Shown: positions 1 to 64,000 of the stretch, piece after piece
Layout: the number at the start of each line of letters is the position of its first letter
How positions within the stretch are numbered: position 1 is the stretch's first letter
Origin: Eledone cirrhosa
Lineage: Eukaryota
Direction of reading: 5' to 3'
NCBI GenBank assembly: GCA_964016885.1
Contig: OZ024742.1
Coordinates: 232,996,001-233,060,000, forward strand
Length of the DNA stretch: 64,000 nucleotides
The notes under the pieces: model-generated
The model's database searches: none
Seen by the model: the letters and a program-made list of their open reading frames with translations, nothing else
Told to the model about the DNA's origin: nothing
Translations under genes and position numbers: made by a program

Positions 1-169
1 TCGCCTAATGTGGTCCTTAGGGCATTGAAAATTTGAAATATGTTTTGCTCAGAACACTCACAGGACCATAAGTATTACATGTGTAAAGTTTCAAAACAAT
101 CGGTTAGGTGGTTCTCGAGTTTTAGTGATCGGACAGACAGACAGACATTCTCTGTTTTAGATATATAGA
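1..169 (-). mobile_element. 5' end of a non-autonomous Helitron-like element (truncated by window edge)
   Basis: Reverse strand TCTATATATCTAAAA, then (TGTC)n, then aaccgattgttttgaaacttt, the layout of Lep1-type Helitron derivatives. Confidence 0.55.
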
Positions 170-338
170 CATAGTTGCAATATCATAGTTAAAACGCTTA
201 ACAACTTTTTAAAACTTTTGATCACAATTCTAGTATCCCCTAATATTGCAATCTGGCTTTCTTGTCCACTTTAGCAATATTTGGTCTCCTATATATCATT
301 GGATGTTAAAATCCTCCATTATTTTAATGTTTTTTAGG

Positions 339-521
339 GCGGTGGATTGGCAGTATCGGTAGAGGGTCGGACGCCATGCTTTCCAGCATAGTTACGTCCC
401 TTTACGATCTGAGTTCAAATCCCGCCGAGGTTGACTTTGCCTTTCATCCTTACGGGGTCAATAAAATAAAGTACCAGTAATGCACTGGGTAATTGCTGGC
501 CTTGTGCCTAAAGTAGAAACA
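339..521 (+). mobile_element. tRNA-derived SINE with Deu/Nin-like core and 21-bp TSD
   Basis: A/B-box-like head (tggcagtatcgg; gagttcaaatcc); core gccgaggttgactttgcctttcatcc; TSD attattttaatgttttttagg at 318-338 and 522-542. Copies at about 1190-1370, 5200-5377, 17477-17622, 22985-23177 and 49562-49680. Confidence 0.85.
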
Positions 522-1539
522 ATTATTTTAATGTTTTTTAGGACACACACACACACTATTCCTCTGATCCTTTATAAGTTAAACTTATCACATAATTACT
601 ATGTGAAAGAGTCATTTTAGCCATTTTAAATGGTCAGTTGCAGAGGAACTGTGTTAGTGACCAGGTCATCAACAATGTGATGAAGATTTTGAAATAAATG
701 GCATATATAAAGTAAAGTTAACATTTTTTATGTGTTTTTAAATAAGATAAAATGACTTCTTCATGCAATAATTATTTTAGTTTCAACATACAGATTTGGA
801 TTAAATCACTTGTCAGACAAGTACAATTCCAAAACCTCATAGAATTCTCAGCAAACAACTTGAACCATACTACTAGATTTAATCCTCATATTTTCTAACA
901 TCTTAAGGCCAGAAAAATGAGTTTAAAGATGTTATAAAGTTATATGTTGCAATGGGGCAGTACTGGTGTCACAATAAAATGCTCCCAGTCAACCCTGTAA
1001 AATGGAAGTGCAGGTGCCACAACAAATGCTCCCAGTACATGTTGTAAAGTGGTCGGCATTAGGAAGAGTATCCAGCTGTAGAAATGATGCCAAAAACAGA
1101 GCGTATGAGCAAGACATAGTCACCTGATCAGTGTCACCCATCTAACCCATGCAAGCATGGAAAATAGATGTTAAACGATGATGATAATAATTGTTTCTAC
1201 TTTAGGCACAAGGCCAGCAATTACCCAGTACATTATTGGTACTTTATTTTATTGACCCCGTAAGGATGAAAGGCAAAGTTAACCTGGGCCGAATTTGAAC
1301 TCAGATCGTAAAGGGACGTTACTATGTTGGAAAGCATGTCCGACCCTCTACCGATACTGCCAATTCACCGATAATAATGATGAAAATAGAATGTTCGCTA
1401 TACAACTGTTAATTAAGTTTAAAAACAGATACACTGAGTAAATTCCATGGTAACCATAATTAGGAAATATATACTTTTATAATACAATGAAAATTATTGT
1501 GTAGTGCTCAGGTGCACATAGAAGAATGTACAAAGATAC

Positions 1540-1690
1540 CTCTGGATCCAATCTCTGTATAGCTTTGCTGCACCTTGCTATAAACTCTCTCAAGTGTTTC
1601 TTGTTGAATTCTTTTGAATTGTTCTTCTACTTTATGCTCATTATGGCTCGACCGGAAAATAGCTCTTGAACCGGATATTTTTTCCATGTA
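1540..1690 (-). CDS. BRCA2: BRCA2 OB2/tower exon (YMEKISGSRAIFRSSHNEHKVEEQF...)
   Basis: ttcaag|TACATG...CCAGAG|gtatct; 151 nt; compare human [20 protein letters not shown]. Confidence 0.93.
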
Positions 1691-3710
1691 CTTGAAAAAA
1701 AAACCTTCAGCAGATTATATTTGCAATTTGAAGAACAATGTAAATAAATATACAGGTTGATTTATATGATACATGGTTTAGTATTTAGCATATAACTTTC
1801 CGTTTACTAATGATTTATCCTAGGTCTTATAGAGAGTGTGTCAGATAATATATGGCTACATATAATTTATCCTTGAATTCCCCTCTTCCATGTCAGCAAG
1901 GAAAGCTGAGCTCACTCCTAACTCCACAATGCTGCCAGATATCACTTTTTACCCTAAGGTCACCCCACCCCTCCCTCTAGTAATAGACAGCCCAAACTCT
2001 GCTCTCATCCCCTCCTTCTCTACCACTGTTCTCTCAACCTGGTTAAGGATGCCACCATGCTAGTGTTGAAATATAGTAGTACTGGTGCCACAATATAATG
2101 CACCTAGTGTCCAACCAATACTGGAAAGTGAAAGTGCAGGTGACACAATAAAATGCACCAGCCTACACTGTAAAGTGCTAGTGTCAGTGCCAAGAAAAAA
2201 AGCATCCAATCCACCCTGTCAGGTGGAAGTTGTTCAACCACAAGAAAACAAATCTGGTACATGCTATGAAGTGGTTGGCATTAGGAAGGGCATCCAGTCA
2301 TAGAAACCATGCAAAAATGGAATGTATGAGCTAGACACAGTCTGCCTAACCTTAGTATGTGACAACTTAACCCATGGAAGCATGAAAAATAGATGTAAAA
2401 TGGATATGATGATGATGATGATGTCAATTGTAGATAACTAACACATTTGAATGAGATTGTTCAAGAAACCAGTGTGGCTGTTTAAGACAGTTAATATGGA
2501 GCAATATGAATGAGAAAAACAGGTGAAGTATATCTTATTAAATGGAATAACACCATTACTTTTAATGAGTCTAAAATCAACATCATTATAGAGATAGAGA
2601 AAAGAAAGTAATTTAGAAATGATTCACTGAAGGGTTGATAATATTTAGAGAGACCCATGGAAGAGGCAGAGCTAAGAAGATATAGGACTTCGAGGACTGG
2701 CGCTATGCTGTACTGATGAAGACTCAACCAACAGTATACAATGTAACCTGACTTATCCTCACCGTCACTGCATTTGCCACACCACCCATGCCCCCTCCAG
2801 CATTCACTCCTTAGCCACTGCCCTTAGTTACCCTCACTAGCACACCCTAGTAGCGACTCTCCTCCCACCCATGCCCTTCCACTAGCAGCTATCCTCACCA
2901 TCACTACACACCACACTCCATCTATGCCGCCTCCTGCTTTCCTTCCGTAGCTACTGCCCCTCCTCCCCTAGATACCCTCACCAATGCCCCTTCCACTATC
3001 ACCCATTAGCTATTCTCTCCATCGCTACACCTCCCCCATCCTGGCACTGGTGAGTCCTACCTCCACCCCAGCATTAATGACCAAACCATCCACACACCCT
3101 TACTTCAGTATTCTCACCACTGCATCCCCCTCTCCACTCATTACCCTGATGTTAAATCACACCACACTTGCCATAACTTCACATTTATATCCCTCCTATG
3201 CACCCTCTACCTCCAACAGAGCAGAGAGGCCCAATTTACTGGAACAAGGAGCAACCTGTTACGCCCTTCAAGGTGGTGTAAGGTGGTTGGGGATAGGAAG
3301 GGCACCCCTCTGTAGAAAACATGCTGATAAAAAAAAGGGTTGAGAGGACCCTTCACTTATGTCACAGTACGACAACCTCTCTAGTGTTGGTAACTTACAT
3401 GATAAACACATCCAGTACACCATGATAGGAAGGGCATCCAGCTGTCGAAAGCTTGCCAAACAATGGGTTGGGAGGACCCTTCAATTGTGTCAAAGGCATG
3501 AAAACCTCTCATGTGTACTCAATAAAACATAAGACCTTATGTAAGCAAGATGCAGACCACCCCAGCCTCTCTGGGAGATCGGTAGCCCCACCGAGCTTTG
3601 TTAGCAGAGAAAGCAGACATTAAATGATGATGATGAAACAGTTTGTGTGAATTGAAGGAATAACTTCACATTGCTAGTATGTTTAAATGAAAGAAAGGAA
3701 AATATTTTAC

Positions 3711-3890
3711 CATTATAGGATAGATTCGAGCTATAACAACATCAACTGAACCAACCAATCCACCATTTTGATTTATATGGGAAAGAGGAATAGCAAAAGG
3801 GCGAGGATCACACTGGTATCCCAGCCTGCTATTCCATTTAGCAGGGCGGCAGCAATTCCCACTCACTTTCAGCTGAACTTGAGAAAATGC
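3711..3890 (-). CDS. BRCA2: BRCA2 OB1/OB2 exon (SGNCCRPAKWNSRLGYQCDPRPF...GGLVGSVDVVIARIYPIM)
   Basis: ttgtag|GCA...ATAATG|gtaaaa; 180 nt; compare human SANSTRPARWYTKLG..DPRPF..GGNVGCVDVIIQRAYP. Confidence 0.97.
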
Positions 3891-5929
3891 CTACAAATTA
3901 TATATACCAGAATTTAAAAATATTGAAAATGATTGCTGAAATAGTGTTGGAAGAACGATTAAGTAAATCTACTTCTCTAAACTAATTCTATTTTTCTACA
4001 CCAACAATTGTATAATCATGCACATTTAGTAATTCCTCCATTACTGCTTCAGCAAGTACAGTAAACTCTATGCTTTGCTGATGAAGTTATCAGAAGGCCA
4101 TGGCACGTCTGAGAAGTGTCTTCTGCATTTGTTAAAATAATTAAAATAATTCTTTTTAATTTAGGTACAGGACCAGAAATTTTGGGAGAGGTGCTAGTTG
4201 ATTATAACAATCCCAGTACTTTATTTCATTGACTCCAGGAGGAAGAAAGGCAAAGTTGACCTCAGTGGGATTTAAAACTTTAACATTTAAACTGGCCATA
4301 TCCAGCCAGAATTCTCTCACCTTTTTCTGTTCAAACCAGCCATAACTGGCCGCTCATACCGATGTTAGGGTATTGTTCTCAAAATAAATAAAATCATCAA
4401 ATCTCGTAGCTTTGATATTATATGAGATAAAGCCTTTACTGTGAAAATACAATAGTAAATACAGAGTAATGTAAATGCTAAAGGGTTAAATTCAGATAGT
4501 CACTGACTAATAATGTAATTTGTTTACCACATAATTGCTAGCTTTTTAATAGTCCCTGCATTAAATAGGTTATATAAAATAATAATGAAAATGTTGTGTA
4601 CAGTGCTCAGGTGCACTACAACTCATCAATTAATAGTAAGAATCCATTTCAATAGTCCCCACATTAAATATGTTAAAACTAATTATCTAAAACTTAGATA
4701 TAAATTGCTTTCAATCATACCACATGGCTATCAAAAGTAAATGTTTAGATATATTCTTTTTTTGTTATTATGTATTTATAATACATACTGCTTGTTTCTC
4801 ATTTAGAATAGACAAACCATATCTCTGTGTGTTGTGAGAAGTGACTAAAAGGACATGCAGTAGTAAACGATAGCCTTAAAAAGTTGCATCCAACCCATAC
4901 CAGGAATGGAAAAGTTGATGTTAAAGCAATGATAATGATGCTGGATCACATACAGTATGAAATATTATAATTCTCAAATACAAAAAATTATTTGTACAGC
5001 ATCTTATAAAGCATTTAATCCATATTTATTGCTGAAAATGAAATAAAGATTTTTAATAAAACTGAAATATTGGTTTTAAGTGCAAAAGGTCAAACCTTTT
5101 ATTCTATGAATTTGTCTTTAGGTGATGTGAGATGAAAAATGCAACATTGAAGATCAACACTTTTCGGGATAGAAGACAAGATATATGACATGAAACATAA
5201 TTGTTTCTACTTTAGGCACAAGGCCAGCAATTACCCAGTGCATTACTGGTACTTTATTTTATCGACCCCGTAAGGATAAAAGGCAAAGTCAACCTCGGCG
5301 GGATTTGAACTCAGATCGTAAAGGGACGTAACTATGCTGGAAAGCATGGCGTCCGACCCTCTACCGATACTGCCAATGATATTATGTTTGAATGACTATG
5401 TCTGTGACACAGAATATCTCCTCTAACCATTTCAATATTGTATTATTTTATTGTATCCATTAGATCCAAATATGGAATATTTAAAATATTTAGCCTTTTC
5501 ATTACTGTATTTCTAATGAGATTCATTGTATTTGAATTAATGAAAAATTTTAAGGGATTTATTAAAATTATTCTTTCAATATTAAAATGGTATTTGTAAC
5601 ATAACTTAACAAAAGGTTCTTATACCAATTTTTTTATAGGTAAAATAAATGTTTATTCTCAATACATGTGTTTCACTCACAAAGTTGTTTTAAAACCATT
5701 GATAATTACATAAATATGGAAAAGAAAGAGAAAAACAAAATTAAGTAATGGGAAAAAAGGGAAGGGGTAAAGAAGGGCAGATCTGGCTGTATGGGAAAGT
5801 AGAGGAAAGATCTATAAATGCCATAAATGAGAGGAAAAAGCAAGGACTCATTGGCCCCAGAAGAAAGGGGAGAGGGTGAAGGGTGAAGGGCCTATGGTAG
5901 GGTGGTGTTTGGGCTGCACCCTGCAGACA

Positions 5930-6610
5930 AAACTGCAAAGGCATTTCCACGGACAATGGCCAATGACACCTTGTGGGGCTCCTTCCTCAAATGCGCTGCT
6001 GATGTTTGTGGCCGAAGCAACAAAGTTGGAGGTGGAGAACGTGTCGCAATATGTGGCGTTCCAGATTCTACTTGCATCGAATGGGAAGAAAGTAATTCCG
6101 TCGGAGTACTTGCCATCTCTGTAGTCAAAGCCTGCTGGCTCCAGTTGTGATGGGAAGCCAGCTGCATTCAGGCTCTTTCTCAATATGTCATTGAAAGCAG
6201 CATGTCAGGGGGGAACCGGCATGCGCTCTGGCGGCATGAAAGTGGATGCAGGACAGAGTTGCTAATAACAGCCCCACAACAGTATTTGTGTGGCTCACAC
6301 ATGCAGAGGCTGAAGCGTTGGGCCACTCCGAAGCGAGTACACTCACTTTCAAGAAGGGTTCTGATTGATGAGGAGGGCACTGAATTGAGCCACGCACCAC
6401 TGTTTGGCTGCAAAGTGGATTGGAGGCAGGTGAGGCAGTGTTGGTCCAAGCCAGACTCTATCCGCCTGAAGGAAGACCTGCACCTGATGTCACCCCAGTT
6501 ATGTTGGACATTTGTATACCGGGGGACAGCGCCTGCACTGGTCCAGTCAGCCAGAGCTTGCTCAAGTTCTGGGGCTATGTCAGGTTCGGCTGTCTCTGCA
6601 AGGGAAGATT
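5930..6610 (-). mobile_element. CRE-clade (restriction-like endonuclease) non-LTR retrotransposon C-terminal fragment
   Basis: Frameshifted peptides SGAWLNSVP..., C.CG...HPLSC..., LEPAG...DGKYSDG..FPF...WNATYCDTF match the zinc-finger/PD-D region of CRE-like elements. Confidence 0.75.
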
Positions 6611-7009
6611 TTAGCTGACCAACATAGAAAACACTTTATAAATAAGTCAGAACATTTTATAGAATAATTATTTCAATGATTATTTTCTCCCTTTTCCTAT
6701 CAACTTTCTGTTTTTTTTTCAGTTTTTTTCTCTTCTTTTCTTTAACCTTCTTATTAGTTTGTCTTTTTATCTGCTTTGATCGTATGCTTCTGTGTATTAT
6801 ATCTATAAGGTTCCATGTGAAAGACCACAACTATAATACAATCTCCCTCAGTTGTCTCATTTTGTAGGAAGATTTTAATTTAAGTAGGAACACTTTAAAA
6901 TAGGTGGTTTAATTTCATAGAAACAGAGCTAGATGTGGGTGGGTTGGTACGAAGAGGATTAAAAAGGAAGGAAAATGTAATTTCTATAAAGAAAATAAAG
7001 ATGACAAAC

Positions 7010-7168
7010 CTCAAGTGGGTTGAATGCTTCTTCGTTTCCAATTAGCTCAGCTTTACAAATACACAATTTCTGACCAACCCTGACCTTCTTGTTGACAACT
7101 AAGCTCATCATCTGGTTATCAAGGATCATTTTCAATGAGTACCAGCCATCAGTAACTTCTATACATTG
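7010..7168 (-). CDS. BRCA2: BRCA2 OB1 exon (CIEVTDGWYSL...VGQKL..KAELIG...PLE)
   Basis: tgatag|CAA...CTTGAG|gtttgt; 159 nt; TDGWY and VGQK hallmarks. Confidence 0.96.
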
Positions 7169-9059
7169 CTATCAATAGGAAATAAAAGTACTGAAATAAA
7201 AGACAATCATTTCCAGTTCTCAATTGTTGTAATTATATAGAGAATAATATTGCTATAATATGCAAAGAGCCTGTTCATTTTGTTGAAATTAAATTTTAAC
7301 TATCTATATAAGCAAGTTAGCTTAATGAAATGAAGAAACTCAACAGAACTATACATATAGTAAAGGTGAAATTGGATTGCATTCACAGGCGGTATGCCAA
7401 GGTGAGCACTAGATGCTATTGGGGAGCAGAGTATCGATAATAATAATAATTAGGGAACAACGAATCAGTATTGCATCATATACATATTTAATAACATATT
7501 ACATATGTTTCACTGCCGATCAGCTCGAGAAATGATCGATTATGTTCATTCCTGACTCTGGAATCGAAAGCTCCTTAGATATGTGTTCTCACATATAGAC
7601 ACACGTCCAAATGTTGCTGAATTTTTAGACACCCGATTTGTTATTTTGGGATGCCACAGACTTTGTAGAAGAAATGGGTCATCATCATCGTTTAACGCCC
7701 ATCTTCCACGCTAGCATTGGTTAGACAGGATTGTCCCCTTGAGGTAAGATTGGTCGGGTGACCGTGTCTCACTCGTATAGAACTGTTTCTGGCTAGTTTT
7801 CTACGGCTAGATGCCCTTCCTAACACCAACCACATTTACAGTGTGGACTGAGAGCCTTTTTATCATGTCTCCTACATGACCACTTTACAGTGTGGACTGG
7901 GTGCTTTTTATCATGTCTCCTACATGACCACTTTACAGTGTGGATTGGATGTTCTGTGGTTCCAACATAACTTTACAGAGAAAAGGTGGTGTGGGCAGAA
8001 ATAGGAGGATGGAGTAGGGTGTGTGGGGTGGGGTGTATATTGGGTTAAGAGGTGTCTACTAACTGTAGGTTTAACTTTGTATGTAAGGGAAGGCGAGTCT
8101 TCTGTATTACTGCGTAGCACCAAAGATCTCGATCCCGTGTCATTGTCTTAGAGATGTGTAAGTGTGCAAGGTCAGATTTTATCGCCTCGTCCCAGGTTTT
8201 TCTGGGTCTACCTACTCCGTAGCTTCCACTAACTTTTGATTGCCCTGCACTTTTTTATACAGCTGTCGTCTTTCATGCGCATCACAACGTAATCTCTCTC
8301 AAGTAAACAGCATCTGATCCAATTTCCCACTTAGTTCGTTTATATTTTGCCATTTGTGTATATTACTATTACACATCCATCGGAACATGCATGCTTCGTT
8401 CCTTTCCAATCTGCGCAGGTCCTCTTCATACAATGCCAGATCTCACTGCCATGTAATATTGCTGTTCATATACAAGCATCAAACAATCTGCTTTTGGGTC
8501 ATAGTCAATTTTAACATGCAAAATTGTGTTTGGTTAAATCCCTGGGGGCAGGCAACCAAGAATTCAGTATCTTTCGCTGTCACTCACTAGTCACGATAGT
8601 AAATTATGCACGTAGGATACAGATGCCTGCCTATAGGATGTCTGTGTTTTATTCTAGGCAGCTAGGTCTTAAAAGTTTATCAGAATGTAAAAGAATAAAT
8701 AAAAGGATAAAATAAAATAATAAAGAAATAAATGTATAAATCAGTGGATGGATAAGTAGATAGATAGTAGTATAAAGATTTAAAAATATATATATATATA
8801 AAAAAATAGATGAATAAATAAGAACTAGAATGAATGAACAAAAAAGTAGATGAGTAAACAAATAAACAAAAGCAAAAAACACAAAAAACACAAAGAAAAG
8901 CTTTTCTGAGTAGGAAATGATAATGGGGTAGGTGGGGTAGGCATTTTACTAGCTGAAAATTGGATAGATAAAATAATTGAATAAGTCAGATTAAGTCTAA
9001 ATTATCAAGCTGAAAATAATCATAGGCAATAGAATTACAACAATGATCTCTATTGCTTC

Positions 9060-11655
9060 CATAAAGAACTCTTACGAGACCTCAGCATCCTAGCAGATGA
9101 CTTCAATGGACATGTTTGGCAGCACTAAGATGGTTACACAAGTGCACTGTGGTTATAGTTATGGCTGAACAAATGAAGAAGGCGTAAAATTCCCAGAATT
9201 CTGTGATAACTATTTGCAACACTAGCCACATAGTAATCTATCATTCAAGTGAACACAGAAACAGGATTGACTTCCTACTCATTAGAAAACAGGATAGACA
9301 AGTGATCATGAATGCTAAGTACATTCCCAGAGAAGGATGTACTTGTAGCAATTGCCTCCCTTGTTGTGACTCACAACCCCAATAGATTAACATCTAGACG
9401 GGAAGTAGAACCCTTTCTGTAACTTCCGGTCAGAACCCTATAAAACTAACAACTTTAAGTTCTCACTCTCTCATTTGCCCTTCCGGCGCCTGGCCTTCGC
9501 CAGGCGTCTCGCGTTTGCCTGGCAATCAAAACGGTAACTACTAACTTTGCTTCATTCTTTCGTTTATTCATTGACATGTCAACTATACTGTTAAATTGTT
9601 GATTAAATATTATACACACAAATAATGTCGCCTTGTTACATTCATACACATGAGTTCTCCGCTACATACCCGACAACATAAGTTAGTTATTAGTAACATC
9701 AAAATAAGCACCAGATAAAACAAGAAACACGGGAAAATGGAGTGTATGGAAGTTAAAAGACTTCTGTTAAATTTAGGTACAGAAAAGTTCTATATGATAT
9801 GCACAATAAGAGGAAGGAAGAGTTAGGTATAAACGACATAGATGATAATTGGCAGTTCCTACTATGTGACAACCTACTGACAAAATCCTTGGCTGGAACA
9901 AGGTGCCAATCTGATGGAGGGTGGCTTTGTGGTGGAACAGCACTGTGGACAGAACCATTAAAGTCTAGAGACAGACATAGTAAGAAAAATGGGAGCAGCC
10001 AAGATCAATATCAAGTAGGCAAAAGAGAAGCTAGATGCCAGGTATACATAGCAATCAAAGAAGCTGGACACGAAGATCAGGGGCCTGAGGTATTCCACAT
10101 CACAATGCAGTGAGTCAGTGTTGATCAGGATGTTGGGGAAAAAGTGTGTTTGAAATAACACTGATGCACTTAGAATCACTGTCACTCAAAAGAAAGAGGT
10201 AAGGAAATGCTATTATGAAATTTTAATGAATATGGAGAATGAGTGAGAGAAAGAGACCCAATAGAGGGACCAGCTTTTGAAGTTAACAGTTATACAGTAA
10301 AAAAAAGCAATCAAAGAAATGAAAAATGGTAATGCTGCTGGACCATCAGAGACAGTGGCTGAAATTGTCTGGGGAACTAGGAGCCAATCTAGTCATTTGC
10401 ATAGTCAGTCTGGTAATACAAGATGGAGTCATACTCAATGACTGGCATAGGAGTATAGTAAAAAAATTGTTACAAGGGAAAAGTTGATACTCTAATTAGG
10501 GAAAGAGTCAAATTAGATGAGATACAGTTTGGTTTTATGCTGGGGTGGGGGGTGGGGGGAGCATGACATGACCTCTTCTTAGTGAGGCAACTACAAGAGA
10601 AGTTCCTAGCTAATTGTAAGTCACTATATCTAGCTTTTATTGATCTGGAGAAGGCCTTTGACAGAGTCCCACGATGTGTCATCTAATGGCCCTTATGAAA
10701 CTAAGTGTAGATGAATGGCTTTTGAGAACTGAGCAAGCCATGTACAGAAGAGCTTTCAGTAAAGTGAGAGCAGTAATGAGTTTAGTGGAGCATTCAAAGT
10801 GCAGGTATGTGTTTATCAGAACTATAATAAACTGCTGTTTATTATAGTTCTCTGATCATAATAGAGGAGTTTAAGACTGGATGTTCATGGGAACTTTTAT
10901 ATGTGGACAACCTGGTTCTTTATTGCTGAATTTGTGGAAGAGCTAGGGAGGAAATTCCTACAGTGGAAACAGAAATTAGTATCAAAATATTCAGAGTAAA
11001 CTTAACAAAGACAAAGGTGTTAGTAAGTAGAAAAGAAGACAAGTCTCTGATCTCACTAGGGAAGTGGCTATGGTTGATATGTAGAAGAGGAGAAGGTAGG
11101 AATTCCATACTATGTACAGAATGTAAATTCCCCAAGAGGTGCAGACTAGTAAGCAGACTAACAAGAAAGGTAGACCTTGTATATGACAGATGTACAGGGA
11201 TGGTTGGTAGTAAGAACATCAGCAAAATAAACTTGTTCCATAGAAGTAGTTGGTAGCTTCTGTTATGAAGGTGATCTAATTAACAGTGAAGGAGATTGCT
11301 CTGAGAGCATAGCAACTAGAATAAGAACAGGATGGAAAAAGTTCAGGGAGCTTCTACGCCTGTTGACAACAAATGCTAGTTGTATGATGCCTGTGTACGA
11401 TATTGCATGGGCAGTGAATGCAGAGAATATGCGAAGGCTGGAGAGAAATGAAGCAGGCATGCTTCGATGGATGTGTGCTGTTAATGTTCATAAATGATGA
11501 AGCATGGACGAACTGAGAAAAATAATGGATATAAGAGGAATCAGATGTAGTGTGCAATAGAGAAGACTGTGCTAGTATGGCCATGTAATATGCATGGATG
11601 ATAATTGTTGGTTGAAGAACTGCCAAGAAATCTGAGTGGAAGGAAGCTACAGTAG
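9060..11655 (+). mobile_element. Highly decayed RTE-clade LINE (APE endonuclease + RT), interrupted by a solo LTR
   Basis: Remnants: RIDFLLIRK (endonuclease), DLEKAFDRVP, VNLTKTKVLVS, and a 3' WKKFRELL.../RRL.WYGHV region. Confidence 0.85.
9344..9666 (+). mobile_element. Solo LTR inserted in the RTE element
   Basis: TGTAGC...GCTACA termini, 4-bp flanks tact/tacc, internal cctataaaa. The RTE endonuclease sequence resumes after it. Confidence 0.7.
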
Positions 11656-11704
11656 AAGACTTTAATTATATCCTCATTAGTGTTTCTTACTTGGTTCAAC
11701 TTAC

Positions 11705-11828
11705 CTCATTGTTCTGAATCACTGAGCATATATTAGATTTCAATATATCTTTATTAATATTTGATATACACAAAACTATTCTCTTTGCTGGGGTATCATC
11801 ACGTTCAGTAATCTTCCTCAAAGCTGAC
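11705..11828 (-). CDS. BRCA2: BRCA2 OB1 start exon (SALRKITERDDTPAKRIVLCISNI)
   Basis: ctacag|GTCAG...AATGAG|gtaagt; 124 nt; compare human [22 protein letters not shown]. Confidence 0.96.
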
Positions 11829-14099
11829 CTGTAGAAGTTTAATAGAAATATTAATGTCAATTTAAAATATGACATAGGAGACGATTAAAGAGCTTGGCAT
11901 CAAGAAGGGCATCCAGCAATAAAACATGGTTTTAAAACATCCCATCCAACCTATGGAAAAGTGGACATAAAAATGATGATGATGATGATCTGCACATACA
12001 TTTTTAGAGATTGAATTGTTAAATTCAGAATGTTTGACTTGATTGATTTCAAGTTTAAACATACTTTGGTTTTGTTGTACTTAAATTGTTGTAACTTTTC
12101 AGGCCAGCCTGTGAAACAGCACAGCTGCCACAAAATCAACTTTTCTAACAGTAACAGTAACAATTATCACTTTGATTACAGCTCTAACTTTGACTGATAC
12201 AAACCAGTTACATAAACTTTTAGATGGTATTCTTCTTTTCTTCTTTCACTGAACTGAGGCCACGCTGGGGCACAGATTTCAAGGGTTTTAGTTAATTATA
12301 TTGACATCCAGTAATTGTGTACTACCAATTTTTATCAATCTCTAATTATCTTACCATTTAAGGAATTATTTACCTTTTGCAGATTTAAATCTCAAGATAT
12401 CTACATACATACATAATATATACATGGAATGCAGAGATTTTCAGAGAGATATTTTAAAGAGAAATATACAGGACTACTAGTTCTTAAAATTCTTGATTCA
12501 TAGATCTTTCTCTATTCAGATTAATTACTACCATGTATATCCCAGTTTTTAGAATAGGAACACTATATCTTTGTGTGTCATAAAAGGTGACTAAAATGGC
12601 TGGCACCAGGAAGAGCATCAATCTATAAAATACTATCTTAAAAAGTCCCATCCAACCCATTCCAGCATGGAAAGGCAGATGACGATACTGGATAGACTAA
12701 TACTGAATGTAACACATTAGAAAACAAGATGGGATGGTCACAGCTTGAAAGTTAGTTAAGTAGTGTATGGTCAACTCACAAAAGCATGTGTTCCAACTCC
12801 ACATATGGACAACATCCAAAAATATTAATTATAACCTCAACAATGTGTTTTCTAAAAGATATTCTTGTACTCACTAAGATCTATAACTACTTGTAGCAAC
12901 ACAGTTACATTTCTAGACTCTGGAAATTGGGTAAAATCATAAGATTACTAAAACACCCAAAAAGCTCAAATAAAATACCTTCATACATTTCCACCCCACC
13001 CAGCAATGCACACTCTCAAACATTTTAGAAAAACTCATCTTTGATATTAGTAACACATATTCCCCCTGCCATTAATCCTTTTCTTACCATATTACTAATA
13101 TTTCCAAATCATTTTGAAAATAATTAAGAATTTGGAGGATGTAATACATCATGCTGAACAGAGGAAGACTTGAAGTGGACACCTTCAAATACCTAGGTTA
13201 CACTCTAACCAGATCTCAGACTTGCTCTGGCCACTTCTGTACAAGTCCTTGGTGACTTCAATATGAATGTAAGATTTGGACACTCGCAGCTGACATGGAA
13301 TGAAGAATCCAGTCATTTGAGCAGAAGTGTTTCAGAAGGTTGCTACATATCCCATACACAGAGCACAAAACAAACAGCTTTGTCAGGCAGCAAGTTAACA
13401 AATGTGCTGGCAGACAGGAACTACTCCTTGCAATAATGAAACGCCAGAAGCTTGCCTAGTATAATCATATATCCCACAACTCTTTGTCCAGGGCACAGTC
13501 AAGGGAGGGTGAAAAAGAGCCAGAGCCAAGCAGACAAAGAAAATCCTGGTCCAACAATATTAGAGACTGGACTGGTCACAACACCAAGACCCTTCTTCGC
13601 ATGACAGAGAATAGAGACCAATGGCGACAACTGACTGCAAAAGCGTCTAGAGTGGCACCCCAATGACTGGCTGCACCAGTTGTGGGAACATGATGATGAA
13701 TACTGTAACTAACTTTCTATTTATTAAATCTTTACCATACTGTTTTATCTTACATAATTATCTCACATAATATCGAATCTATGAGATTTTGATGTTATTT
13801 ATTTTGAGAACAATACCTTAACATCAGGATGAGCGGTCGGTTACAGCTGGTTTGAACAGTAAGAGGTGAGAGAATTCTGGCCGGATACGGCCAGTTTAAA
13901 TACTAAAGTGTTAAGCTGGTGTTTAGAGCATAATTCAAAATAGATTCTTACATTAAGCTTCTAAAGTATGATGGAAGGTTTCTAAATAAATATAATCACT
14001 TTAAAGTAAACAGTTTTGTCCAACTCTTGCTAGCATGGAAAATGAATGTTAAATGATGGTGATAGTCATGATAGTTTCAGTCAGTTTTGAATCAAAAAG

Positions 14100-14400
14100 G
14101 TTAAATTACAACACAGAGTCAGAAACATTTTTTCACGCTCAGAGTTGCTGAAGCATGGAACAAACTGACTGCGTCAGTTGTTAGCTGCCAAGACACTGCA
14201 TCCTTTAAAACCTTCATGCTTCCCGAAATTCGCCAAAACTACACCTGATGTACCCCTTCCATACACATGCACACATGTGTATATCATGACTCATGCACTG
14301 TTCATTTTCCTGACGTTTGTACATTACCCTACGTACTATACATACACTTTTTGATGAGTTGTAGTGCACCTGAGCACTGTACACAATATTTTCATTATAT
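14100..14400 (+). mobile_element. CR1/L2-like LINE 3' end
   Basis: FFTLRVAEAWNKL peptide remnant. Its 3' tail (tgtagtgcacctgagcactgtacacaat) recurs in reverse at about 1490, 4590 and 20660. Confidence 0.6.
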
Positions 14401-15633
14401 TTTTTTTATTCATCTCCACACTTACTAATAAATGTTACACAAAAGATACATGATGACATAACAACAACAGTAAAAAAAAACTTAGTAAAACTTTCATTCA
14501 TCACCTGTTATACACAAATAGGTAACATTTCCTAAGAAATAACATAAAGTACCGAAGCTTTTGTAGTGTGTAAAAGCAACACTTCCAGGATTTGAAGTGA
14601 CCAGAATAAAATACAAGGATCTGTTTTATCTAATGTACCTACATGATCTTCCACAATTTCTTAAATCATACACGTAGCTTCATATACAAATGATGTCACA
14701 CTTACATCCTCCTACTATTTTCAAGATAAAGATGCAGAACTACGTCAATAAATAAACTACATTTATTCAAGAGAAGGAAACAAAACAAAAGTTGTGCACA
14801 AACAATACATTAGATACATCATGGATTATGCCACTCCTGCCTGTGATCCTCATTGTTCTACAACAAACCAGAAAAAAACTACAAGAAACACAGAACAGTG
14901 CATTTTGGATGATAATAGATTGTATATAGACCACACTTATAGGCCACCTACACATCATCATATGTTTTTCCTGCTAGCAAGGATTGGATGGGTCATCACA
15001 GACCAAGTCAGTACTCAAGTAGAGCTACTTACTTTTCAAATGGGCCATGGGCCTGCATCTCACTAGCATATATTCCTTCACTTTGGAGCCTGCATTATAC
15101 TGACATACATTCCTGCACTCAACTGTATCATTTGTATAAACATGATATGTATAAACAAAATTACTTAAAATTAATGACCATATGCTAAGAGCACATTTTG
15201 TTGTTACAGAAAACGCCTATTCTCAGTCCTTGCCACTAATGAAAATTTACTTCCATTTTCTATTGTACTCTTCCTATTAATAACCATATGCATATGTAGT
15301 CATGTAAAAATATACTGACATTTTCTGCCAACGTGAACAATATTGATAAGCAAATCTCCACCATTTCACTTCAATACCTGGGCACATATACAACAATCCA
15401 GGACACTATGACAACACTATCCTTAAAACACTATCTCTTCCACCCAACCAAGACAAACAATAAAAAAGAAAAAGAAATAGACTGGACAGTCAAGAGAATA
15501 TAGATTTAGACTTGTCACTGCACTCCAAACAATTTGTCACTGCACTCCAAACAATTTATCACTGCATGTCGGGACATGCACTGTGGTTCTCTGATAATAA
15601 AAGAAAGTATGAAAAATATCTGAAATACTTTAC

Positions 15634-15705
15634 CTCTTACAGTTATCAATTTCAAGATCATATCTATACTTAAGCTGATGAGCAACCATTTCTGGAGAGA
15701 GGCAT
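15634..15705 (-). CDS. BRCA2: BRCA2 exon (CLSPEMVAHQLKYRYDLEIDNCKR)
   Basis: tttcag|ATGC...AAGAG|gtaaag; 72 nt; QLKYRYD-EID hallmark. Confidence 0.96.
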
Positions 15706-16399
15706 CTGAAATATTTCATATAGAAAAGAAATAAAACTCATTACAGTCAATCAAGGCTAATTTTAAAAGTATTTCTAAAATTGTTCAATATTTTAACTAT
15801 TGCACTAAAACATTGTAAATATATATTTGCAATTTTTCAATTTAGTTCTCAAAAAGGCTCAATTTGTTGAAATGCATCAGATGGGTTGACTATATGAAGG
15901 TGTAGTCTAAGACATTTTGCTTAGTAATCAGAAGAAGGGAGGTAGGCGTAAAAACCAAACTCGTTGCTTTCAATTTGGTTTTCGTGCCAACCATTACCTA
16001 TGGTCATGAATCTTGAGTAATGACCAAAAGAATACGATCGCAAAGGTAAGTATCCGAAATGGGATTCCTCTGAAGGGTCTTAGGAGTAACGTTACTTGAT
16101 AAAGAATGTAGCACGGAAATCAGAGAGTTACTCCAGGTAGAGCTGCTACTTCTAATTGAAAGATCATAGCTCCGACACTTTGGGTATGAGATTTTGGCTT
16201 AAGTTTAATATATTTTGTGTGTGTGTATATGTATATATATGTGTGTGTGTATACATGTATATATATGTGTGTATATATATATATATACATAAAAGATGTA
16301 GCGGTATCACAAGCAAGCTATCTAAGATAATGTAGATTTTATATGTGGCCGATGCTCAGGTGCAGTAAGTAGCAACTGCCCAGATAGTTCTATAGAAAT

Positions 16400-17370
16400 A
16401 GTAGACACTTTCCATTACCTGGATGACAAAATCAACAGTGGAGGAGGGTGCTCTGAAAGTACAGTAGCCAGAGTTAGAAAGGGATGGAAAAAGTTCAGAG
16501 AGCTTATACCGCTGTTGGTTTAAAAATGAAAGGCAGATTGTATGATGCTTGAATACGAACAGCAATGTTACATGGCAGTGACGCCTGGGCATTGTGTACA
16601 GAGGAGCTGCGCAAATTGGAAAGGAACGAAGCATGAATGCGCCATTGGATGTGTAATAGTAATATACAGGAACGGCAAAACATAAACAAACTAAGAGAGA
16701 AATTGGGAATAAGAGGGATCAGATGCAGTTTATTTGAGAGGAGATTATGTTGGAATGGTCATGTGATGCGCATGAAAGACGACAGCTGTATAAAAAAGTG
16801 CAGGATGATCAAAATTGATAGAAGCTACAGAGTAAATAGACCCAGAAAAACATGGGACGATGTGATAAAAACTGACGTTGCATACTTATACCTCTCTAAG
16901 TCAATGTCACTGGATTGAGTCCTTTGGCACTACGCAGTAATACAGAAGACTCGCCTTCCCTTACATACGAAGTTAAACCTAGTCAGTAGACACCTCTTAA
17001 CCCAATATACACCCCACCCCACACACCCTACTCCATCCTCCCATTTCTGCCCACACCACCTTTTCTCTGTAAAGTTATGTTGGAACCACAGAACATCCAA
17101 TCCACACTGTAAAGTGATTTTGTAGGTGTCACGACAAAAGGCAGCCAGTCCACACTGTAAAGTGGTCATGTAGGAGGCACGGAAAAAGGGCTCCCAGTTC
17201 ACACTGTAAATGTGGTTGGTGTTAGGAAGGGCATCTAGCCGTAGAAAACCTGCCAGATACAGTCTTATACGAGCGAGACACAGTCGTCCGACCAATCTTA
17301 CCTCAAGTGGAACAATCCCGTCAAACCCATGCTTGTGTGGAAGATCAACATTAAATGATGATGATGATGA
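16400..17370 (+). mobile_element. RTE LINE 3' fragment with 3' region and (ATG)n tail
   Basis: RRLCWNGHVMRM..RPRKTWDD; ends atgatgatgatg. Confidence 0.85.
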
Positions 17371-18373
17371 TATATATATATTATCATTATATAAATAGAA
17401 AATAAATAAAGAAAAGCAATTCATTAATAAATATATATCACAATTAAAAATGTAATTGTCCCCCATTAGACAATAAATTGTTTCTACTTATGGCACAAGG
17501 CCAGCAATTACCCAGTGCATTAGTGGTACTTTATTTTATCGACCTCGTAAGGATGAAAGGCAAAGTTAACCTCGGCGGGATTTGAACTCAGATCGTAAAG
17601 GGACGTAACTATGCTGGAAAGCATAATGATCTAAAGATGGGAACAACTAATTTACACACATTTATGTGCAAACCTATACATGTCCAATCACATGTGCATG
17701 CATATACATGTACCACAAGATAAAAGGAAAAATCATAACTCTAAAGAAACTTCCACTAAAAACGTTTTTAGTAGCATTAAGCTATTAAATCTTCCAGAAA
17801 CCTCCTTTGACAAATGTAAACCCTCCCCTTCTCCAAAGGATCTCTTTCAATTATGTTTATATCTACATTTGTATTTTTATTTACTTCATTTTTTTTATTC
17901 TTAAACCCTAAAAATAAACTTGAACTCTTGACTCAATGGAGCCACACCAATGGTCAAGTGGAATGTTCTGCCACTTACATGTTAATTTCATGAAGAGGCT
18001 GTTTCCTCCTATTGCTGAGAGGGTCATCTTGGCAGAGTCGTCAAACACTCTTCACAGCAAGTCTTGTCTGAAGCAACCATCTTCAGTTTATCCAGCTGAA
18101 TCCCCAAGTGAGGCCAACCAAGTTCATGGATGTTATCCAGCAACTTTGCCCGGGATCGACCCCTAGGTCTCTTGCTGCTTGGTTTTGCCAGTAAAATCTG
18201 TCCAGCGATTCTTTCCTGAGACATTCTAACCACATGCCCAAAGTATCTGAGCTATGATCTCTCAATTAGGAGAAGTAGCAGCTCTACCTGGAGTAAGAGA
18301 GACACAGAGAGAGGGAGAGGAGACAAAGAAGGAGAATGAAAGAGAGAGAGAGAGAGCTGGTGGTGGTGATGTG

Positions 18374-18410
<37 letters not shown>

Positions 18411-18657
18411 GAAAAAAGAGAAATTAATGTAAGCAAGAAGCCAACAGTAATTCAGACATATAAGTGACTATTACGTCAAGATGAAAAATATTTAACGTAA
18501 GATATGGGAAAATAACTTAATCCCAATTCAAAACAAGTCAAGACCAGACATTTTATCCACAGATTTTGTGTAATCCGGGGAAAAAACCAATAGAATCTTA
18601 ACTCAAAATAAAATTACGAGTAAATACTTATCCGTCAATTTGGAAAAATCTACAAAT

Positions 18658-18738
18658 GCACTATATAGTCTTAAAAAGACTATTTCACGAAACTTTTCAG
18701 TGGGGTTAGTCACGGTTGGAGTCGTTCATCAGTAGTGC
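18658..18738 (-). ncRNA. Type I hammerhead ribozyme motif
   Basis: GCACUA-CUGAUGA-ACGA(31 nt)UCGU-GAA-AUAGUC(UUUUUAA)GACUAU-A-UAGUGC: complete core, three paired stems, AUA cleavage triplet. Confidence 0.8.
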
Positions 18739-18808
18739 TCAACACGTTAACTAAGAACCACAGCTAAAATATGCCAGAGGGGAATTTAAAAGCAGGCTAG
18801 TCAAACCT

Positions 18809-19064
18809 CAATGTGAAATAAAGTGTCTTACTCAAGGAAACAACACATCACCCAGTCTGAGAATTGAACTCACAACCTTTTGATATATATATATATATAT
18901 CATCATCATCATCATCATCATCCTCGTTTAAGTGGACGTTAAACGAGGATGATGATGATGATGATGATATATATATATATATATATATATTGAAAGGTTG
19001 TGAGTTCAATTCTCAGACCGGGTGATGTGTTGTTTCCTTGAGCAAGACACTTTATTTCACATTG
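18809..19064. repeat. Foldback made of SINE head + (AT)n + (ATC)n
   Basis: About 120-bp arms around cctcgtttaa gtggacg ttaaacgagg. Confidence 0.9.
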
Positions 19065-19354
19065 CTCCAGTTTACTCAGCTGTAGAAATGAGATGATAGG
19101 ACTGGAGTCCCTATTATTCCACTGCAAAGTGGTTGTGGAGGTGCCACGGCAAAAAAGCACCCGGCCCACACTGTAAAGTGGACGTGTAGGCGTCACGGAA
19201 AAGAAAGCACCCAGCACTCAATGTAAATGAGGTTGGTGTTAGGCAGTGCATCCAGCTGTAGAAATCAAGCCAGAATCAGTTCCCGTCCCACCCTTGCAAG
19301 CAGGGAAAAGCGGACGCAAAATGATGATGATATGTGTGTGTGTGTGTGTGTATA

Positions 19355-20307
19355 TCTACTATATAAATTGGAAGTGGTCGGGCGTTGTATATGTAGGTGT
19401 AGTCGGATAAACGTTGAAACGGCTTGGTGGAATGCAGCGAAAATTTACACAGTTATGCAGAATGACCCGAGGAGGCGTTGAGTCGACTTTCAAATTGAAC
19501 TGAGAGTAATCTGTGAACACAGAAGTAAATATTTCGAGAAACGTTGCAACCGAAGGGAAACAGGAAGACGATATTTTGGTTCGTGAAGACGTTCCCTGGC
19601 AATGAACGGAAAAAAAGCGAGGATAATACATCGTTATGTGGACCGAGAAGAACAATTTCATGTAAAGACGAGACCAAGTTTATGGTATAAATGGAGTCGT
19701 TAGACTAATATTCTATTTAAAATAACAGAATGATTTCCAGCCCCGGAGTTTAAGAATGATGTAAATAAAATTGAAAACGAAAATGACAGGTTATTAAAAT
19801 GGTAAAAGTAAATAGTGAAGATTTAGGCCAGTACATACGTATGCCCCAACGGACATACACATACATACGCACACACACACATGCGCATGTATAAACCTTA
19901 TGCATTTCTACAGTATTTTCATCAAACTTAAGACATAGGTTACTTATGTACTCCGGATGATTATGGGCACTTTCATTTTTACAGATATTGATTATAGGGC
20001 CTCCGGCAGATAACCCCCTTTAACCACTTCCTTGGAGTCGACTGAAGCATTGCAGTGCAATGCAACAAAACGTCATAACTTCTGGAGTTCGCAACCGATT
20101 TTCACAAAACTTGACACATGGGCTACGTTTGTCCTATAGATGAATGTGAACTGTCAGAATTGGCACATATTGAGTAGGGGAACCCTCTTTTGGAAAAAGC
20201 CGATGATTTTGTAAAAGTATAGTTTTTGAAGCAGCACTGAAGTATTGACATAAATGGTATACACAACTTCTATTTAATACCTGAGCAACGCCGGGTACCT
20301 CTGCTAG
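19355..20307 (+). mobile_element. Non-autonomous Helitron-like element
   Basis: A|TCTACTATATAAA 5' end, and GC-rich subterminal gagcaacgccgggtacctctg followed by CTAG|T at the 3' end; no TSD. Confidence 0.65.
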
Positions 20308-21374
20308 TGTATATATATATACACACACACACAAAATATAACTTAAGCCAAAATCTTATTTTTTGGAGGGATACAAGGCAAATTGGCTAAAAAAAGTCAA
20401 TTTCAACTTATACTAGACCACCCGTGACCCGTTGGGTCATAGATACACATATATACACACACACACACACTTACATCTATATATATATATACACAACACC
20501 ACCACCAGCCCTCTCTCTCTCTTTCATTCTCCTTCTCTGTCTCCTCTCCCTCTCTCTATGCCTCTCTTTCAATATACTCTCTCACAACCACTATCTCTTT
20601 TTCTCTATCCTTCTCTCTCTCTGTTTATGAAGATAATAATAATAATAATAATAATGAAATTATTGTGTACAGTGCTCAGGTGCACTACAACTCATCAAAG
20701 GTGCATGTATAGTACATAGAATAATGTACAAATGTCAGGAAAATGAACAGTGTATGAGTACCTGGAAAAACCCCATATCTTGGGAACCCGTAGTCCGATT
20801 AACGCGAAACATGTTTTATTCCATTTGTATTCACATTTCAGGGTTAACTTCCTTTCAAAGTATTTTCCCATTATGCGCCCTTTTGGCTGAATTATATTAC
20901 AGACAAGTAAGCAAGCAATCACAGAGTTTTAGTATTATATAGATAGATAATGCCCCAACCATGCTTTCTGAAACTCAAGATACATCGGGAATTCCAAGAC
21001 ATTGCAATAACCAGTATTGGAAGAATTCAAGTTTCTTCATCGGAAGGTGAATTCATCATAAAAATAAGGGGACAAGTTGAAAATATATCATATATACCAT
21101 TTCACTGCTAGATCTATGGTAAACACGGTGTTGTATCATTGAATTACTATATGAATATACTCCATCCAAAGGCCCAAACTGAATATATATCATATAAACC
21201 ATGCCGTTTGTAGAGTGCATGGGGAAGTAATGTGATGCAACACTGAATTACTGTATACAAATTTTCTACTCAATGTATTAGGACAATATGACAGGCTTAT
21301 ATCGACGCTAGAAATAGCAGCCAAAACTGTCTAAATCAGCTCAAACAATGATGGGGTAGTCAATATTATTTTAG

Positions 21375-22083
21375 AACTCTATAAAGTTAACTGTCTCTAT
21401 TACATAGGCATCTCAATGAAAGGACAAGGTATATCAATAAAGTAATAAATTAATTATCCACTCAGAGATTTTGGCTTAAGTTTAATATATTTCAATATCT
21501 CTTTGAGTGAATAATTAATTTATTAATATATCTTGTCTTTTTATTGAGATGTCTACATATTACAGATAGTTAACTTTATAGAGTTATAAATTAATATATA
21601 TTTAAATATATATTATAAAAATTAGTCAGTAATATATATCTCAATCAATAATATCGCTTAGAACATAATTCAGAGAAGCTTATAAATACAAATATTGATC
21701 TATCTCAAATAAGGCTCAGAACTGACTAATGGGAAGATCACAGAGTACCTTAAGCATATTATCCCAGAGGCTAGTTCATTTAAGCAATCTAAATATCTAG
21801 AGCTTAACAAATTTTTCCCTCTAACTGTAGTTTCACAGACTGAAAACACAGAAATTATCTATCTCAATTAATTAAGGTATTTAGATTGCTTAACAATGAA
21901 TGTTGCCTCTGAGATGATATGTGTATGGGGTTCCTTTATTTTAAGGTACTCTAATGCGATCTTCCCTAGCCTTATTTGAGATAGATCAATATTTGCATCT
22001 ATAATCTTCTCTGAATTATGTTCTAAACGATATTATTCATTGCGATGTATATTACGGACTAATTTTTGTAATATATATTTAAA
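21375..22083. repeat. Two adjacent imperfect inverted repeats (21375-21585; 21601-22083)
   Basis: aactctataaagttaac/gttaactttatagagtt and atattgatctatctcaaataaggct/agccttatttgagatagatcaatat. Confidence 0.88.
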
Positions 22084-22409
22084 TTGCTACTCCTATATTT
22101 GTTGACTGACGGTTTTAAATGTATTTTGACATGAAAATGATCAAGCAAAAAGTGGATTTTTGTGCAATCAAACTGTGGTTGATGCCCCTCCTCTAAGCTC
22201 TATGATACCTACTTATATAAATCATCATTATCATATATATTCATTACATGAGAAGTTGTTTGTAAACAAAGTTTGTTTTGAGGAGCCAAACAATAACAAC
22301 ACTGTTAGTAAACCAGTAGGAACAAATAATTTATGTGTGCTCAGTGACTTACAATATTCAAACAGAAGATATTTACAAAAAGATTCATAAAGACAATTTG
22401 ACAGTAATT

Positions 22410-22970
22410 ATGGTATCTAGAATAAGGACGGGTTGGAAGAAGTTTAGGGAGCTGCTTCCTCTGTTGACAAAGAAGGGTTTCTCCTTGCGTACGAAAGGCT
22501 GGTTATATGATGCCGTGTGAGATGCGCAATGCTGCATGGTAGTGAGACATAGTCAGCAACTACAGAGGATATGCGACAGCTGGAGAGAAATGAAGCTAGC
22601 ACGCTCCATTGGATGCGTAATGTCAATGTGCGTGAACGACCTAGCATAGATGAGTTGAGAGAGAAACTGTGTATAAGAGGGATAAGTTGTAGTGTGCAGG
22701 AGAGAAGGCTGCGATGGTATGGGTATGTGAAGCGTATGGAGGATGACCGTTGGGTAAAGAAGTGCCAAGAAATCCCAGTAGAAGGAAGACGCAGAAGAGG
22801 AAGACCACGAAAAACATGGGCGGAGGTGGTGAGAGCAGACCTCAGATTGCTGAAGCTCACGGAGGAGATGACGAAGGACCGTGACAAGTGGAGAGATGCT
22901 ATGCTGAATAGGACCCGTCCCACCCTTGCAAGCAGGGAAAAGCAGATGTAAAATGATGATGATGATGATG
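22410..22970 (+). mobile_element. RTE LINE 3' fragment with (ATG)n tail
   Basis: RIRTGWKKFRELLP...RRLRWYGYVKRM...GRPRKTW, followed by atgatgatg. Confidence 0.92.
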
Positions 22971-23205
22971 ATATACTAAAGAAGGGCGTTGGATTGGCAG
23001 TATTGGTAGAGCGTCAGACGTCATGCTTTGCAGAATAGAGCTATGGCCCTTTATGTTCTGAGTTCAAATCCTGCCGAGGTTAACTTTGCCTTTCATCCTT
23101 ACGAGGTTGATAAAATAAAGCACCAATAACGCACTGCACTGGGGTAATTGCTGGCCTTGTGCCAAAAGTTGAAACAATATATACTAAAGAAAAATTCCAA
23201 CTCAC

Positions 23206-23334
23206 CTTCCACCAAACAACATGGGCAAAGTTACTTCATATGAAGCTAGCTTCCAGATAATCCACCGATAGTGATTAAAGAACCAGTTTTGGGATATCAG
23301 ATTGGGATCTACAGACTCAATTGTTAGGAATGAT
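23206..23334 (-). CDS. BRCA2: BRCA2 helical domain exon (VDPNLISQNWFFNHYRWIIWKLASYE)
   Basis: attcag|ATCA...GGAAG|gtgagt; 129 nt; hallmark NHYRWIIWKLA. Confidence 0.97.
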
Positions 23335-23444
23335 CTGAATGTGAGAGAAGAATAAATAAAAGAAAAACAGTTCCCAATAAAAGAGCATAAAAAGTTAGTT
23401 GGTAGTTGTTTTTTTCAACCACCAACTTCAATTAACCAGGGCAT

Positions 23445-23830
23445 CATCATCATCGTCATTTTACATCCGCTTTTCCCTGCTTGCAAGGGTGGGACGGGAA
23501 CTGATTCTGGATTGATTTCTACAGTTGGATGCCCTTCCTAACACCAACTTCATTTACAGTGAGCGCTGGGTGCTTTTTTTTCTGTGGCGCCTACGCGTCC
23601 ACTTTACAGTGTGGGCTGGGTGCTTTTTTGCCGTGGCACCTCCACGACCACTTTGCAGTGGAATGATAAGGACCCTAGTCCTATCATCTCATTTCTACAC
23701 TGAGTAAACTGGAGCAATGTGAAATAAAGTGTCTTGCTCAAGGAAACAACACATCACCCGGTCTGAGAATTGAACTCACAACCTTTCGATTGCAAGGCCA
23801 ATGCTTTAACCACTAAGCCATGTGCCTCCA
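23445..23830 (-). mobile_element. tRNA-derived SINE with RTE-derived 3' tail
   Basis: Head tggcttagtggtt...gagttcaattct; internal aggaagggcatcc; tail matching the RTE 3' end plus (ATG)n. Near-identical copy at 60015-60358 and a partial copy at 18990-19330. Confidence 0.85.
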
Positions 23831-24502
23831 TGTAAATATAAATTAAATGGAACAACTACATCATAATATTTAATTATTCAATGGTGGAATATAGCAGTAT
23901 TGAATTATTTGATTCAAAACAAGAATATTTGGGTGATTCCAAAGCAACATTATAAAGCCATTCAAATGTATATATAGAGTTTTATTTTTGCAATGAAGTC
24001 ATTATCATCATCATTTTGTCAAAGACCAGACAATTTGGAGCATGGTTTCTACAAGTGGATGCCCCTCCTGATACTAGCCGTTTTACAGGGTGAGCTGGGT
24101 GCAATTTTTGTGTCACTAATACTACCACTTTATAGAACAGACAGGGTGCATTTTATCGTGATACCAACATTAACACATTACAGGGTGTATTTCATTGTGG
24201 CACCAGCACTAGGGAAGTTGTCACATGCTAAACCTACATTGTCTATTTGATTCTGATTGCCAAATACTGTAGTCTCTCACCAGGTTTACTTTTAGTATTA
24301 ATTGATGTTTCAATCTTCACATAGAGAAATTAGTTTAGATTACTAAAATGCCCCAAATTCTTGATTATTTAAAAAATTAATTGAAACATACAGACAATGT
24401 ATTTCATTAGAAATGTGGTAAAGAAAGGATTAAATAATACTCTTATCAACTATGATAAAGTTGCATTTAGCTACAAAGAAATAAAAATAATGAAACATTC
24501 AC

Positions 24503-24681
24503 CTATAGAATTCTTCTTTGCCAGCACTTCCTGAGTCATTGGGCACCAATAATGCACCATCACCAATAACAAATTTATCAAAGTAGCTAATATTGTAGAA
24601 GTCAGCCAGTTGGAAATGGTAATTCTCTGCATTTGTAGAGTTGATCTTTAAAGCACTTTGTCGGACACCAAAAGCAAAAAG
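24503..24681 (-). CDS. BRCA2: BRCA2 helical domain exon (LFAFGV...INSTNAE...GDGA..AGKEEFYR)
   Basis: caatag|CTT...CTATAG|gtgaat; 179 nt; strong similarity to the human exon 16 peptide. Confidence 0.96.
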
Positions 24682-24749
24682 CTATTGAGTAATTAATTTC
24701 ATAAATTAAAATTTGTAACATTTCTGCGAAATATATATATAGTACATTC

Positions 24750-25840
24750 AAAATGATAGTGGAGCACTTGCCCTGTCAGATGCTGAACAGAAGGAAGCAT
24801 TGAAGATTTACTATGAGAGACTACTGAATGAAGAGATTAAATGGGATAGCTAAGGCCTTCCCCATGTAAACCCAAATGAAGGACCAGCTATAAAAGTGGA
24901 CAGCAGTGAGATAAATAAAACAATTAAGGACATGAATGTAGGGAAGGCAGCTGGATCCTCTGGTATAGTTGCTGAGATGTTAAAAGCATCTGGCATGTTA
25001 GAATATGCACTAATCAGATGTATAGATAATTAAATAGTACTGGAAGGGGTCATACTCAATGACTGGTGTAGCAGTATCATTATAAATTGCTACAAGGGCA
25101 GAGGAGATGCACTAGAAAGAAGTAACTACAGAGGTATCAAATTGATGGACCAGGTCATGAAAATTGTTGAGAGGGTGATAGCACAACTAAATAGGAACAC
25201 AATCAAGTTAAAAAGTAGTTTAGATTTATGCCAGGCAGGAGTTTTATTGATGCCCTCTTTAGAGTGAGACAACTGGAGGAAAGGTACTTAGCAGGGAGTA
25301 AGCCACAGTATCTGTTTTTTTGTAGATATGGAGAAGACCTTTGTAAGAGTCCCACGCTCTATAATCTGGTGGGCACTGAGGAAACTAGGTATAGATGAAT
25401 GACTTGTGAGGTGAGGGTTAGAAGTGAGTACAATGATGAATTTGAAGTGCAGGTGGGTGTCAACCAGGGCTCAGTCATAGGCCATTACTGTTTATCATTG
25501 TCCTTTAGGCCATCATTGAGGAGTTTAAAACTAGCACTCCGAGCTCTTATATACTGATGACCTAGTTCTTAGCTGAATCTGTAGGATGTTAGAGACAAAA
25601 TTTCAAATATGGAAGAATAATCTAGAAAAGCCTAAAACTAAATTTAGCTAAGACAAAAGTATTATTAATAAGTAGGAAAGAGGACAGGTGGGTGATAAAA
25701 TCAAGGAAATGGTCTTGTTCGATATGTCAGAAAGGGGTGGGCAGAAATTCTTTGTATGTGATAAATGTACAGGAGAAGTAAGCACTAGGAAGTAGTTTCA
25801 CATGAAGTAGTTTCCTTCAGTTGCCAGGAAGATTCCTTAG
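24750..25840 (+). mobile_element. Decayed RTE RT-domain fragment
   Basis: GKAAGSSG, NYRGIKL, DMEKTF.RVP, GVNQGS and YTDDL remnants. Confidence 0.8.
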
Positions 25841-26769
25841 AAGTTCCACATGCCCCCCCCCCCCCCCCCACACTTCATATATGGTTATAAGCTCAAAGAA
25901 GATGTAATAAGATCTTATTCCTCATTCATCGAACGTAATGTAAAACTTTTGTTTTTTCTCAACTATGCCCATCATCTTACATTACTCCTATCACATAACT
26001 TGTTCCTCTCCATTACATTTTTTGTTTCTCTTTCACCATGCCTTCTCACTTTCTCTCGCCCCTACCTTCCTTTAGATTATCTGCTATCTAATTCTCCTCA
26101 GAGTTTCTTACCACCTCTAGAAAAAACAAAAAAATAAATCCCCCATGCTTCCTTTCACCGATTTCTGCACCCCGTCCTCTCACTTCATATATGTTTATAA
26201 GCTCAAGGAAGATGTAAGAGGACACTATTCCTCATTTATTCATCAACGTAATGTAAAACTCTTGTTTTCCTCTGAAACTATGTCTATCATACTACATTAC
26301 TAGCATGGAAAAATGGATGTTAAATGATGATGATGATGATGATGATATATACAAATCATTATCATGATCCTCATTTAATATCAATTTTCCTATCTAGCAA
26401 AGGTCTGTATAACTATATATGTATGTACAAATATTGCTAGCTCTTAGCATTTAAACTGGCCATATCCGGCCAGAATTCTCTCACCTCTTTCTGTTCAAAC
26501 CAGCCATAACCGGCCACTCATATTGATGTTAAGGTATTGTTCTCAAAATGATTATTATCAAAATCTCATAGATTCGATACTATGTGAAGTAAAGCCTTAT
26601 CGTGAAAATACAATAGTATATATAGAGTAATGTAAATGCTAAAGGGTTAATATATCAACAGCATAACTACTTTAGAAACACAATAATGATAGAAAGAGAT
26701 TGCATAAAAAGGGCCTGCATGATATACTAAATTTCATAGGTTGTCAAAAGAAAGATTAATTTTACTAAC

Positions 26770-27709
26770 CTGTTGATGGGAATACTGAGTGAAAGGAATA
26801 TCTTTTAAGAATTCAACAATCCTATGCTGTTTTTCTGATTGTTTCTGGGACATTAATAAACCAATGTTGGGTTGAACGGTTTTCTTTTTTTTCTTCATAA
26901 TTATATCATCTTGTTCAAATCGAGCTTTTTGAAAACAAATTACATTTGCAGATTTGGAAAATTCTGAATCTGAGTTTTCATGGTTGGCTGAGACACCTGA
27001 AGATAGCAGAGATGACACATTTTTTTCTGGATTTATATTATTACTATTAATATTCCAATGAATTTTGTGATCTTTTATAGGAAATTCCTCATTTTTATTT
27101 CTTTGAAGACATGAGGCACTAATTCCTCTTTCTGAATATTCAGGGCAGGTTTCAAGATAATTAATATTCTTCTTCTTGTGGTACACAGTAGGTGTAATGC
27201 AATCAGGCTGTTTTGTAGAATCTGGAATGGTGTTTCTTATATTGGTTTCTTGAACTTTTTTTGAGGCTAAATATTTTCTAGATGTTCCCTTTGAACTTAG
27301 ATGACTTTTATATTCAGCAACAGTTACATCACTTTGAATTTCATTTTCATGATTCTTTTCTATTGTTTGACAAGAAAATGGTTTAGAAGGTTTAATACAT
27401 TTCTGTACTACTTTTTCTACAGTCTTATCACCAGAAACCACTGCATATTCAATATCTGATACACTATTTTTGTCTGAACTAAGTGTTGATTTGAAATTAT
27501 TTCCTTTAGAATAGGATGTGTGTGCTGATGGTTGACAACCTTTAAATATTGGTTTATTAATTGATTCTATATCTTTATTTTCCAAGACAGCTCTCTCATT
27601 AATAGTTCTTTTACTATCTGGCAATGAAATGCCTATTTTACGATATGGAGTTTTGAAATCAGACACTTTTGTATTGAGTGATGGGTTAGCAGTACATTTC
27701 TTAAAATTG
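26770..27709 (-). CDS. BRCA2: BRCA2 exon leading into the DNA-binding helical domain
   Basis: 310-aa ORF; tttcag|CAAT...CAACAG|gttagt; phase 2-0. Ends QPNIGLLMSQK...YSHQQ (human PQPGSLYLAK...CSHKQ). Confidence 0.9.
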
Positions 27710-29053
27710 CTGAAAAGAAAAAAAAAGTAATTTATTACGTTTTAGTAAATTAAAACAATAGTTTTAATCAAATAAATAACAATTCACAGAGACTTTATAA
27801 TTTTTAGCATGTTTATTTTCTAATTAAGTAATTCGACTGATATTATTTGACTAGAAATGAAAGAGGCTTACAAGAGTTGTGTCAAGGGTTATTGAAAATA
27901 CAACAGGGAAACAATACTTGATGTAGTAACACTAGAAATTTAATTAGTTAAAATTACAGTTATGAGAAGAATTGTTATCTAAATGACTAATTTTGATTAA
28001 AAAGAATAAAGGAGACAGAAAATGTATGAAGCCTATCACATATATCATCTTTTTAATGTCCAGTATTTTATACGTGCATGGGTTGGACAATATAGATATT
28101 TATATATGTGTGTATTTGTATATGTACATATGTATATATACGTGTGCAGCATCTGTGTGTGTTTGATGGTCTCAATGTTTTTGCTTTACATTTGAAACTG
28201 CTGGTGGCAACATTTGTTCATGTCTCACATAAATAAAAGTCTTAATGCTCAATGGTAGTGGTTTGATGTGCAAAAAGTGGTTTGTCTCAAAAAAAAAAAA
28301 AAAAAAAAAGATACAGGTTGACATCAGGAATGGAAACTGACAGTAGAATATGGCCTCAAAAAGTTTCATCCAATTCATGTTAGCATTGAAAAACAGACAA
28401 AAATAATGAAGCTGATGATGGTTATGATATTATATACAATATGTTATATTAATAGTTCAACATTTTGTATTGATACATATTAATATACTTTACATAGTTC
28501 GAAGTTAAGACAATGCTAGTAAAAAAAATTGAAGTACAATGGTTTGCAAGCACAAAGAATGAGTTTGTAGGGAAAGAATGGAGACAATGGAGGATACTGT
28601 TCAGTCATATCAATAGCAATCCCTCTAGGGGTGGTGACACAATAAAACACATCCAATCTACACTGTAAAGTGGTTTATGCAACAAAGCTGGACAGCTTTT
28701 CTGTTGTGTATACCAAATAATGAAAATGCTCGGCCAGTGGTGAGAAGAATCATGGAGTGTAGCAAAACAAAAGACCACAGTGGATAGGGAGATGAAGGAC
28801 CATAACTGCTTCTATTCAACCTATGCCAACATGGAAAAATGGACATAAAATGAGGATGATAATGATGAACACATTCCATGTTCAGCAAATTCAGGTTTAG
28901 AAAATGTGTTGCAGAATATTTCAATAAAAAATTGTTTTCAATGACTTTATATTTGAAGCGTCTTCCATTACTACATACTGTATCAAGCCACTTCCATATT
29001 ATTGAGTTCTTGTAGCCATTAATACTGACCAGAGTCTTAGCCTTGGTCACTCT

Positions 29054-29363
29054 TGTGGGTATGGTGTGGTGTGCGGTGGCCGGAGGCTGGGGAGTGCTCG
29101 ACCGGAAGAGTGCTTGACCGGAAGGGTGCTTGGCCGGAAGGGTGCTCGACCGGAAGTGCCAGCAGGTCTGCCTCTCTCTAGGGTGGTCAGCGAACGTGGT
29201 GGACGTCAGTCTTGGAGCTCCCGGTTAACGAGTTGGATTGTACGCACGTGGGAGAGGAGAAACCAGCCATTGGATTAGTGGTGCTGGCGAAAGTGGTAAG
29301 TGAAGTAGCTTTTTCTAACCACAAGCTATTTCGGTACTGGAAACTGAGATCTTATTGAACAAG

Positions 29364-29395
<32 letters not shown>

Positions 29396-32300
29396 CTTGA
29401 AAACAAAGCTACTGGAAAAAGAGAGGAGTCTGTTGTTTTTTATTACTTACCGCAGGACAAAATTAGGATATGGCGACGAGATTACGAATGAGCGGAGAAG
29501 CGATTAGAGCATTTACCGGTGAAGGCGATGTTGTCGCTTGGCTGCGAAAAGTCCGGCTGGTCGCAAGCTTACAGAAGATAGAAGATGTGGCTGGCCTCAT
29601 GGCACTGTACCTCGAGGGGATGCGTTGGCACTCTTCCTAGAGATGGATGAACACAGCCAAAGGGATGCGCAAAAGATTGAGAGGCGCATGATGAAAGCGT
29701 TCGTGGAGGGACCGTTAGCCGCTTTTGCTAAGCTGATGACGATTAGATGGAACGATGAACGCGTTGACATTTTCGCAGCGGAAATACGGCAATTGGCCAT
29801 GTTGGCTGAATATTAGGTGGAATGCGAACGCACGGTGAAGTTGGCGTTCATAAATGGATTTCCAGACGACATAGCGGTGAAACAGCAGCAAGTCCCGGGT
29901 TACAAGGAAATGGAGATGCGTGCACTGGTGGAGCAAGCCCGCATCATAGCAGAAGATGCCAAGAAGAGTGTCGCGGCGATAGCAACTACAGAGGCCCAAG
30001 ACAGCTGGCAGCGAAATGGTGAAAGGGAGGCAACCACCGCACGCGGTCGCCCGCAAACGTTTAGAGGTCGCTGTTTTAGGTGCCAGGGCACGCACATAGC
30101 AAGAGACTGTAGAGAGTCAAGCCGGAAAAAATATGCTACCGGCGTAAGCGACCAGGCCACATCGCTACTAGCTGCGACCAGGGAAACGATCCAAGGGGAA
30201 CTACTGGGCCGGTAGTTGCCCCTTACGAGTAGAGGCGCTGCCCGTGTGAAAGTTTTCGTGAGGGGAAAGCCACAGCGAGCCCTCGTGGACACGGGCTGTA
30301 CGACAACACTGGTGACCACTGGGGTGGTGCAGAGGTGGAGAAGGAAGAGCAGCGTAAGGGCAGTCGATGGTAGAAAAATTGAATGCCGAGGTCGCAGCGA
30401 GGTGGAGATGGCGGTACGGGGAAAGAAAATAAGGCTTTCTGCCATCGTAGTCAACAACGTGGTGGATGGGATCGGCATAGTTATGGGCATGGACGCAATT
30501 GGCCGTCTAGGAGGCGTCACAGTGAACAACGTCGGTGTGTCGTTTGGCGGTGCCGCATCGGTATGCGCTGTGAGTACGCGACAGGAGAACCAGAAGGCCC
30601 ACGAGGAGAAATACCCCGCTTACACTGTGCATGGCAAAGACTTCAAAGCCGTGTTTGATGGGCAACGATGGGTTGTTGAGTGGTACTGGAAGGGAGAACC
30701 ACCAACACTGAAGACCAAAGTGGGCTGCTATCAACACACATTGAAGGGAGACATTAGGAGCGAGTTCGAGCGAGAGGTAGAGAGATGGATTGAGGAGGGC
30801 ATACTGCTTCCCTGGAAAGAGGAGGTGAAGTGCGGAGTATTGCCGTTAATGGCGGTGGCGCAACCCACGAAGAACAAGGTGAGGCCGGTACTGGACTTTC
30901 GGGAGCTGAACGAGCACGTGTCATGCGACACGGGTGGCGAAGTCACGGATGTCTGTGGGGGAAACCCTGCGTGAGTGGAGATGCATGACGGGGGCTTCTA
31001 CAATCGTCGATCTAAAGTCGGGGTATCTACAGCTACACGTGGAGGAGAAGCTGTGGCAGTATCAGCTGGTCAGGTATAAGGGCCGGACATATTGCCTGAC
31101 CAGGCTCGGCTTCGGGCTGAACTCTGCACCGAAGATCATGGTGCCGGTCCTCAAGACCATTCTGGGAAAGGCCGACAAGATGAAGAAGGCTACTAATTCC
31201 TACATTGACGACATCCTAGTGGACGAGTCTCTAGTGTCGGCAGTGGAGGTCACAAGCCATTTACAGGGGTATGGACTGGCTGCAAAGCCGTCAGAAGCGT
31301 TGGAGGGAGGAGCGGCGCTGGGACTTAGGCTACGGCGAGACAGGATGGGCGTCTTAGTATTCCAGAGGGGAAATGAAGTTCCAGAACTGGGCCCAAGTAT
31401 GAGTAGGCGGGAGCTTTTCTCGGCGTGTGGAAAGTTGGTGGGTCACTACCCAATTGCTGGGTGGCTCCGGACGGCATGCAGCTATGTCAAGAGACGAGCG
31501 GGCGGGGTGACTTGGAGTGACAGAGTGGGAGAGAGGACGGTGGCCATGATGCAGGAGATCGTGGTGAAGGCTGACGACCGAGTGCGGGGACGCTGGTATG
31601 TTCCCAAATCGCAGAGCGGGACCGTATGGTGCGATGCCAGCAGCATAGCGCTGGGTGTCACGTTGGAGATAGGAGGTGTTGAGGTCGAGGATGCAGCCTG
31701 GCTCAGGAAGGACGACTGCAACCACATCAATGTGGCCGAACTGGATGCGGTGTTGAGAGGAGTGAACCTCGCCCTGAGGTGGGGACTGCGCACCATCGAG
31801 ATACGCACCGACTCGGCTACTGTACTCGGATGGGTGAGATCAGTGCTCACCAGTGAGAAGAGAGTGCGAACGAGAGGGGCGGCGGAGATGCTGATAAAGC
31901 GTCGCCTGGGAACTTTAGGAGTGCTGGCCACCGAGTTTGACCTGAGGCTGAGCGTAGTTTTCGTGCCCTCAGAGAAAAATAGGGCGCACGTTTTAACCAG
32001 GTTGAAGAAAGCCTGGATGGAGCGCCGGAGGAGGTAGAAGAGGAGATAGCTGCCGTGTGTCGGCTGACCGAGTCGGATCTGAAAAGGTTGCATGACATGC
32101 ACCACATGGAAGTGGATAGGACTCTGTTCCTAGCCAGGAGAATCGACTCGGATGTTAACAGACACAGTGTTCAAAGAGTGGTTAGAGACTGCGTCCAATG
32201 TCAGTCCATTGATCCCGCCCCGGGTGTGCACGAAACGGGAAGCCTCCCGGTGGATTGCGACTGGAGACAATTGGCGGTGGATGTAACACATTACCGACAG

Positions 32301-33267
32301 GGAACATACCTCTCAATGGTCGACTGTGGACCGGGACGGATGGCGATGAAGACGGCCAAGGAAATCACGCGGACGTTGAGAGAGGTGTTCTTGGAGTGGG
32401 GCCCTGTGGACGAACTGCTGATGGACAACAGTGCAGTGTTCCGCTCGGAGGCGCTGAGGGAGATGCTCGATGGATGGAAGGTGGACCGTTTCTTCAGAGC
32501 AGCGAACAGGCCGAGCGGAAATGGAATCGTGAAGCGACACCACCGGACGATCAAAGCAATGGCGGAGTGGGGCCATATCTCACCAATGGAGGCAGTGTTC
32601 TGGTACAACATGTCCCCTCGGGTGGGACAGGTTGAGGAATCGGTGTCACACAGAGCAGTATTCAGATACGAGTGGTGGCACCCGCGCACGCCACCACAAC
32701 GGCCAGTGGAGAGAGAGAATGCATTCATGCAGGTGGGCGAAGAAGTCTGGGTTAAGCCCCCAGATGCATGTTGCACATCTCAATGGGGAAGGGGAACGGT
32801 GACGGCCGTAAATTCCCAGAACAATGTGTCCGTGGACGGAGTACCACGTCATGTCCTGGATGTCCGTAGAATCACTGTGTCAACGGACTCCGAGGAAGAG
32901 GAAACCCAAAGTGCCGCCCCAACACTGCGGAGATTGCAAAGAAGTCGCAAACCACCAACCTGGACAGCAGACTTTCATATGCAGCAGGACGAGGGGGAAA
33001 TTGATCCTTGAGATCTGGGGGGCATGTGGGTATGGTGTGGTGTGTGGTGTGTGGTGGCCGGAGGCTCGGGAGTGCTCGACCGGAAGTGCTTGACCGGAAG
33101 GGCCAGCAGATCTACCTCTCTCTAGGGTGGTCAGCAAACGTGGTGGACGTCAGTCTTGGAGCTCCCGGTTAACGAGTTGGATTGTATGCACGTGGGAGAG
33201 GAGAAACCAGCCATTGGATTAGCAGTGCCAGCGAAAGCAGTAAGTGAAGTAGCTTTTTCTAACCACA
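29054..33267 (+). mobile_element. Full-length, decayed Ty3/Gypsy LTR retrotransposon (antisense to BRCA2)
   Basis: LTRs 29054-29323 and 33025-33267 (TGTGG...CCACA); G-rich PPT before the 3' LTR; flanks actct/tctct. Gag CCHC (CFRCQGTHIARDC), protease LVDTG, RT YIDD, RNase H (CDAS..E..TDS) and integrase (HHCC, VDV..MDN) in PR-RT-RH-IN order, with stops and frameshifts. Confidence 0.95.
29470..33011 (+). pseudogene. gag-pol of the Gypsy element, interrupted
   Basis: Consecutive ORFs 29538-29816, 29817-30215, 30216-30974, 30934-32037 and 32055-33011, separated by stops and frameshifts. Confidence 0.9.
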
Positions 33268-35960
33268 TCTCTCATCATCATCATCCTCATTTTATGTTCC
33301 CTTTCCATGCCATGGTTTGGATGGGCTGTCACAGTCTGAAACCAAATGGGCCAAAGTGACCAATCCTGCTTGTCATGTTCCATATTTGGCATGGTTACTA
33401 CAGTAGGATGCCTTTCCTAACACCAACCACATTATACGATGTATTTTTTTGTGATATCACTTTTATTTTAAACATTTCACATTACAGTGTTGACAGGGTG
33501 CATTTTATCAAGGTACCAACACTAACACTTTACAGTATGTAATGGATGGATTTTATTGTAGCATCAAAACTTAAATTTATTCTTCCAAGTATTAAACTTC
33601 CCTTGTAGTTATTCAAGGAATTTTCATCCTCTGTTTAAAACTGTGTACTAGCCACAAACTTTAGTTTGACATTCAAAGACTTTCAGTACATGATCCATTG
33701 ATTTGAAGTTCTTGAAATATTTTCTCTTTAGTGGATCTCCATTACCCTTTTCATCATCATTACCATTTATATTCATTTTTTTCAATGTTGGCATGGGTTA
33801 TAAATGAAAATGGTATTAGCAAGGGCACACTTTACACAAGTAGATAAGTGATTCATAAGTGGTACATTAAATTATCTAATAAATACCGTATCTAAGCAAC
33901 TATCTTTGAAGGTCAGTTAATTTATTATTTATGGTCTGATTTCTAAACTTAATCCCTCTGACAGTTGTATTGAAAATTCATATTTTTGTTCATCTATCAC
34001 TCACAGTGAAACTTTCATGCTTACTTTCTCTTATAGTCAGTCAGTGGATACAGTATGGCTAAATAGCTAAGAAGTTCACTTGCTATCTTGAGTAAGTGCC
34101 TTTTAACATAGCCTTTGATTGAATCAAGCCTTGTGAATGAAATTGAGTAGACAGAAACTGCATGGAAACCCATTAGATGGACTGTACTTGTAATTCAAAG
34201 GGTCAGCCTTGTCACAATGAATCTCACTGAGAATTATGTTAAAGGTACATGCCTCTGGAATACTCAGCCACTTACACATTAATTTCATGAACAGGCTGTT
34301 CTGGAACACTCATCTTTGAAACTGGTGGAGGTCCATTTACCAGTTAGTAAGTGTGAGTGTATATATATATATTTTAGGCACACTTTCCCCTAATGAGTAG
34401 TAATTCAAAACACTATGTATCTTTTCTCAATGTTGAACCTGATATCAAGCAATACATCTAACATAACTTCCATTACTCCTCTCTTCTACTCTTTTCTTCA
34501 AGTTTGTCATCTATTTTAGTCTAATTTTTTGTACTAACAAAAGAACATTCTCGGTAGAGCTGTCCTGCTAGAGAAAGGGTCGCATGTGGTGGATAGCGAT
34601 GCGGTCACCAGATATGATGGCTAGTTGTGATATAAGTGGGCAACTGCTGCACGAATAAGAAACCCTGGACCGATAGTGGTAAACTACTAGGGGGGAGGGA
34701 GCAATGAGTGACACCTGTAGCTCCCAAGAAAACTCTCACAACCCAGTGACATAGCTACAATGTCACGAGTAAAGGCCACTTCTAAAAAATCCTAGTCTTC
34801 GTGGGTTTGACAAAGTACCAGAAAGGTGAGTGGCACGAATAAGACCACTGAAACTGAAACTACAATATGATGAGGAAACCAAGAATGAAGAATTATACTG
34901 CATCATCCTTTGCGTGTGATAACAAAGAGTGCATTCAGGCCTTAGGTAGATTGCAGTCTCCATCTCATGTTGCAAAAACTAGTGATAATCCTGTGACCAG
35001 TCCTGGAAAACTCTGATAGTCTTTTCGCCCCCTTTCACCCTACTTTTTCTACAAATCTCATTGTTTCCAACTGGTTTGGAGGTCCTACTTGTTGATAACA
35101 CACAGAAAAAAATAAGTCACAGGAAAAACTCAAGGGAGGGGAGGTTATACAGGAAAAAGTCGATTGCCAGAATCTTGGAGGTTAGATTAGTTAACAGCAC
35201 ACAAAAAAAAAGTTTTCCCCACTGAAATCGAGTAGGATATTCTATAAATTTACTGCTGTTTTTAGCAGGTCAAGCAATCACAAAGACCCCATCATTTTCT
35301 TGACTTGAGGAATGTAGTTTTGAAAAGCAAGAGTATTGGGAAAAGTTTTGTACAGGGCCCTAAAAATATGAAATACTAGGATGGTGCGTGAGAGTGATTT
35401 GGGAAACAACACAACATGCATATTAAATGGGTTATAATAAAATGATACATAACAAATTGGCAAATTTTGAGATTAATACAAAAATAACTATAGCAATGCA
35501 ATTGATTCTTTAGCTTTTAAAAAAGAAATATAACCTCCAGGATGCTATCACGAATGACTGATATCAGAGTATAAACAGCTTAGCATCTGCATAAGGTACA
35601 ATGGTATAAAGAATTTGTTGTTTGAAAGCAATGAGGATGTTACGTTGAAGCCATTTGTTACTGGTATGTATACTGTGTGTGTTAGCTAAGATGAAAGAAA
35701 CTATTGGTTGATGTGCACAGCAGACACTACTTTTATTGTGCACATGTCCCAAATAAAATACAGTTGAGTGCTTTTGTCAGCTGAAACACTGAAAATTCTC
35801 ACAACCAATGTTCTAAACCAATCAAAATACTCAGAGTAGAGAGATGTTAGCAGGAACAAAAATATATTTTTACCACATTAATTGTATGAGTAAAGAACAT
35901 TAAGCTTTACTTATAAAATTATCCTATAAAATAAGAAAAAAAAAATGAAATTGTTTTTAC

Positions 35961-36042
35961 CTCAGTGCTGTTTGATAAATGCTTGGTGAGAGTAAGGATT
36001 GGAAAGAACAGTCCTTCTTGTTAGAACTAAAATCATGTAAAT
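35961..36042 (-). CDS. BRCA2: BRCA2 exon (YLHDFSSNKKDCSFQSLLSPSIYQTAL)
   Basis: ttttag|ATTTAC...CTGAG|gtaaaa; 82 nt, phase 1-2, the phase change needed between the flanking exons. Confidence 0.7.
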
Positions 36043-36409
36043 CTAAAATAAATAAATAAAATAACAAAACAATAAAAAATAATCGTGAAAATAATTAACT
36101 GAAACAAAAAAAATCTAATGTATATGGTTGTTCGCAATTGCATGTAAAAAAAAAAAGACAGTTTGGAAAATATATATATATATATATATGTACATACATA
36201 TATGTATACAGACGTATACATATATATATGTGTGCATGTATGTATATATATATATATATATACATACTACTGTACGTCTGTATACATATATGTATGTACG
36301 TATACATGCTTATATTTAAGTAACAGCCGTACTAAGAGTGAGAAATGAAATTTTGTTTCATTTTTTCCGTTTATATATATATACATACATACATATATGT
36401 ATGTGTATA

Positions 36410-37895
36410 CCAGGTGTACCAGCAACATTGTCCACATTTGAACCTGTGTCTCAGGAATGCTTAAAGATAACAATGGAATTGTCAGGGGGCTTTCTACAAC
36501 CACTGGAATCTATTTTGAGCAAGAAAAATGTTGGTTATTCTCCAAGCTAACCAGAAGAATTTGTGATGAAGTTGATCATAGTGGAAAATGTCATTTTCAT
36601 AAATAATTAACCATAGCTCAGGATTGGGAGCTCATAAATGATAGGAATAAAATTTGAATGGAAGCTTAAAGTTTTGTTCCAAAATGCCAAATACAATACT
36701 GGAGAAAATCCTACTTGTTAGGCATCAATAGTTGCTCCTCTTTTGGCAATGACTTCCTCAACCCTTTTTCTGACTGCACTACAAGCTTTCTTAATGAATT
36801 CCTCATCAATGTCTCCCTCCCAAGACCTATGGATGGAGATTTTGAGGGCTTGCAGGTTACTTTGGGACTTCTCACGAGCTTATCTGACCAGTTCATTCCA
36901 GATGCTGAAGTTTAATGGGTTCAAATCAGGTGATGAAGGGGGACCAAGTGACGTTATCCCAAACTCATCCCTGAGCAATTCTTGAGCCACTGCACAAGTG
37001 TAACAAGGAGCTCCATCTTGTTGGAATGTAAACTTGCAATCCTTAGTAATCTTGTTGGGGTTTCCCTCGTCTCTTGACTCAAGATATTCAGAAAGTGTCC
37101 AGGTCTTTACACCTTTCAAAACCTGAACATAACAAACTCTTGTCTCAAATATGATCAATGGCATCTTTTTGCCATCACAGGCCATGCATGCGAAAATTAA
37201 TTTGGCAGGGTTTTTGCACCTGAAAATGACACTTTTGTCCCTGTTGTGAAGATCTGAAGCCAGAACGTGGCTGTTGCGTCTGTTTGTATGCGTCTCTTGG
37301 GTGAAATTCTTCTCATCTGTGTAAAAGATCAATCTAGGATTACGTTTCACTTTGTTCAAGATGACCTTCGCCCTCTCCAACCTTCTAACCTTTTGTTCTG
37401 GAGTAACAAGGTGCTTCACAAGTCTCACGTACAATTTCATTTTCAAGTCTTCTGTCACTGCTCTTTGAACTGTCATAGCTGAAACCCCTCCCTCTAGTGC
37501 CAAGCGCCTTATGGATTGAATTGGATCGCTTCTTATTGATCTCTTCAGCTCCAGATTGAAATGATCCATTATTCCCTCTCTTGATGGTTCTTAAATGGAC
37601 TTTGGAGATGGAAGCCATAGAATGAATGTTGGTACCATTACTAAAGGCCTGGATGATCTTAGCCCGTTCAACATTGCTCAATTGGGAAGATATTGTGAGG
37701 CTGGCACAAAACAATTTCAGCCTGTTCTTTTCTAGCTAAATATCTCAATAGGTATTTCACTGATACTTGCAAAATCTGGTGTCAGTATGGCCAGATGTCT
37801 TATCTGGAAACATGGAAAATTGCAAATTGATTAGTTTATTGGTTAAAATTTTTTTAAAGAATTTGTGTGTGTGACAATTTTGCTGTTACAACCGG
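36410..37895 (-). mobile_element. Tc1/mariner DNA transposon (maT/DD37D-like), decayed
   Basis: Imperfect TIRs ccaggtgtaccagcaacattgtc and (reverse complement) ccggttgtaacagcaaaattgtc, flanked by TA. Transposase ORFs 37385-37714 and 36880-37569 with FYTDEK, FQQDGAP and PPSSPDLNPL. Confidence 0.9.
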
Positions 37896-38012
37896 TATAA
37901 GAAATGTAAATCTGAGATTTTTGAATATTAATAATAATATTCAATTCATTCACAATTATGCAAACAGCCTCTTAAGCCATGTGAGTAGAACAACCTTGTC
38001 ATTCTTGCTCTT

Positions 38013-38068
38013 GAGTAGGCAAACACAAATGTTTCTGGGTGATTACCCGTCATCAGTACCTTATACTC
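38013..38068 (-). ncRNA. Minimal type I hammerhead ribozyme motif (one stem II mismatch)
   Basis: GAGU(AUA)AGGUA-CUGAUGA-CGGGU AAUC ACCCA-GAA-ACA UUUG UGU-U-UGCCU ACUC. Confidence 0.6.
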
Positions 38069-38289
38069 GGATTTGCATTTCTTGTATTCAGCCATGTAGA
38101 GCGATAAAACTATTTGTTACTTATTTGACTATGGCAAAGCCATCTATTAATCGCTTATATACATAAAACTGACTAGCCTATCTGCTGATATGCAAATTTG
38201 GCTGATCAGTAGGTCTGCTAATATGCAAATCAGGCCGATCATTAACTGTATATTCCAGAAAATATATATTTTCACTAGTTCTGTCTGGT

Positions 38290-38720
38290 CTGGTGTAGTT
38301 GTGTTGTACTGTCCTTATATTAGCAGGTTGATATTATAGGGCTTGAAATTTTCCAGCATTAAAATGCATGTTGTTGTCCTCAGCCCATTTGTATATGGCA
38401 TCCAGATCTTGTTGCAAACAAGTAGCATCAGCAGAGCTAGTGAGAGATGTTATATGTACTACTGTACAAACAGTAGTGGTCCCAAGACAATTATTGATGT
38501 TTCCTTTAAGAGGGCCGTTGGCTGCAACAATCTGGCTTCTGTCTTTTAAAAGTTATGAAGCCACTCACCTACTTTTCCAGTTATGCCGAGTCTGTGTAGT
38601 TTGTGACACATTATTTCATGGTTGACCGTGTCAAAGTCAAGATATATCTTCCTTTGTGGAGTGCTGTAGCATCAAAAAATTCCCCTGGCTTTGTTATTTG
38701 CATGTGCCTCAGTGGGGGTG
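38290..38720 (-). mobile_element. Decayed CR1/L2-like LINE RT fragment
   Basis: Reverse strand shows LGPLLF.., LQQDLD..W...N.MHFN..KF remnants. Confidence 0.6.
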
Positions 38721-39727
38721 TGAAAACACTTTTGTACTATTCATTCAGTATCTCCCTTATCCCTTGAGAATCCTTGGTCAATGAGCTATTTTTATGGAAA
38801 AGTAGACCAATCTTGCAGTGTATTGAGGCAGTCTCTTTTGTTTTAATATTTTCTATGGCCCCGGCTGTTCTCACTGCCCTCTCCTCATGGGAAAGTTTCA
38901 GTGCCTGTTTCAGATAAGGTTCCTTCTTGTTCTTCTGTTGTACATTCAACAGGTTTGAGATCTTTGTTCTTCGTTTCATAAGGATTTTCCTGTCTCCTGG
39001 AATAACATTTTTGTGTTTGTTGGCCTTTTTCTTCCAGGAGAAACTTACAGTATTTGGGTTGTATTGTTGTCATGAAATGTTGAAATTGGTGTCTATTGCA
39101 TCTGTATATGCATACTGTCTTCTCTTTGTCGGGGCAGCATGCACAAAATCAGCATACCTCCGGGACAGTGACTCCATGTGCTGTGTCATATGTTTGTATT
39201 GGTTTGGAGTGGAGAATTTTGAGCAAACCTACAGCCTGTTCCCGCTCCTCCATGCAAGCAGGTCCGCTCTCTATATATATACATATATAAACATATATGT
39301 ATGTACACACACATATATATATATATATACATATACACATATATATATATCAGAATGGAGGCGGTAAAAACCAGTTAGACCATTATTCACCAGAGTACTC
39401 GATACATGGGGTAGTAGAATGGGTAAGATGAAAAAATTCGGGACCCCAATGGCTGAGCTCCAGCTAGATCCGAACTCGGATATACACAGTAAAGTGGACG
39501 TGTAGGCGCCACAGAAAAAAAGCACCCAGCACTCACTGTAAATGAGGTTGGTGTTAGGAAGGGCATCCAGCTATAGAAATCAAGCCAGAATCAGTTCCCA
39601 TATGAGCAAGGCATGGTCAGCCGACCAGACACTGCCCACAACAGGACAACCCGTCTAACCCATGCTAGCGTAGAAGAACGGACGTAAAACGGTGATGATG
39701 ATGATGATGATGATATATATATATATA

Positions 39728-40272
39728 TGGAAGAAGTTTAGGGAGCTGCTTCCTCTGTTGACAAAGAAGGGTTTCTCCCTGCGTACGAAAGGATGGTTAT
39801 ATGCTGCCTGTGTGAGATGCATGATGCTGCATGGTAGTGAGACATGGGCAGCAACTGCAGAAGATATGCGATGGCTGGAGAGAAACGAAGCAAGTATGCT
39901 CCGTTGGATGTGCAATGCCAATGTGCATGAACGACCAAGCATAGACGAGTTGAGAAAGAAACTGGGTATAAGAGGGATAAGTTGTGGTGTGCAGGAGAGA
40001 AGGCTGAGATGGTATGGACATGTGATGCGCATGGAGGATGACCGCTGAGTAAAGAAGTGCCAAGAAATCCAAGTAGAAGGAAGACACAGTAGAGGAAGAC
40101 CATGAAAAACATGGGCGGAGGTGGTGAGAGCAGACCTCAGATCACTGAAAATCACCGAGGAGATGATGAAGGACCGTTACAAGTGGAGAGATGCTGTGCT
40201 GAATAGGACCCGTCCAACCCTTGCAAGCAGGGAAAAGCGGACGTAAAATGATGATGATGATGATGATGATGA
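39728..40272 (+). mobile_element. RTE LINE 3' fragment (same family as 22410-22970)
   Basis: WKKFRELLPLLTKKGFSLRTKG...RLRWYGHVMRM; near-identical 3' tail. Confidence 0.92.
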
Positions 40273-40286
40273 TATATATGTATATA

Positions 40287-40337
<51 letters not shown>

Positions 40338-40361
40338 GTATATATACATATATGTATATAC

Positions 40362-40392
<31 letters not shown>

Positions 40393-40463
40393 TATATATA
40401 TATACACATATGTATATATACACATGAATACACATATATATACACATATGTATACATATATAT

Positions 40464-40498
<35 letters not shown>

Positions 40499-40601
40499 TA
40501 TATATTATATATATATATATATATACACATATGTATATATACACATGTATACACATATATATACACATATGTATACATATATATACACATATATATATGC
40601 A

Positions 40602-40632
<31 letters not shown>

Positions 40633-40640
40633 AATACATA
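40273..40640. repeat. Compound (AT)n/(AC)n microsatellite
   Basis: Directly visible. Similar tracts at 36170-36310 and 50257-50315. Confidence 0.95.
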
Positions 40641-41231
40641 CATACATAACTTTACAGTGTGTGCTGGGGGCTTTGGTGGGAGGGGTATGTGGGGATTAGG
40701 GAGGTGTGTGTTAGGGGCGGAGTTAGGATGTGGAAGGTGTATGGAAGGGGAGGTGAAGGTGAAGGTGGTGCATTCCAGATGTATGTTTCAGTCTGTGTTC
40801 ATATATAAATTTACAAATATTAAAATGCTACCACCACTGCCATTATCATCATTATTATGATGCATTGTCTGCTTCCACTACTATGCATTGCTTTAATGAT
40901 ATCCATGGTTAACTATAGGTGGGTGGATGGTAGAGCTCCAATCTCTTCCATAGCGGCTGTTAGACCATGTCAAGATTTCAACATAGAATACAAAGGACCA
41001 GAACATATATTACAAGCTCTCTTGTCTGACATGCCAACAATTCCACCAGTCTACCACTCTAATCTTGTACTTTATTTAGCAACCCTGAGAAGATGAAAGG
41101 CAAAATTGACCTTGGTGGGATTTGAACTCATAACATAAAGAACTAAAATATATACCAAAAGGCATTTAGTCCAATGTTCAAATGGTTTTGTTAATTTGTC
41201 AACAACACACAAAATAAATATATTTATTTAC

Positions 41232-41312
41232 AAATAGGATCTGTAACCAAGGGATGAATTCTCTGCCGATCTTCAGTTTCATGTGAAGTAGAAGGAGTCC
41301 ATATAGGAGAGC
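41232..41312 (-). CDS. BRCA2: BRCA2 exon (SSPIWTPSTSHETEDRQRIHPLVTDPI)
   Basis: tttcag|GCTC...ATTT|gtaaat; 81 nt, phase 1-1; resembles human STPDGTIKDRR...LEPI. Confidence 0.75.
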
Positions 41313-41385
41313 CTGAAAATATTTACATTACATTAATAACTAGAATATCATGAAAAAATACAACCTATTAAAATCATATGAATTT

Positions 41386-41689
41386 AAATAGAGCTTCACC
41401 GTATTTTTAACTAAGTAAATTAGCCTAATAGTTGGAGTTATAAAAACCCCCAGAATGGAAAAAGGATGAGCATTGACGTACATGGATGGGACATGAACCC
41501 ACATCTTTGGCTATCATGACCACTGTGTTAACCATTACACCCATACATAACACAGTGGTCATGATAGCCAAAGATGTGGGTTTGTGTCCCATGTACGTCA
41601 ATGCTCATCCTTTTTCCAATCTGTGGGTTTTTATAGCTCCAACTATTAGGCTAATTTCCTCAGTCAAAAGTACGGTGGAAGCTCTATTT
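41386..41689. repeat. Long inverted repeat (about 145-bp arms, 17-nt loop)
   Basis: ...catgaccactgtgtta [accattacacccataca] taacacagtggtcatg...; pairing extends to aaatagagctt/aagctctattt. Confidence 0.92.
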
Positions 41690-44600
41690 CACTATCAAAT
41701 TTTCAAATTCTCCACTGTTTGTAAACAAAGGTAATTTTCAAAACAACGCTAAGCTCTCTATCTTATATATAAATTTAAATAGTTATTTGTAATATTGATG
41801 CACTACAACTATATTAAGATTTGCATCATCTGCTATTTAAAATTAATTCTTCACCTCCTGTACCACATAAAACCACATTAGCAAGACATTCTTCAAAACT
41901 ACAAAATATTAAAAATTAAAATCTTTACTCTAATATTGTAACCCCCCCCCCCCCAAAAAAAAACCTGTTCACTAGTAAAGATACTATAAACATTTGAATT
42001 AAACACCCATTCTAACATATTTTTAGCTAAATCATCACATGATAATATAGCAAATTTTCACAACTATCTCTTCACTAGTAAAGATACTATAAACATTTGA
42101 ATTTACAAACCTGCTTTAAGATATTTTTAGCTAAATCTTACAGGATATTAATAGTTAAATATCCTAATGCCAGAAATGAACGCTTTTGAATCTTCATGAA
42201 ACAGTAGTCTAGTGGATGGGACTATTTTAACATGTTTTTATGGCTTAACTATGGAAGGAAGGATGCACTCACAACTTTCTGAAAGGTCTTTGAGACTGAT
42301 GGAGGAAGGAAATCATGACTTGTGAGTTATTCTCAGCCTAGAAATTTGGTTCAATTGCTTACAACAATGAATTTCACTAAAGGCATCAAAGTGCCAGGTG
42401 ATGGCATTAAACAGGGTAATGGATTAAGCCAGGCTTACATAAGAAATAAAGATTCCTAGTTCAAATCCGCACTGGTACTATGTAAACATCCAGGAATAAT
42501 GGCTGATTGGACATTCAAATGATTGAAACAGTGTAGATGAACAAGAGATTCAAGGCCATGTAAAACGTTAGGAGCACTAATGATAGGTTTCATACTCAAC
42601 ATGGGGTTATCTTTGAGGTAATGTTCCCACAGCTAGATCTCTTACCTAGTACCAATTCTTTTAGTTATCTCTTATGACTTACAAGGATACAGTGTACCTT
42701 TTTTAAACTGGATACATCATAAAAGAAGAGGTTAATAGTTTGGAAAGTAATAATCGTGCTTTTAAAACTTTTAGTGAAACTTCATTTAAATGTTTATCAA
42801 TTTTTAGTGAAACTAATTAAATGTTTACCAATTTTTAGATAATGTATAAAAACTGTAGAACTTTATACCAATAAAAGACATGGGTAGTCATGATATAAAC
42901 ATATACAAAAGAATTAAATGTTATCCATTTCTATAGTTGACTGTAGATGAAACAAAAGAAATGTCCATCTCTTCATATGAAGGAAAAACATTTTTCTTAA
43001 TATTTTCATTTTGGTAGTTTTTCATTGCAATTAAATGATAAACCTTTTTACTCTGACAGTAAAAATATTCCTTTCTATATTAGTCTTCCAATAGTATGTT
43101 TCATTTAATAATTCCAATAATGAAATTATTATGCATTAAGAAATAAACCACAAACTATATTGAACTCATCTGTAATAAATACTAGGGTTGCAGATAATCG
43201 ACTATTATCGCTTTGGGGACAAGAAAACCAATGGTGAGTGAGAACTTCAGAAAACACATTGGAATAAACATGTAGAAATACATAAGAAACATTATTTCCC
43301 AGGACACACAATCTAAGCCGACTAGTGTAATATTTCCTAGTGCTTGAATGTACTGATCTACACCATTGAATGTTACTTGTGACTGACTAAGGGGCATAAC
43401 TCACTGAAGGTTAGAGTGTCAGAGTAGAAGAGAGACATTCTTACCCACCAAAGAGGATATGTGTTTAATTGATCTTTTAAAAAGATATATAATTAAAAAT
43501 TATAAAGATTCTGATTATATGTTTATTTAAAGGTATTCAAAAAGTTCTCAGTAATAATGGTTCCAGTTATCTTAACTCATACAAACAAAATACAAAATGT
43601 AATGATCAAATTCAAGGACTTGTAAATTATAATGTAAAAACTTCAAAATTTTCTCCATGTTTAGAGCATAGCTGATTTTTTGCAGGCACATGGTACCTCC
43701 TGCAGTAAAATCAGCCTAATTTTGCCATATTATGCTCTGAAATAGTAGTGCGTAATTGTGAGAAATTATGAAATCAATTACAATACGCATTTTCTTATCA
43801 CAATACATAATTATATTATAGATAATCTGTGACTGGTGCACTAGAAAATGCTACAAGAACTACAAGGCAGTGTTACTGATTCTGGTGTCAAGGGAAACAA
43901 CTTTTACTCAGCCAAGAAAATAGTTTTAACACGGACGAAAATTTTAAAAATAAGTCAAGATCAGATACATATTTATAAAAAGATGGCATTAAGAAAAGTA
44001 TTTGGGTAAATCTAGAAACAATAAATTACTCTTGTAATTTATAGTGAAATCTGTTGAGTCTCTTCAGTAAACAAGTCACAAAACAGGTAAAGTTCTAAGC
44101 ATTAAGAGATAAACAAGTGTTTTGATTTTTCTTTCAAATGTGAATCACTCATCCTGATTTGTCAGGAGGATGCCTTTTAAAAAACACATATTATTTTATG
44201 AATTTGTGGCTAAAAGTGAAATGGATAAATGCTGAAACCAAATTAGCTGTAATGTGACTAGAGATTAAGGTACCGAATTTAGATTATGGGTTCAAAGCCT
44301 AATCTCTAGTTGTCATAGCTGTAAATGATTTAGTATAATAACAAAAATATAAAAGCAACACATAATCATGCAAATATCAGAATTTTCTGGAATATCTAAG
44401 TTATGTCGTGGACCCATAATCCCTGATGGAGTTGTATGGATTCTGTAATGACATACGGCATGTCTTAGGCTTTTTAAACCTGGCAGAGCCCATCTTTCCA
44501 GAGAAGGAAAGAGAGTGAAAGAGGTATAAAGGAAAAATTGACTCCAGTACTGGACTAAGAAAGAATGAAAAGCAAAATTGACCTCGGCAGGACTTGAACT

Positions 44601-44729
44601 CAGAGTGCAGAGAGCTGGGATGGATATTGCAACACATCATGTTCAACATTCCAACGACTCTGCCAATTCACTGTTTTTTCATGTAAATGTAGAATAAAAG
44701 TAAAAATAGAAATGAAAGTGTATACTTAC

Positions 44730-47700
44730 TCCTTTTACTATTTAGTTGTAAAAGTTTGTTATCTTCCTGTTGCAAATTTTCAAATATACTTGGATATGGG
44801 TCAATCTCATTTTTTTCAGCCAAATTTCCTATTTGGTTTGATTTTTCTGATAATATATTGCTGTGTGATATTTCAGGGTTTATTAAATTCTCTTCACCAC
44901 TGTTCTCTGAGAGAATCTGTCTAGCACATTTGACAGATTTCTTTGAAACAGTTACATTTTTGCCTAAAGCTGTTTGAAATGCCAGAATATGTGGGTTTGA
45001 GTCAAGCTGGTTGTTTTTACCATTATCAGCCAAATCACCCTTTATTTCAGATTCGTTTGATTTACCTGATATTATATTTTTGTGTGATATTTCCTGCTTT
45101 GATACTTGATTTATTGAATTCTCTTCATTATTGTTTTTTGAGAGAATTTCTTTAGCACATTTAACTGACTCTTCTGAAACTGTTACATTTTTGCCTAAGG
45201 CTGTTTGAAATGCCACAAAATGTCCAGCTGTATTACTACTATAAGCAGAAGTAGATTTTTCAGATTCATTCTGTTTGGAGACATGATCTTTCCCTGAAGT
45301 CACTTGAACTGTATTACTTTTGATAAAGTAAAATTCCTTTTCCATCTTTTCAACAGCAGATGTCATGGCTTGTTCCTCTGAGATATCATCATTCATTTGG
45401 TTGTCAACAGGAATATCATTAAAAGCCTTTATTTCTTTACTAGCATTATGAATGTTTGGCTTAATACACATTTGTAATGGTATAAGGGATGGTTTATTAT
45501 CATCTGGTCTGAAGGGCTGGTTTTCATATATTTCCATTGATTCTGCTAATATATCATCAGAAATATCAGAATTTTTTGATATTATGCTCTCATAATCCTC
45601 TTCTTTTCCACTGTAAACTGATGTTGATTGTGGATTGTCTGAGGTGCATCTTGATCTTTTGCAAACTGAGTTTATGTTTATATCAGATTCTTCTGATAAG
45701 TTTCTTTTTTTACTCTCAGATGTTTCAATTGGATCAGAATCATTACCTTCTGAAAAACTTTTCTGAAATTCATCTAATAATTGGTAGCATTGTTCAGAAA
45801 TGTCTTCATTTGGGGAAATTATTGACTTCTCTTCCACTAAACCTGATGTATTATTAGCAGGTGCCATCGTAGCTATTTCAGTTTCAGAAGAATTTAAATC
45901 AGTAAGCAAAAGATCACTTACAACATTTTTCTCAAGAGATTGATTCATTTCTTTTACTGAATCAAGATTTAATATATTTTCTACTTTCAAATTAGTGTGA
46001 GGTTCAAGATGTAATTGTTGGCTGTCGTTATTAGTAGCACAAACATTATTGCAATGGTTATTATCGGATGCTATGTTAGAAGATACTCTTATACATGAAG
46101 ATGAAATTTCATGAGTTTGAAGGTTTGTAATACTAGGTCTAACAATTTTGCTTTCAATTTCTAATAATTTGGGGGTTTTACTCAATGTTTCACCATTTTC
46201 ATCAACAATGCATTTAAAATCATCAGATGGGAAATGTTGAATTTTTTCTTGTAAATATTCATTTGTTGTTGAAGACACTCTTAAATGATTAGTACTATCA
46301 ATTTTACTTCCACCTAAATCTCTAGATTCTGTGACATATTCTTTGACATTTTGTTCCTCTGCTTCATTAATTATATGTTTCTCCATTAGATTAATAATTG
46401 GAAAAGTGCTTTTTGATTCATATTTAGCACCAGCTATGTCTCTATCTGTGTTCTCTAAGCATGAGATTTGTTTTTCAACAGGAGAAATAGTGTTGGCCAT
46501 CTGTTCTTCACAAAATATATTATTGCATTCATTATCATTAATAGAGTTTAAACTAAATTTATTATGAAGTAAGGCAGATTTATTAATTATTCTGGGAGAT
46601 TTGAATGGACAGAATCTTTTTGGCAATTGTTTTTCAGAAATTGAATTAAATGTAAGTTTTCTTTTAAGGCTTCTACTTTCTTCAAGCTTCCTTTCCTTAA
46701 TATTCTGCATATTGCAAACCAATTCAAGAGACTCCTTATCACTAGTTTTTGTGGAATTTATTGTTTTAGGAAATAAAATAGCTTCTAGATATTGCTCATT
46801 ACCAGTCATGAATTGTTTAGCCTTTTGTAAGCTCTGTTCCTTTATTGGAATTTTTCCTCCTTTGGCTGAAGAAAATCCTTGGAAATCTGGAACAGTTTCA
46901 TTAAAGTCATCTACTAAAGTTTGTGCCTTTTGTAAGCTCTGTTCCTTTATTGGAATTTTTCCTCCTTTGGTTGTAGAAAATCCTTGGAAATCTGGAACAA
47001 TTTTATCACAATCATCTACTAAACTTTGTGCCTTTAGTAAGCTCTGTTCCTTTATTGGAATTTTCCCTCCTTTAGCTGTAGAAAATCCTTGGAAATCTGG
47101 AACAGTTTCATTAAAGTCATCTACTAAACTTTGTGCCTTTTTTAAACTCTGTTCCTTTATTGGAATTTTTCCTCCTTTGGCTGTAGAAAATCCTTGGAAA
47201 TCTGGAACAGTTTCATTAATGTCATTTAGTAAACTTTGTGCCTTTTGTAAGCTCTGTTCCTTTATTGGAATTTTTCCTCCATTTGATGTAGAAAATCCTT
47301 GGAATTTCTCAACAGTTTTATTACAGTCATCTACTAAACTTTGTGCCTTTTGTAAGCTCTGTTCCTTTATTGGAATTTTTCCTCCATTTGATGTAGAAAA
47401 TCCTTGGAATTTCTCAACAGTTTTATTACAGTCATCTACTAAACTTTGTGCCTTTTGTAAGCTCTGTTCCTTTATTGGAATTTTCCCTCCTTTAGCTGTA
47501 GAAAATCCTTGGAATGTCTCAACAGTTTTATTACAGTCATCTACTAAACTTTGTGCCTTTTGTAAGCTCTGTTCCTTTATTGGAATTTTCCCTCCTTTAG
47601 ATGTAGAAAATCCTTGGAATGTCTCAACAGTTTTATTACAGTCATCTACTAAACTTTGTGCCTTTTGTAAGCTCTGTTCCTTTATTGGAATTTTCCCTCC

Positions 47701-49278
47701 TTTAGATGTAGAAAATCCTTGGAATTTCTCAACAGTTTTATTACAGTCATCTACTAAACTTTGTGCCTTTTGTAAGCTCTGTTCCTTTATTGGAATTTTC
47801 CCTCCTTTAGCTGTAGAAAATCCTTGGAATGTCTCAACAGTTTTATTACAGTCATCTACTAAACTTTGTGCCTTTTGTAAGCTCTGTTCCTTTATTGGAA
47901 TTTTCCCTCCTTTAGCTGTAGAAAATCCTTGGAATGTCTCAACAGTTTTATTACAGTCATCTACTAAACTTTGTGCCTTTTGTAAGCTCTGTTCCTTTAT
48001 TGGAATTTTCCCTCCTTTAGCTGTAGAAAATCCTTGGAATGTCTCAACAGTTTTATTACAGTCATCTACTAAACTTTGTGCCTTTTGTAAGCTCTGTTCC
48101 TTTATTGGAATTTTCCCTCCTTTAGCTGTAGAAAATCCTTGGAATGTCTCAACAGTTTTATTACAGTCATCTACTAAACTTTGTGCCTTTTGTAAGCTCT
48201 GTTCCTTTATCGGAATTTTCCCTCCTTTAGCTGTAGAAAATCCTTGGAATGTCTCAACAGTTTTATTACAGTCATCTACTAAACTTTGTGCCTTTTGTAA
48301 GCTCTGTTCCTTTATTGGAATTTTCCCTCCTTTAGCTGTAGAAAATCCTTGGAATTTCTCAGTTTTATTACAGTCATCTTCTAAAGTGTGTGCCTTTTGT
48401 AAGCTCTGTTCCTTTATTGGAATTTTTCCTCCTTTGGCAGTAGAAAATCCATGGAAATCTGGAACAGTTTCATTAAAGTCATTTAGTAAATTTTGTGCCT
48501 TTTGTAAACTCTGTTCCTTTATTGGAATTTTTCCTCCATTTGTTGTAGAAAATCCTTGGAAATCTGGAACAGTTTCATTAAAGTCATCTACTAAACTTTG
48601 TGCCTTTTGTAAGCTCTGTTCCTTTATTGGAATTTTTTTACCTTTGGCTGTGGAAAACCCTTGGAATTTCTCAATAGTTTCCTCACTGTTAATCCTTAAA
48701 TGTTCTGTCTTCTGTAAGCTTTCTTCATTTATCTGAATATTTTGCACTTTAATATTTTGATCTCCATTTTCAACCTTTTCAATGATAATTTTTTTCTGAC
48801 CTTGCTGCTTATTGCTATCATCTTGTTTAATATCATCTGATAATTTAGTATCTAACTCATCATTGAAACTCTCAGAAAAATCTTCTGATGATTGCCAATA
48901 TACTATCTGGCTGGCTGTAAAATGATCTTCAACAGAACTATTGTGTTTAGAAATATCTTTGAACTGTTTGCAGTAAGGAAAATCAGTTTTGTTATATATT
49001 AAAATATTTTTACACTTGTTATCTTCATTAGGCCTCTTTGTGACAATACCTGAAGAAACAGAAGCCTGTGTTACATTGTTCTGGGGTAAAGAAGATTTAT
49101 TTTTAGAAGATCGTAATGAATATTTGTGAGGAAATATATGGGGAGTCTTGTGGATTTTACCAATTGCTGCTTCATGCATTAGTTTCTCTTTATGATAAGT
49201 TAGAAAAGGCATTTGTTGTTTGTCTGTGATCTGATCAACAGAAGTAGAAAGATTTTCTTCTGAATGTAATGAGATATT
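44730..49278 (-). CDS. BRCA2: BRCA2 BRC-repeat exon (equivalent to human exon 11), 4,549 nt
   Basis: 1514-aa ORF extended upstream to ttctag|AATATC; donor AGGA|gtaagt; phase 0-1. Contains 18 tandem and 2 dispersed BRC motifs (F-x-T-A-x-G-x-K...S-L-x-K-A). Confidence 0.95.
44904..45219 (-). repeat. Two dispersed BRC repeats (AFQTALGKNVTVS..SVKCA..IL), about 230 bp apart
   Basis: Both match the BRC consensus F-x-T-A-x-G-K-x-V-x-V-S-x-x-S-x-x-x-A and lie within a local duplication. Confidence 0.85.
46810..48680 (-). repeat. Coding tandem array of 18 x 105-bp (35-aa) BRC repeats
   Basis: The plus-strand anchor gaaaatcc recurs at 46871, 46976 ... 48341 (105-bp period), then 48443, 48548, 48653. 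Unit FQGFSTAKGGKIPIKEQSLQKAQSLVDDCNKTVET. Confidence 0.97.
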
Positions 49279-50253
49279 CTAGAATAAAGGTGTAAAAAAA
49301 AGTAAAATTCAAATTAGATTTTAACAGATAAGTTTTTCAACAAAACAGTTCAATGCAATAATGAAATATCTTCAGTCAAACATTATCGCTTTTAATACAA
49401 AACTCCCTGAAACCATCCATGGTTATTTGATACTAAACTGTTTATCTGAAAAACTTTCATCATAATTTCATATAAGAACCATTTTCAAGTTATGTTCCAA
49501 TACAGTTTAATAATGAGAAACTTAGTTATATTAATAAACATCTATATAGTCTTTCTTGCTATTCTGAGTTCAAATCCCACCGAGGTTAACTTTGCCTTTC
49601 ATCCCTACGGGGTCGATAAAATAAAGTACCAGTAATACACTGGGTAATTCCTGGCCTTGTGCCAAAAGTAGAAACAATTATTTTCAAAATGATTTGAAAA
49701 TAATAGGCAACAAGGCTCAAAGCTCAGTTGTGTTAGTTCATTCTATTTACTTTACATTTACTAAATATACTCTGTATCGCACTCTATCTATCCATCTATC
49801 TAAACATCAATCTTTTATCCGAAAACCGAAAACCAAATATTTTTTCCAGGATGTCGTCTGCACACCAGAGCTCACATTTAACATTGATCCGAAAAAAGCA
49901 ACAGTCAACCCATGTCACGCAGTTGTTTATGCTTAAAGTTTTACTTGATGTTTTGTCTTTTTTTTTAAATTATTTATTCGGGGTATTCAATAATCCCTGA
50001 GCTAGGCCACCTAAGTTCATGTAGCCCTGCTAGGGTGACAAGAGCGCGCTACCTCCCTCACTGAGTAACTGCCGGGATTGAGGCGCAAACTCGCAACCTT
50101 ACGGCTACAAGCTGAGCACTTTACCACTGAAACCCTGTCCCCTGTAATGTTTTATCTCAAAAACTTTAAAATCTACGCAGTATCTACCCACCTGGCTGTT
50201 TATACTATCTAACAAACTCTAATACATAAATAAAAACATCTGCAAATTTCTAA

Positions 50254-50321
<68 letters not shown>

Positions 50322-50355
50322 ACACATAAATCAAATTAATAATTAAATACTATAC

Positions 50356-50441
50356 CTTATCTCTGTATATATCGGGAAACAAAGAATGTTCTTCTGTTAT
50401 CAGTGGGGCATTAGTATTCTTGCTTTTTTGTTGCAAAACAC
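50356..50441 (-). CDS. BRCA2: BRCA2 small exon (GVLQQKSKNTNAPLITEEHSLFPDIYRDK)
   Basis: tttcag|GTG...GATAAG|gtatag; 86 nt, phase 1-0, links the two large exons in frame. Confidence 0.8.
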
Positions 50442-50447
50442 CTGAAA

Positions 50448-50492
<45 letters not shown>

Positions 50493-51068
50493 CATGCACA
50501 AAAAGTTGTCTGGAGAATATAAAGAAAAGACAGTTGAGTTTCACAGATATGTGATCAATGGCAGGAAGAATGTGAAATAGGAATGGACCTCAATTGATTC
50601 TGATGATGAGTGTACCAGTTGTTCAATAAACGGAAGAACCAGTTTAAGAAATGGATATGCAAGTGGCTGAGCATTTTACAGACACATGCTTTTAACTTAA
50701 TTCTCATGGAGATTTAGCATGTCACAGTGTGTGACATGGTTGGCCCTTTGAATTATAGGTACAGTTCATCCAAAGAACTTCTGAATAATTCCTGTTTACC
50801 CAATTTCACTTGACCATGGGCTATAGTAAATGACATTTGCCCAAGATGCCATGCAGTGGGATTGAGCCCACGGCCTAATAATTGCAAAGTGAATCTCTCA
50901 ACCATATGTAGGAAATAAGGATATAAAGAGCAGTTGAAACTCAAAACTCCATCAAATAAAGCTGTTGAAAACAAAGGTGTTATCAGAATGACTAAAAACA
51001 AGACACTATACTGTTGTTGTGGCTTGTTATGCAAACAGCACAAAACTTCCACCGTTACTAATATTTAA

Positions 51069-51276
51069 CCCTTTAGCATTTACATTACACTATATTTACT
51101 ATTGTATTTTCATGGTAAAGACTTTACCTCACATAATATCGAATCTATGAGATTTTGATATTATTTATGTTGAGAACAACATCTTAGTGTCAGTATGAGC
51201 AGCCGGTTATGGCTGGTTCAAACAGAAAGAGGTGAGAGAATTCTGGCCGGATATGGCCAGTTTAAATGCAAATGGG
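51069..51276. mobile_element. piggyBac-like MITE (TTAA TSD)
   Basis: TTAA|CCCtttagcattta...taaatgcaaatGGG|TTAA. Further copies at about 4280-4489, 13750-13914 and 26445-26650. Confidence 0.75.
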
Positions 51277-51513
51277 TTAAACAACAGAACAATGCCCAAG
51301 GAAATTATTCCATCTGGTGTTCTTGTTTACACCCTTCCACATTGTCTTAAGTTACATTATACACCCTTCTACACTCTTAAGTTAAATTATACTTCTATAC
51401 TGTTGTTAAGTTACATCATACACCCTTCCATACTGTTGTTAATCTAAACTGTACAACCTTCCATCTTGTAAACCTACAACATTGCAGATTGTTATCAACT
51501 TAGATAATATTAC

Positions 51514-52335
51514 CTTCTACAGTGTCGTTTGTTTGGACAGCAGTACAGCCTTCCTCATTGTTGTTAGTTTGAACAGAGCAGTTTTCCACAGGGTCATCAG
51601 TTTGGACAACAGCACAATCTATCACAGTATTGTTAGTTTGGATAGCAGCACAAGTTTCTACAGTGTTGTTAGTCTGGACAGCAGCACAACCTTCTACAGT
51701 GTTGTTAGTTTGATCAGCAGTACAACCTTCTGCAGTGTTGTTAGTCTGGACAGCAGTACAGCTTTCTACAGTGTTGTTAATCTGAACAGCAGCACAATCT
51801 TCTAGAGTGTTGTTAGTCTGGACAGCAATACAACCTTCTGCAGTGTTGTTAGTTTGGACAGCAGCACAACTTTCTATAGTGCTGTTAGTTTGGACAGCAG
51901 CACAACTTTCTGCAGTGTTGTTAGTTTGGACAGCAGTACAGCTTTCTACAGTGTTGTTAATTTGGACAGCAGCACAACCTTCTGCAGTGTTGTTAGTTTG
52001 GACAGCAGCACAACCTTCTGCAGTGTTGTTAGTTTGGACAGCAGCACAACCTTCTGCAGTGTTGTTAGTTTGGACAGCAGTACAGCTTTCTACAGTGTTG
52101 TTAATTTGGACAGCAGCACAACCTTCTGCAGTGTTGTTAGTTTGGACAGCAGCACAACCTTCTGCAGTGTTGTTAGTTTGGACAGCAGTACAGCTTTCTA
52201 CAGTGTTGTTAATTTGGACAGCAGCACAACCTTCTGCAGTGTTGTTAGTTTGGACAGCAGCACAACCTTCTGCAGTGTTGTTAGTTTGGACAGCAGCACA
52301 ACCTTCTGCAGTGTTGTTAGTTTGGACAGCACCAT
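51514..52335 (-). repeat. Coding 36-bp minisatellite, about 23 x 12 aa (AAVQTNNTAEGC)
   Basis: Plus-strand unit ttagtttggacagcagcacaaccttctgcagtgttg, with degenerate copies on both sides. Confidence 0.95.
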
Positions 52336-53757
52336 TTTCTTCAATATTCTTGATTTGGACAACAATATTGTCCACAGTATTACTAGGGCTCCTAAAACAG
52401 CCTTCAACAGTTTTATTGTTTTGAACAACATTACTTTCCACAGGGTTGTTGGTTGGGATTACATTGTTTTTTGCAGGCATATTGTTGTTGTTGTTGTTGT
52501 GAACAATAGATTTAACAAGATCAGATGTAATGTTAGGAAATATTGGGTTGTTAGAATCAGAGCAGTTATTTTCTGTTGAGTTATTTGTTGAGAAAGTTTG
52601 CATCTTGAACGAAAATTTTACTGCAGGTGATGACTGATGGATTTGACTTGCAGTAGGATATGAAAAACGTTTAGTTTTCCTTTTTAATCTATTTTTCTTG
52701 CTTAAAAAAGGAGTGGTTGTTGTTTTATGTTCCAAAGTTACATTTGGTTCACAAGAGATTAATAAACTATTAAGTTGTTTGTTTTCTGTGTTTTCACACT
52801 CTGAATAACTGTCAACTTTTTGTCTTTCAGAAGTCCTTTCACAAACACCATCAACCAATTTAACTTCTAACAAAGTTTTAACAGAATCAAATTTTTCACC
52901 ATGTTTTTCTTGACTATATATATCATTTAAGCAACCCTCAACAGTTTTTAAATTATTTTCACTGGTTGAACTGTGTTGCTTTGACTGTATTTTCTTTGCA
53001 TGTTCTAGATTTTTGTCAATATCTAAATCCACAACATTCCTAGATATTTCACAAGTATCCACTGGATTATTTAATGGTTTGGAAGGATTTTGCTCAAGGG
53101 TTGCAGATTCGAATGAATTATTAAGATTTGAGCTTTTACAACAGTTTACATTTTCTTCGTTCATTTTAAATTCATTTTTATCAAAATCTAAATTTACTGT
53201 AACTGGACTATGATTTACATTATTCTTAAGGGAATTATAATCTGGAGTCAGATCACCTGATACTTTAGTAATACAGTGTATATCAGTTGGATGGAATATC
53301 ATTGTTGTATCTTCTGAAACTAACTCACTCTTAAGCTTATCCGATAGAACTGGTGATAATATATCAGAAAAATGAACACTCTTATGCAGTGATGTCTGTT
53401 GTTTATTTTTAATTAAAATAGAATGTAGAAGAGAACTATCTTCTTTCTTAATACTATCAACTGGAGGAGAAGACATGTTTATTGTTTCAGTTGTGTGAAA
53501 AAAAAGAGTTGGATAACCTTTAGAATCATCATTGTTAATAGTTTCAAATAATACAGGGGAAGATGTTTCTGGAGAATATTTTGAGAGATCAGTAGTAGTT
53601 AGGCTTTTATCATTGTCATTCAACTCAGTCTGGATTGTTGTAGACAATGTAGCAGAGTCCTCTAATTCAGATGTCTCTCCATTTGGAGAAAATAAAGCAC
53701 GGGCAAAACATTTTGATTGTGTAATTTCACTCATGTTTTCTTCATCTTTACACACAC
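51514..53757 (-). CDS. BRCA2: BRCA2 large exon (low complexity, with 12-aa repeat tract)
   Basis: 751-aa ORF; tttcag|GTGT...GAAG|gtaata; 2,244 nt, phase 1-1. KRKTKRFSY resembles human KKTNKFIY. Confidence 0.88.
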
Positions 53758-53973
53758 CTGAAAAATATATACAATATATATGCAGTTAAACTATATCACA
53801 AACCTGCACAAGGTAGGCACTTCTATCCATTTACTAATATTAAGTAATTTACTTAATTTCTTGCCTATTATCTATAGTGATCAAATGTTATTAGTTATTT
53901 TCTGCATTTGGGACTCTCACATTTTCAAAAGTCTAAATATTCAACAATTATTATAAATATTAGTCAAATATAC

Positions 53974-54116
53974 CTTCAGAGTCAATCTTATTATAACAAG
54001 GTGGAGTTGCCAAAGAGCTGGTCCAAGAATAAGTGCTATCGTCCAAGCTAATTCCCAAACTGTTTCTGTTATTTGCTGTAGAAGTTGAGAAAACTTCATT
54101 TTCAGGCTGCTTGAAG
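53974..54116 (-). CDS. BRCA2: BRCA2 exon with conserved SLG..SWTSSLATPP motif
   Basis: tttcag|CTTC...GAAG|gtatat; 143 nt, phase 2-1; SWTSSLATPP matches human SWSSSLATPP. Confidence 0.92.
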
Positions 54117-54515
54117 CTGAAATTATTTATATAAAATGAAAAACAACATTTATAATGAAACAATACAAAAAAAAAAACATTGCATTTATTGGAATTTGCA
54201 TGGGCAATTTATTTACTAAAATATTCATGGCTTATATCAAAACCACGAAACAATGGAATATAGAGAAATGTTAGATAAGTTTGTATATCATGAGGAGACA
54301 GAGAATAAAGAGAAAAGAAGAATTTTTCTTTGACAAGATCTTGCTTGAAACATTAATACTCATCTTACCCTTTGATATACAAACTTATTTGTGAATTATT
54401 CTAAATGATTTTTTGCCAATGCAAACCCCATTAGCTTTACAAAAAAATCTGTTTCTTTTATTTATTTAAATTGAATTTCAATAAAATAAGTATGAAAAAT
54501 AAATTTTGAAAATAC

Positions 54516-54606
54516 CTGTTGGATTGTAGACTTTGTGATTCAGAATGTTCTTTTATAATGTTTTGTTTGTGAGATTTTCTCTTATTACTAAAATGAGGAG
54601 TTGATG
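54516..54606 (-). CDS. BRCA2: BRCA2 exon (ASTPHFSNKRKSHKQ...)
   Basis: ccatag|CATCA...CAACAG|gtattt; 91 nt, phase 1-2, bridges the neighbouring exons in frame. Confidence 0.75.
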
Positions 54607-57600
54607 CTATGGGATAAACATGAATATTCATTAATTAAATCAAGCAAAAGTAAAATTGATATTTTATCAAATATATTTATACGGACAAAATAAATCAATT
54701 GGAGGTTGCTGAGTCCTTGACACAACGGATGAGTCCTCTCATCCCTTTTTGGGCATAGTTTCTACAGCTGGATGCCGTTCCTATCATCAACCACCTAACA
54801 TGGTAAATTAGGGGCATTTTTTATGACATCAACACAATAAAAGTAATTGTGTGGTGACTGAAGGGTCCTCTCAACCCCTTTTTCAACATGGTTTCTATGG
54901 TTGGAGCCCTTCCTAACACCAACCACTTTACAAGGTAAATGTGTTGTAGAATTTCTTCTGATTGTGTTCTAGGTTCAAATTCCATCAAGGTAAACTTTGC
55001 TTTTCATCTTTTTGGGGTTGATAAATAAAGTACTATTACTGGAGTTGAATCGCATTTTGTCTTGCTCTCTCGGGAAGAAATTGGGTGTTGTCAAACTTAG
55101 AGATGGATAGATCTGCCAGGTTTGGATGCCCGAGGCATGTCATATGTCACAATGTCAACTCTACCAGGATTTGGGGGCTCAAAGCAAGATGCTGACTACA
55201 TGTTTTAACCCATTTGTCACCACATGTTTAATGAAATACACTCTCTTTCAATTAAATAATGAAGAATTTTGTAGGATTTACAAAAAAATAAATAAAGAAA
55301 TCCATAATCATTTCATTACTATGAAAGTAACTTAATATATGATTCTTATACAAAATTATAATGGACGATTTTAATTTAAATAGGAACTCTTTTATTAAAC
55401 CAGAGTTGGTATCAAAAAAGATTAATTAATTTTAAAAAAAAAATCAAAAACTTTGACGAATCTAATAAACAACTAACAAGCTAGTGTTTAGAACACAAGT
55501 TAACAAACATTTAGTGCATAATATATAATTGTTGGTTTTTCATTTCAATACAAACACTATTAGATGAACAGTTTTTGTTAAAAAGAACCAGTGGGATTTC
55601 TCAGGCAGGTTGGGTAAAAATATAATTTTCCAAAGTCATGTTTTTTCATTTCAGAGCTAAAATTTTGAATCATAATACTGTTTAGTATATACACTCACTC
55701 ACACACAAGATTATCATTTATTTAAATAAAAAGAAATAAAAGAAAATGGAATAAATAAAAAGCATTTATTGTCATATTGTACTACCAATCCAAACACCCC
55801 ACAGGGCAGGCCGGGTGCCTTCTGCATTGCCACCAACACGACTACCTTACAAGGTAGACTTGGTGCCTCATATTATGTTAATATGACCACCTCACAGGGA
55901 GGGGAGGGGGCTGGACACCTATTTGTCATGTAACCAACACGACCACCCTGCAAGGAGGGTTGAGTGCTCTTTTGTTATGAGACCAACATGGCCACCTTAC
56001 AAGGTGGACTGAGAGCTTTCAGCCACTCCAGCAGCATTGTGGGAGAGTGTGTTCAACTTTCCATATGTGTATACATGGGTTGGTCAAGAGAAATGCATCA
56101 GATGTGGAAAGTGGGGTAGGGGTTATGTAGGATGATGGTTGGAGAAGTAGGTCTAGGCTGAGGTACTTAGCTGGTGAAGGGTAGAGTGATTAAGACGTGG
56201 GAGGAATAGGGGAAGAGGTGATGCTAACTGGAGACCACTAGATGTTGCTTATTCCTGTACACATGGGAGAGAGGGTCTTCTGCAGTACTGCATAATGCCA
56301 GAGATCACAATCCTGTGTCATCTCCTGTGAGAGTTGTGTTAGGTCAGTTTTTATCACCTTATCCCAAGCTTTCTTATGTCTACCATAGCTACCATCAACT
56401 TTTAGCACCCTGCCCCTTTTTATACAACTGTCATTCTTCATATGCATTACATGTCTATACCACTGCATCTAATCCTGCTTATGCCTCGTACCTCTCTCAG
56501 TTCATTTACACTTTGCCGTTCATGTATATTATTTTCTTATTACACATCCATTGTAGCATACCAGCTTTCTTTGCAATCTTTTAGGTGCCACACAATGAAT
56601 TTCCTTACAGTTTCTGGTTATCAGATTCACTCAAAAAGCCCTAGTTGGCCTGAGGAAATAGTAGAAGACACTTGTCTACAGGCCACAAAGTGGGACTCAT
56701 TCCTAAACCATGTGGCTCCAAACCTACATTTTAACTACACAGTCATGCCTGCACTTCTAAAAAAGTGTATATAATATGGAACACAGTAGTTTTGAAGATA
56801 ACTCATAATCCTAATTATCTTACTTCAAGTATGTTGTGACCAGTAACTATTCTAAGCCAATAGTATAGAACAATCATCATCATCATCGTCACTGTTTAGC
56901 GTCCATTTTTCCATGCTTGCGGATTAAACTATTTATTCATTTTCCCCTGTTTATATTTTGTAATTATGCAAATTATACTGGCTAAATATCTTTACAATTC
57001 CTTTTTCAGTTTCATTTACTGACAATGTCTAAAAAAGACTTAAAACATGTCCGTAGCTGTCATCTGAAATTATCCCCCTTCCTCTTTGAATGTCGCTAAG
57101 GCAGCTAGTTTTTTTGTTTTCTTTCTCCAACTAAAAGGCAAATTTCAATTCATTGAGAATTTTTGGTGTACATGATTCAATACTTCCCCACCTACTTGAA
57201 TTATTTACAGTACCTATTTACCTACATTCCTAAAAGAAAATTATAGAAATAATATAACTAACATATTTGATTGTCATTTCTTTTGTTCATATATTCAGCA
57301 GTTATGGGGACTGTTAATCCTCATCAACTAGAACATATTGCAGCCCTTTGGGAATTTACATGTCATGTGAGATATAGCAACTTTAAATAGGCAAATGATG
57401 TTTTACTAACAAATACATATTTTGAAATGTGAAAAAAAAAAAAGAAAAGAAAAAGGAAAACACACACACAGACACAGAGAGAAAGAATGTACATTCTCAT
57501 TACCAGAAATAATAATCAGTCCATTACAAAATATGGTATATCAGTGTGACCTAGTTTTGAAAGATTAGGATTTGAAATTGGGGCTTTAAAAAGTAGCTAT

Positions 57601-59044
57601 TCATTAATAACTAACTATTAATTTGTTCAATTATATCTGAAAGAGTCTCTTCTAATTAAGACAACACCAGGTCAATAACCAACTATTTAGTCTACAAGAG
57701 GTTGTCAGAGAAACTTAACCCTTTTCATACCAAACTGCCTCAAACCACCCCTGGTTCTATGATACAAAGCTGTTTCTCATCATCATCATTGTTTTTACAT
57801 TGAATTTTCCATGTTGGCAGGGGATGGATGGGATATTTTCAGACTACATTTTACAGCCAGATGCACTTCTTAGATTCAATATTATGTGAGATAAAGCCTT
57901 TACTGCGAAAATTCAATAGTAAATATAGAGTAATGTAAATGTTATAGGGTTAAACCTTTTAGTTGCTTCTTACATGCAGGGATATGTTATACCTATTCTA
58001 TTATCATACTTATCTAAAATTCTTCCATTGTAATTTTATGTAAGAACATTAGCTTAAGAAGGACTTAGTTATTTTATAAAATTCCTCCAAATTCTTGGTT
58101 ATTTAAAAAAATTACTTAAAAATTGTAAGCAGTATATTTCATTAGAAATATGATACTATCATTTAATTTAACCCACCCACGCAAACTCCTCAAAAGAGGT
58201 CTCCCTTTTCAACTAAATGCTATGATACTGCACTACTTTTGGAGAAGTCAGAAAATAGACAAAAAGTAGACAGAATTAGAGAAACGAGATGGCTAAAATA
58301 TTGTGTGCTAGGCTGTAGTGCATATATGCCCTTGTGCACTGCAAGCAGTGCACTGAGCTGGTGCTTTTCTTGGTTTCATGGCATGAAGCGACTGAGAGTA
58401 CAAGACTTTCCCCTGAACAGGACACTAATCCATTGCAGGGTTAAACCCCTAGCTATTGCTGGTACTCATTTTCAAGTGAGTATACTGGAGCAACGTGAAA
58501 TTAAGTGTTTCGCTCAAGAACACAACACGCAACCCAGCCTGGGAATCAAACCCACAACATTATGATTGTAAGTCCAACACCCTTACCACTAGGCCATGTG
58601 GCAAGGCTGTACTACATCACATAACATCTACAGGTGATGATGAGATTATCTTTGATGATTCACAACAAGAAAGGGCTACAACAATTAAACACAACTAAGA
58701 CTAATTTCATGTTCACATCCAATGACACCAGATCAACAGTTGCTAACAATGTCATTTGTTGCTAGACCCCAGACTAAACATGTATTCCAGCTGTGAACAT
58801 CATATCTTACTTTTCAGGTGTCGTGTATCTAGGACTTCATTTATTTTCTAAAGTTCATAGAGTGTCATTTGAGAGGGATTTTGCTGCTTTCTTTAGTTGA
58901 TTGAGCAATTGCATAGTGACTCTTTTGTTGGTTCAAATAATTTTGTTTTTTCAGTCAGCACTTGCTTTGAAATCTACAGCCCACTAAGATTATGTACAAA
59001 GTACATTTACAGTTGAATTCAATTTATTTAATATCATACATTAC

Positions 59045-59176
59045 CTTGAACCGGGCTTCCAGTGAGTAGCAACAAATCTGAGGTTTCGTAGTTGAAAATG
59101 GTGGTGTTACTAGAAGGTACATTCTTTCCAAGCAACTTTTGGAGTGATAATTTTACAAACCAGTTAGAAGCTGATT
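59045..59176 (-). CDS. BRCA2: BRCA2 N-terminal exon (PALB2-binding-like SNWFVKLS motif)
   Basis: tttcag|AATCAG...GTTCAAG|gtaatg; 132 nt, phase 1-1; ESASNWFVKLSLQK resembles human LNWFEELS. Confidence 0.75.
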
Positions 59177-62100
59177 CTGAAAAAGTAAATAAGCAAAAAA
59201 AAAAAAGAAAACAACAAAGATAATATGAAACTCTATCTAAATAAAAAGACAAAACAAAACAAACCATTCTGATTATGGGACACTTAGTTTTTCAGTAGTA
59301 ACGATGGTAATGGAAATCCCTGAACTCTACTGCAATGAACATGCCAAAATAGACTGGTCGTTGTCATAAAATTCTACAAATAAATATTACAGTTCTGGTT
59401 GTAGGTGCCAGTCAGTTGAGAGCATATGTAAGGTGGAAGGGTCGATAGTGTTAAAATACACACACATATACACCAGGTCCGAACACAGAGGAGCCAAACT
59501 TCCACTACCACCACCTCCGCCTCTCTCACCCTCTCCATCTCTCACTATTATGAGCAAATGGGGTGCTACACACTGGCTGCCCCACGGCACCGGCAGACTG
59601 AATAGAAAAGGCGTTTCTCTAGAGAATGGTGAGGGAGATGTACTGGAAGAGCCATTCCAGCTCGTGAGGCTCACACCTGCAGCTAGCCATCTCAGCGCCT
59701 ACAGTGGTGAGTAGGGAGATGGCCCTAGGGCCATGGACACCAGAAAAGACAAAAAAGATGTCAGACTAGATGTAACTGCATGATGAGGTAACCATGTCAT
59801 TATACAAGAAAAGATGAAAGAAAACACATTACCAGGAATACAGGCAAAAATATAATAAAGACTGGATGATAAGGAAATCATAACAGTCTATAGTTACTAG
59901 ATTAAGATAATACAAACAAATGACTAAGAGGGTGAAATGGTGTTAGTGAGACATATGTGGCTTTGAAGCCTGGGCAATATAATATTTACATGGGTAAACA
60001 CAGACACATATACATCATCATCATCATTATTTCATTTTACGTCCGCTTTTTCCCTGCTTGCAAGGGTGGGACGGGAACTGATTCTGGTTTGATTTCTACA
60101 GCTGGATGCCCTTCCTAACACCAACCTCATTTACAGTGAGTGCTGGGTGCTTTTTTGCCGTGGCACCTCCACGACCACTTTGCAGTGGAATGATATGGAC
60201 CCCAGTCCTATCATCTCATTTCTACAGCTGAGTAAACTGGAGCAATGTGAAATAAAGTGTCTTGCTCAAGGAAACAACACATCACCCGGTCTGAGAATTG
60301 AACTCACAACCTTTCGATTGCAAGGCCAATGCTCTAATCACTAAGCCATGTGCCTCCATCATCACTATTTTTACATTTGCATTTCAGTTGGCATGGGTTG
60401 GATGAAGCTTTCTGTGAGGCAATGTTCAAGAGCTGGATGTCCTTCTTGACACCAACCTCTGTTCACACTGAACTGCTGAGCTGTAGGACATAAACACACA
60501 TATATACATACTCTACATCAGAAGTTCTCAAACCTTTTGGGCCACCACCCTCCTCATGACCATGTAATACCCTCAGCGCCTCCTGATATATATAATATAT
60601 ATATATAATCATCATCATCCCCATTTAACGACCACCTTCCACGCTAGCATGAGTTAGATGGGTTGTCCCATTTGAAGCTGGTTGGGTCAGGTGACCGTAT
60701 CCTGCTCATATAGAACTGTTTCTGGCTAGATTTCTACAGCTGGATGCCCTTCCTAACGTCAACCGCATTTACAGTGTGTGTATATGTATGTGTGTGTGTA
60801 TCATCATCATCATCATCATCATCGTTTAACGTCCGTGTTCCATGCTTGCATGGGTTTGGACGGGAGTTTTCCCACTTGAGGCAAGAGTGGTTGTCTTGCT
60901 CGCATAGGACTGTCTGGCGGATTTTCTACAGTTGGATGCCCTTCCTAACACCAACCACATTTACAGTGTGGGGCTGGGAGGTTTTTACCGTGTTGCCTAC
61001 ACGGCCACATTACAGCGTGGACTGTCTGGCAGGTTTTCTACAGCTGGATGCCCTTCCTAACACCAACCACATTTACAGTGTGGGACTGGGACGTTTTTAC
61101 CGTGTTGCCTACACGGTCACGTTACAGCGTAGAAAGACAAACACCAACCACATTTACAGTGTGGGACTGGGACGTTTTTACCGTGTTGCCTACACGGTCA
61201 CATTACAGCGTGGACTGTGTGTTTTTTTTTCGTGACACCTACACGATCTCATTTGTTTCGGCCTGGATTTTGTGGCACCAACATAACTTTACATTGAAAG
61301 GGGCGGTGTGGATGGGGTGGTGGTGGTGGGACGGGGGTGTATTTTGTTAGAGGGTTTTACTTTGTATTTAGGTAATGCGGGTCTTCTCTGTTACTGAGTA
61401 CCGCCAAAGGTCTCGGTCCAGTGACATTGTCTTGGAGAGGTATATATATATATATAACATCCAGTCCTAAATAAATGAGGTCGTGTAGGTGTCACAACAA
61501 AAAAAACACACAGTCCACGCTGTAATGTGGCTGTGTAGGTAACACGGTAAAAACCTCCCAGTCCACACTGTAAACGTGGTTGGTGTTAGGAAGGGCATCC
61601 AGTCGTAGAAAACCTGCCAGACAGTCCTATACGAGCGAGATGACCAATCTTGCCTCAAGTGGGACAATTCCCGTCTAAACCCATGCTAGCGTGGAAGATA
61701 GACGTTAAACGATGATGATGATGATGATGATATACATATATATATATATTTATATATATATATATATATATATAAATGGAAAAAATGAAACAAAATTTCA
61801 TTTCTCACTCTTAGTACGGCTGTTACTTAAATATAAGTATGTATACGTACATACATATATGTATACAGATGTACAGTAGTATGTATATATATACATACAT
61901 GCACACATATATATATATGTACGTATGGGTTTACCAAATATTTATTATAATGCTCAGTGTGTTTGTAAACAAACAAACAGCCCGAATTAAGCCGTACAGT
62001 GTTTAGCAACCATCGTTGTTCTTTGTTCAACACTGACAAAGGAACGATGTACTAGTTTTAAGCTTATTAGCTATCGTCAGCACCATATACCTTCTTGCCA

Positions 62101-63234
62101 GATGATTGAACGTCTGAAAATATATACTTTCCTTATGCATATTAACGGCTGAGCAGCCTAATTTGCATATCGAGTGAGTTAGTCGGCCGGGCGCACCGAA
62201 AACGATAAATGGAAAAAATGAAACAAAATTTCATTTCTCACTCTTAGTACGGCTGTTACTTAAATATAAGTATGTATACGTACATACATATATGTATACA
62301 GACGTACAGTAGTATGTATATATATATACATACATGCACACATATATATATGTACGTATGGGTTTACCGAACATTTATTATATATGTACATTCTCTATAG
62401 ATGTGCATATGCATGTAGATACTAGTTTCTATGTAAAATCTTCTGAATTAGTTTCAAATTATAGAAAGCTATATATATAGTTATGTTGAATATTTCTCAT
62501 CTTCTTTAGTAGTAATAATAATAACAACAACAATAATAATAAAGAAAAATGTATAATGACAATTATTAGTAATTATACATCTTGCTACATAAGAAGGAAT
62601 GCTTTTTAAGATGTAAGCTTTTCTGTAGCCAAAAGTGGTAATTATGTTGAGGAATGGTATCTGTCTGACATTGTTTATAAAGTAAACTGCAGGATCTGAA
62701 GAAACCGGTGTTAGTCTACATCAGCTATTAGTGAGTATGTGTGTATGAATCCCAATATTCCTGCTGGAGTTGTCAGTCTGAACATAACTGATTACTTTCA
62801 GAGGAGGAGTGAGAAAAAATATTAGAGGAAGAATTGACTCTAGTACTGGACTGGTACTTTTTTTTTTTGATCTTGAAAGAATGAAAAGCAAAGATGACCT
62901 CAGCAGAATTTGAACTCAGAGTGCAGAGAGAAGGATTGAATATCGCAAAGCATTTTATCTCATGTTCTAATGACTCTGCAACTATTAGTGAGTATAAACA
63001 TGTCAGAACAAGAATACATTTTTAGTATGAGGTGGAAGGAATGTCTAATATTTTGGGCAGTACATTAGAGAGTGATAGGTAGTTTATATACTTTGAATTA
63101 ACGTTTGCAGTTGTAAGCATAATATACTTGCACTCTTAAAACACATGAATGGGGAAGTGGAGAAATAAAAAAAAAAGAGAAAAGTGAGCAAGAAAGACCG
63201 GAAGGCATTTCAGTATTTATTTGTATATATCACC

Positions 63235-64000
63235 ACTATACCACTATTAGCTGCTAAAGGGTTCTCCCTAAAAATGAAAGGCAGGTTGTACGATGCCTGC
63301 ATACGAACAGCAATGTTGCATGGCAGTGAGACCTGGGCATTGTGTGCAGAGGATATACGCAGACTAGAGAGGAACGAAGCTTGCATGCTCCGCTGGATGT
63401 GTAACAGTAATATACGTGAACGGCAAAGCATAAACGAACTAAGGAAAAAATTAGAAATAAGAGGGATCAGATGTTGTTTACTCGAGAGAAGGCTACGTTG
63501 GTATGGACACGTGATGCGCATGAAAGTCGATAGCTGTATAACAAAGTGCAGGGCAATAAAGATAGACGGTAGCCACGGAATAGGCAGACCTAGAAAAACC
63601 TGGGACGAGCTGATAAACTCCGACCTCACACACTTACACCTCTCCAAGACAATGTCACTGGACCGAGACCTTTGGCGGTACTCAGTAACAGAGAAGACCC
63701 GCCTTACCTAAATACATAGTAAAACCTACTACAGCCAGTAGGCATCTCTAACAAAATAACCCCCCCCCCCCATCCACACCACCCCGTTCTATGTAAAGTT
63801 GTGTTGGTGCCACACCATCCAGGCCGAAACAAATGAGATCATGTAGGTGTCACGACAAAAAAACACACAGTCCACGCTGTAATGTGGCCGTGTAGGCAAC
63901 ACGGTAAAAACATCCCAGACCCACACTGTAAATGTGGTTGGTGTTAGGAAGGGCATCCAACTGTAGAAAACCTGCCAGACAGTCCTATGCGAGCAAGACA
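63235..64000 (+). mobile_element. RTE LINE 3' fragment with long 3' region
   Basis: 175-aa ORF GFSLKMKGRLYDACIR..LHGSETW..RRLRWYGHV..GRPRKTW. Related copies at 16400-17370 (+), 7690-8480 (-) and 56270-56580 (-). Confidence 0.9.

Follow-up and report, generated by a model that had tools for sequence, protein, structure and literature searches.

Two questions are raised by this locus of the octopod Eledone cirrhosa: how a BRCA2 gene came to carry 18 nearly identical BRC repeats in tandem, and whether so long an array does more for RAD51 than a short one. We have analyzed the window that contains it, a stretch of 64,000 nucleotides (contig OZ024742.1, positions 232,996,001 to 233,060,000). The explanation that we consider probable is that this is an octopod BRCA2 whose tandem repeats likely dock RAD51, that the array likely derives from an older octopod one, remodelled in this lineage through unequal crossing-over or slippage, and that little functional gain is to be predicted beyond a larger RAD51 buffer.

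The locus is an intact octopod BRCA2 gene with an established exon order. Four octopod BRCA2 proteins compared by tblastn match collinear exons from the N-terminus through the last exon, and in the whole genome PF00634 and PF09169 each match solely the BRCA2 locus (both searches giving lower bounds), the PF09169 match consisting of two exons of this gene. C-terminal to the repeats lies the BRCA2 DNA-binding domain (helical domain and OB1-3); its exons are collinear with, and 68-90% identical to, the Octopus sinensis counterpart, in which Pfam identifies helical, OB1, OB2 and OB3 domains. The first coding exon falls past the window end and the final exons sit in neighbouring stretches; the encoded protein is estimated at roughly 3,500 aa. 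The features within the window are as follows.

1538..41312, minus strand: downstream BRCA2 exons (41312, 36046, 27732, 24705, 23339, 15707, 11830, 7168, 3890, 1690), encoding the helical domain and the beginning of the OB folds
44730..49278, minus strand: large BRCA2 exon of 4549 nt with all 20 BRC motifs; phase 0 in, phase 1 out, AG/GT, phases fitting both neighbour exons
44905..44979, minus strand: dispersed BRC motif 20, FQTA ... ILSE
45136..45210, minus strand: dispersed BRC motif 19, FQTA ... ILSK
46801..48663, minus strand: tandem array of 18 BRC units, each 35 aa or 105 bp (unit 3, 34 aa)
48667..48765, minus strand: half unit just upstream of the array; it has the helix part but lacks FxxA
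50356..50441, minus strand: likely micro-exon of 86 nt; weak protein match, canonical splice sites, fitting phases
51514..53757, minus strand: upstream large BRCA2 exon, bearing a second coding minisatellite
59031..59183, minus strand: N-terminal BRCA2 exon with an NWF motif

The array is enclosed by a stop-free minus-strand frame of 1536 aa (44668-49278). Splice ends (AG/GT) and compatible phases were established for the junctions near the array, namely those of the three exons around it and the next acceptor. The NWF motif resembles what we take to be the PALB2-binding site. The second coding minisatellite spans 51512-52331 (36 bp x 22.9 copies by Tandem Repeats Finder).

The same program places the BRC array at 46820-48680, with a period of 105, 17.8 copies, 94% matches, 0% indels and a score of 3052; its Phe codons run from 48657 (first) to 46875 (last). 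A motif script found 18 tandem units and 2 dispersed motifs, the units being spaced by 35 aa throughout except for a single spacing of 34. A reading made from the sequence alone had described a BRCA2 gene with these 18 plus 2 repeats (about 20 in total, one unit of 102 bp) and a half-repeat upstream, and it holds on every one of these points: PF00634 matches 19 stretches of the window (371 bits, E 5.8e-114), PF09169 and the octopod exons agree, and the half unit is present, its FxxA part absent. The weak Pfam hits to other families had 0 passing stretches and were regarded as artefacts of the repeats. That reading also named FxxA as the RAD51-binding motif of BRC repeats, and 12 of the 18 units carry it; in the others the key alanine is replaced, giving FxxS in four and FxxT in two. 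The second tetrad (two hydrophobic residues, any residue, then D, E or Q, 17 aa past FxxA) was found in 16 of the 18 tandem units and one of the two dispersed motifs, and ten tandem units have both elements. Against the consensus Fx[ST][AG]xGx(12)[ASV], as quoted in PMC10684384, 12 tandem units and both dispersed motifs match, and the remaining six fail at the alanine alone. The centre of the array is nearly identical and its edges are diverged: units 4-12 show 0-2 differences per 105 nt, whereas units 1-3 and 13-17 are 4-20 nt apart from other units. Constraint on the unit can be read from its variants, though their numbers are small: codons 1-24 have 9 synonymous variants over 14.3 sites and 13 non-synonymous ones over 53.3, and codons 25-35 have 1 over 6.7 and 11 over 24.7.

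Such uniformity raises the possibility that the array is real but that its length is mis-assembled or is merely one allele among many. The nine central units, 0-2 nt apart, would invite this; none of the contigs listed spans the array; and array length is known to vary within T. brucei and within Drosophila species. Nevertheless, the window contains zero N, the units can be told apart by their variants, and read depth fits the assembled copy number. The depth of repeat unitigs plotted against assembled 31-mer multiplicity gave slopes of 0.95, 1.01 and 0.83 in three of four sequencing runs, for 13 repeat-region unitigs taken from 32 of 215 pieces; run X4 (depth about 2-3) was omitted, and the three runs come from one sample, which may be the source sample of the assembly. 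These slopes lend no support to gross over-assembly; the array is real, and we regard an error in its length, or its being just one of many length alleles, as very unlikely. Length polymorphism among individuals is likely and is compatible with our main reading. It is still less probable that splicing removes many units from the mRNA and leaves a protein with fewer and variable repeats. Of the 15 O. sinensis RefSeq isoforms listed, 13 are indeed shorter by 1-4 units than the longest, but most of their joints fall in sequence that is identical on both sides, as is expected from short-read misplacement or from allele length differences. In addition, AGGT, which a canonical GT-AG skip of whole units requires, occurs once in the array, and AGGC occurs 18 times.

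The history of the array is visible in other octopods. An array with the same 35-aa period is found in the predicted BRCA2 of O. sinensis (XP_036360663.1), O. vulgaris (CAI9725762.1) and O. bimaculoides, and in less regular form in Argonauta hians. The same dispersed motifs lie about 530-560 aa downstream; motif 19, about 555 aa past the array, is kept. In the three Octopus species the array is headed by the same half unit as in E. cirrhosa. Across the five species the arrays contain 7, 9, 12, 12 and, here, 18 units. Units of the other octopods are 59-65% identical within each species and have positional orthologues between species, while mean identity here is 88%. In a tree built on 29 columns, the 18 units form one clade against 40 units of the four other octopods (support 98/88), from which we infer that in this lineage copies of a single unit type took the place of the former array, likely through unequal crossing-over. 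In the second minisatellite, too, the copies are homogenised in this gene, whereas those of O. sinensis and O. vulgaris have diverged. The gradient of identity along the array, the higher identity than in relatives, the single clade and the parallel behaviour of this minisatellite together argue for turnover. An origin of the array within this species is ruled out by the 35-aa arrays of four other octopods: E. cirrhosa re-homogenised and lengthened a pre-existing array. The earlier suggestion that the lineage built its own array is thus correct for the near-identity of the units but not for the array, which is older. No squid or cuttlefish BRCA2 was among the matches of our protein searches, which is not evidence of absence.

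The units resemble known RAD51 ligands. The best PDB match of a single unit is human BRC4 on RAD51 (1N0W, E 0.0083), and both comprise an FxxA hairpin plus a helix. When two adjacent units were modelled together with a RAD51 core used as a stand-in and present in two copies, the complex scored 0.71, the best control 0.31; it passed a mark that 51 out of 78 solved complexes, and 2 out of 108 mismatches, attain. The model runs share at least 79% of contacts, with partner pLDDT of at least 56; Phe6 and Ala9 contact RAD51 copy 1, and residues 41-44 contact the same surface of copy 2. The stand-in comes from another organism, and 204 of 234 aligned residues match the RAD51 exons of this genome. A structure prediction of this kind, proposed in the sequence-only reading, is favourable by score; since a like complex has already been solved, the pass shows likeness only, and the model likely reproduces the known BRC4-RAD51 structure. 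Each unit likely docks one RAD51 monomer. We considered whether the tetrad LVDD had co-evolved with the pocket of RAD51, and dropped the idea. The octopus protein does carry Ile where human RAD51 has Tyr205, and Thr in place of Met251 (Y205I, M251T), but these sites vary widely: among 46 readable RAD51/DMC1-like frames taken from 80 metagenome loci, only 11 have Met at position 251 and 10 have Thr. No special link between LVDD and RAD51 is therefore claimed.

By analogy with human BRC4, each FxxA unit would insert its Phe and Ala into the self-association pockets of RAD51, the following helix and the LVDD tetrad would supply further contacts, and adjacent units could be occupied simultaneously. 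FxxS and FxxT units would probably bind more weakly, S or T at the key alanine being known to weaken human BRC4 and BRC5 (PMC3136434). Once an exon held two head-to-tail copies whose period is a multiple of three, recombination out of register could alter their number and spread one variant, and selection would preserve the frame and the core motif but be indifferent to the particular count. Trypanosome and mouse data suggest, by analogy, early saturation: in T. brucei at least four repeats repair damage as well as twelve do (PMC3553974), and mice are viable with one BRC repeat (bioRxiv 10.64898/2026.01.07.698272).

It could be argued instead that the long array is adaptive, selected as a high-capacity multivalent store or loader of RAD51 to suit a genome that is large and full of repeats, an oxidative load or the demands of meiosis. 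Genome size here is 3.0 Gb, arrays recur across many phyla, and neighbouring units can be placed on separate RAD51 copies in the model. Repeat number affects RAD51 relocalisation or foci (PMC3553974) and plasmid integration (PMC2408642) in T. brucei and, in mouse cells, resistance to oxidative stress (bioRxiv 2026.01.07.698272); linking four moss repeats tightens binding about 100-fold over that of a single repeat (bioRxiv 2025.03.19.644124). These effects make a functional gain possible, such as the changed recombination capacity suggested in the sequence-only reading. On the other hand, close relatives manage with 7-12 diverged units, one third of the units here carry S or T at the alanine, as in the changes that weaken human BRC4 and BRC5, and a minisatellite of the same gene that is not BRC is equally homogenised. 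We consider the adaptive explanation unlikely, and favour turnover with little gain.

Nor is the array exceptional. The sequence-only reading held tandem near-identical arrays to be best known from T. brucei, but among 170 proteins, picked by likeness to the array and so giving no prevalence, 18 others have a run of at least 10 units at 70% or more mean identity, and 16 others have at least 20 repeats. Arrays comparable to this one or longer occur in predicted BRCA2 of clams, a marine worm, Hydra, insects and a sea urchin, with total repeats of 37 in Owenia, 32 in Mya, 28 in Dreissena, 25 in a leafhopper and 15 in Hydra. The runs are of 32 units with a period of 33 aa in Owenia fusiformis (CAH1778041.1), 22 of 41 aa in Mya arenaria (XP_052797202.1), 17 of 38 aa in Dreissena polymorpha, 15 of 41 aa in Hydra vulgaris (XP_065669169.1), 21 of 33 aa in Macrosteles quadrilineatus, 15 of 37 aa in Dryococelus australis and 14 of 38 aa in Strongylocentrotus purpuratus. 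These seven are gene predictions in which assembly error is possible; like the array here they are tandem and homogenised (71-92% mean identity), but each has its own period and their cores are only 35-43% identical to our units, which points to separate expansions. Uniqueness among animals is ruled out. The tandem state is not universal either: in 115 BRCA2 proteins collected through their DNA-binding domain, mostly from birds and reptiles, the repeats always lie at least 76 aa apart. Counts of diverged repeats are lower bounds, since in almost every bird or reptile protein our profile detects no more than 5-6. FxxA is absent from all 15 units of Hydra and occurs in 10 of the 27 repeats of the sea urchin, and, together with the six of 18 units here that lack the alanine, this argues that the count is not tuned for the canonical motif.

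The main by-product of this work is therefore comparative: tandem BRC arrays recur in predicted proteins of invertebrates. In 2008 BRC repeats were stated to be dispersed and degenerate in all organisms except two trypanosomes (PMC2408642), which fails for the predicted proteins of many invertebrates; our literature search, to which subscription journals were mostly closed, found no paper saying so and none on BRC arrays of molluscs, cephalopods, annelids or cnidarians. A bolder proposal, which we rate as doubtful, is that these arrays are a fast-turning selected module, that in six animal phyla or more a single unit was independently multiplied and homogenised to between 10 and more than 30 copies, and that length and the mix of strong FxxA with weak FxxS/T/G units may tune RAD51 storage and delivery. 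If it were true, octopods with 7, 9, 12, 12 and 18 units on one scaffold would form a natural series on why BRCA2 has many repeats, a matter still called unresolved in bioRxiv 10.64898/2026.01.07.698272. Closely related octopods whose units differ in number and in uniformity, together with minimal, almost linker-free periods of 33-35 aa, offer ready constructs for RAD51 occupancy and avidity per unit.

Among known systems, human BRCA2 differs in having eight dispersed and diverged repeats, with the tetrad LFDE in place of LVDD. The MELT arrays of KNL1 (Tromer et al. 2015, PMC4558858) are likewise arrays of docking motifs carried by a scaffold protein, and they too have expanded repeatedly and been replaced as a whole; this is an analogy only, as protein and motif are unrelated. 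Drosophila is another animal in which BRCA2 repeat number shifts by unequal crossing-over: species range from 3 to 11 repeats, and D. pseudoobscura by itself shows 7, 9 or 11 of them (Bennett, Mercer and Noor 2010, PMC2882388). Its repeats are fewer and more diverged, and D. melanogaster BRCA2 lacks the canonical DNA-binding domain that the gene here possesses. A further close counterpart is T. brucei BRCA2, with 15 tandem units, 14 of them identical in the reference strain, in an array thought to grow and shrink through its own homology (Hartley and McCulloch 2008, PMC2408642; Trenaman et al., PMC3553974). Both arrays are head-to-tail, near-identical and recent relative to kin; they differ in period (44 aa against 35 here), and the octopod gene adds 2 dispersed repeats to its 18 tandem ones, has units of three motif types (FxxA, FxxS and FxxT) and has kin that already possess an array. 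The locus is one more case of an already described arrangement.

The tandem array at 46820-48680 of the window has a 105-bp period and 17.8 copies, with 94% matches and no indels, and is enclosed by a minus-strand stop-free frame of 1536 aa in which the Pfam BRCA2-repeat profile (PF00634) matches 19 stretches with 371 bits. A script counted 18 units spaced by 35 aa, with a single spacing of 34. The sequence-only reading had proposed 18 tandem units, two dispersed motifs and an upstream half unit; repeat finding and the script agree with this account, and the array is genuine and was rightly described. Four octopod BRCA2 proteins give collinear matches to minus-strand exons from 59183 to 1538, and such matches extend into the neighbouring stretches on both sides. 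Among the matches listed for the BRC and helical-domain profiles in the 3.0-Gb genome, this is the only BRCA2 locus. The features of the gene are as follows.

44730-49278, minus strand: exon holding the array; its ends are AG/GT, and its phases agree with those of a likely micro-exon upstream and of the exon that follows downstream
555 and 632 aa past the final unit of the array: two dispersed BRC motifs (script)
Upstream of the array: half unit (script)
51512-52331, minus strand: second coding minisatellite, 36 bp x 22.9, with a 12-aa unit and a cysteine in every copy; Pfam gave no match on its exon
30216-33011, plus strand: intronic GC-rich LTR-retrotransposon-like element; stretches that by eye resemble protease, reverse transcriptase and integrase are spread over three frames
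36880-37590, minus strand: intronic 236-aa frame like a Tc1/mariner transposase remnant (label by eye)
L006 (a neighbouring stretch) 9340-9546, minus strand: final BRCA2 exon, ending with an SP site and then an FxxP motif, which we take to resemble the vertebrate C-terminal RAD51-filament site

The length of the array was assessed by read depth in four public runs, compared as contigs, of which X4 was too shallow for a slope. For 13 repeat-region unitigs, drawn from 32 of 215 pieces, depth relative to unique sequence was set against 31-mer multiplicity in the assembly. The slopes were 0.95 (X1), 1.01 (X2) and 0.83 (X3), and are rough because the lower of two flank depths was chosen in X2 (10.9, not 14.8) and the higher in X3 (7.6, not 2.5); in X1, for example, a relative depth of 10.3 was observed against 10.9 expected. 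X1 to X3 represent one sample, perhaps the source of the assembly, and no contig among those listed for the four runs spans the array. The slopes argue against gross over-assembly, short of independent proof.

The published consensus Fx[ST][AG]xGx(12)[ASV] is matched by 12 of the 18 tandem units, the remainder having FxxS (4) or FxxT (2) in place of FxxA. A second tetrad is present in 16 units (LVDD in 14, LLND in 2), and 10 units combine it with the consensus. The best PDB match of one unit is human BRC4 in 1N0W, and the exons of the genome's RAD51 match human RAD51 closely. Since that RAD51 is split by introns, a stand-in RAD51 core (L026, identical to it at 204 of 234 aligned residues) was modelled as two copies with two adjacent units, alongside three controls. 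The model scores 0.71 versus 0.31 for the best control, with contact agreement of at least 79% and partner pLDDT of at least 56; 51 of 78 solved complexes and 2 of 108 mismatches attain the score mark. Each unit is predicted to hold a RAD51 copy of its own, both using one and the same RAD51 surface, with the FxxA Phe and Ala leading the contact. As a like complex is solved, this prediction speaks for likeness and geometric plausibility rather than binding. The six FxxS and FxxT units would bind RAD51 more weakly, by analogy with human BRC5 and an A-to-S change in BRC4 (PMC3136434).

In the genome's RAD51 (L018 and L010; near 337.0 Mb of sequence C1), human Tyr205 and Met251, two residues lining the LFDE pocket, are replaced by Ile and Thr. 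Both positions vary among eukaryotes, and over the 45 residues that open its exon the Thr is the sole difference. Near 11.65 Mb of C1 lies an intronless 419-aa RAD51-paralogue frame (L009:1399-2658, minus strand; PF08423, 134 bits), presumably RAD51B-like and possibly a retroposed gene.

Other octopods carry 12 (O. sinensis, longest isoform), 12 (O. vulgaris), 7 (O. bimaculoides) and 9 (Argonauta, less regular) tandem units, and in each of the four a spacing of 35 aa is the most frequent. The array exon is about 55% identical to those of the three Octopus species and 41% to that of Argonauta, which places the host among the octopods. Units are 59-65% identical within each of these species versus 88% in the window. 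Most Octopus units have positional orthologues that are 83-100% identical; the window's units reach at most 79% identity to any foreign one and group as a single clade when 58 units are placed in a tree (support 98/88, from 29 columns only). Units 4-12 differ by 0-2 nt and flanking units by 4-20 nt, a pattern that unequal crossing-over or slippage in mid-array would give. The 36-bp minisatellite is likewise homogenised here, and its counterparts in O. sinensis and O. vulgaris are diverged, which suggests that the region as a whole tends to behave in this way and that BRC units are no special case. Between units, the first 24 codons vary relatively more synonymously than the last 11; the numbers are small, and they fit a constrained unit core, although the most variable codon is the FxxA alanine. 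Probably the gene encodes a normal RAD51-loading BRCA2: recombination would let its repeat tract drift in length, and selection would guard the reading frame and motif core. The main rival to this reading, an adaptive high-capacity RAD51 store, appears unlikely to us.

In O. sinensis RefSeq (P0001 cluster, P0304-P0317), 15 isoforms are listed, and 13 of them are shorter than the longest by 1-4 BRC units, with the frame kept; read misplacement or allele length variation is the likely cause, and whole-unit skipping could also contribute.

Searches with the array gave 170 proteins, 171 with the window, and repeats were scored by our own profile. At least one repeat occurs in 164 of the 171, at least 20 in 17, and a tandem run of at least 10 units in 28, 19 of these at 70% mean identity or more; since resemblance to the array decided which proteins entered the set, these counts give no prevalence.

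BRC repeats in other BRCA2 proteins (named cases; gene predictions throughout)
Owenia: 37 repeats; run of 32 x 33 aa, 92%
Mya arenaria (P0002): 32 repeats, period 41
Branchiostoma: up to 30 repeats
Dreissena polymorpha (P0003): 28 repeats, period 38
S. purpuratus (P0004): 27 repeats; run of 14 x 38 aa
Macrosteles: 25 repeats, period 33
Dryococelus australis (P0028): 17 repeats, period 37; two 37-aa units alternate as a higher-order repeat
Hydra vulgaris (P0040): 15 repeats, period 41, 92%

Among the arrays found, the window's is exceeded both in length and in homogeneity, and among molluscs the bivalves Mya and Dreissena also have tandem arrays, with different periods. Since periods differ and identity between lineages is only 35-52%, the sequences point to separate expansions. 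Homogenised arrays may lack the canonical alanine (in Hydra 12 FxxG and 3 FxxC of 15); in S. purpuratus, FxxG occurs in 17 of 27 repeats. In the predicted BRCA2 proteins of Lingula and Patiria the repeats are dispersed and lack near-twins. The DNA-binding domain retrieved 115 further proteins, mostly of birds and reptiles, and in all of them the repeats lie at least 76 aa apart. Mya is known for transmissible cancer; our literature search found no paper on BRC repeats and Mya.

That search, with most subscription papers outside its coverage, found nothing on BRC arrays of cephalopods or other marine invertebrates. Two points keep their interest: arrays recur across animal phyla, apparently without having been reported, and the octopod series offers test material. 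Motif definitions, affinities, avidity and a KNL1 analogy are treated in PMC9162458, PMC3136434, PMC10684384, PMC4558858, PMC8121103 and bioRxiv 10.1101/2025.03.19.644124. Drosophila is reported to have 3-11 repeats, attributed to unequal crossing-over (PMC2882388), and mice are viable with one repeat, several being protective under oxidative stress (bioRxiv 10.64898/2026.01.07.698272). In T. brucei, repair with at least four repeats equals that with twelve, and RAD51 foci are governed by repeat number (PMC3553974). PMC2408642 gives 14 repeats for Trichomonas, 10 for Anopheles and 15 for T. brucei, and calls repeats dispersed and degenerate in organisms other than two trypanosomes; 14 of the T. 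brucei repeats are identical, with a period of 44 aa, whereas that of the window's array is 35 aa.

What the first reader, a model, noticed from the sequence alone, without database searches (positions are those of the whole stretch)
47280..48360. BRC array shows recent concerted evolution: identical core, diverged edges, likely coding VNTR
Seen: units 4-8 are identical in protein and almost identical in DNA (one synonymous change visible near 48211). Variant blocks occur in adjacent pairs (STSK x2, STSN x2). The 'FNETVPD'-type linker appears at both ends of the array and the 'CNKTVET' type in the middle. Inference: unequal crossover or slippage amplified the centre recently, so BRC copy number may be polymorphic. 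A recombination mediator would then have its own valency altered by recombination.
Basis: partly seen in the sequence, partly recalled or inferred. Interest (0 to 1): 0.7.

Follow-up and report, generated by a model that had tools for sequence, protein, structure and literature searches.

The report
Homogenised BRC array in octopod BRCA2
An octopus-like animal's BRCA2 gene carries 18 back-to-back RAD51-binding repeats that were recently copied over one another, a real but already-known kind of repeat turnover (shown before in trypanosomes and fruit flies), now seen in a cephalopod.

Summary
Units 4-8 are identical in protein with one synonymous change, at 48211; units 4-12 differ by 1 nt on average, edge units by about 11. 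Concerted evolution is supported: all 18 units share a motif absent from 40 of 40 units at the same position in four other octopods, which have 12, 11, 7 and 10 units; the last unit is a chimaera of new and ancestral sequence. Polymorphism within the species was not testable. The idea is not new: variable BRC arrays are documented in Trypanosoma brucei and Drosophila, and I found homogenised arrays in 4 of 34 named BRCA2 proteins examined. Two additions: a second, non-BRC 36-bp coding array in the same gene is also freshly homogenised, which argues against selection specific to RAD51 binding; and 6 of 18 units have lost the FxxA alanine, so effective valency (12) is near that of O. vulgaris (11). 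Verdict: new member of a known kind, modest interest.

The parts
46780..48666 (-). Tandem array of 18 BRC repeats, 35 codons each (unit 3 has 34), no spacer
47410..48354 (-). Near-identical core, units 4-12 (0-2 nt differences per pair; units 4-8 at 47830-48354 identical in protein)
48211..48211 (-). Single synonymous change private to unit 5
47515..47724 (-). Units 10-11, FxxA alanine replaced by serine (STSK pair)
47200..47409 (-). Units 13-14, FxxS (STSN pair); a 150-nt stretch is identical at one-unit offset; unit 14 is closest to unit 2 at the other edge (4 nt)
47390..47915 (-). 211-nt perfect match at three-unit offset (47915-47705 against the copy 315 nt lower), carrying the K-linker and FxxS variants in cis
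48457..48561 (-). Unit 2, FxxT variant, edge-type linker
46885..46989 (-). Unit 17, FxxT variant, edge-type linker
48355..48456 (-). Unit 3: in-frame 3-nt deletion in the linker, second module LEDD; junction between edge type and core type
46780..46884 (-). Unit 18: chimaeric terminal unit; first 65 nt of array type (3 differences), last 40 nt ancestral terminal type (25 differences), matching the terminal unit of four other octopods
   Evidence: (Fisher p 7e-11)
48667..48771 (-). Degenerate half-unit before unit 1, without FxxA, not homogenised; orthologous to the half-unit in O. vulgaris, O. sinensis and O. bimaculoides
44730..49278 (-). 4549-bp BRCA2 exon holding the array (AG acceptor, GT donor)
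44905..45219 (-). Two further, distal BRC repeats in the same exon (about 45136-45219 and 44905-44988), 77 residues apart
51514..53757 (-). Upstream 2244-bp BRCA2 exon
51514..52331 (-). Second coding minisatellite, 36 bp (12 residues), about 23 copies, not BRC; first 11 units are 8 identical A and 3 identical B units
50356..50441 (-). 86-bp exon linking the two large exons in frame
41232..41312 (-). 81-bp exon after the array exon
1538..36046 (-). Nine downstream exon matches in collinear order (36046-35972, 27732-26653, 24705-24502, 23339-23205, 15707-15633, 11830-11705, 7168-7010, 3890-3714, 1702-1538), the last seven covering the start of the DNA-binding domain; the gene runs on past the window's left end
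   Evidence: tblastn with O. bimaculoides and Argonauta BRCA2; boundaries approximate
53975..59183 (-). Three N-terminal exon matches (59183-59031, 54634-54542, 54148-53975)
   Evidence: tblastn with O. vulgaris protein; boundaries approximate

Best explanation
This is the RAD51-binding BRC array of an octopod BRCA2, built as a spacer-less 105-bp coding minisatellite that turns over by misaligned exchange between units (unequal crossover, slippage or conversion; these cannot be told apart here). Shown from sequence: an array already stood at this position in the octopod ancestor, between a conserved half-unit and a conserved terminal unit; in this lineage one unit type overwrote the whole interior and the first 65 nt of the terminal unit; a later burst expanded one sub-type in the middle, leaving a related older sub-type on both sides. 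Whole-unit (105 = 35 x 3) changes keep the frame, and purifying selection acts on the BRC motif but not on the 7-residue linker. Inferred: units bind RAD51 through FxxA and an LFDE-like module as in other BRCA2s; units with serine or threonine in place of the alanine bind weakly, so copy number overstates valency; copy number drifts nearly neutrally within limits and is probably polymorphic in the species (about 0.65, untested).
For: Gene identity and open frame: (four exons join to 2319 codons without a stop, all AG/GT). Alignment to human BRC4 in PDB 1n0w puts FSTA on FHTA and LVDD on LFDE (E 0.019, weak alone). Species-specific overwrite: IPIKEQSL in 18 of 18 window units and 0 of 40 units of O. 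vulgaris, O. sinensis, O. bimaculoides and Argonauta; 17 units form one side of a branch with support 100/99 when unit 18 is left out, all 18 do on residues 1-22 with SH-aLRT 97, whereas units of the three Octopus species group by position across species (11 changes for 12 units, 11 for 11, 7 for 7). Exchange: 36 of 120 informative site pairs show all four gametes; perfect runs of 379 nt at one-unit and 211 nt at three-unit offset; chimaeric unit 18. Selection: 10 synonymous and 14 non-synonymous alleles in codons 1-28 (pN/pS 0.35, binomial P 0.012), 1 and 10 in the linker (P 0.88). Not BRC-specific: the 36-bp array in the preceding exon is also homogenised here and degenerate, with equal length, in O. 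vulgaris and O. sinensis. Precedent: T. brucei alleles of 5-12 near-identical repeats with a degenerate last repeat (PMC2408642); D. yakuba 3- and 5-repeat alleles with chimaeric units and no sign of atypical selection (PMC2882388). Ala-to-Ser weakens RAD51 binding in human BRC4/BRC5 (PMC3136434; PMC2800230).
Against: One haplotype only; no second allele or close relative was found. With all 35 columns and unit 18 included, the window clade has bootstrap only 42 (SH-aLRT 98). Trees rest on 22-35 columns. Four-gamete failures can also come from recurrent mutation. The pN/pS test is crude (alleles counted once against a majority unit, four partitions tried, whole-unit P 0.062). The comparison species are distant (flanks 51-57% identical), so 'recent' is bounded only by the 1% divergence inside the core. 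Unit counts in other species come from predicted proteins of assemblies I could not check. No binding was tested.
Confidence: 0.75

Rival explanations
1. Assembly or polishing artefact: core units were over-counted, or made identical by ambiguous read mapping, while 300-500 bp at each edge stayed anchored to unique flanks.
For: The diverged edges (3 units and 5 units) are about one short-read insert long. In T. brucei the assembly gave 15 repeats and mapping gave 11 in the same strain (PMC2408642). No reads were available.
Against: The core keeps private and local variants (48211; K linkers in units 9, 12, 13; FxxS in 10, 11, 13) in a structured pattern. In the 36-bp array the identical units lie at the 5' end, beside unique sequence, not in the middle. 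The window has no N, spans a 189-copy AT tract and has no frameshift over 2319 codons, which suggests accurate long reads (inference). An artefact cannot put a species-specific motif into all 18 units, edges included.
Confidence: 0.08
2. Adaptive expansion: selection for more RAD51-binding sites drove the copy number up in this lineage.
For: 18 units against 7-12 in four relatives; purifying selection on the motif; RAD51 foci rise with repeat number in T. brucei (PMC3553974); several repeats give resilience under oxidative stress in mouse cells (10.64898/2026.01.07.698272, abstract).
Against: 6 of 18 units have lost the FxxA alanine, leaving 12, against 11 of 12 and 10 of 11 in O. vulgaris and O. 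sinensis. A non-BRC array in the same gene expanded and homogenised too. Short alleles persist in Drosophila without a selection signal; one repeat supports viable, fertile mice.
Confidence: 0.15
3. The expansion is recent but fixed: one burst swept, and the array is not a variable-number locus today.
For: No second allele seen. In O. vulgaris and O. sinensis most units keep positional orthology, so octopod arrays can be fairly stable.
Against: A 484-nt perfect tandem stretch (379-nt run at 105 offset) is a strong substrate for misalignment (established behaviour of minisatellites, recalled); even the more diverged arrays of the two sister species differ by at least three unit events; the T. 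brucei and Drosophila arrays are polymorphic.
Confidence: 0.3

Closest known systems
Trypanosoma brucei BRCA2 BRC array (PMC2408642, PMC3553974; passages read)
   Same: Tandem array of nearly identical BRC units, under 1 base change per repeat in the homogeneous part, divergent last repeat, recent lineage-specific expansion against relatives.
   Different: Unit 44 residues (132 bp) against 35 (105 bp) here; there all upstream units are alike, here there are two sub-types with older ones at both edges; allelic variation (5-12) is measured there and untested here; relatives there have 1-3 repeats, here 7-12 in an older array.
Drosophila dmbrca2 BRC array (PMC2882388; main text read)
   Same: Repeat number differs between and within species; chimaeric units attributed to unequal crossover.
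   Different: 3-11 repeats, clearly diverged from each other; no near-identical core.
BRCA2 of Octopus vulgaris, O. sinensis, O. bimaculoides, Argonauta hians (P0001, P0065, P0003, P0002)
   Same: Array at the same position, 35-residue period, conserved terminal unit, distal BRC cluster.
   Different: 12, 11, 7 and 10 units with 64-68% identity between neighbours against 92% here; no identical neighbours.
BRCA2 of Nilaparvata lugens, Mya arenaria, Strongylocentrotus purpuratus, Aphis gossypii (P0064, P0066, P0067, P0016)
   Same: Independent homogenised tandem arrays: 30 units at period 35 (0.91 neighbour identity), 32 at 41 (0.77), 14 at 38 (0.84), 10 at 47 (0.96).
   Different: Different unit sequences and, mostly, periods; counts from predicted proteins, not verified.
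KNL1 MELT-repeat arrays (PMC4558858; passages read)
   Same: Disordered scaffold with docking-motif repeats; episodic homogenisation, middle units more alike than outer ones, decay of some units, attributed to unequal crossover.
   Different: Different protein and partner; phospho-motif.
Human BRCA2 BRC1-8 (PDB 1n0w; PMC2800230, PMC3136434; passages read)
   Same: FxxA and LFDE-like modules at the same spacing; a natural Ala-to-Ser weak repeat (BRC5).
   Different: Eight dispersed, diverged repeats; valine or leucine here where BRC4 has the second phenylalanine.

Membership tests
BRCA2 | BRC repeats (Pfam PF00634) | tested here: met
   E 5.8e-114, 19 stretches; 20 by my profile scan
BRCA2 | Helical, OB1 and tower/OB2 region downstream of the repeats | tested here: met
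   Seven collinear exon matches at 67-96% identity to O. bimaculoides BRCA2 residues 1452-1791; that protein carries these Pfam domains. The window's own exons were not scanned against Pfam.
BRCA2 | OB3 and C-terminal tail | not testable with these tools
   Gene runs past the left end of the window (last match 1702-1538)
BRCA2 | Open frame through the array exon and its neighbours | tested here: met
   Four exons, AG/GT sites, 2319 codons, no stop; other exons not joined
BRCA2 | N-terminal PALB2-binding motif | not tested
   N-terminal exons matched only to the O. vulgaris prediction
BRC repeat | FxxA module | tested here: met
   12 of 18 units; FxxS in 4, FxxT in 2
BRC repeat | LFDE-like module (two hydrophobic residues, acidic fourth; PMC2800230) | tested here: met
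   16 of 18 (LVDD 14, LLND 2); units 3 and 18 fail; 10 of 18 have both modules (counted by hand)
BRC repeat | Binds RAD51 | not testable with these tools
Concertedly evolving tandem array | Units closer within the species than to orthologous arrays | tested here: met
   Mean core identity 0.90 within, 0.62 and 0.60 to O. vulgaris and Argonauta; clade support 100/99 for 17 units; 18 of 18 against 0 of 40 for the diagnostic motif
Concertedly evolving tandem array | Exchange signatures and edge effect | tested here: met
   36 of 120 incompatible site pairs, order permutation P 0.0004; chimaeric terminal unit
Coding VNTR | Tandem, fixed-period, in-frame units in an exon | tested here: met
Coding VNTR | Copy number differs among alleles of the species | not testable with these tools
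   No second allele in the searched protein sets; cluster look-up unavailable; no reads
Coding VNTR | Copy number and order differ among related species | tested here: met
   18, 12, 11, 7, 10; from predicted proteins

The most novel reading that the evidence does not exclude
The array is a self-buffering valency dial: as exchange raises unit number, weak FxxS/FxxT units spread with it and hold the number of strong RAD51 sites near 10-12, and the resulting BRCA2 allele in turn sets repeat instability in this lineage, which would explain why two unrelated coding arrays of the same gene were homogenised together. Homogenised BRC arrays of 10-32 units recurring in cephalopod, bivalve, insect and echinoderm BRCA2 would then be a general, undescribed feedback. 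The evidence does not exclude this but is thin: FxxA-intact counts are 12, 11, 10, 6, 6; two independent hits on the alanine codon among 14 non-synonymous alleles are not significant (about 0.065 by my hand estimate); nothing links genotype to instability.
Probability: 0.08. Interest if true: 0.7.

Novelty: new member of a known kind. Interest (0 to 1): 0.32.

Why it matters
Why BRCA2 has several BRC repeats is still debated. A spacer-less array with a ladder of natural copy numbers (7-18 across octopods) and with strong and weak units mixed in one molecule is a usable natural experiment on valency versus affinity, and the second, non-BRC array in the same gene is a built-in neutral control. 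It also corrects the picture, stated in the trypanosome papers read, that near-identical tandem BRC arrays are exceptional: they turned up in 4 of 34 named proteins examined plus this window (a biased sample). My six searches on this point listed no paper on a cephalopod or other non-Drosophila invertebrate BRC array, in a library that lacks most subscription papers. The principle itself is known.

Tried and rejected
Looking for a second allele or a close relative: shorter-protein search gave 3 weak unnamed hits; the 50% representative library gave O. vulgaris (52%) and Argonauta (41%) as the octopod-like hits and nothing closer among the 150 listed of 218; the cluster-member look-up could not be made, so the 16 members of the O. 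sinensis cluster and the 3 of O. vulgaris were not compared. Unnamed hits were left out of all counts. The 722-codon ORF on the + strand over the array has no Pfam match and is rejected as a shadow of the repeat. Non-BRC Pfam hits on the exon (DUF1107 and others, 0 passing stretches) are rejected as repeat-summed noise. One regex hit in O. bimaculoides (residue 73) was a false unit and was dropped (it lowers the O. bimaculoides means, which I do not use). The HMMER script failed and was replaced by a sliding profile (0 hits in 98,837 shuffled residues); that scan counts the half-unit in O. vulgaris and O. sinensis (13, 12), whereas one search counts full units (12, 11). O. bimaculoides unit 3 was left out of the 22-column tree and window unit 18 out of the 35-column tree. 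One search was too loose (8078 papers) and uninformative. No fold or complex was predicted: no octopod RAD51 was at hand, the pair is a textbook one, and a model could not rank Ala against Ser. No AU test was run. No absolute date is given, for want of a rate. The species was not identified. No supplementary files were read.
Full report
What is there. Tandem Repeats Finder reports a 105-bp array at 46820-48680 with 17.8 copies and 94% matches. It lies in a 1536-codon open frame on the minus strand that matches the Pfam BRCA2 repeat at E 5.8e-114 with 19 stretches. Cut at the first phenylalanine of each repeat, the array has 18 units from 48666 down to 46780, all of 105 nt except unit 3 (102 nt).

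The observation. All details check: units 4-8 are identical in protein and differ in DNA only at 48211 (synonymous, unit 5); STSK is in units 10-11 and STSN in 13-14; the PD-ending linker follows units 1, 2 and 14-17, the CNKTVET/K linker units 4-13. Units 4-12 differ by 1.0 nt per pair on average, the seven edge units (1-3, 14-17) by 10.9, edge against core by 12.6; similar units are neighbours more often than chance allows (P 0.00043, 100,000 shuffles of units 1-17). The two edges are related to each other: unit 2 is 4 nt from unit 14 but 15-17 nt from core units 4-12, as expected if the core type expanded inside an older block.

The gene. The best hits are octopod BRCA2 proteins (O. vulgaris, Argonauta hians, O. 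bimaculoides; O. sinensis). tblastn with three of them places collinear exons on the minus strand from 59183 to 1538, the last seven at 67-96% identity to the DNA-binding-domain region of the O. bimaculoides protein. The array exon is 49278-44730 with AG and GT ends; joined with its two upstream neighbours and one downstream neighbour it reads 2319 codons without a stop. The unique flanks of the array are 51-57% identical to the three Octopus species and 39-40% to Argonauta, while O. vulgaris is 98.75% and 89.9% identical to O. sinensis and O. bimaculoides in the 3' flank. The source is therefore an octopod outside that trio (inference); I did not identify it.

Comparison across species. At the same position O. 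vulgaris has 12 units, O. sinensis 11, O. bimaculoides 7 and Argonauta 10 (irregular spacing). All 18 window units carry the motif IPIKEQSL; none of the 40 others does. In the 58-unit tree the window units need one change of label (bootstrap 42, SH-aLRT 98); without the chimaeric unit 18 support is 100/99, and on residues 1-22 all 18 group with SH-aLRT 97 (few columns, many forks open). Units of the three Octopus species instead pair by position across species. Between the sister species, O. sinensis lacks a counterpart of O. vulgaris unit 5, has one unit for units 3-4 and two for unit 7: at least three unit-level events against 1.25% flank divergence. These counts come from predicted proteins and could carry assembly errors.

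Mechanism. Shown: the array is bounded by a non-homogenised half-unit that is orthologous in the three Octopus species and by a terminal unit whose last 40 nt are ancestral (25 differences from the majority unit) while its first 65 nt are of array type (3 differences; Fisher p 7e-11). Inside, 36 of 120 pairs of informative sites show all four allele combinations, there is a perfect run of 379 nt at one-unit offset, one of 150 nt joining units 12-14, and one of 211 nt at three-unit offset that carries the K-linker and FxxS variants together from units 9-10 to 12-13 or the reverse. The linker ends in EK in most units of the other Octopus species, so the T of units 4-8 is derived and marks the youngest block (inference). 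Inferred: misaligned exchange by whole units, which keeps the frame.

Selection and valency. Among units 1-17 the BRC part (codons 1-28) holds 10 synonymous and 14 non-synonymous distinct alleles (pN/pS 0.35, P 0.012), the linker 1 and 10 (P 0.88), the whole unit 11 and 24 (P 0.062) (crude, four partitions tried). The units align to human BRC4 with FSTA on FHTA and LVDD on LFDE. Twelve of 18 units keep FxxA; four have serine and two threonine at the alanine; 16 of 18 keep an LFDE-like module; 10 keep both. In human repeats the Ala-to-Ser change lowers or abolishes RAD51 binding (PMC3136434, passages; PMC2800230, passages). FxxA-intact counts in the relatives are 11 of 12, 10 of 11, 6 of 7 and 6 of 10. 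The extra copies here thus add little predicted valency over O. vulgaris. That transfer from human to octopod proteins is untested.

The preceding large exon holds a second coding minisatellite, 36 bp, about 23 copies at 51512-52331, with no Pfam match. Its first 11 units are eight identical A units and three identical B units in the order AAAB AAB AAAB; the orthologous stretch in O. vulgaris and O. sinensis is degenerate and of equal length in both. Two unrelated arrays of one gene being freshly homogenised favours a locus- or lineage-level cause over selection for RAD51 sites, and because its identical units sit against unique sequence it also weakens the polishing-artefact rival.

What is known. 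T. brucei BRCA2 has a tandem array of near-identical 44-residue units with a degenerate last unit, alleles of 5-12 repeats, and an assembly count (15) that proved too high (11); the authors attribute the variation to ongoing expansion and contraction (PMC2408642, passages), and RAD51 foci scale with repeat number (PMC3553974, passages). Drosophila BRCA2 varies from 3 to 11 repeats between species and within D. pseudoobscura and D. yakuba, with chimaeric units and no atypical selection signal (PMC2882388, parts 1-2 of 3). KNL1 shows the same homogeneous-middle pattern (PMC4558858, passages). A preprint reports viable, fertile mice with one BRC repeat (10.64898/2026.01.07.698272, abstract only). 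Among 34 named BRCA2-like proteins that I picked from the 145 hits, four non-octopods have runs of 10 or more units with neighbour identity of 0.75 or more: Nilaparvata lugens (30), Mya arenaria (32), Strongylocentrotus purpuratus (14), Aphis gossypii (10); the three fish proteins have runs of at most 3. The sample is biased towards arrays by the query. Searches for an octopus or cephalopod case listed nothing relevant, and the broader ones listed only trypanosome and Drosophila cases.

Verdict. Real, correctly described, and concerted evolution is well supported; within-species polymorphism is likely but untested; the principle is published. New member of a known kind; interest 0.32. The bolder reading (weak units buffer valency and the BRCA2 allele feeds back on repeat instability) is not excluded but has little direct support (0.08).

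Noticed in passing
window 51512-52331 (-): Second coding minisatellite of BRCA2 (36 bp, 12 residues, about 23 copies), first 11 units in a higher-order pattern of identical A and B units; degenerate in O. vulgaris and O. sinensis; function unknown, no Pfam match.
   Followed up: partly
window 30216-32034 (+), inside a BRCA2 intron: GC-rich retroelement remnant antisense to the gene: aspartyl protease, DUF7047, reverse transcriptase and RNase H-like Pfam hits spread over two reading frames; the adjoining ORF 31983-33011 had no hit.
   Followed up: partly
window 44905-45219 (-): Two distal BRC repeats 77 residues apart; 39 apart in O. vulgaris, O. sinensis and O. bimaculoides, and four at a 40-residue period in Argonauta, so this second cluster also changes in number and spacing.
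   Followed up: partly
P0064, P0066, P0067, P0016: Long homogenised BRC arrays in planthopper (30 units, same 35-residue period), soft-shell clam (32), sea urchin (14) and cotton aphid (10); only 10 of 27 sea-urchin and 23 of 33 clam repeats keep FxxA.
   Followed up: partly
hits (Aphis gossypii): Many annotated isoforms with lengths 1549, 1596, 1643, 1690 and 1784, steps of 47 residues equal to the aphid repeat period, which suggests BRC number could vary by splicing there or that the models are artefacts.
   Followed up: no
P0065 versus P0001: O. sinensis lacks about nine residues at the junction of the half-unit and unit 1 relative to O. vulgaris and O. bimaculoides.
   Followed up: no
window 46568-48736 (+): 722-codon antisense ORF over the array, no Pfam match; taken as a shadow of the repeat.
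   Followed up: yes
window 7829-7948, 17097-17210, 19120-19227, 23553-23660, 60907-61211: Short tandem duplications sharing similar words at several intronic or flanking places, probably copies of one dispersed repeat family.
   Followed up: no
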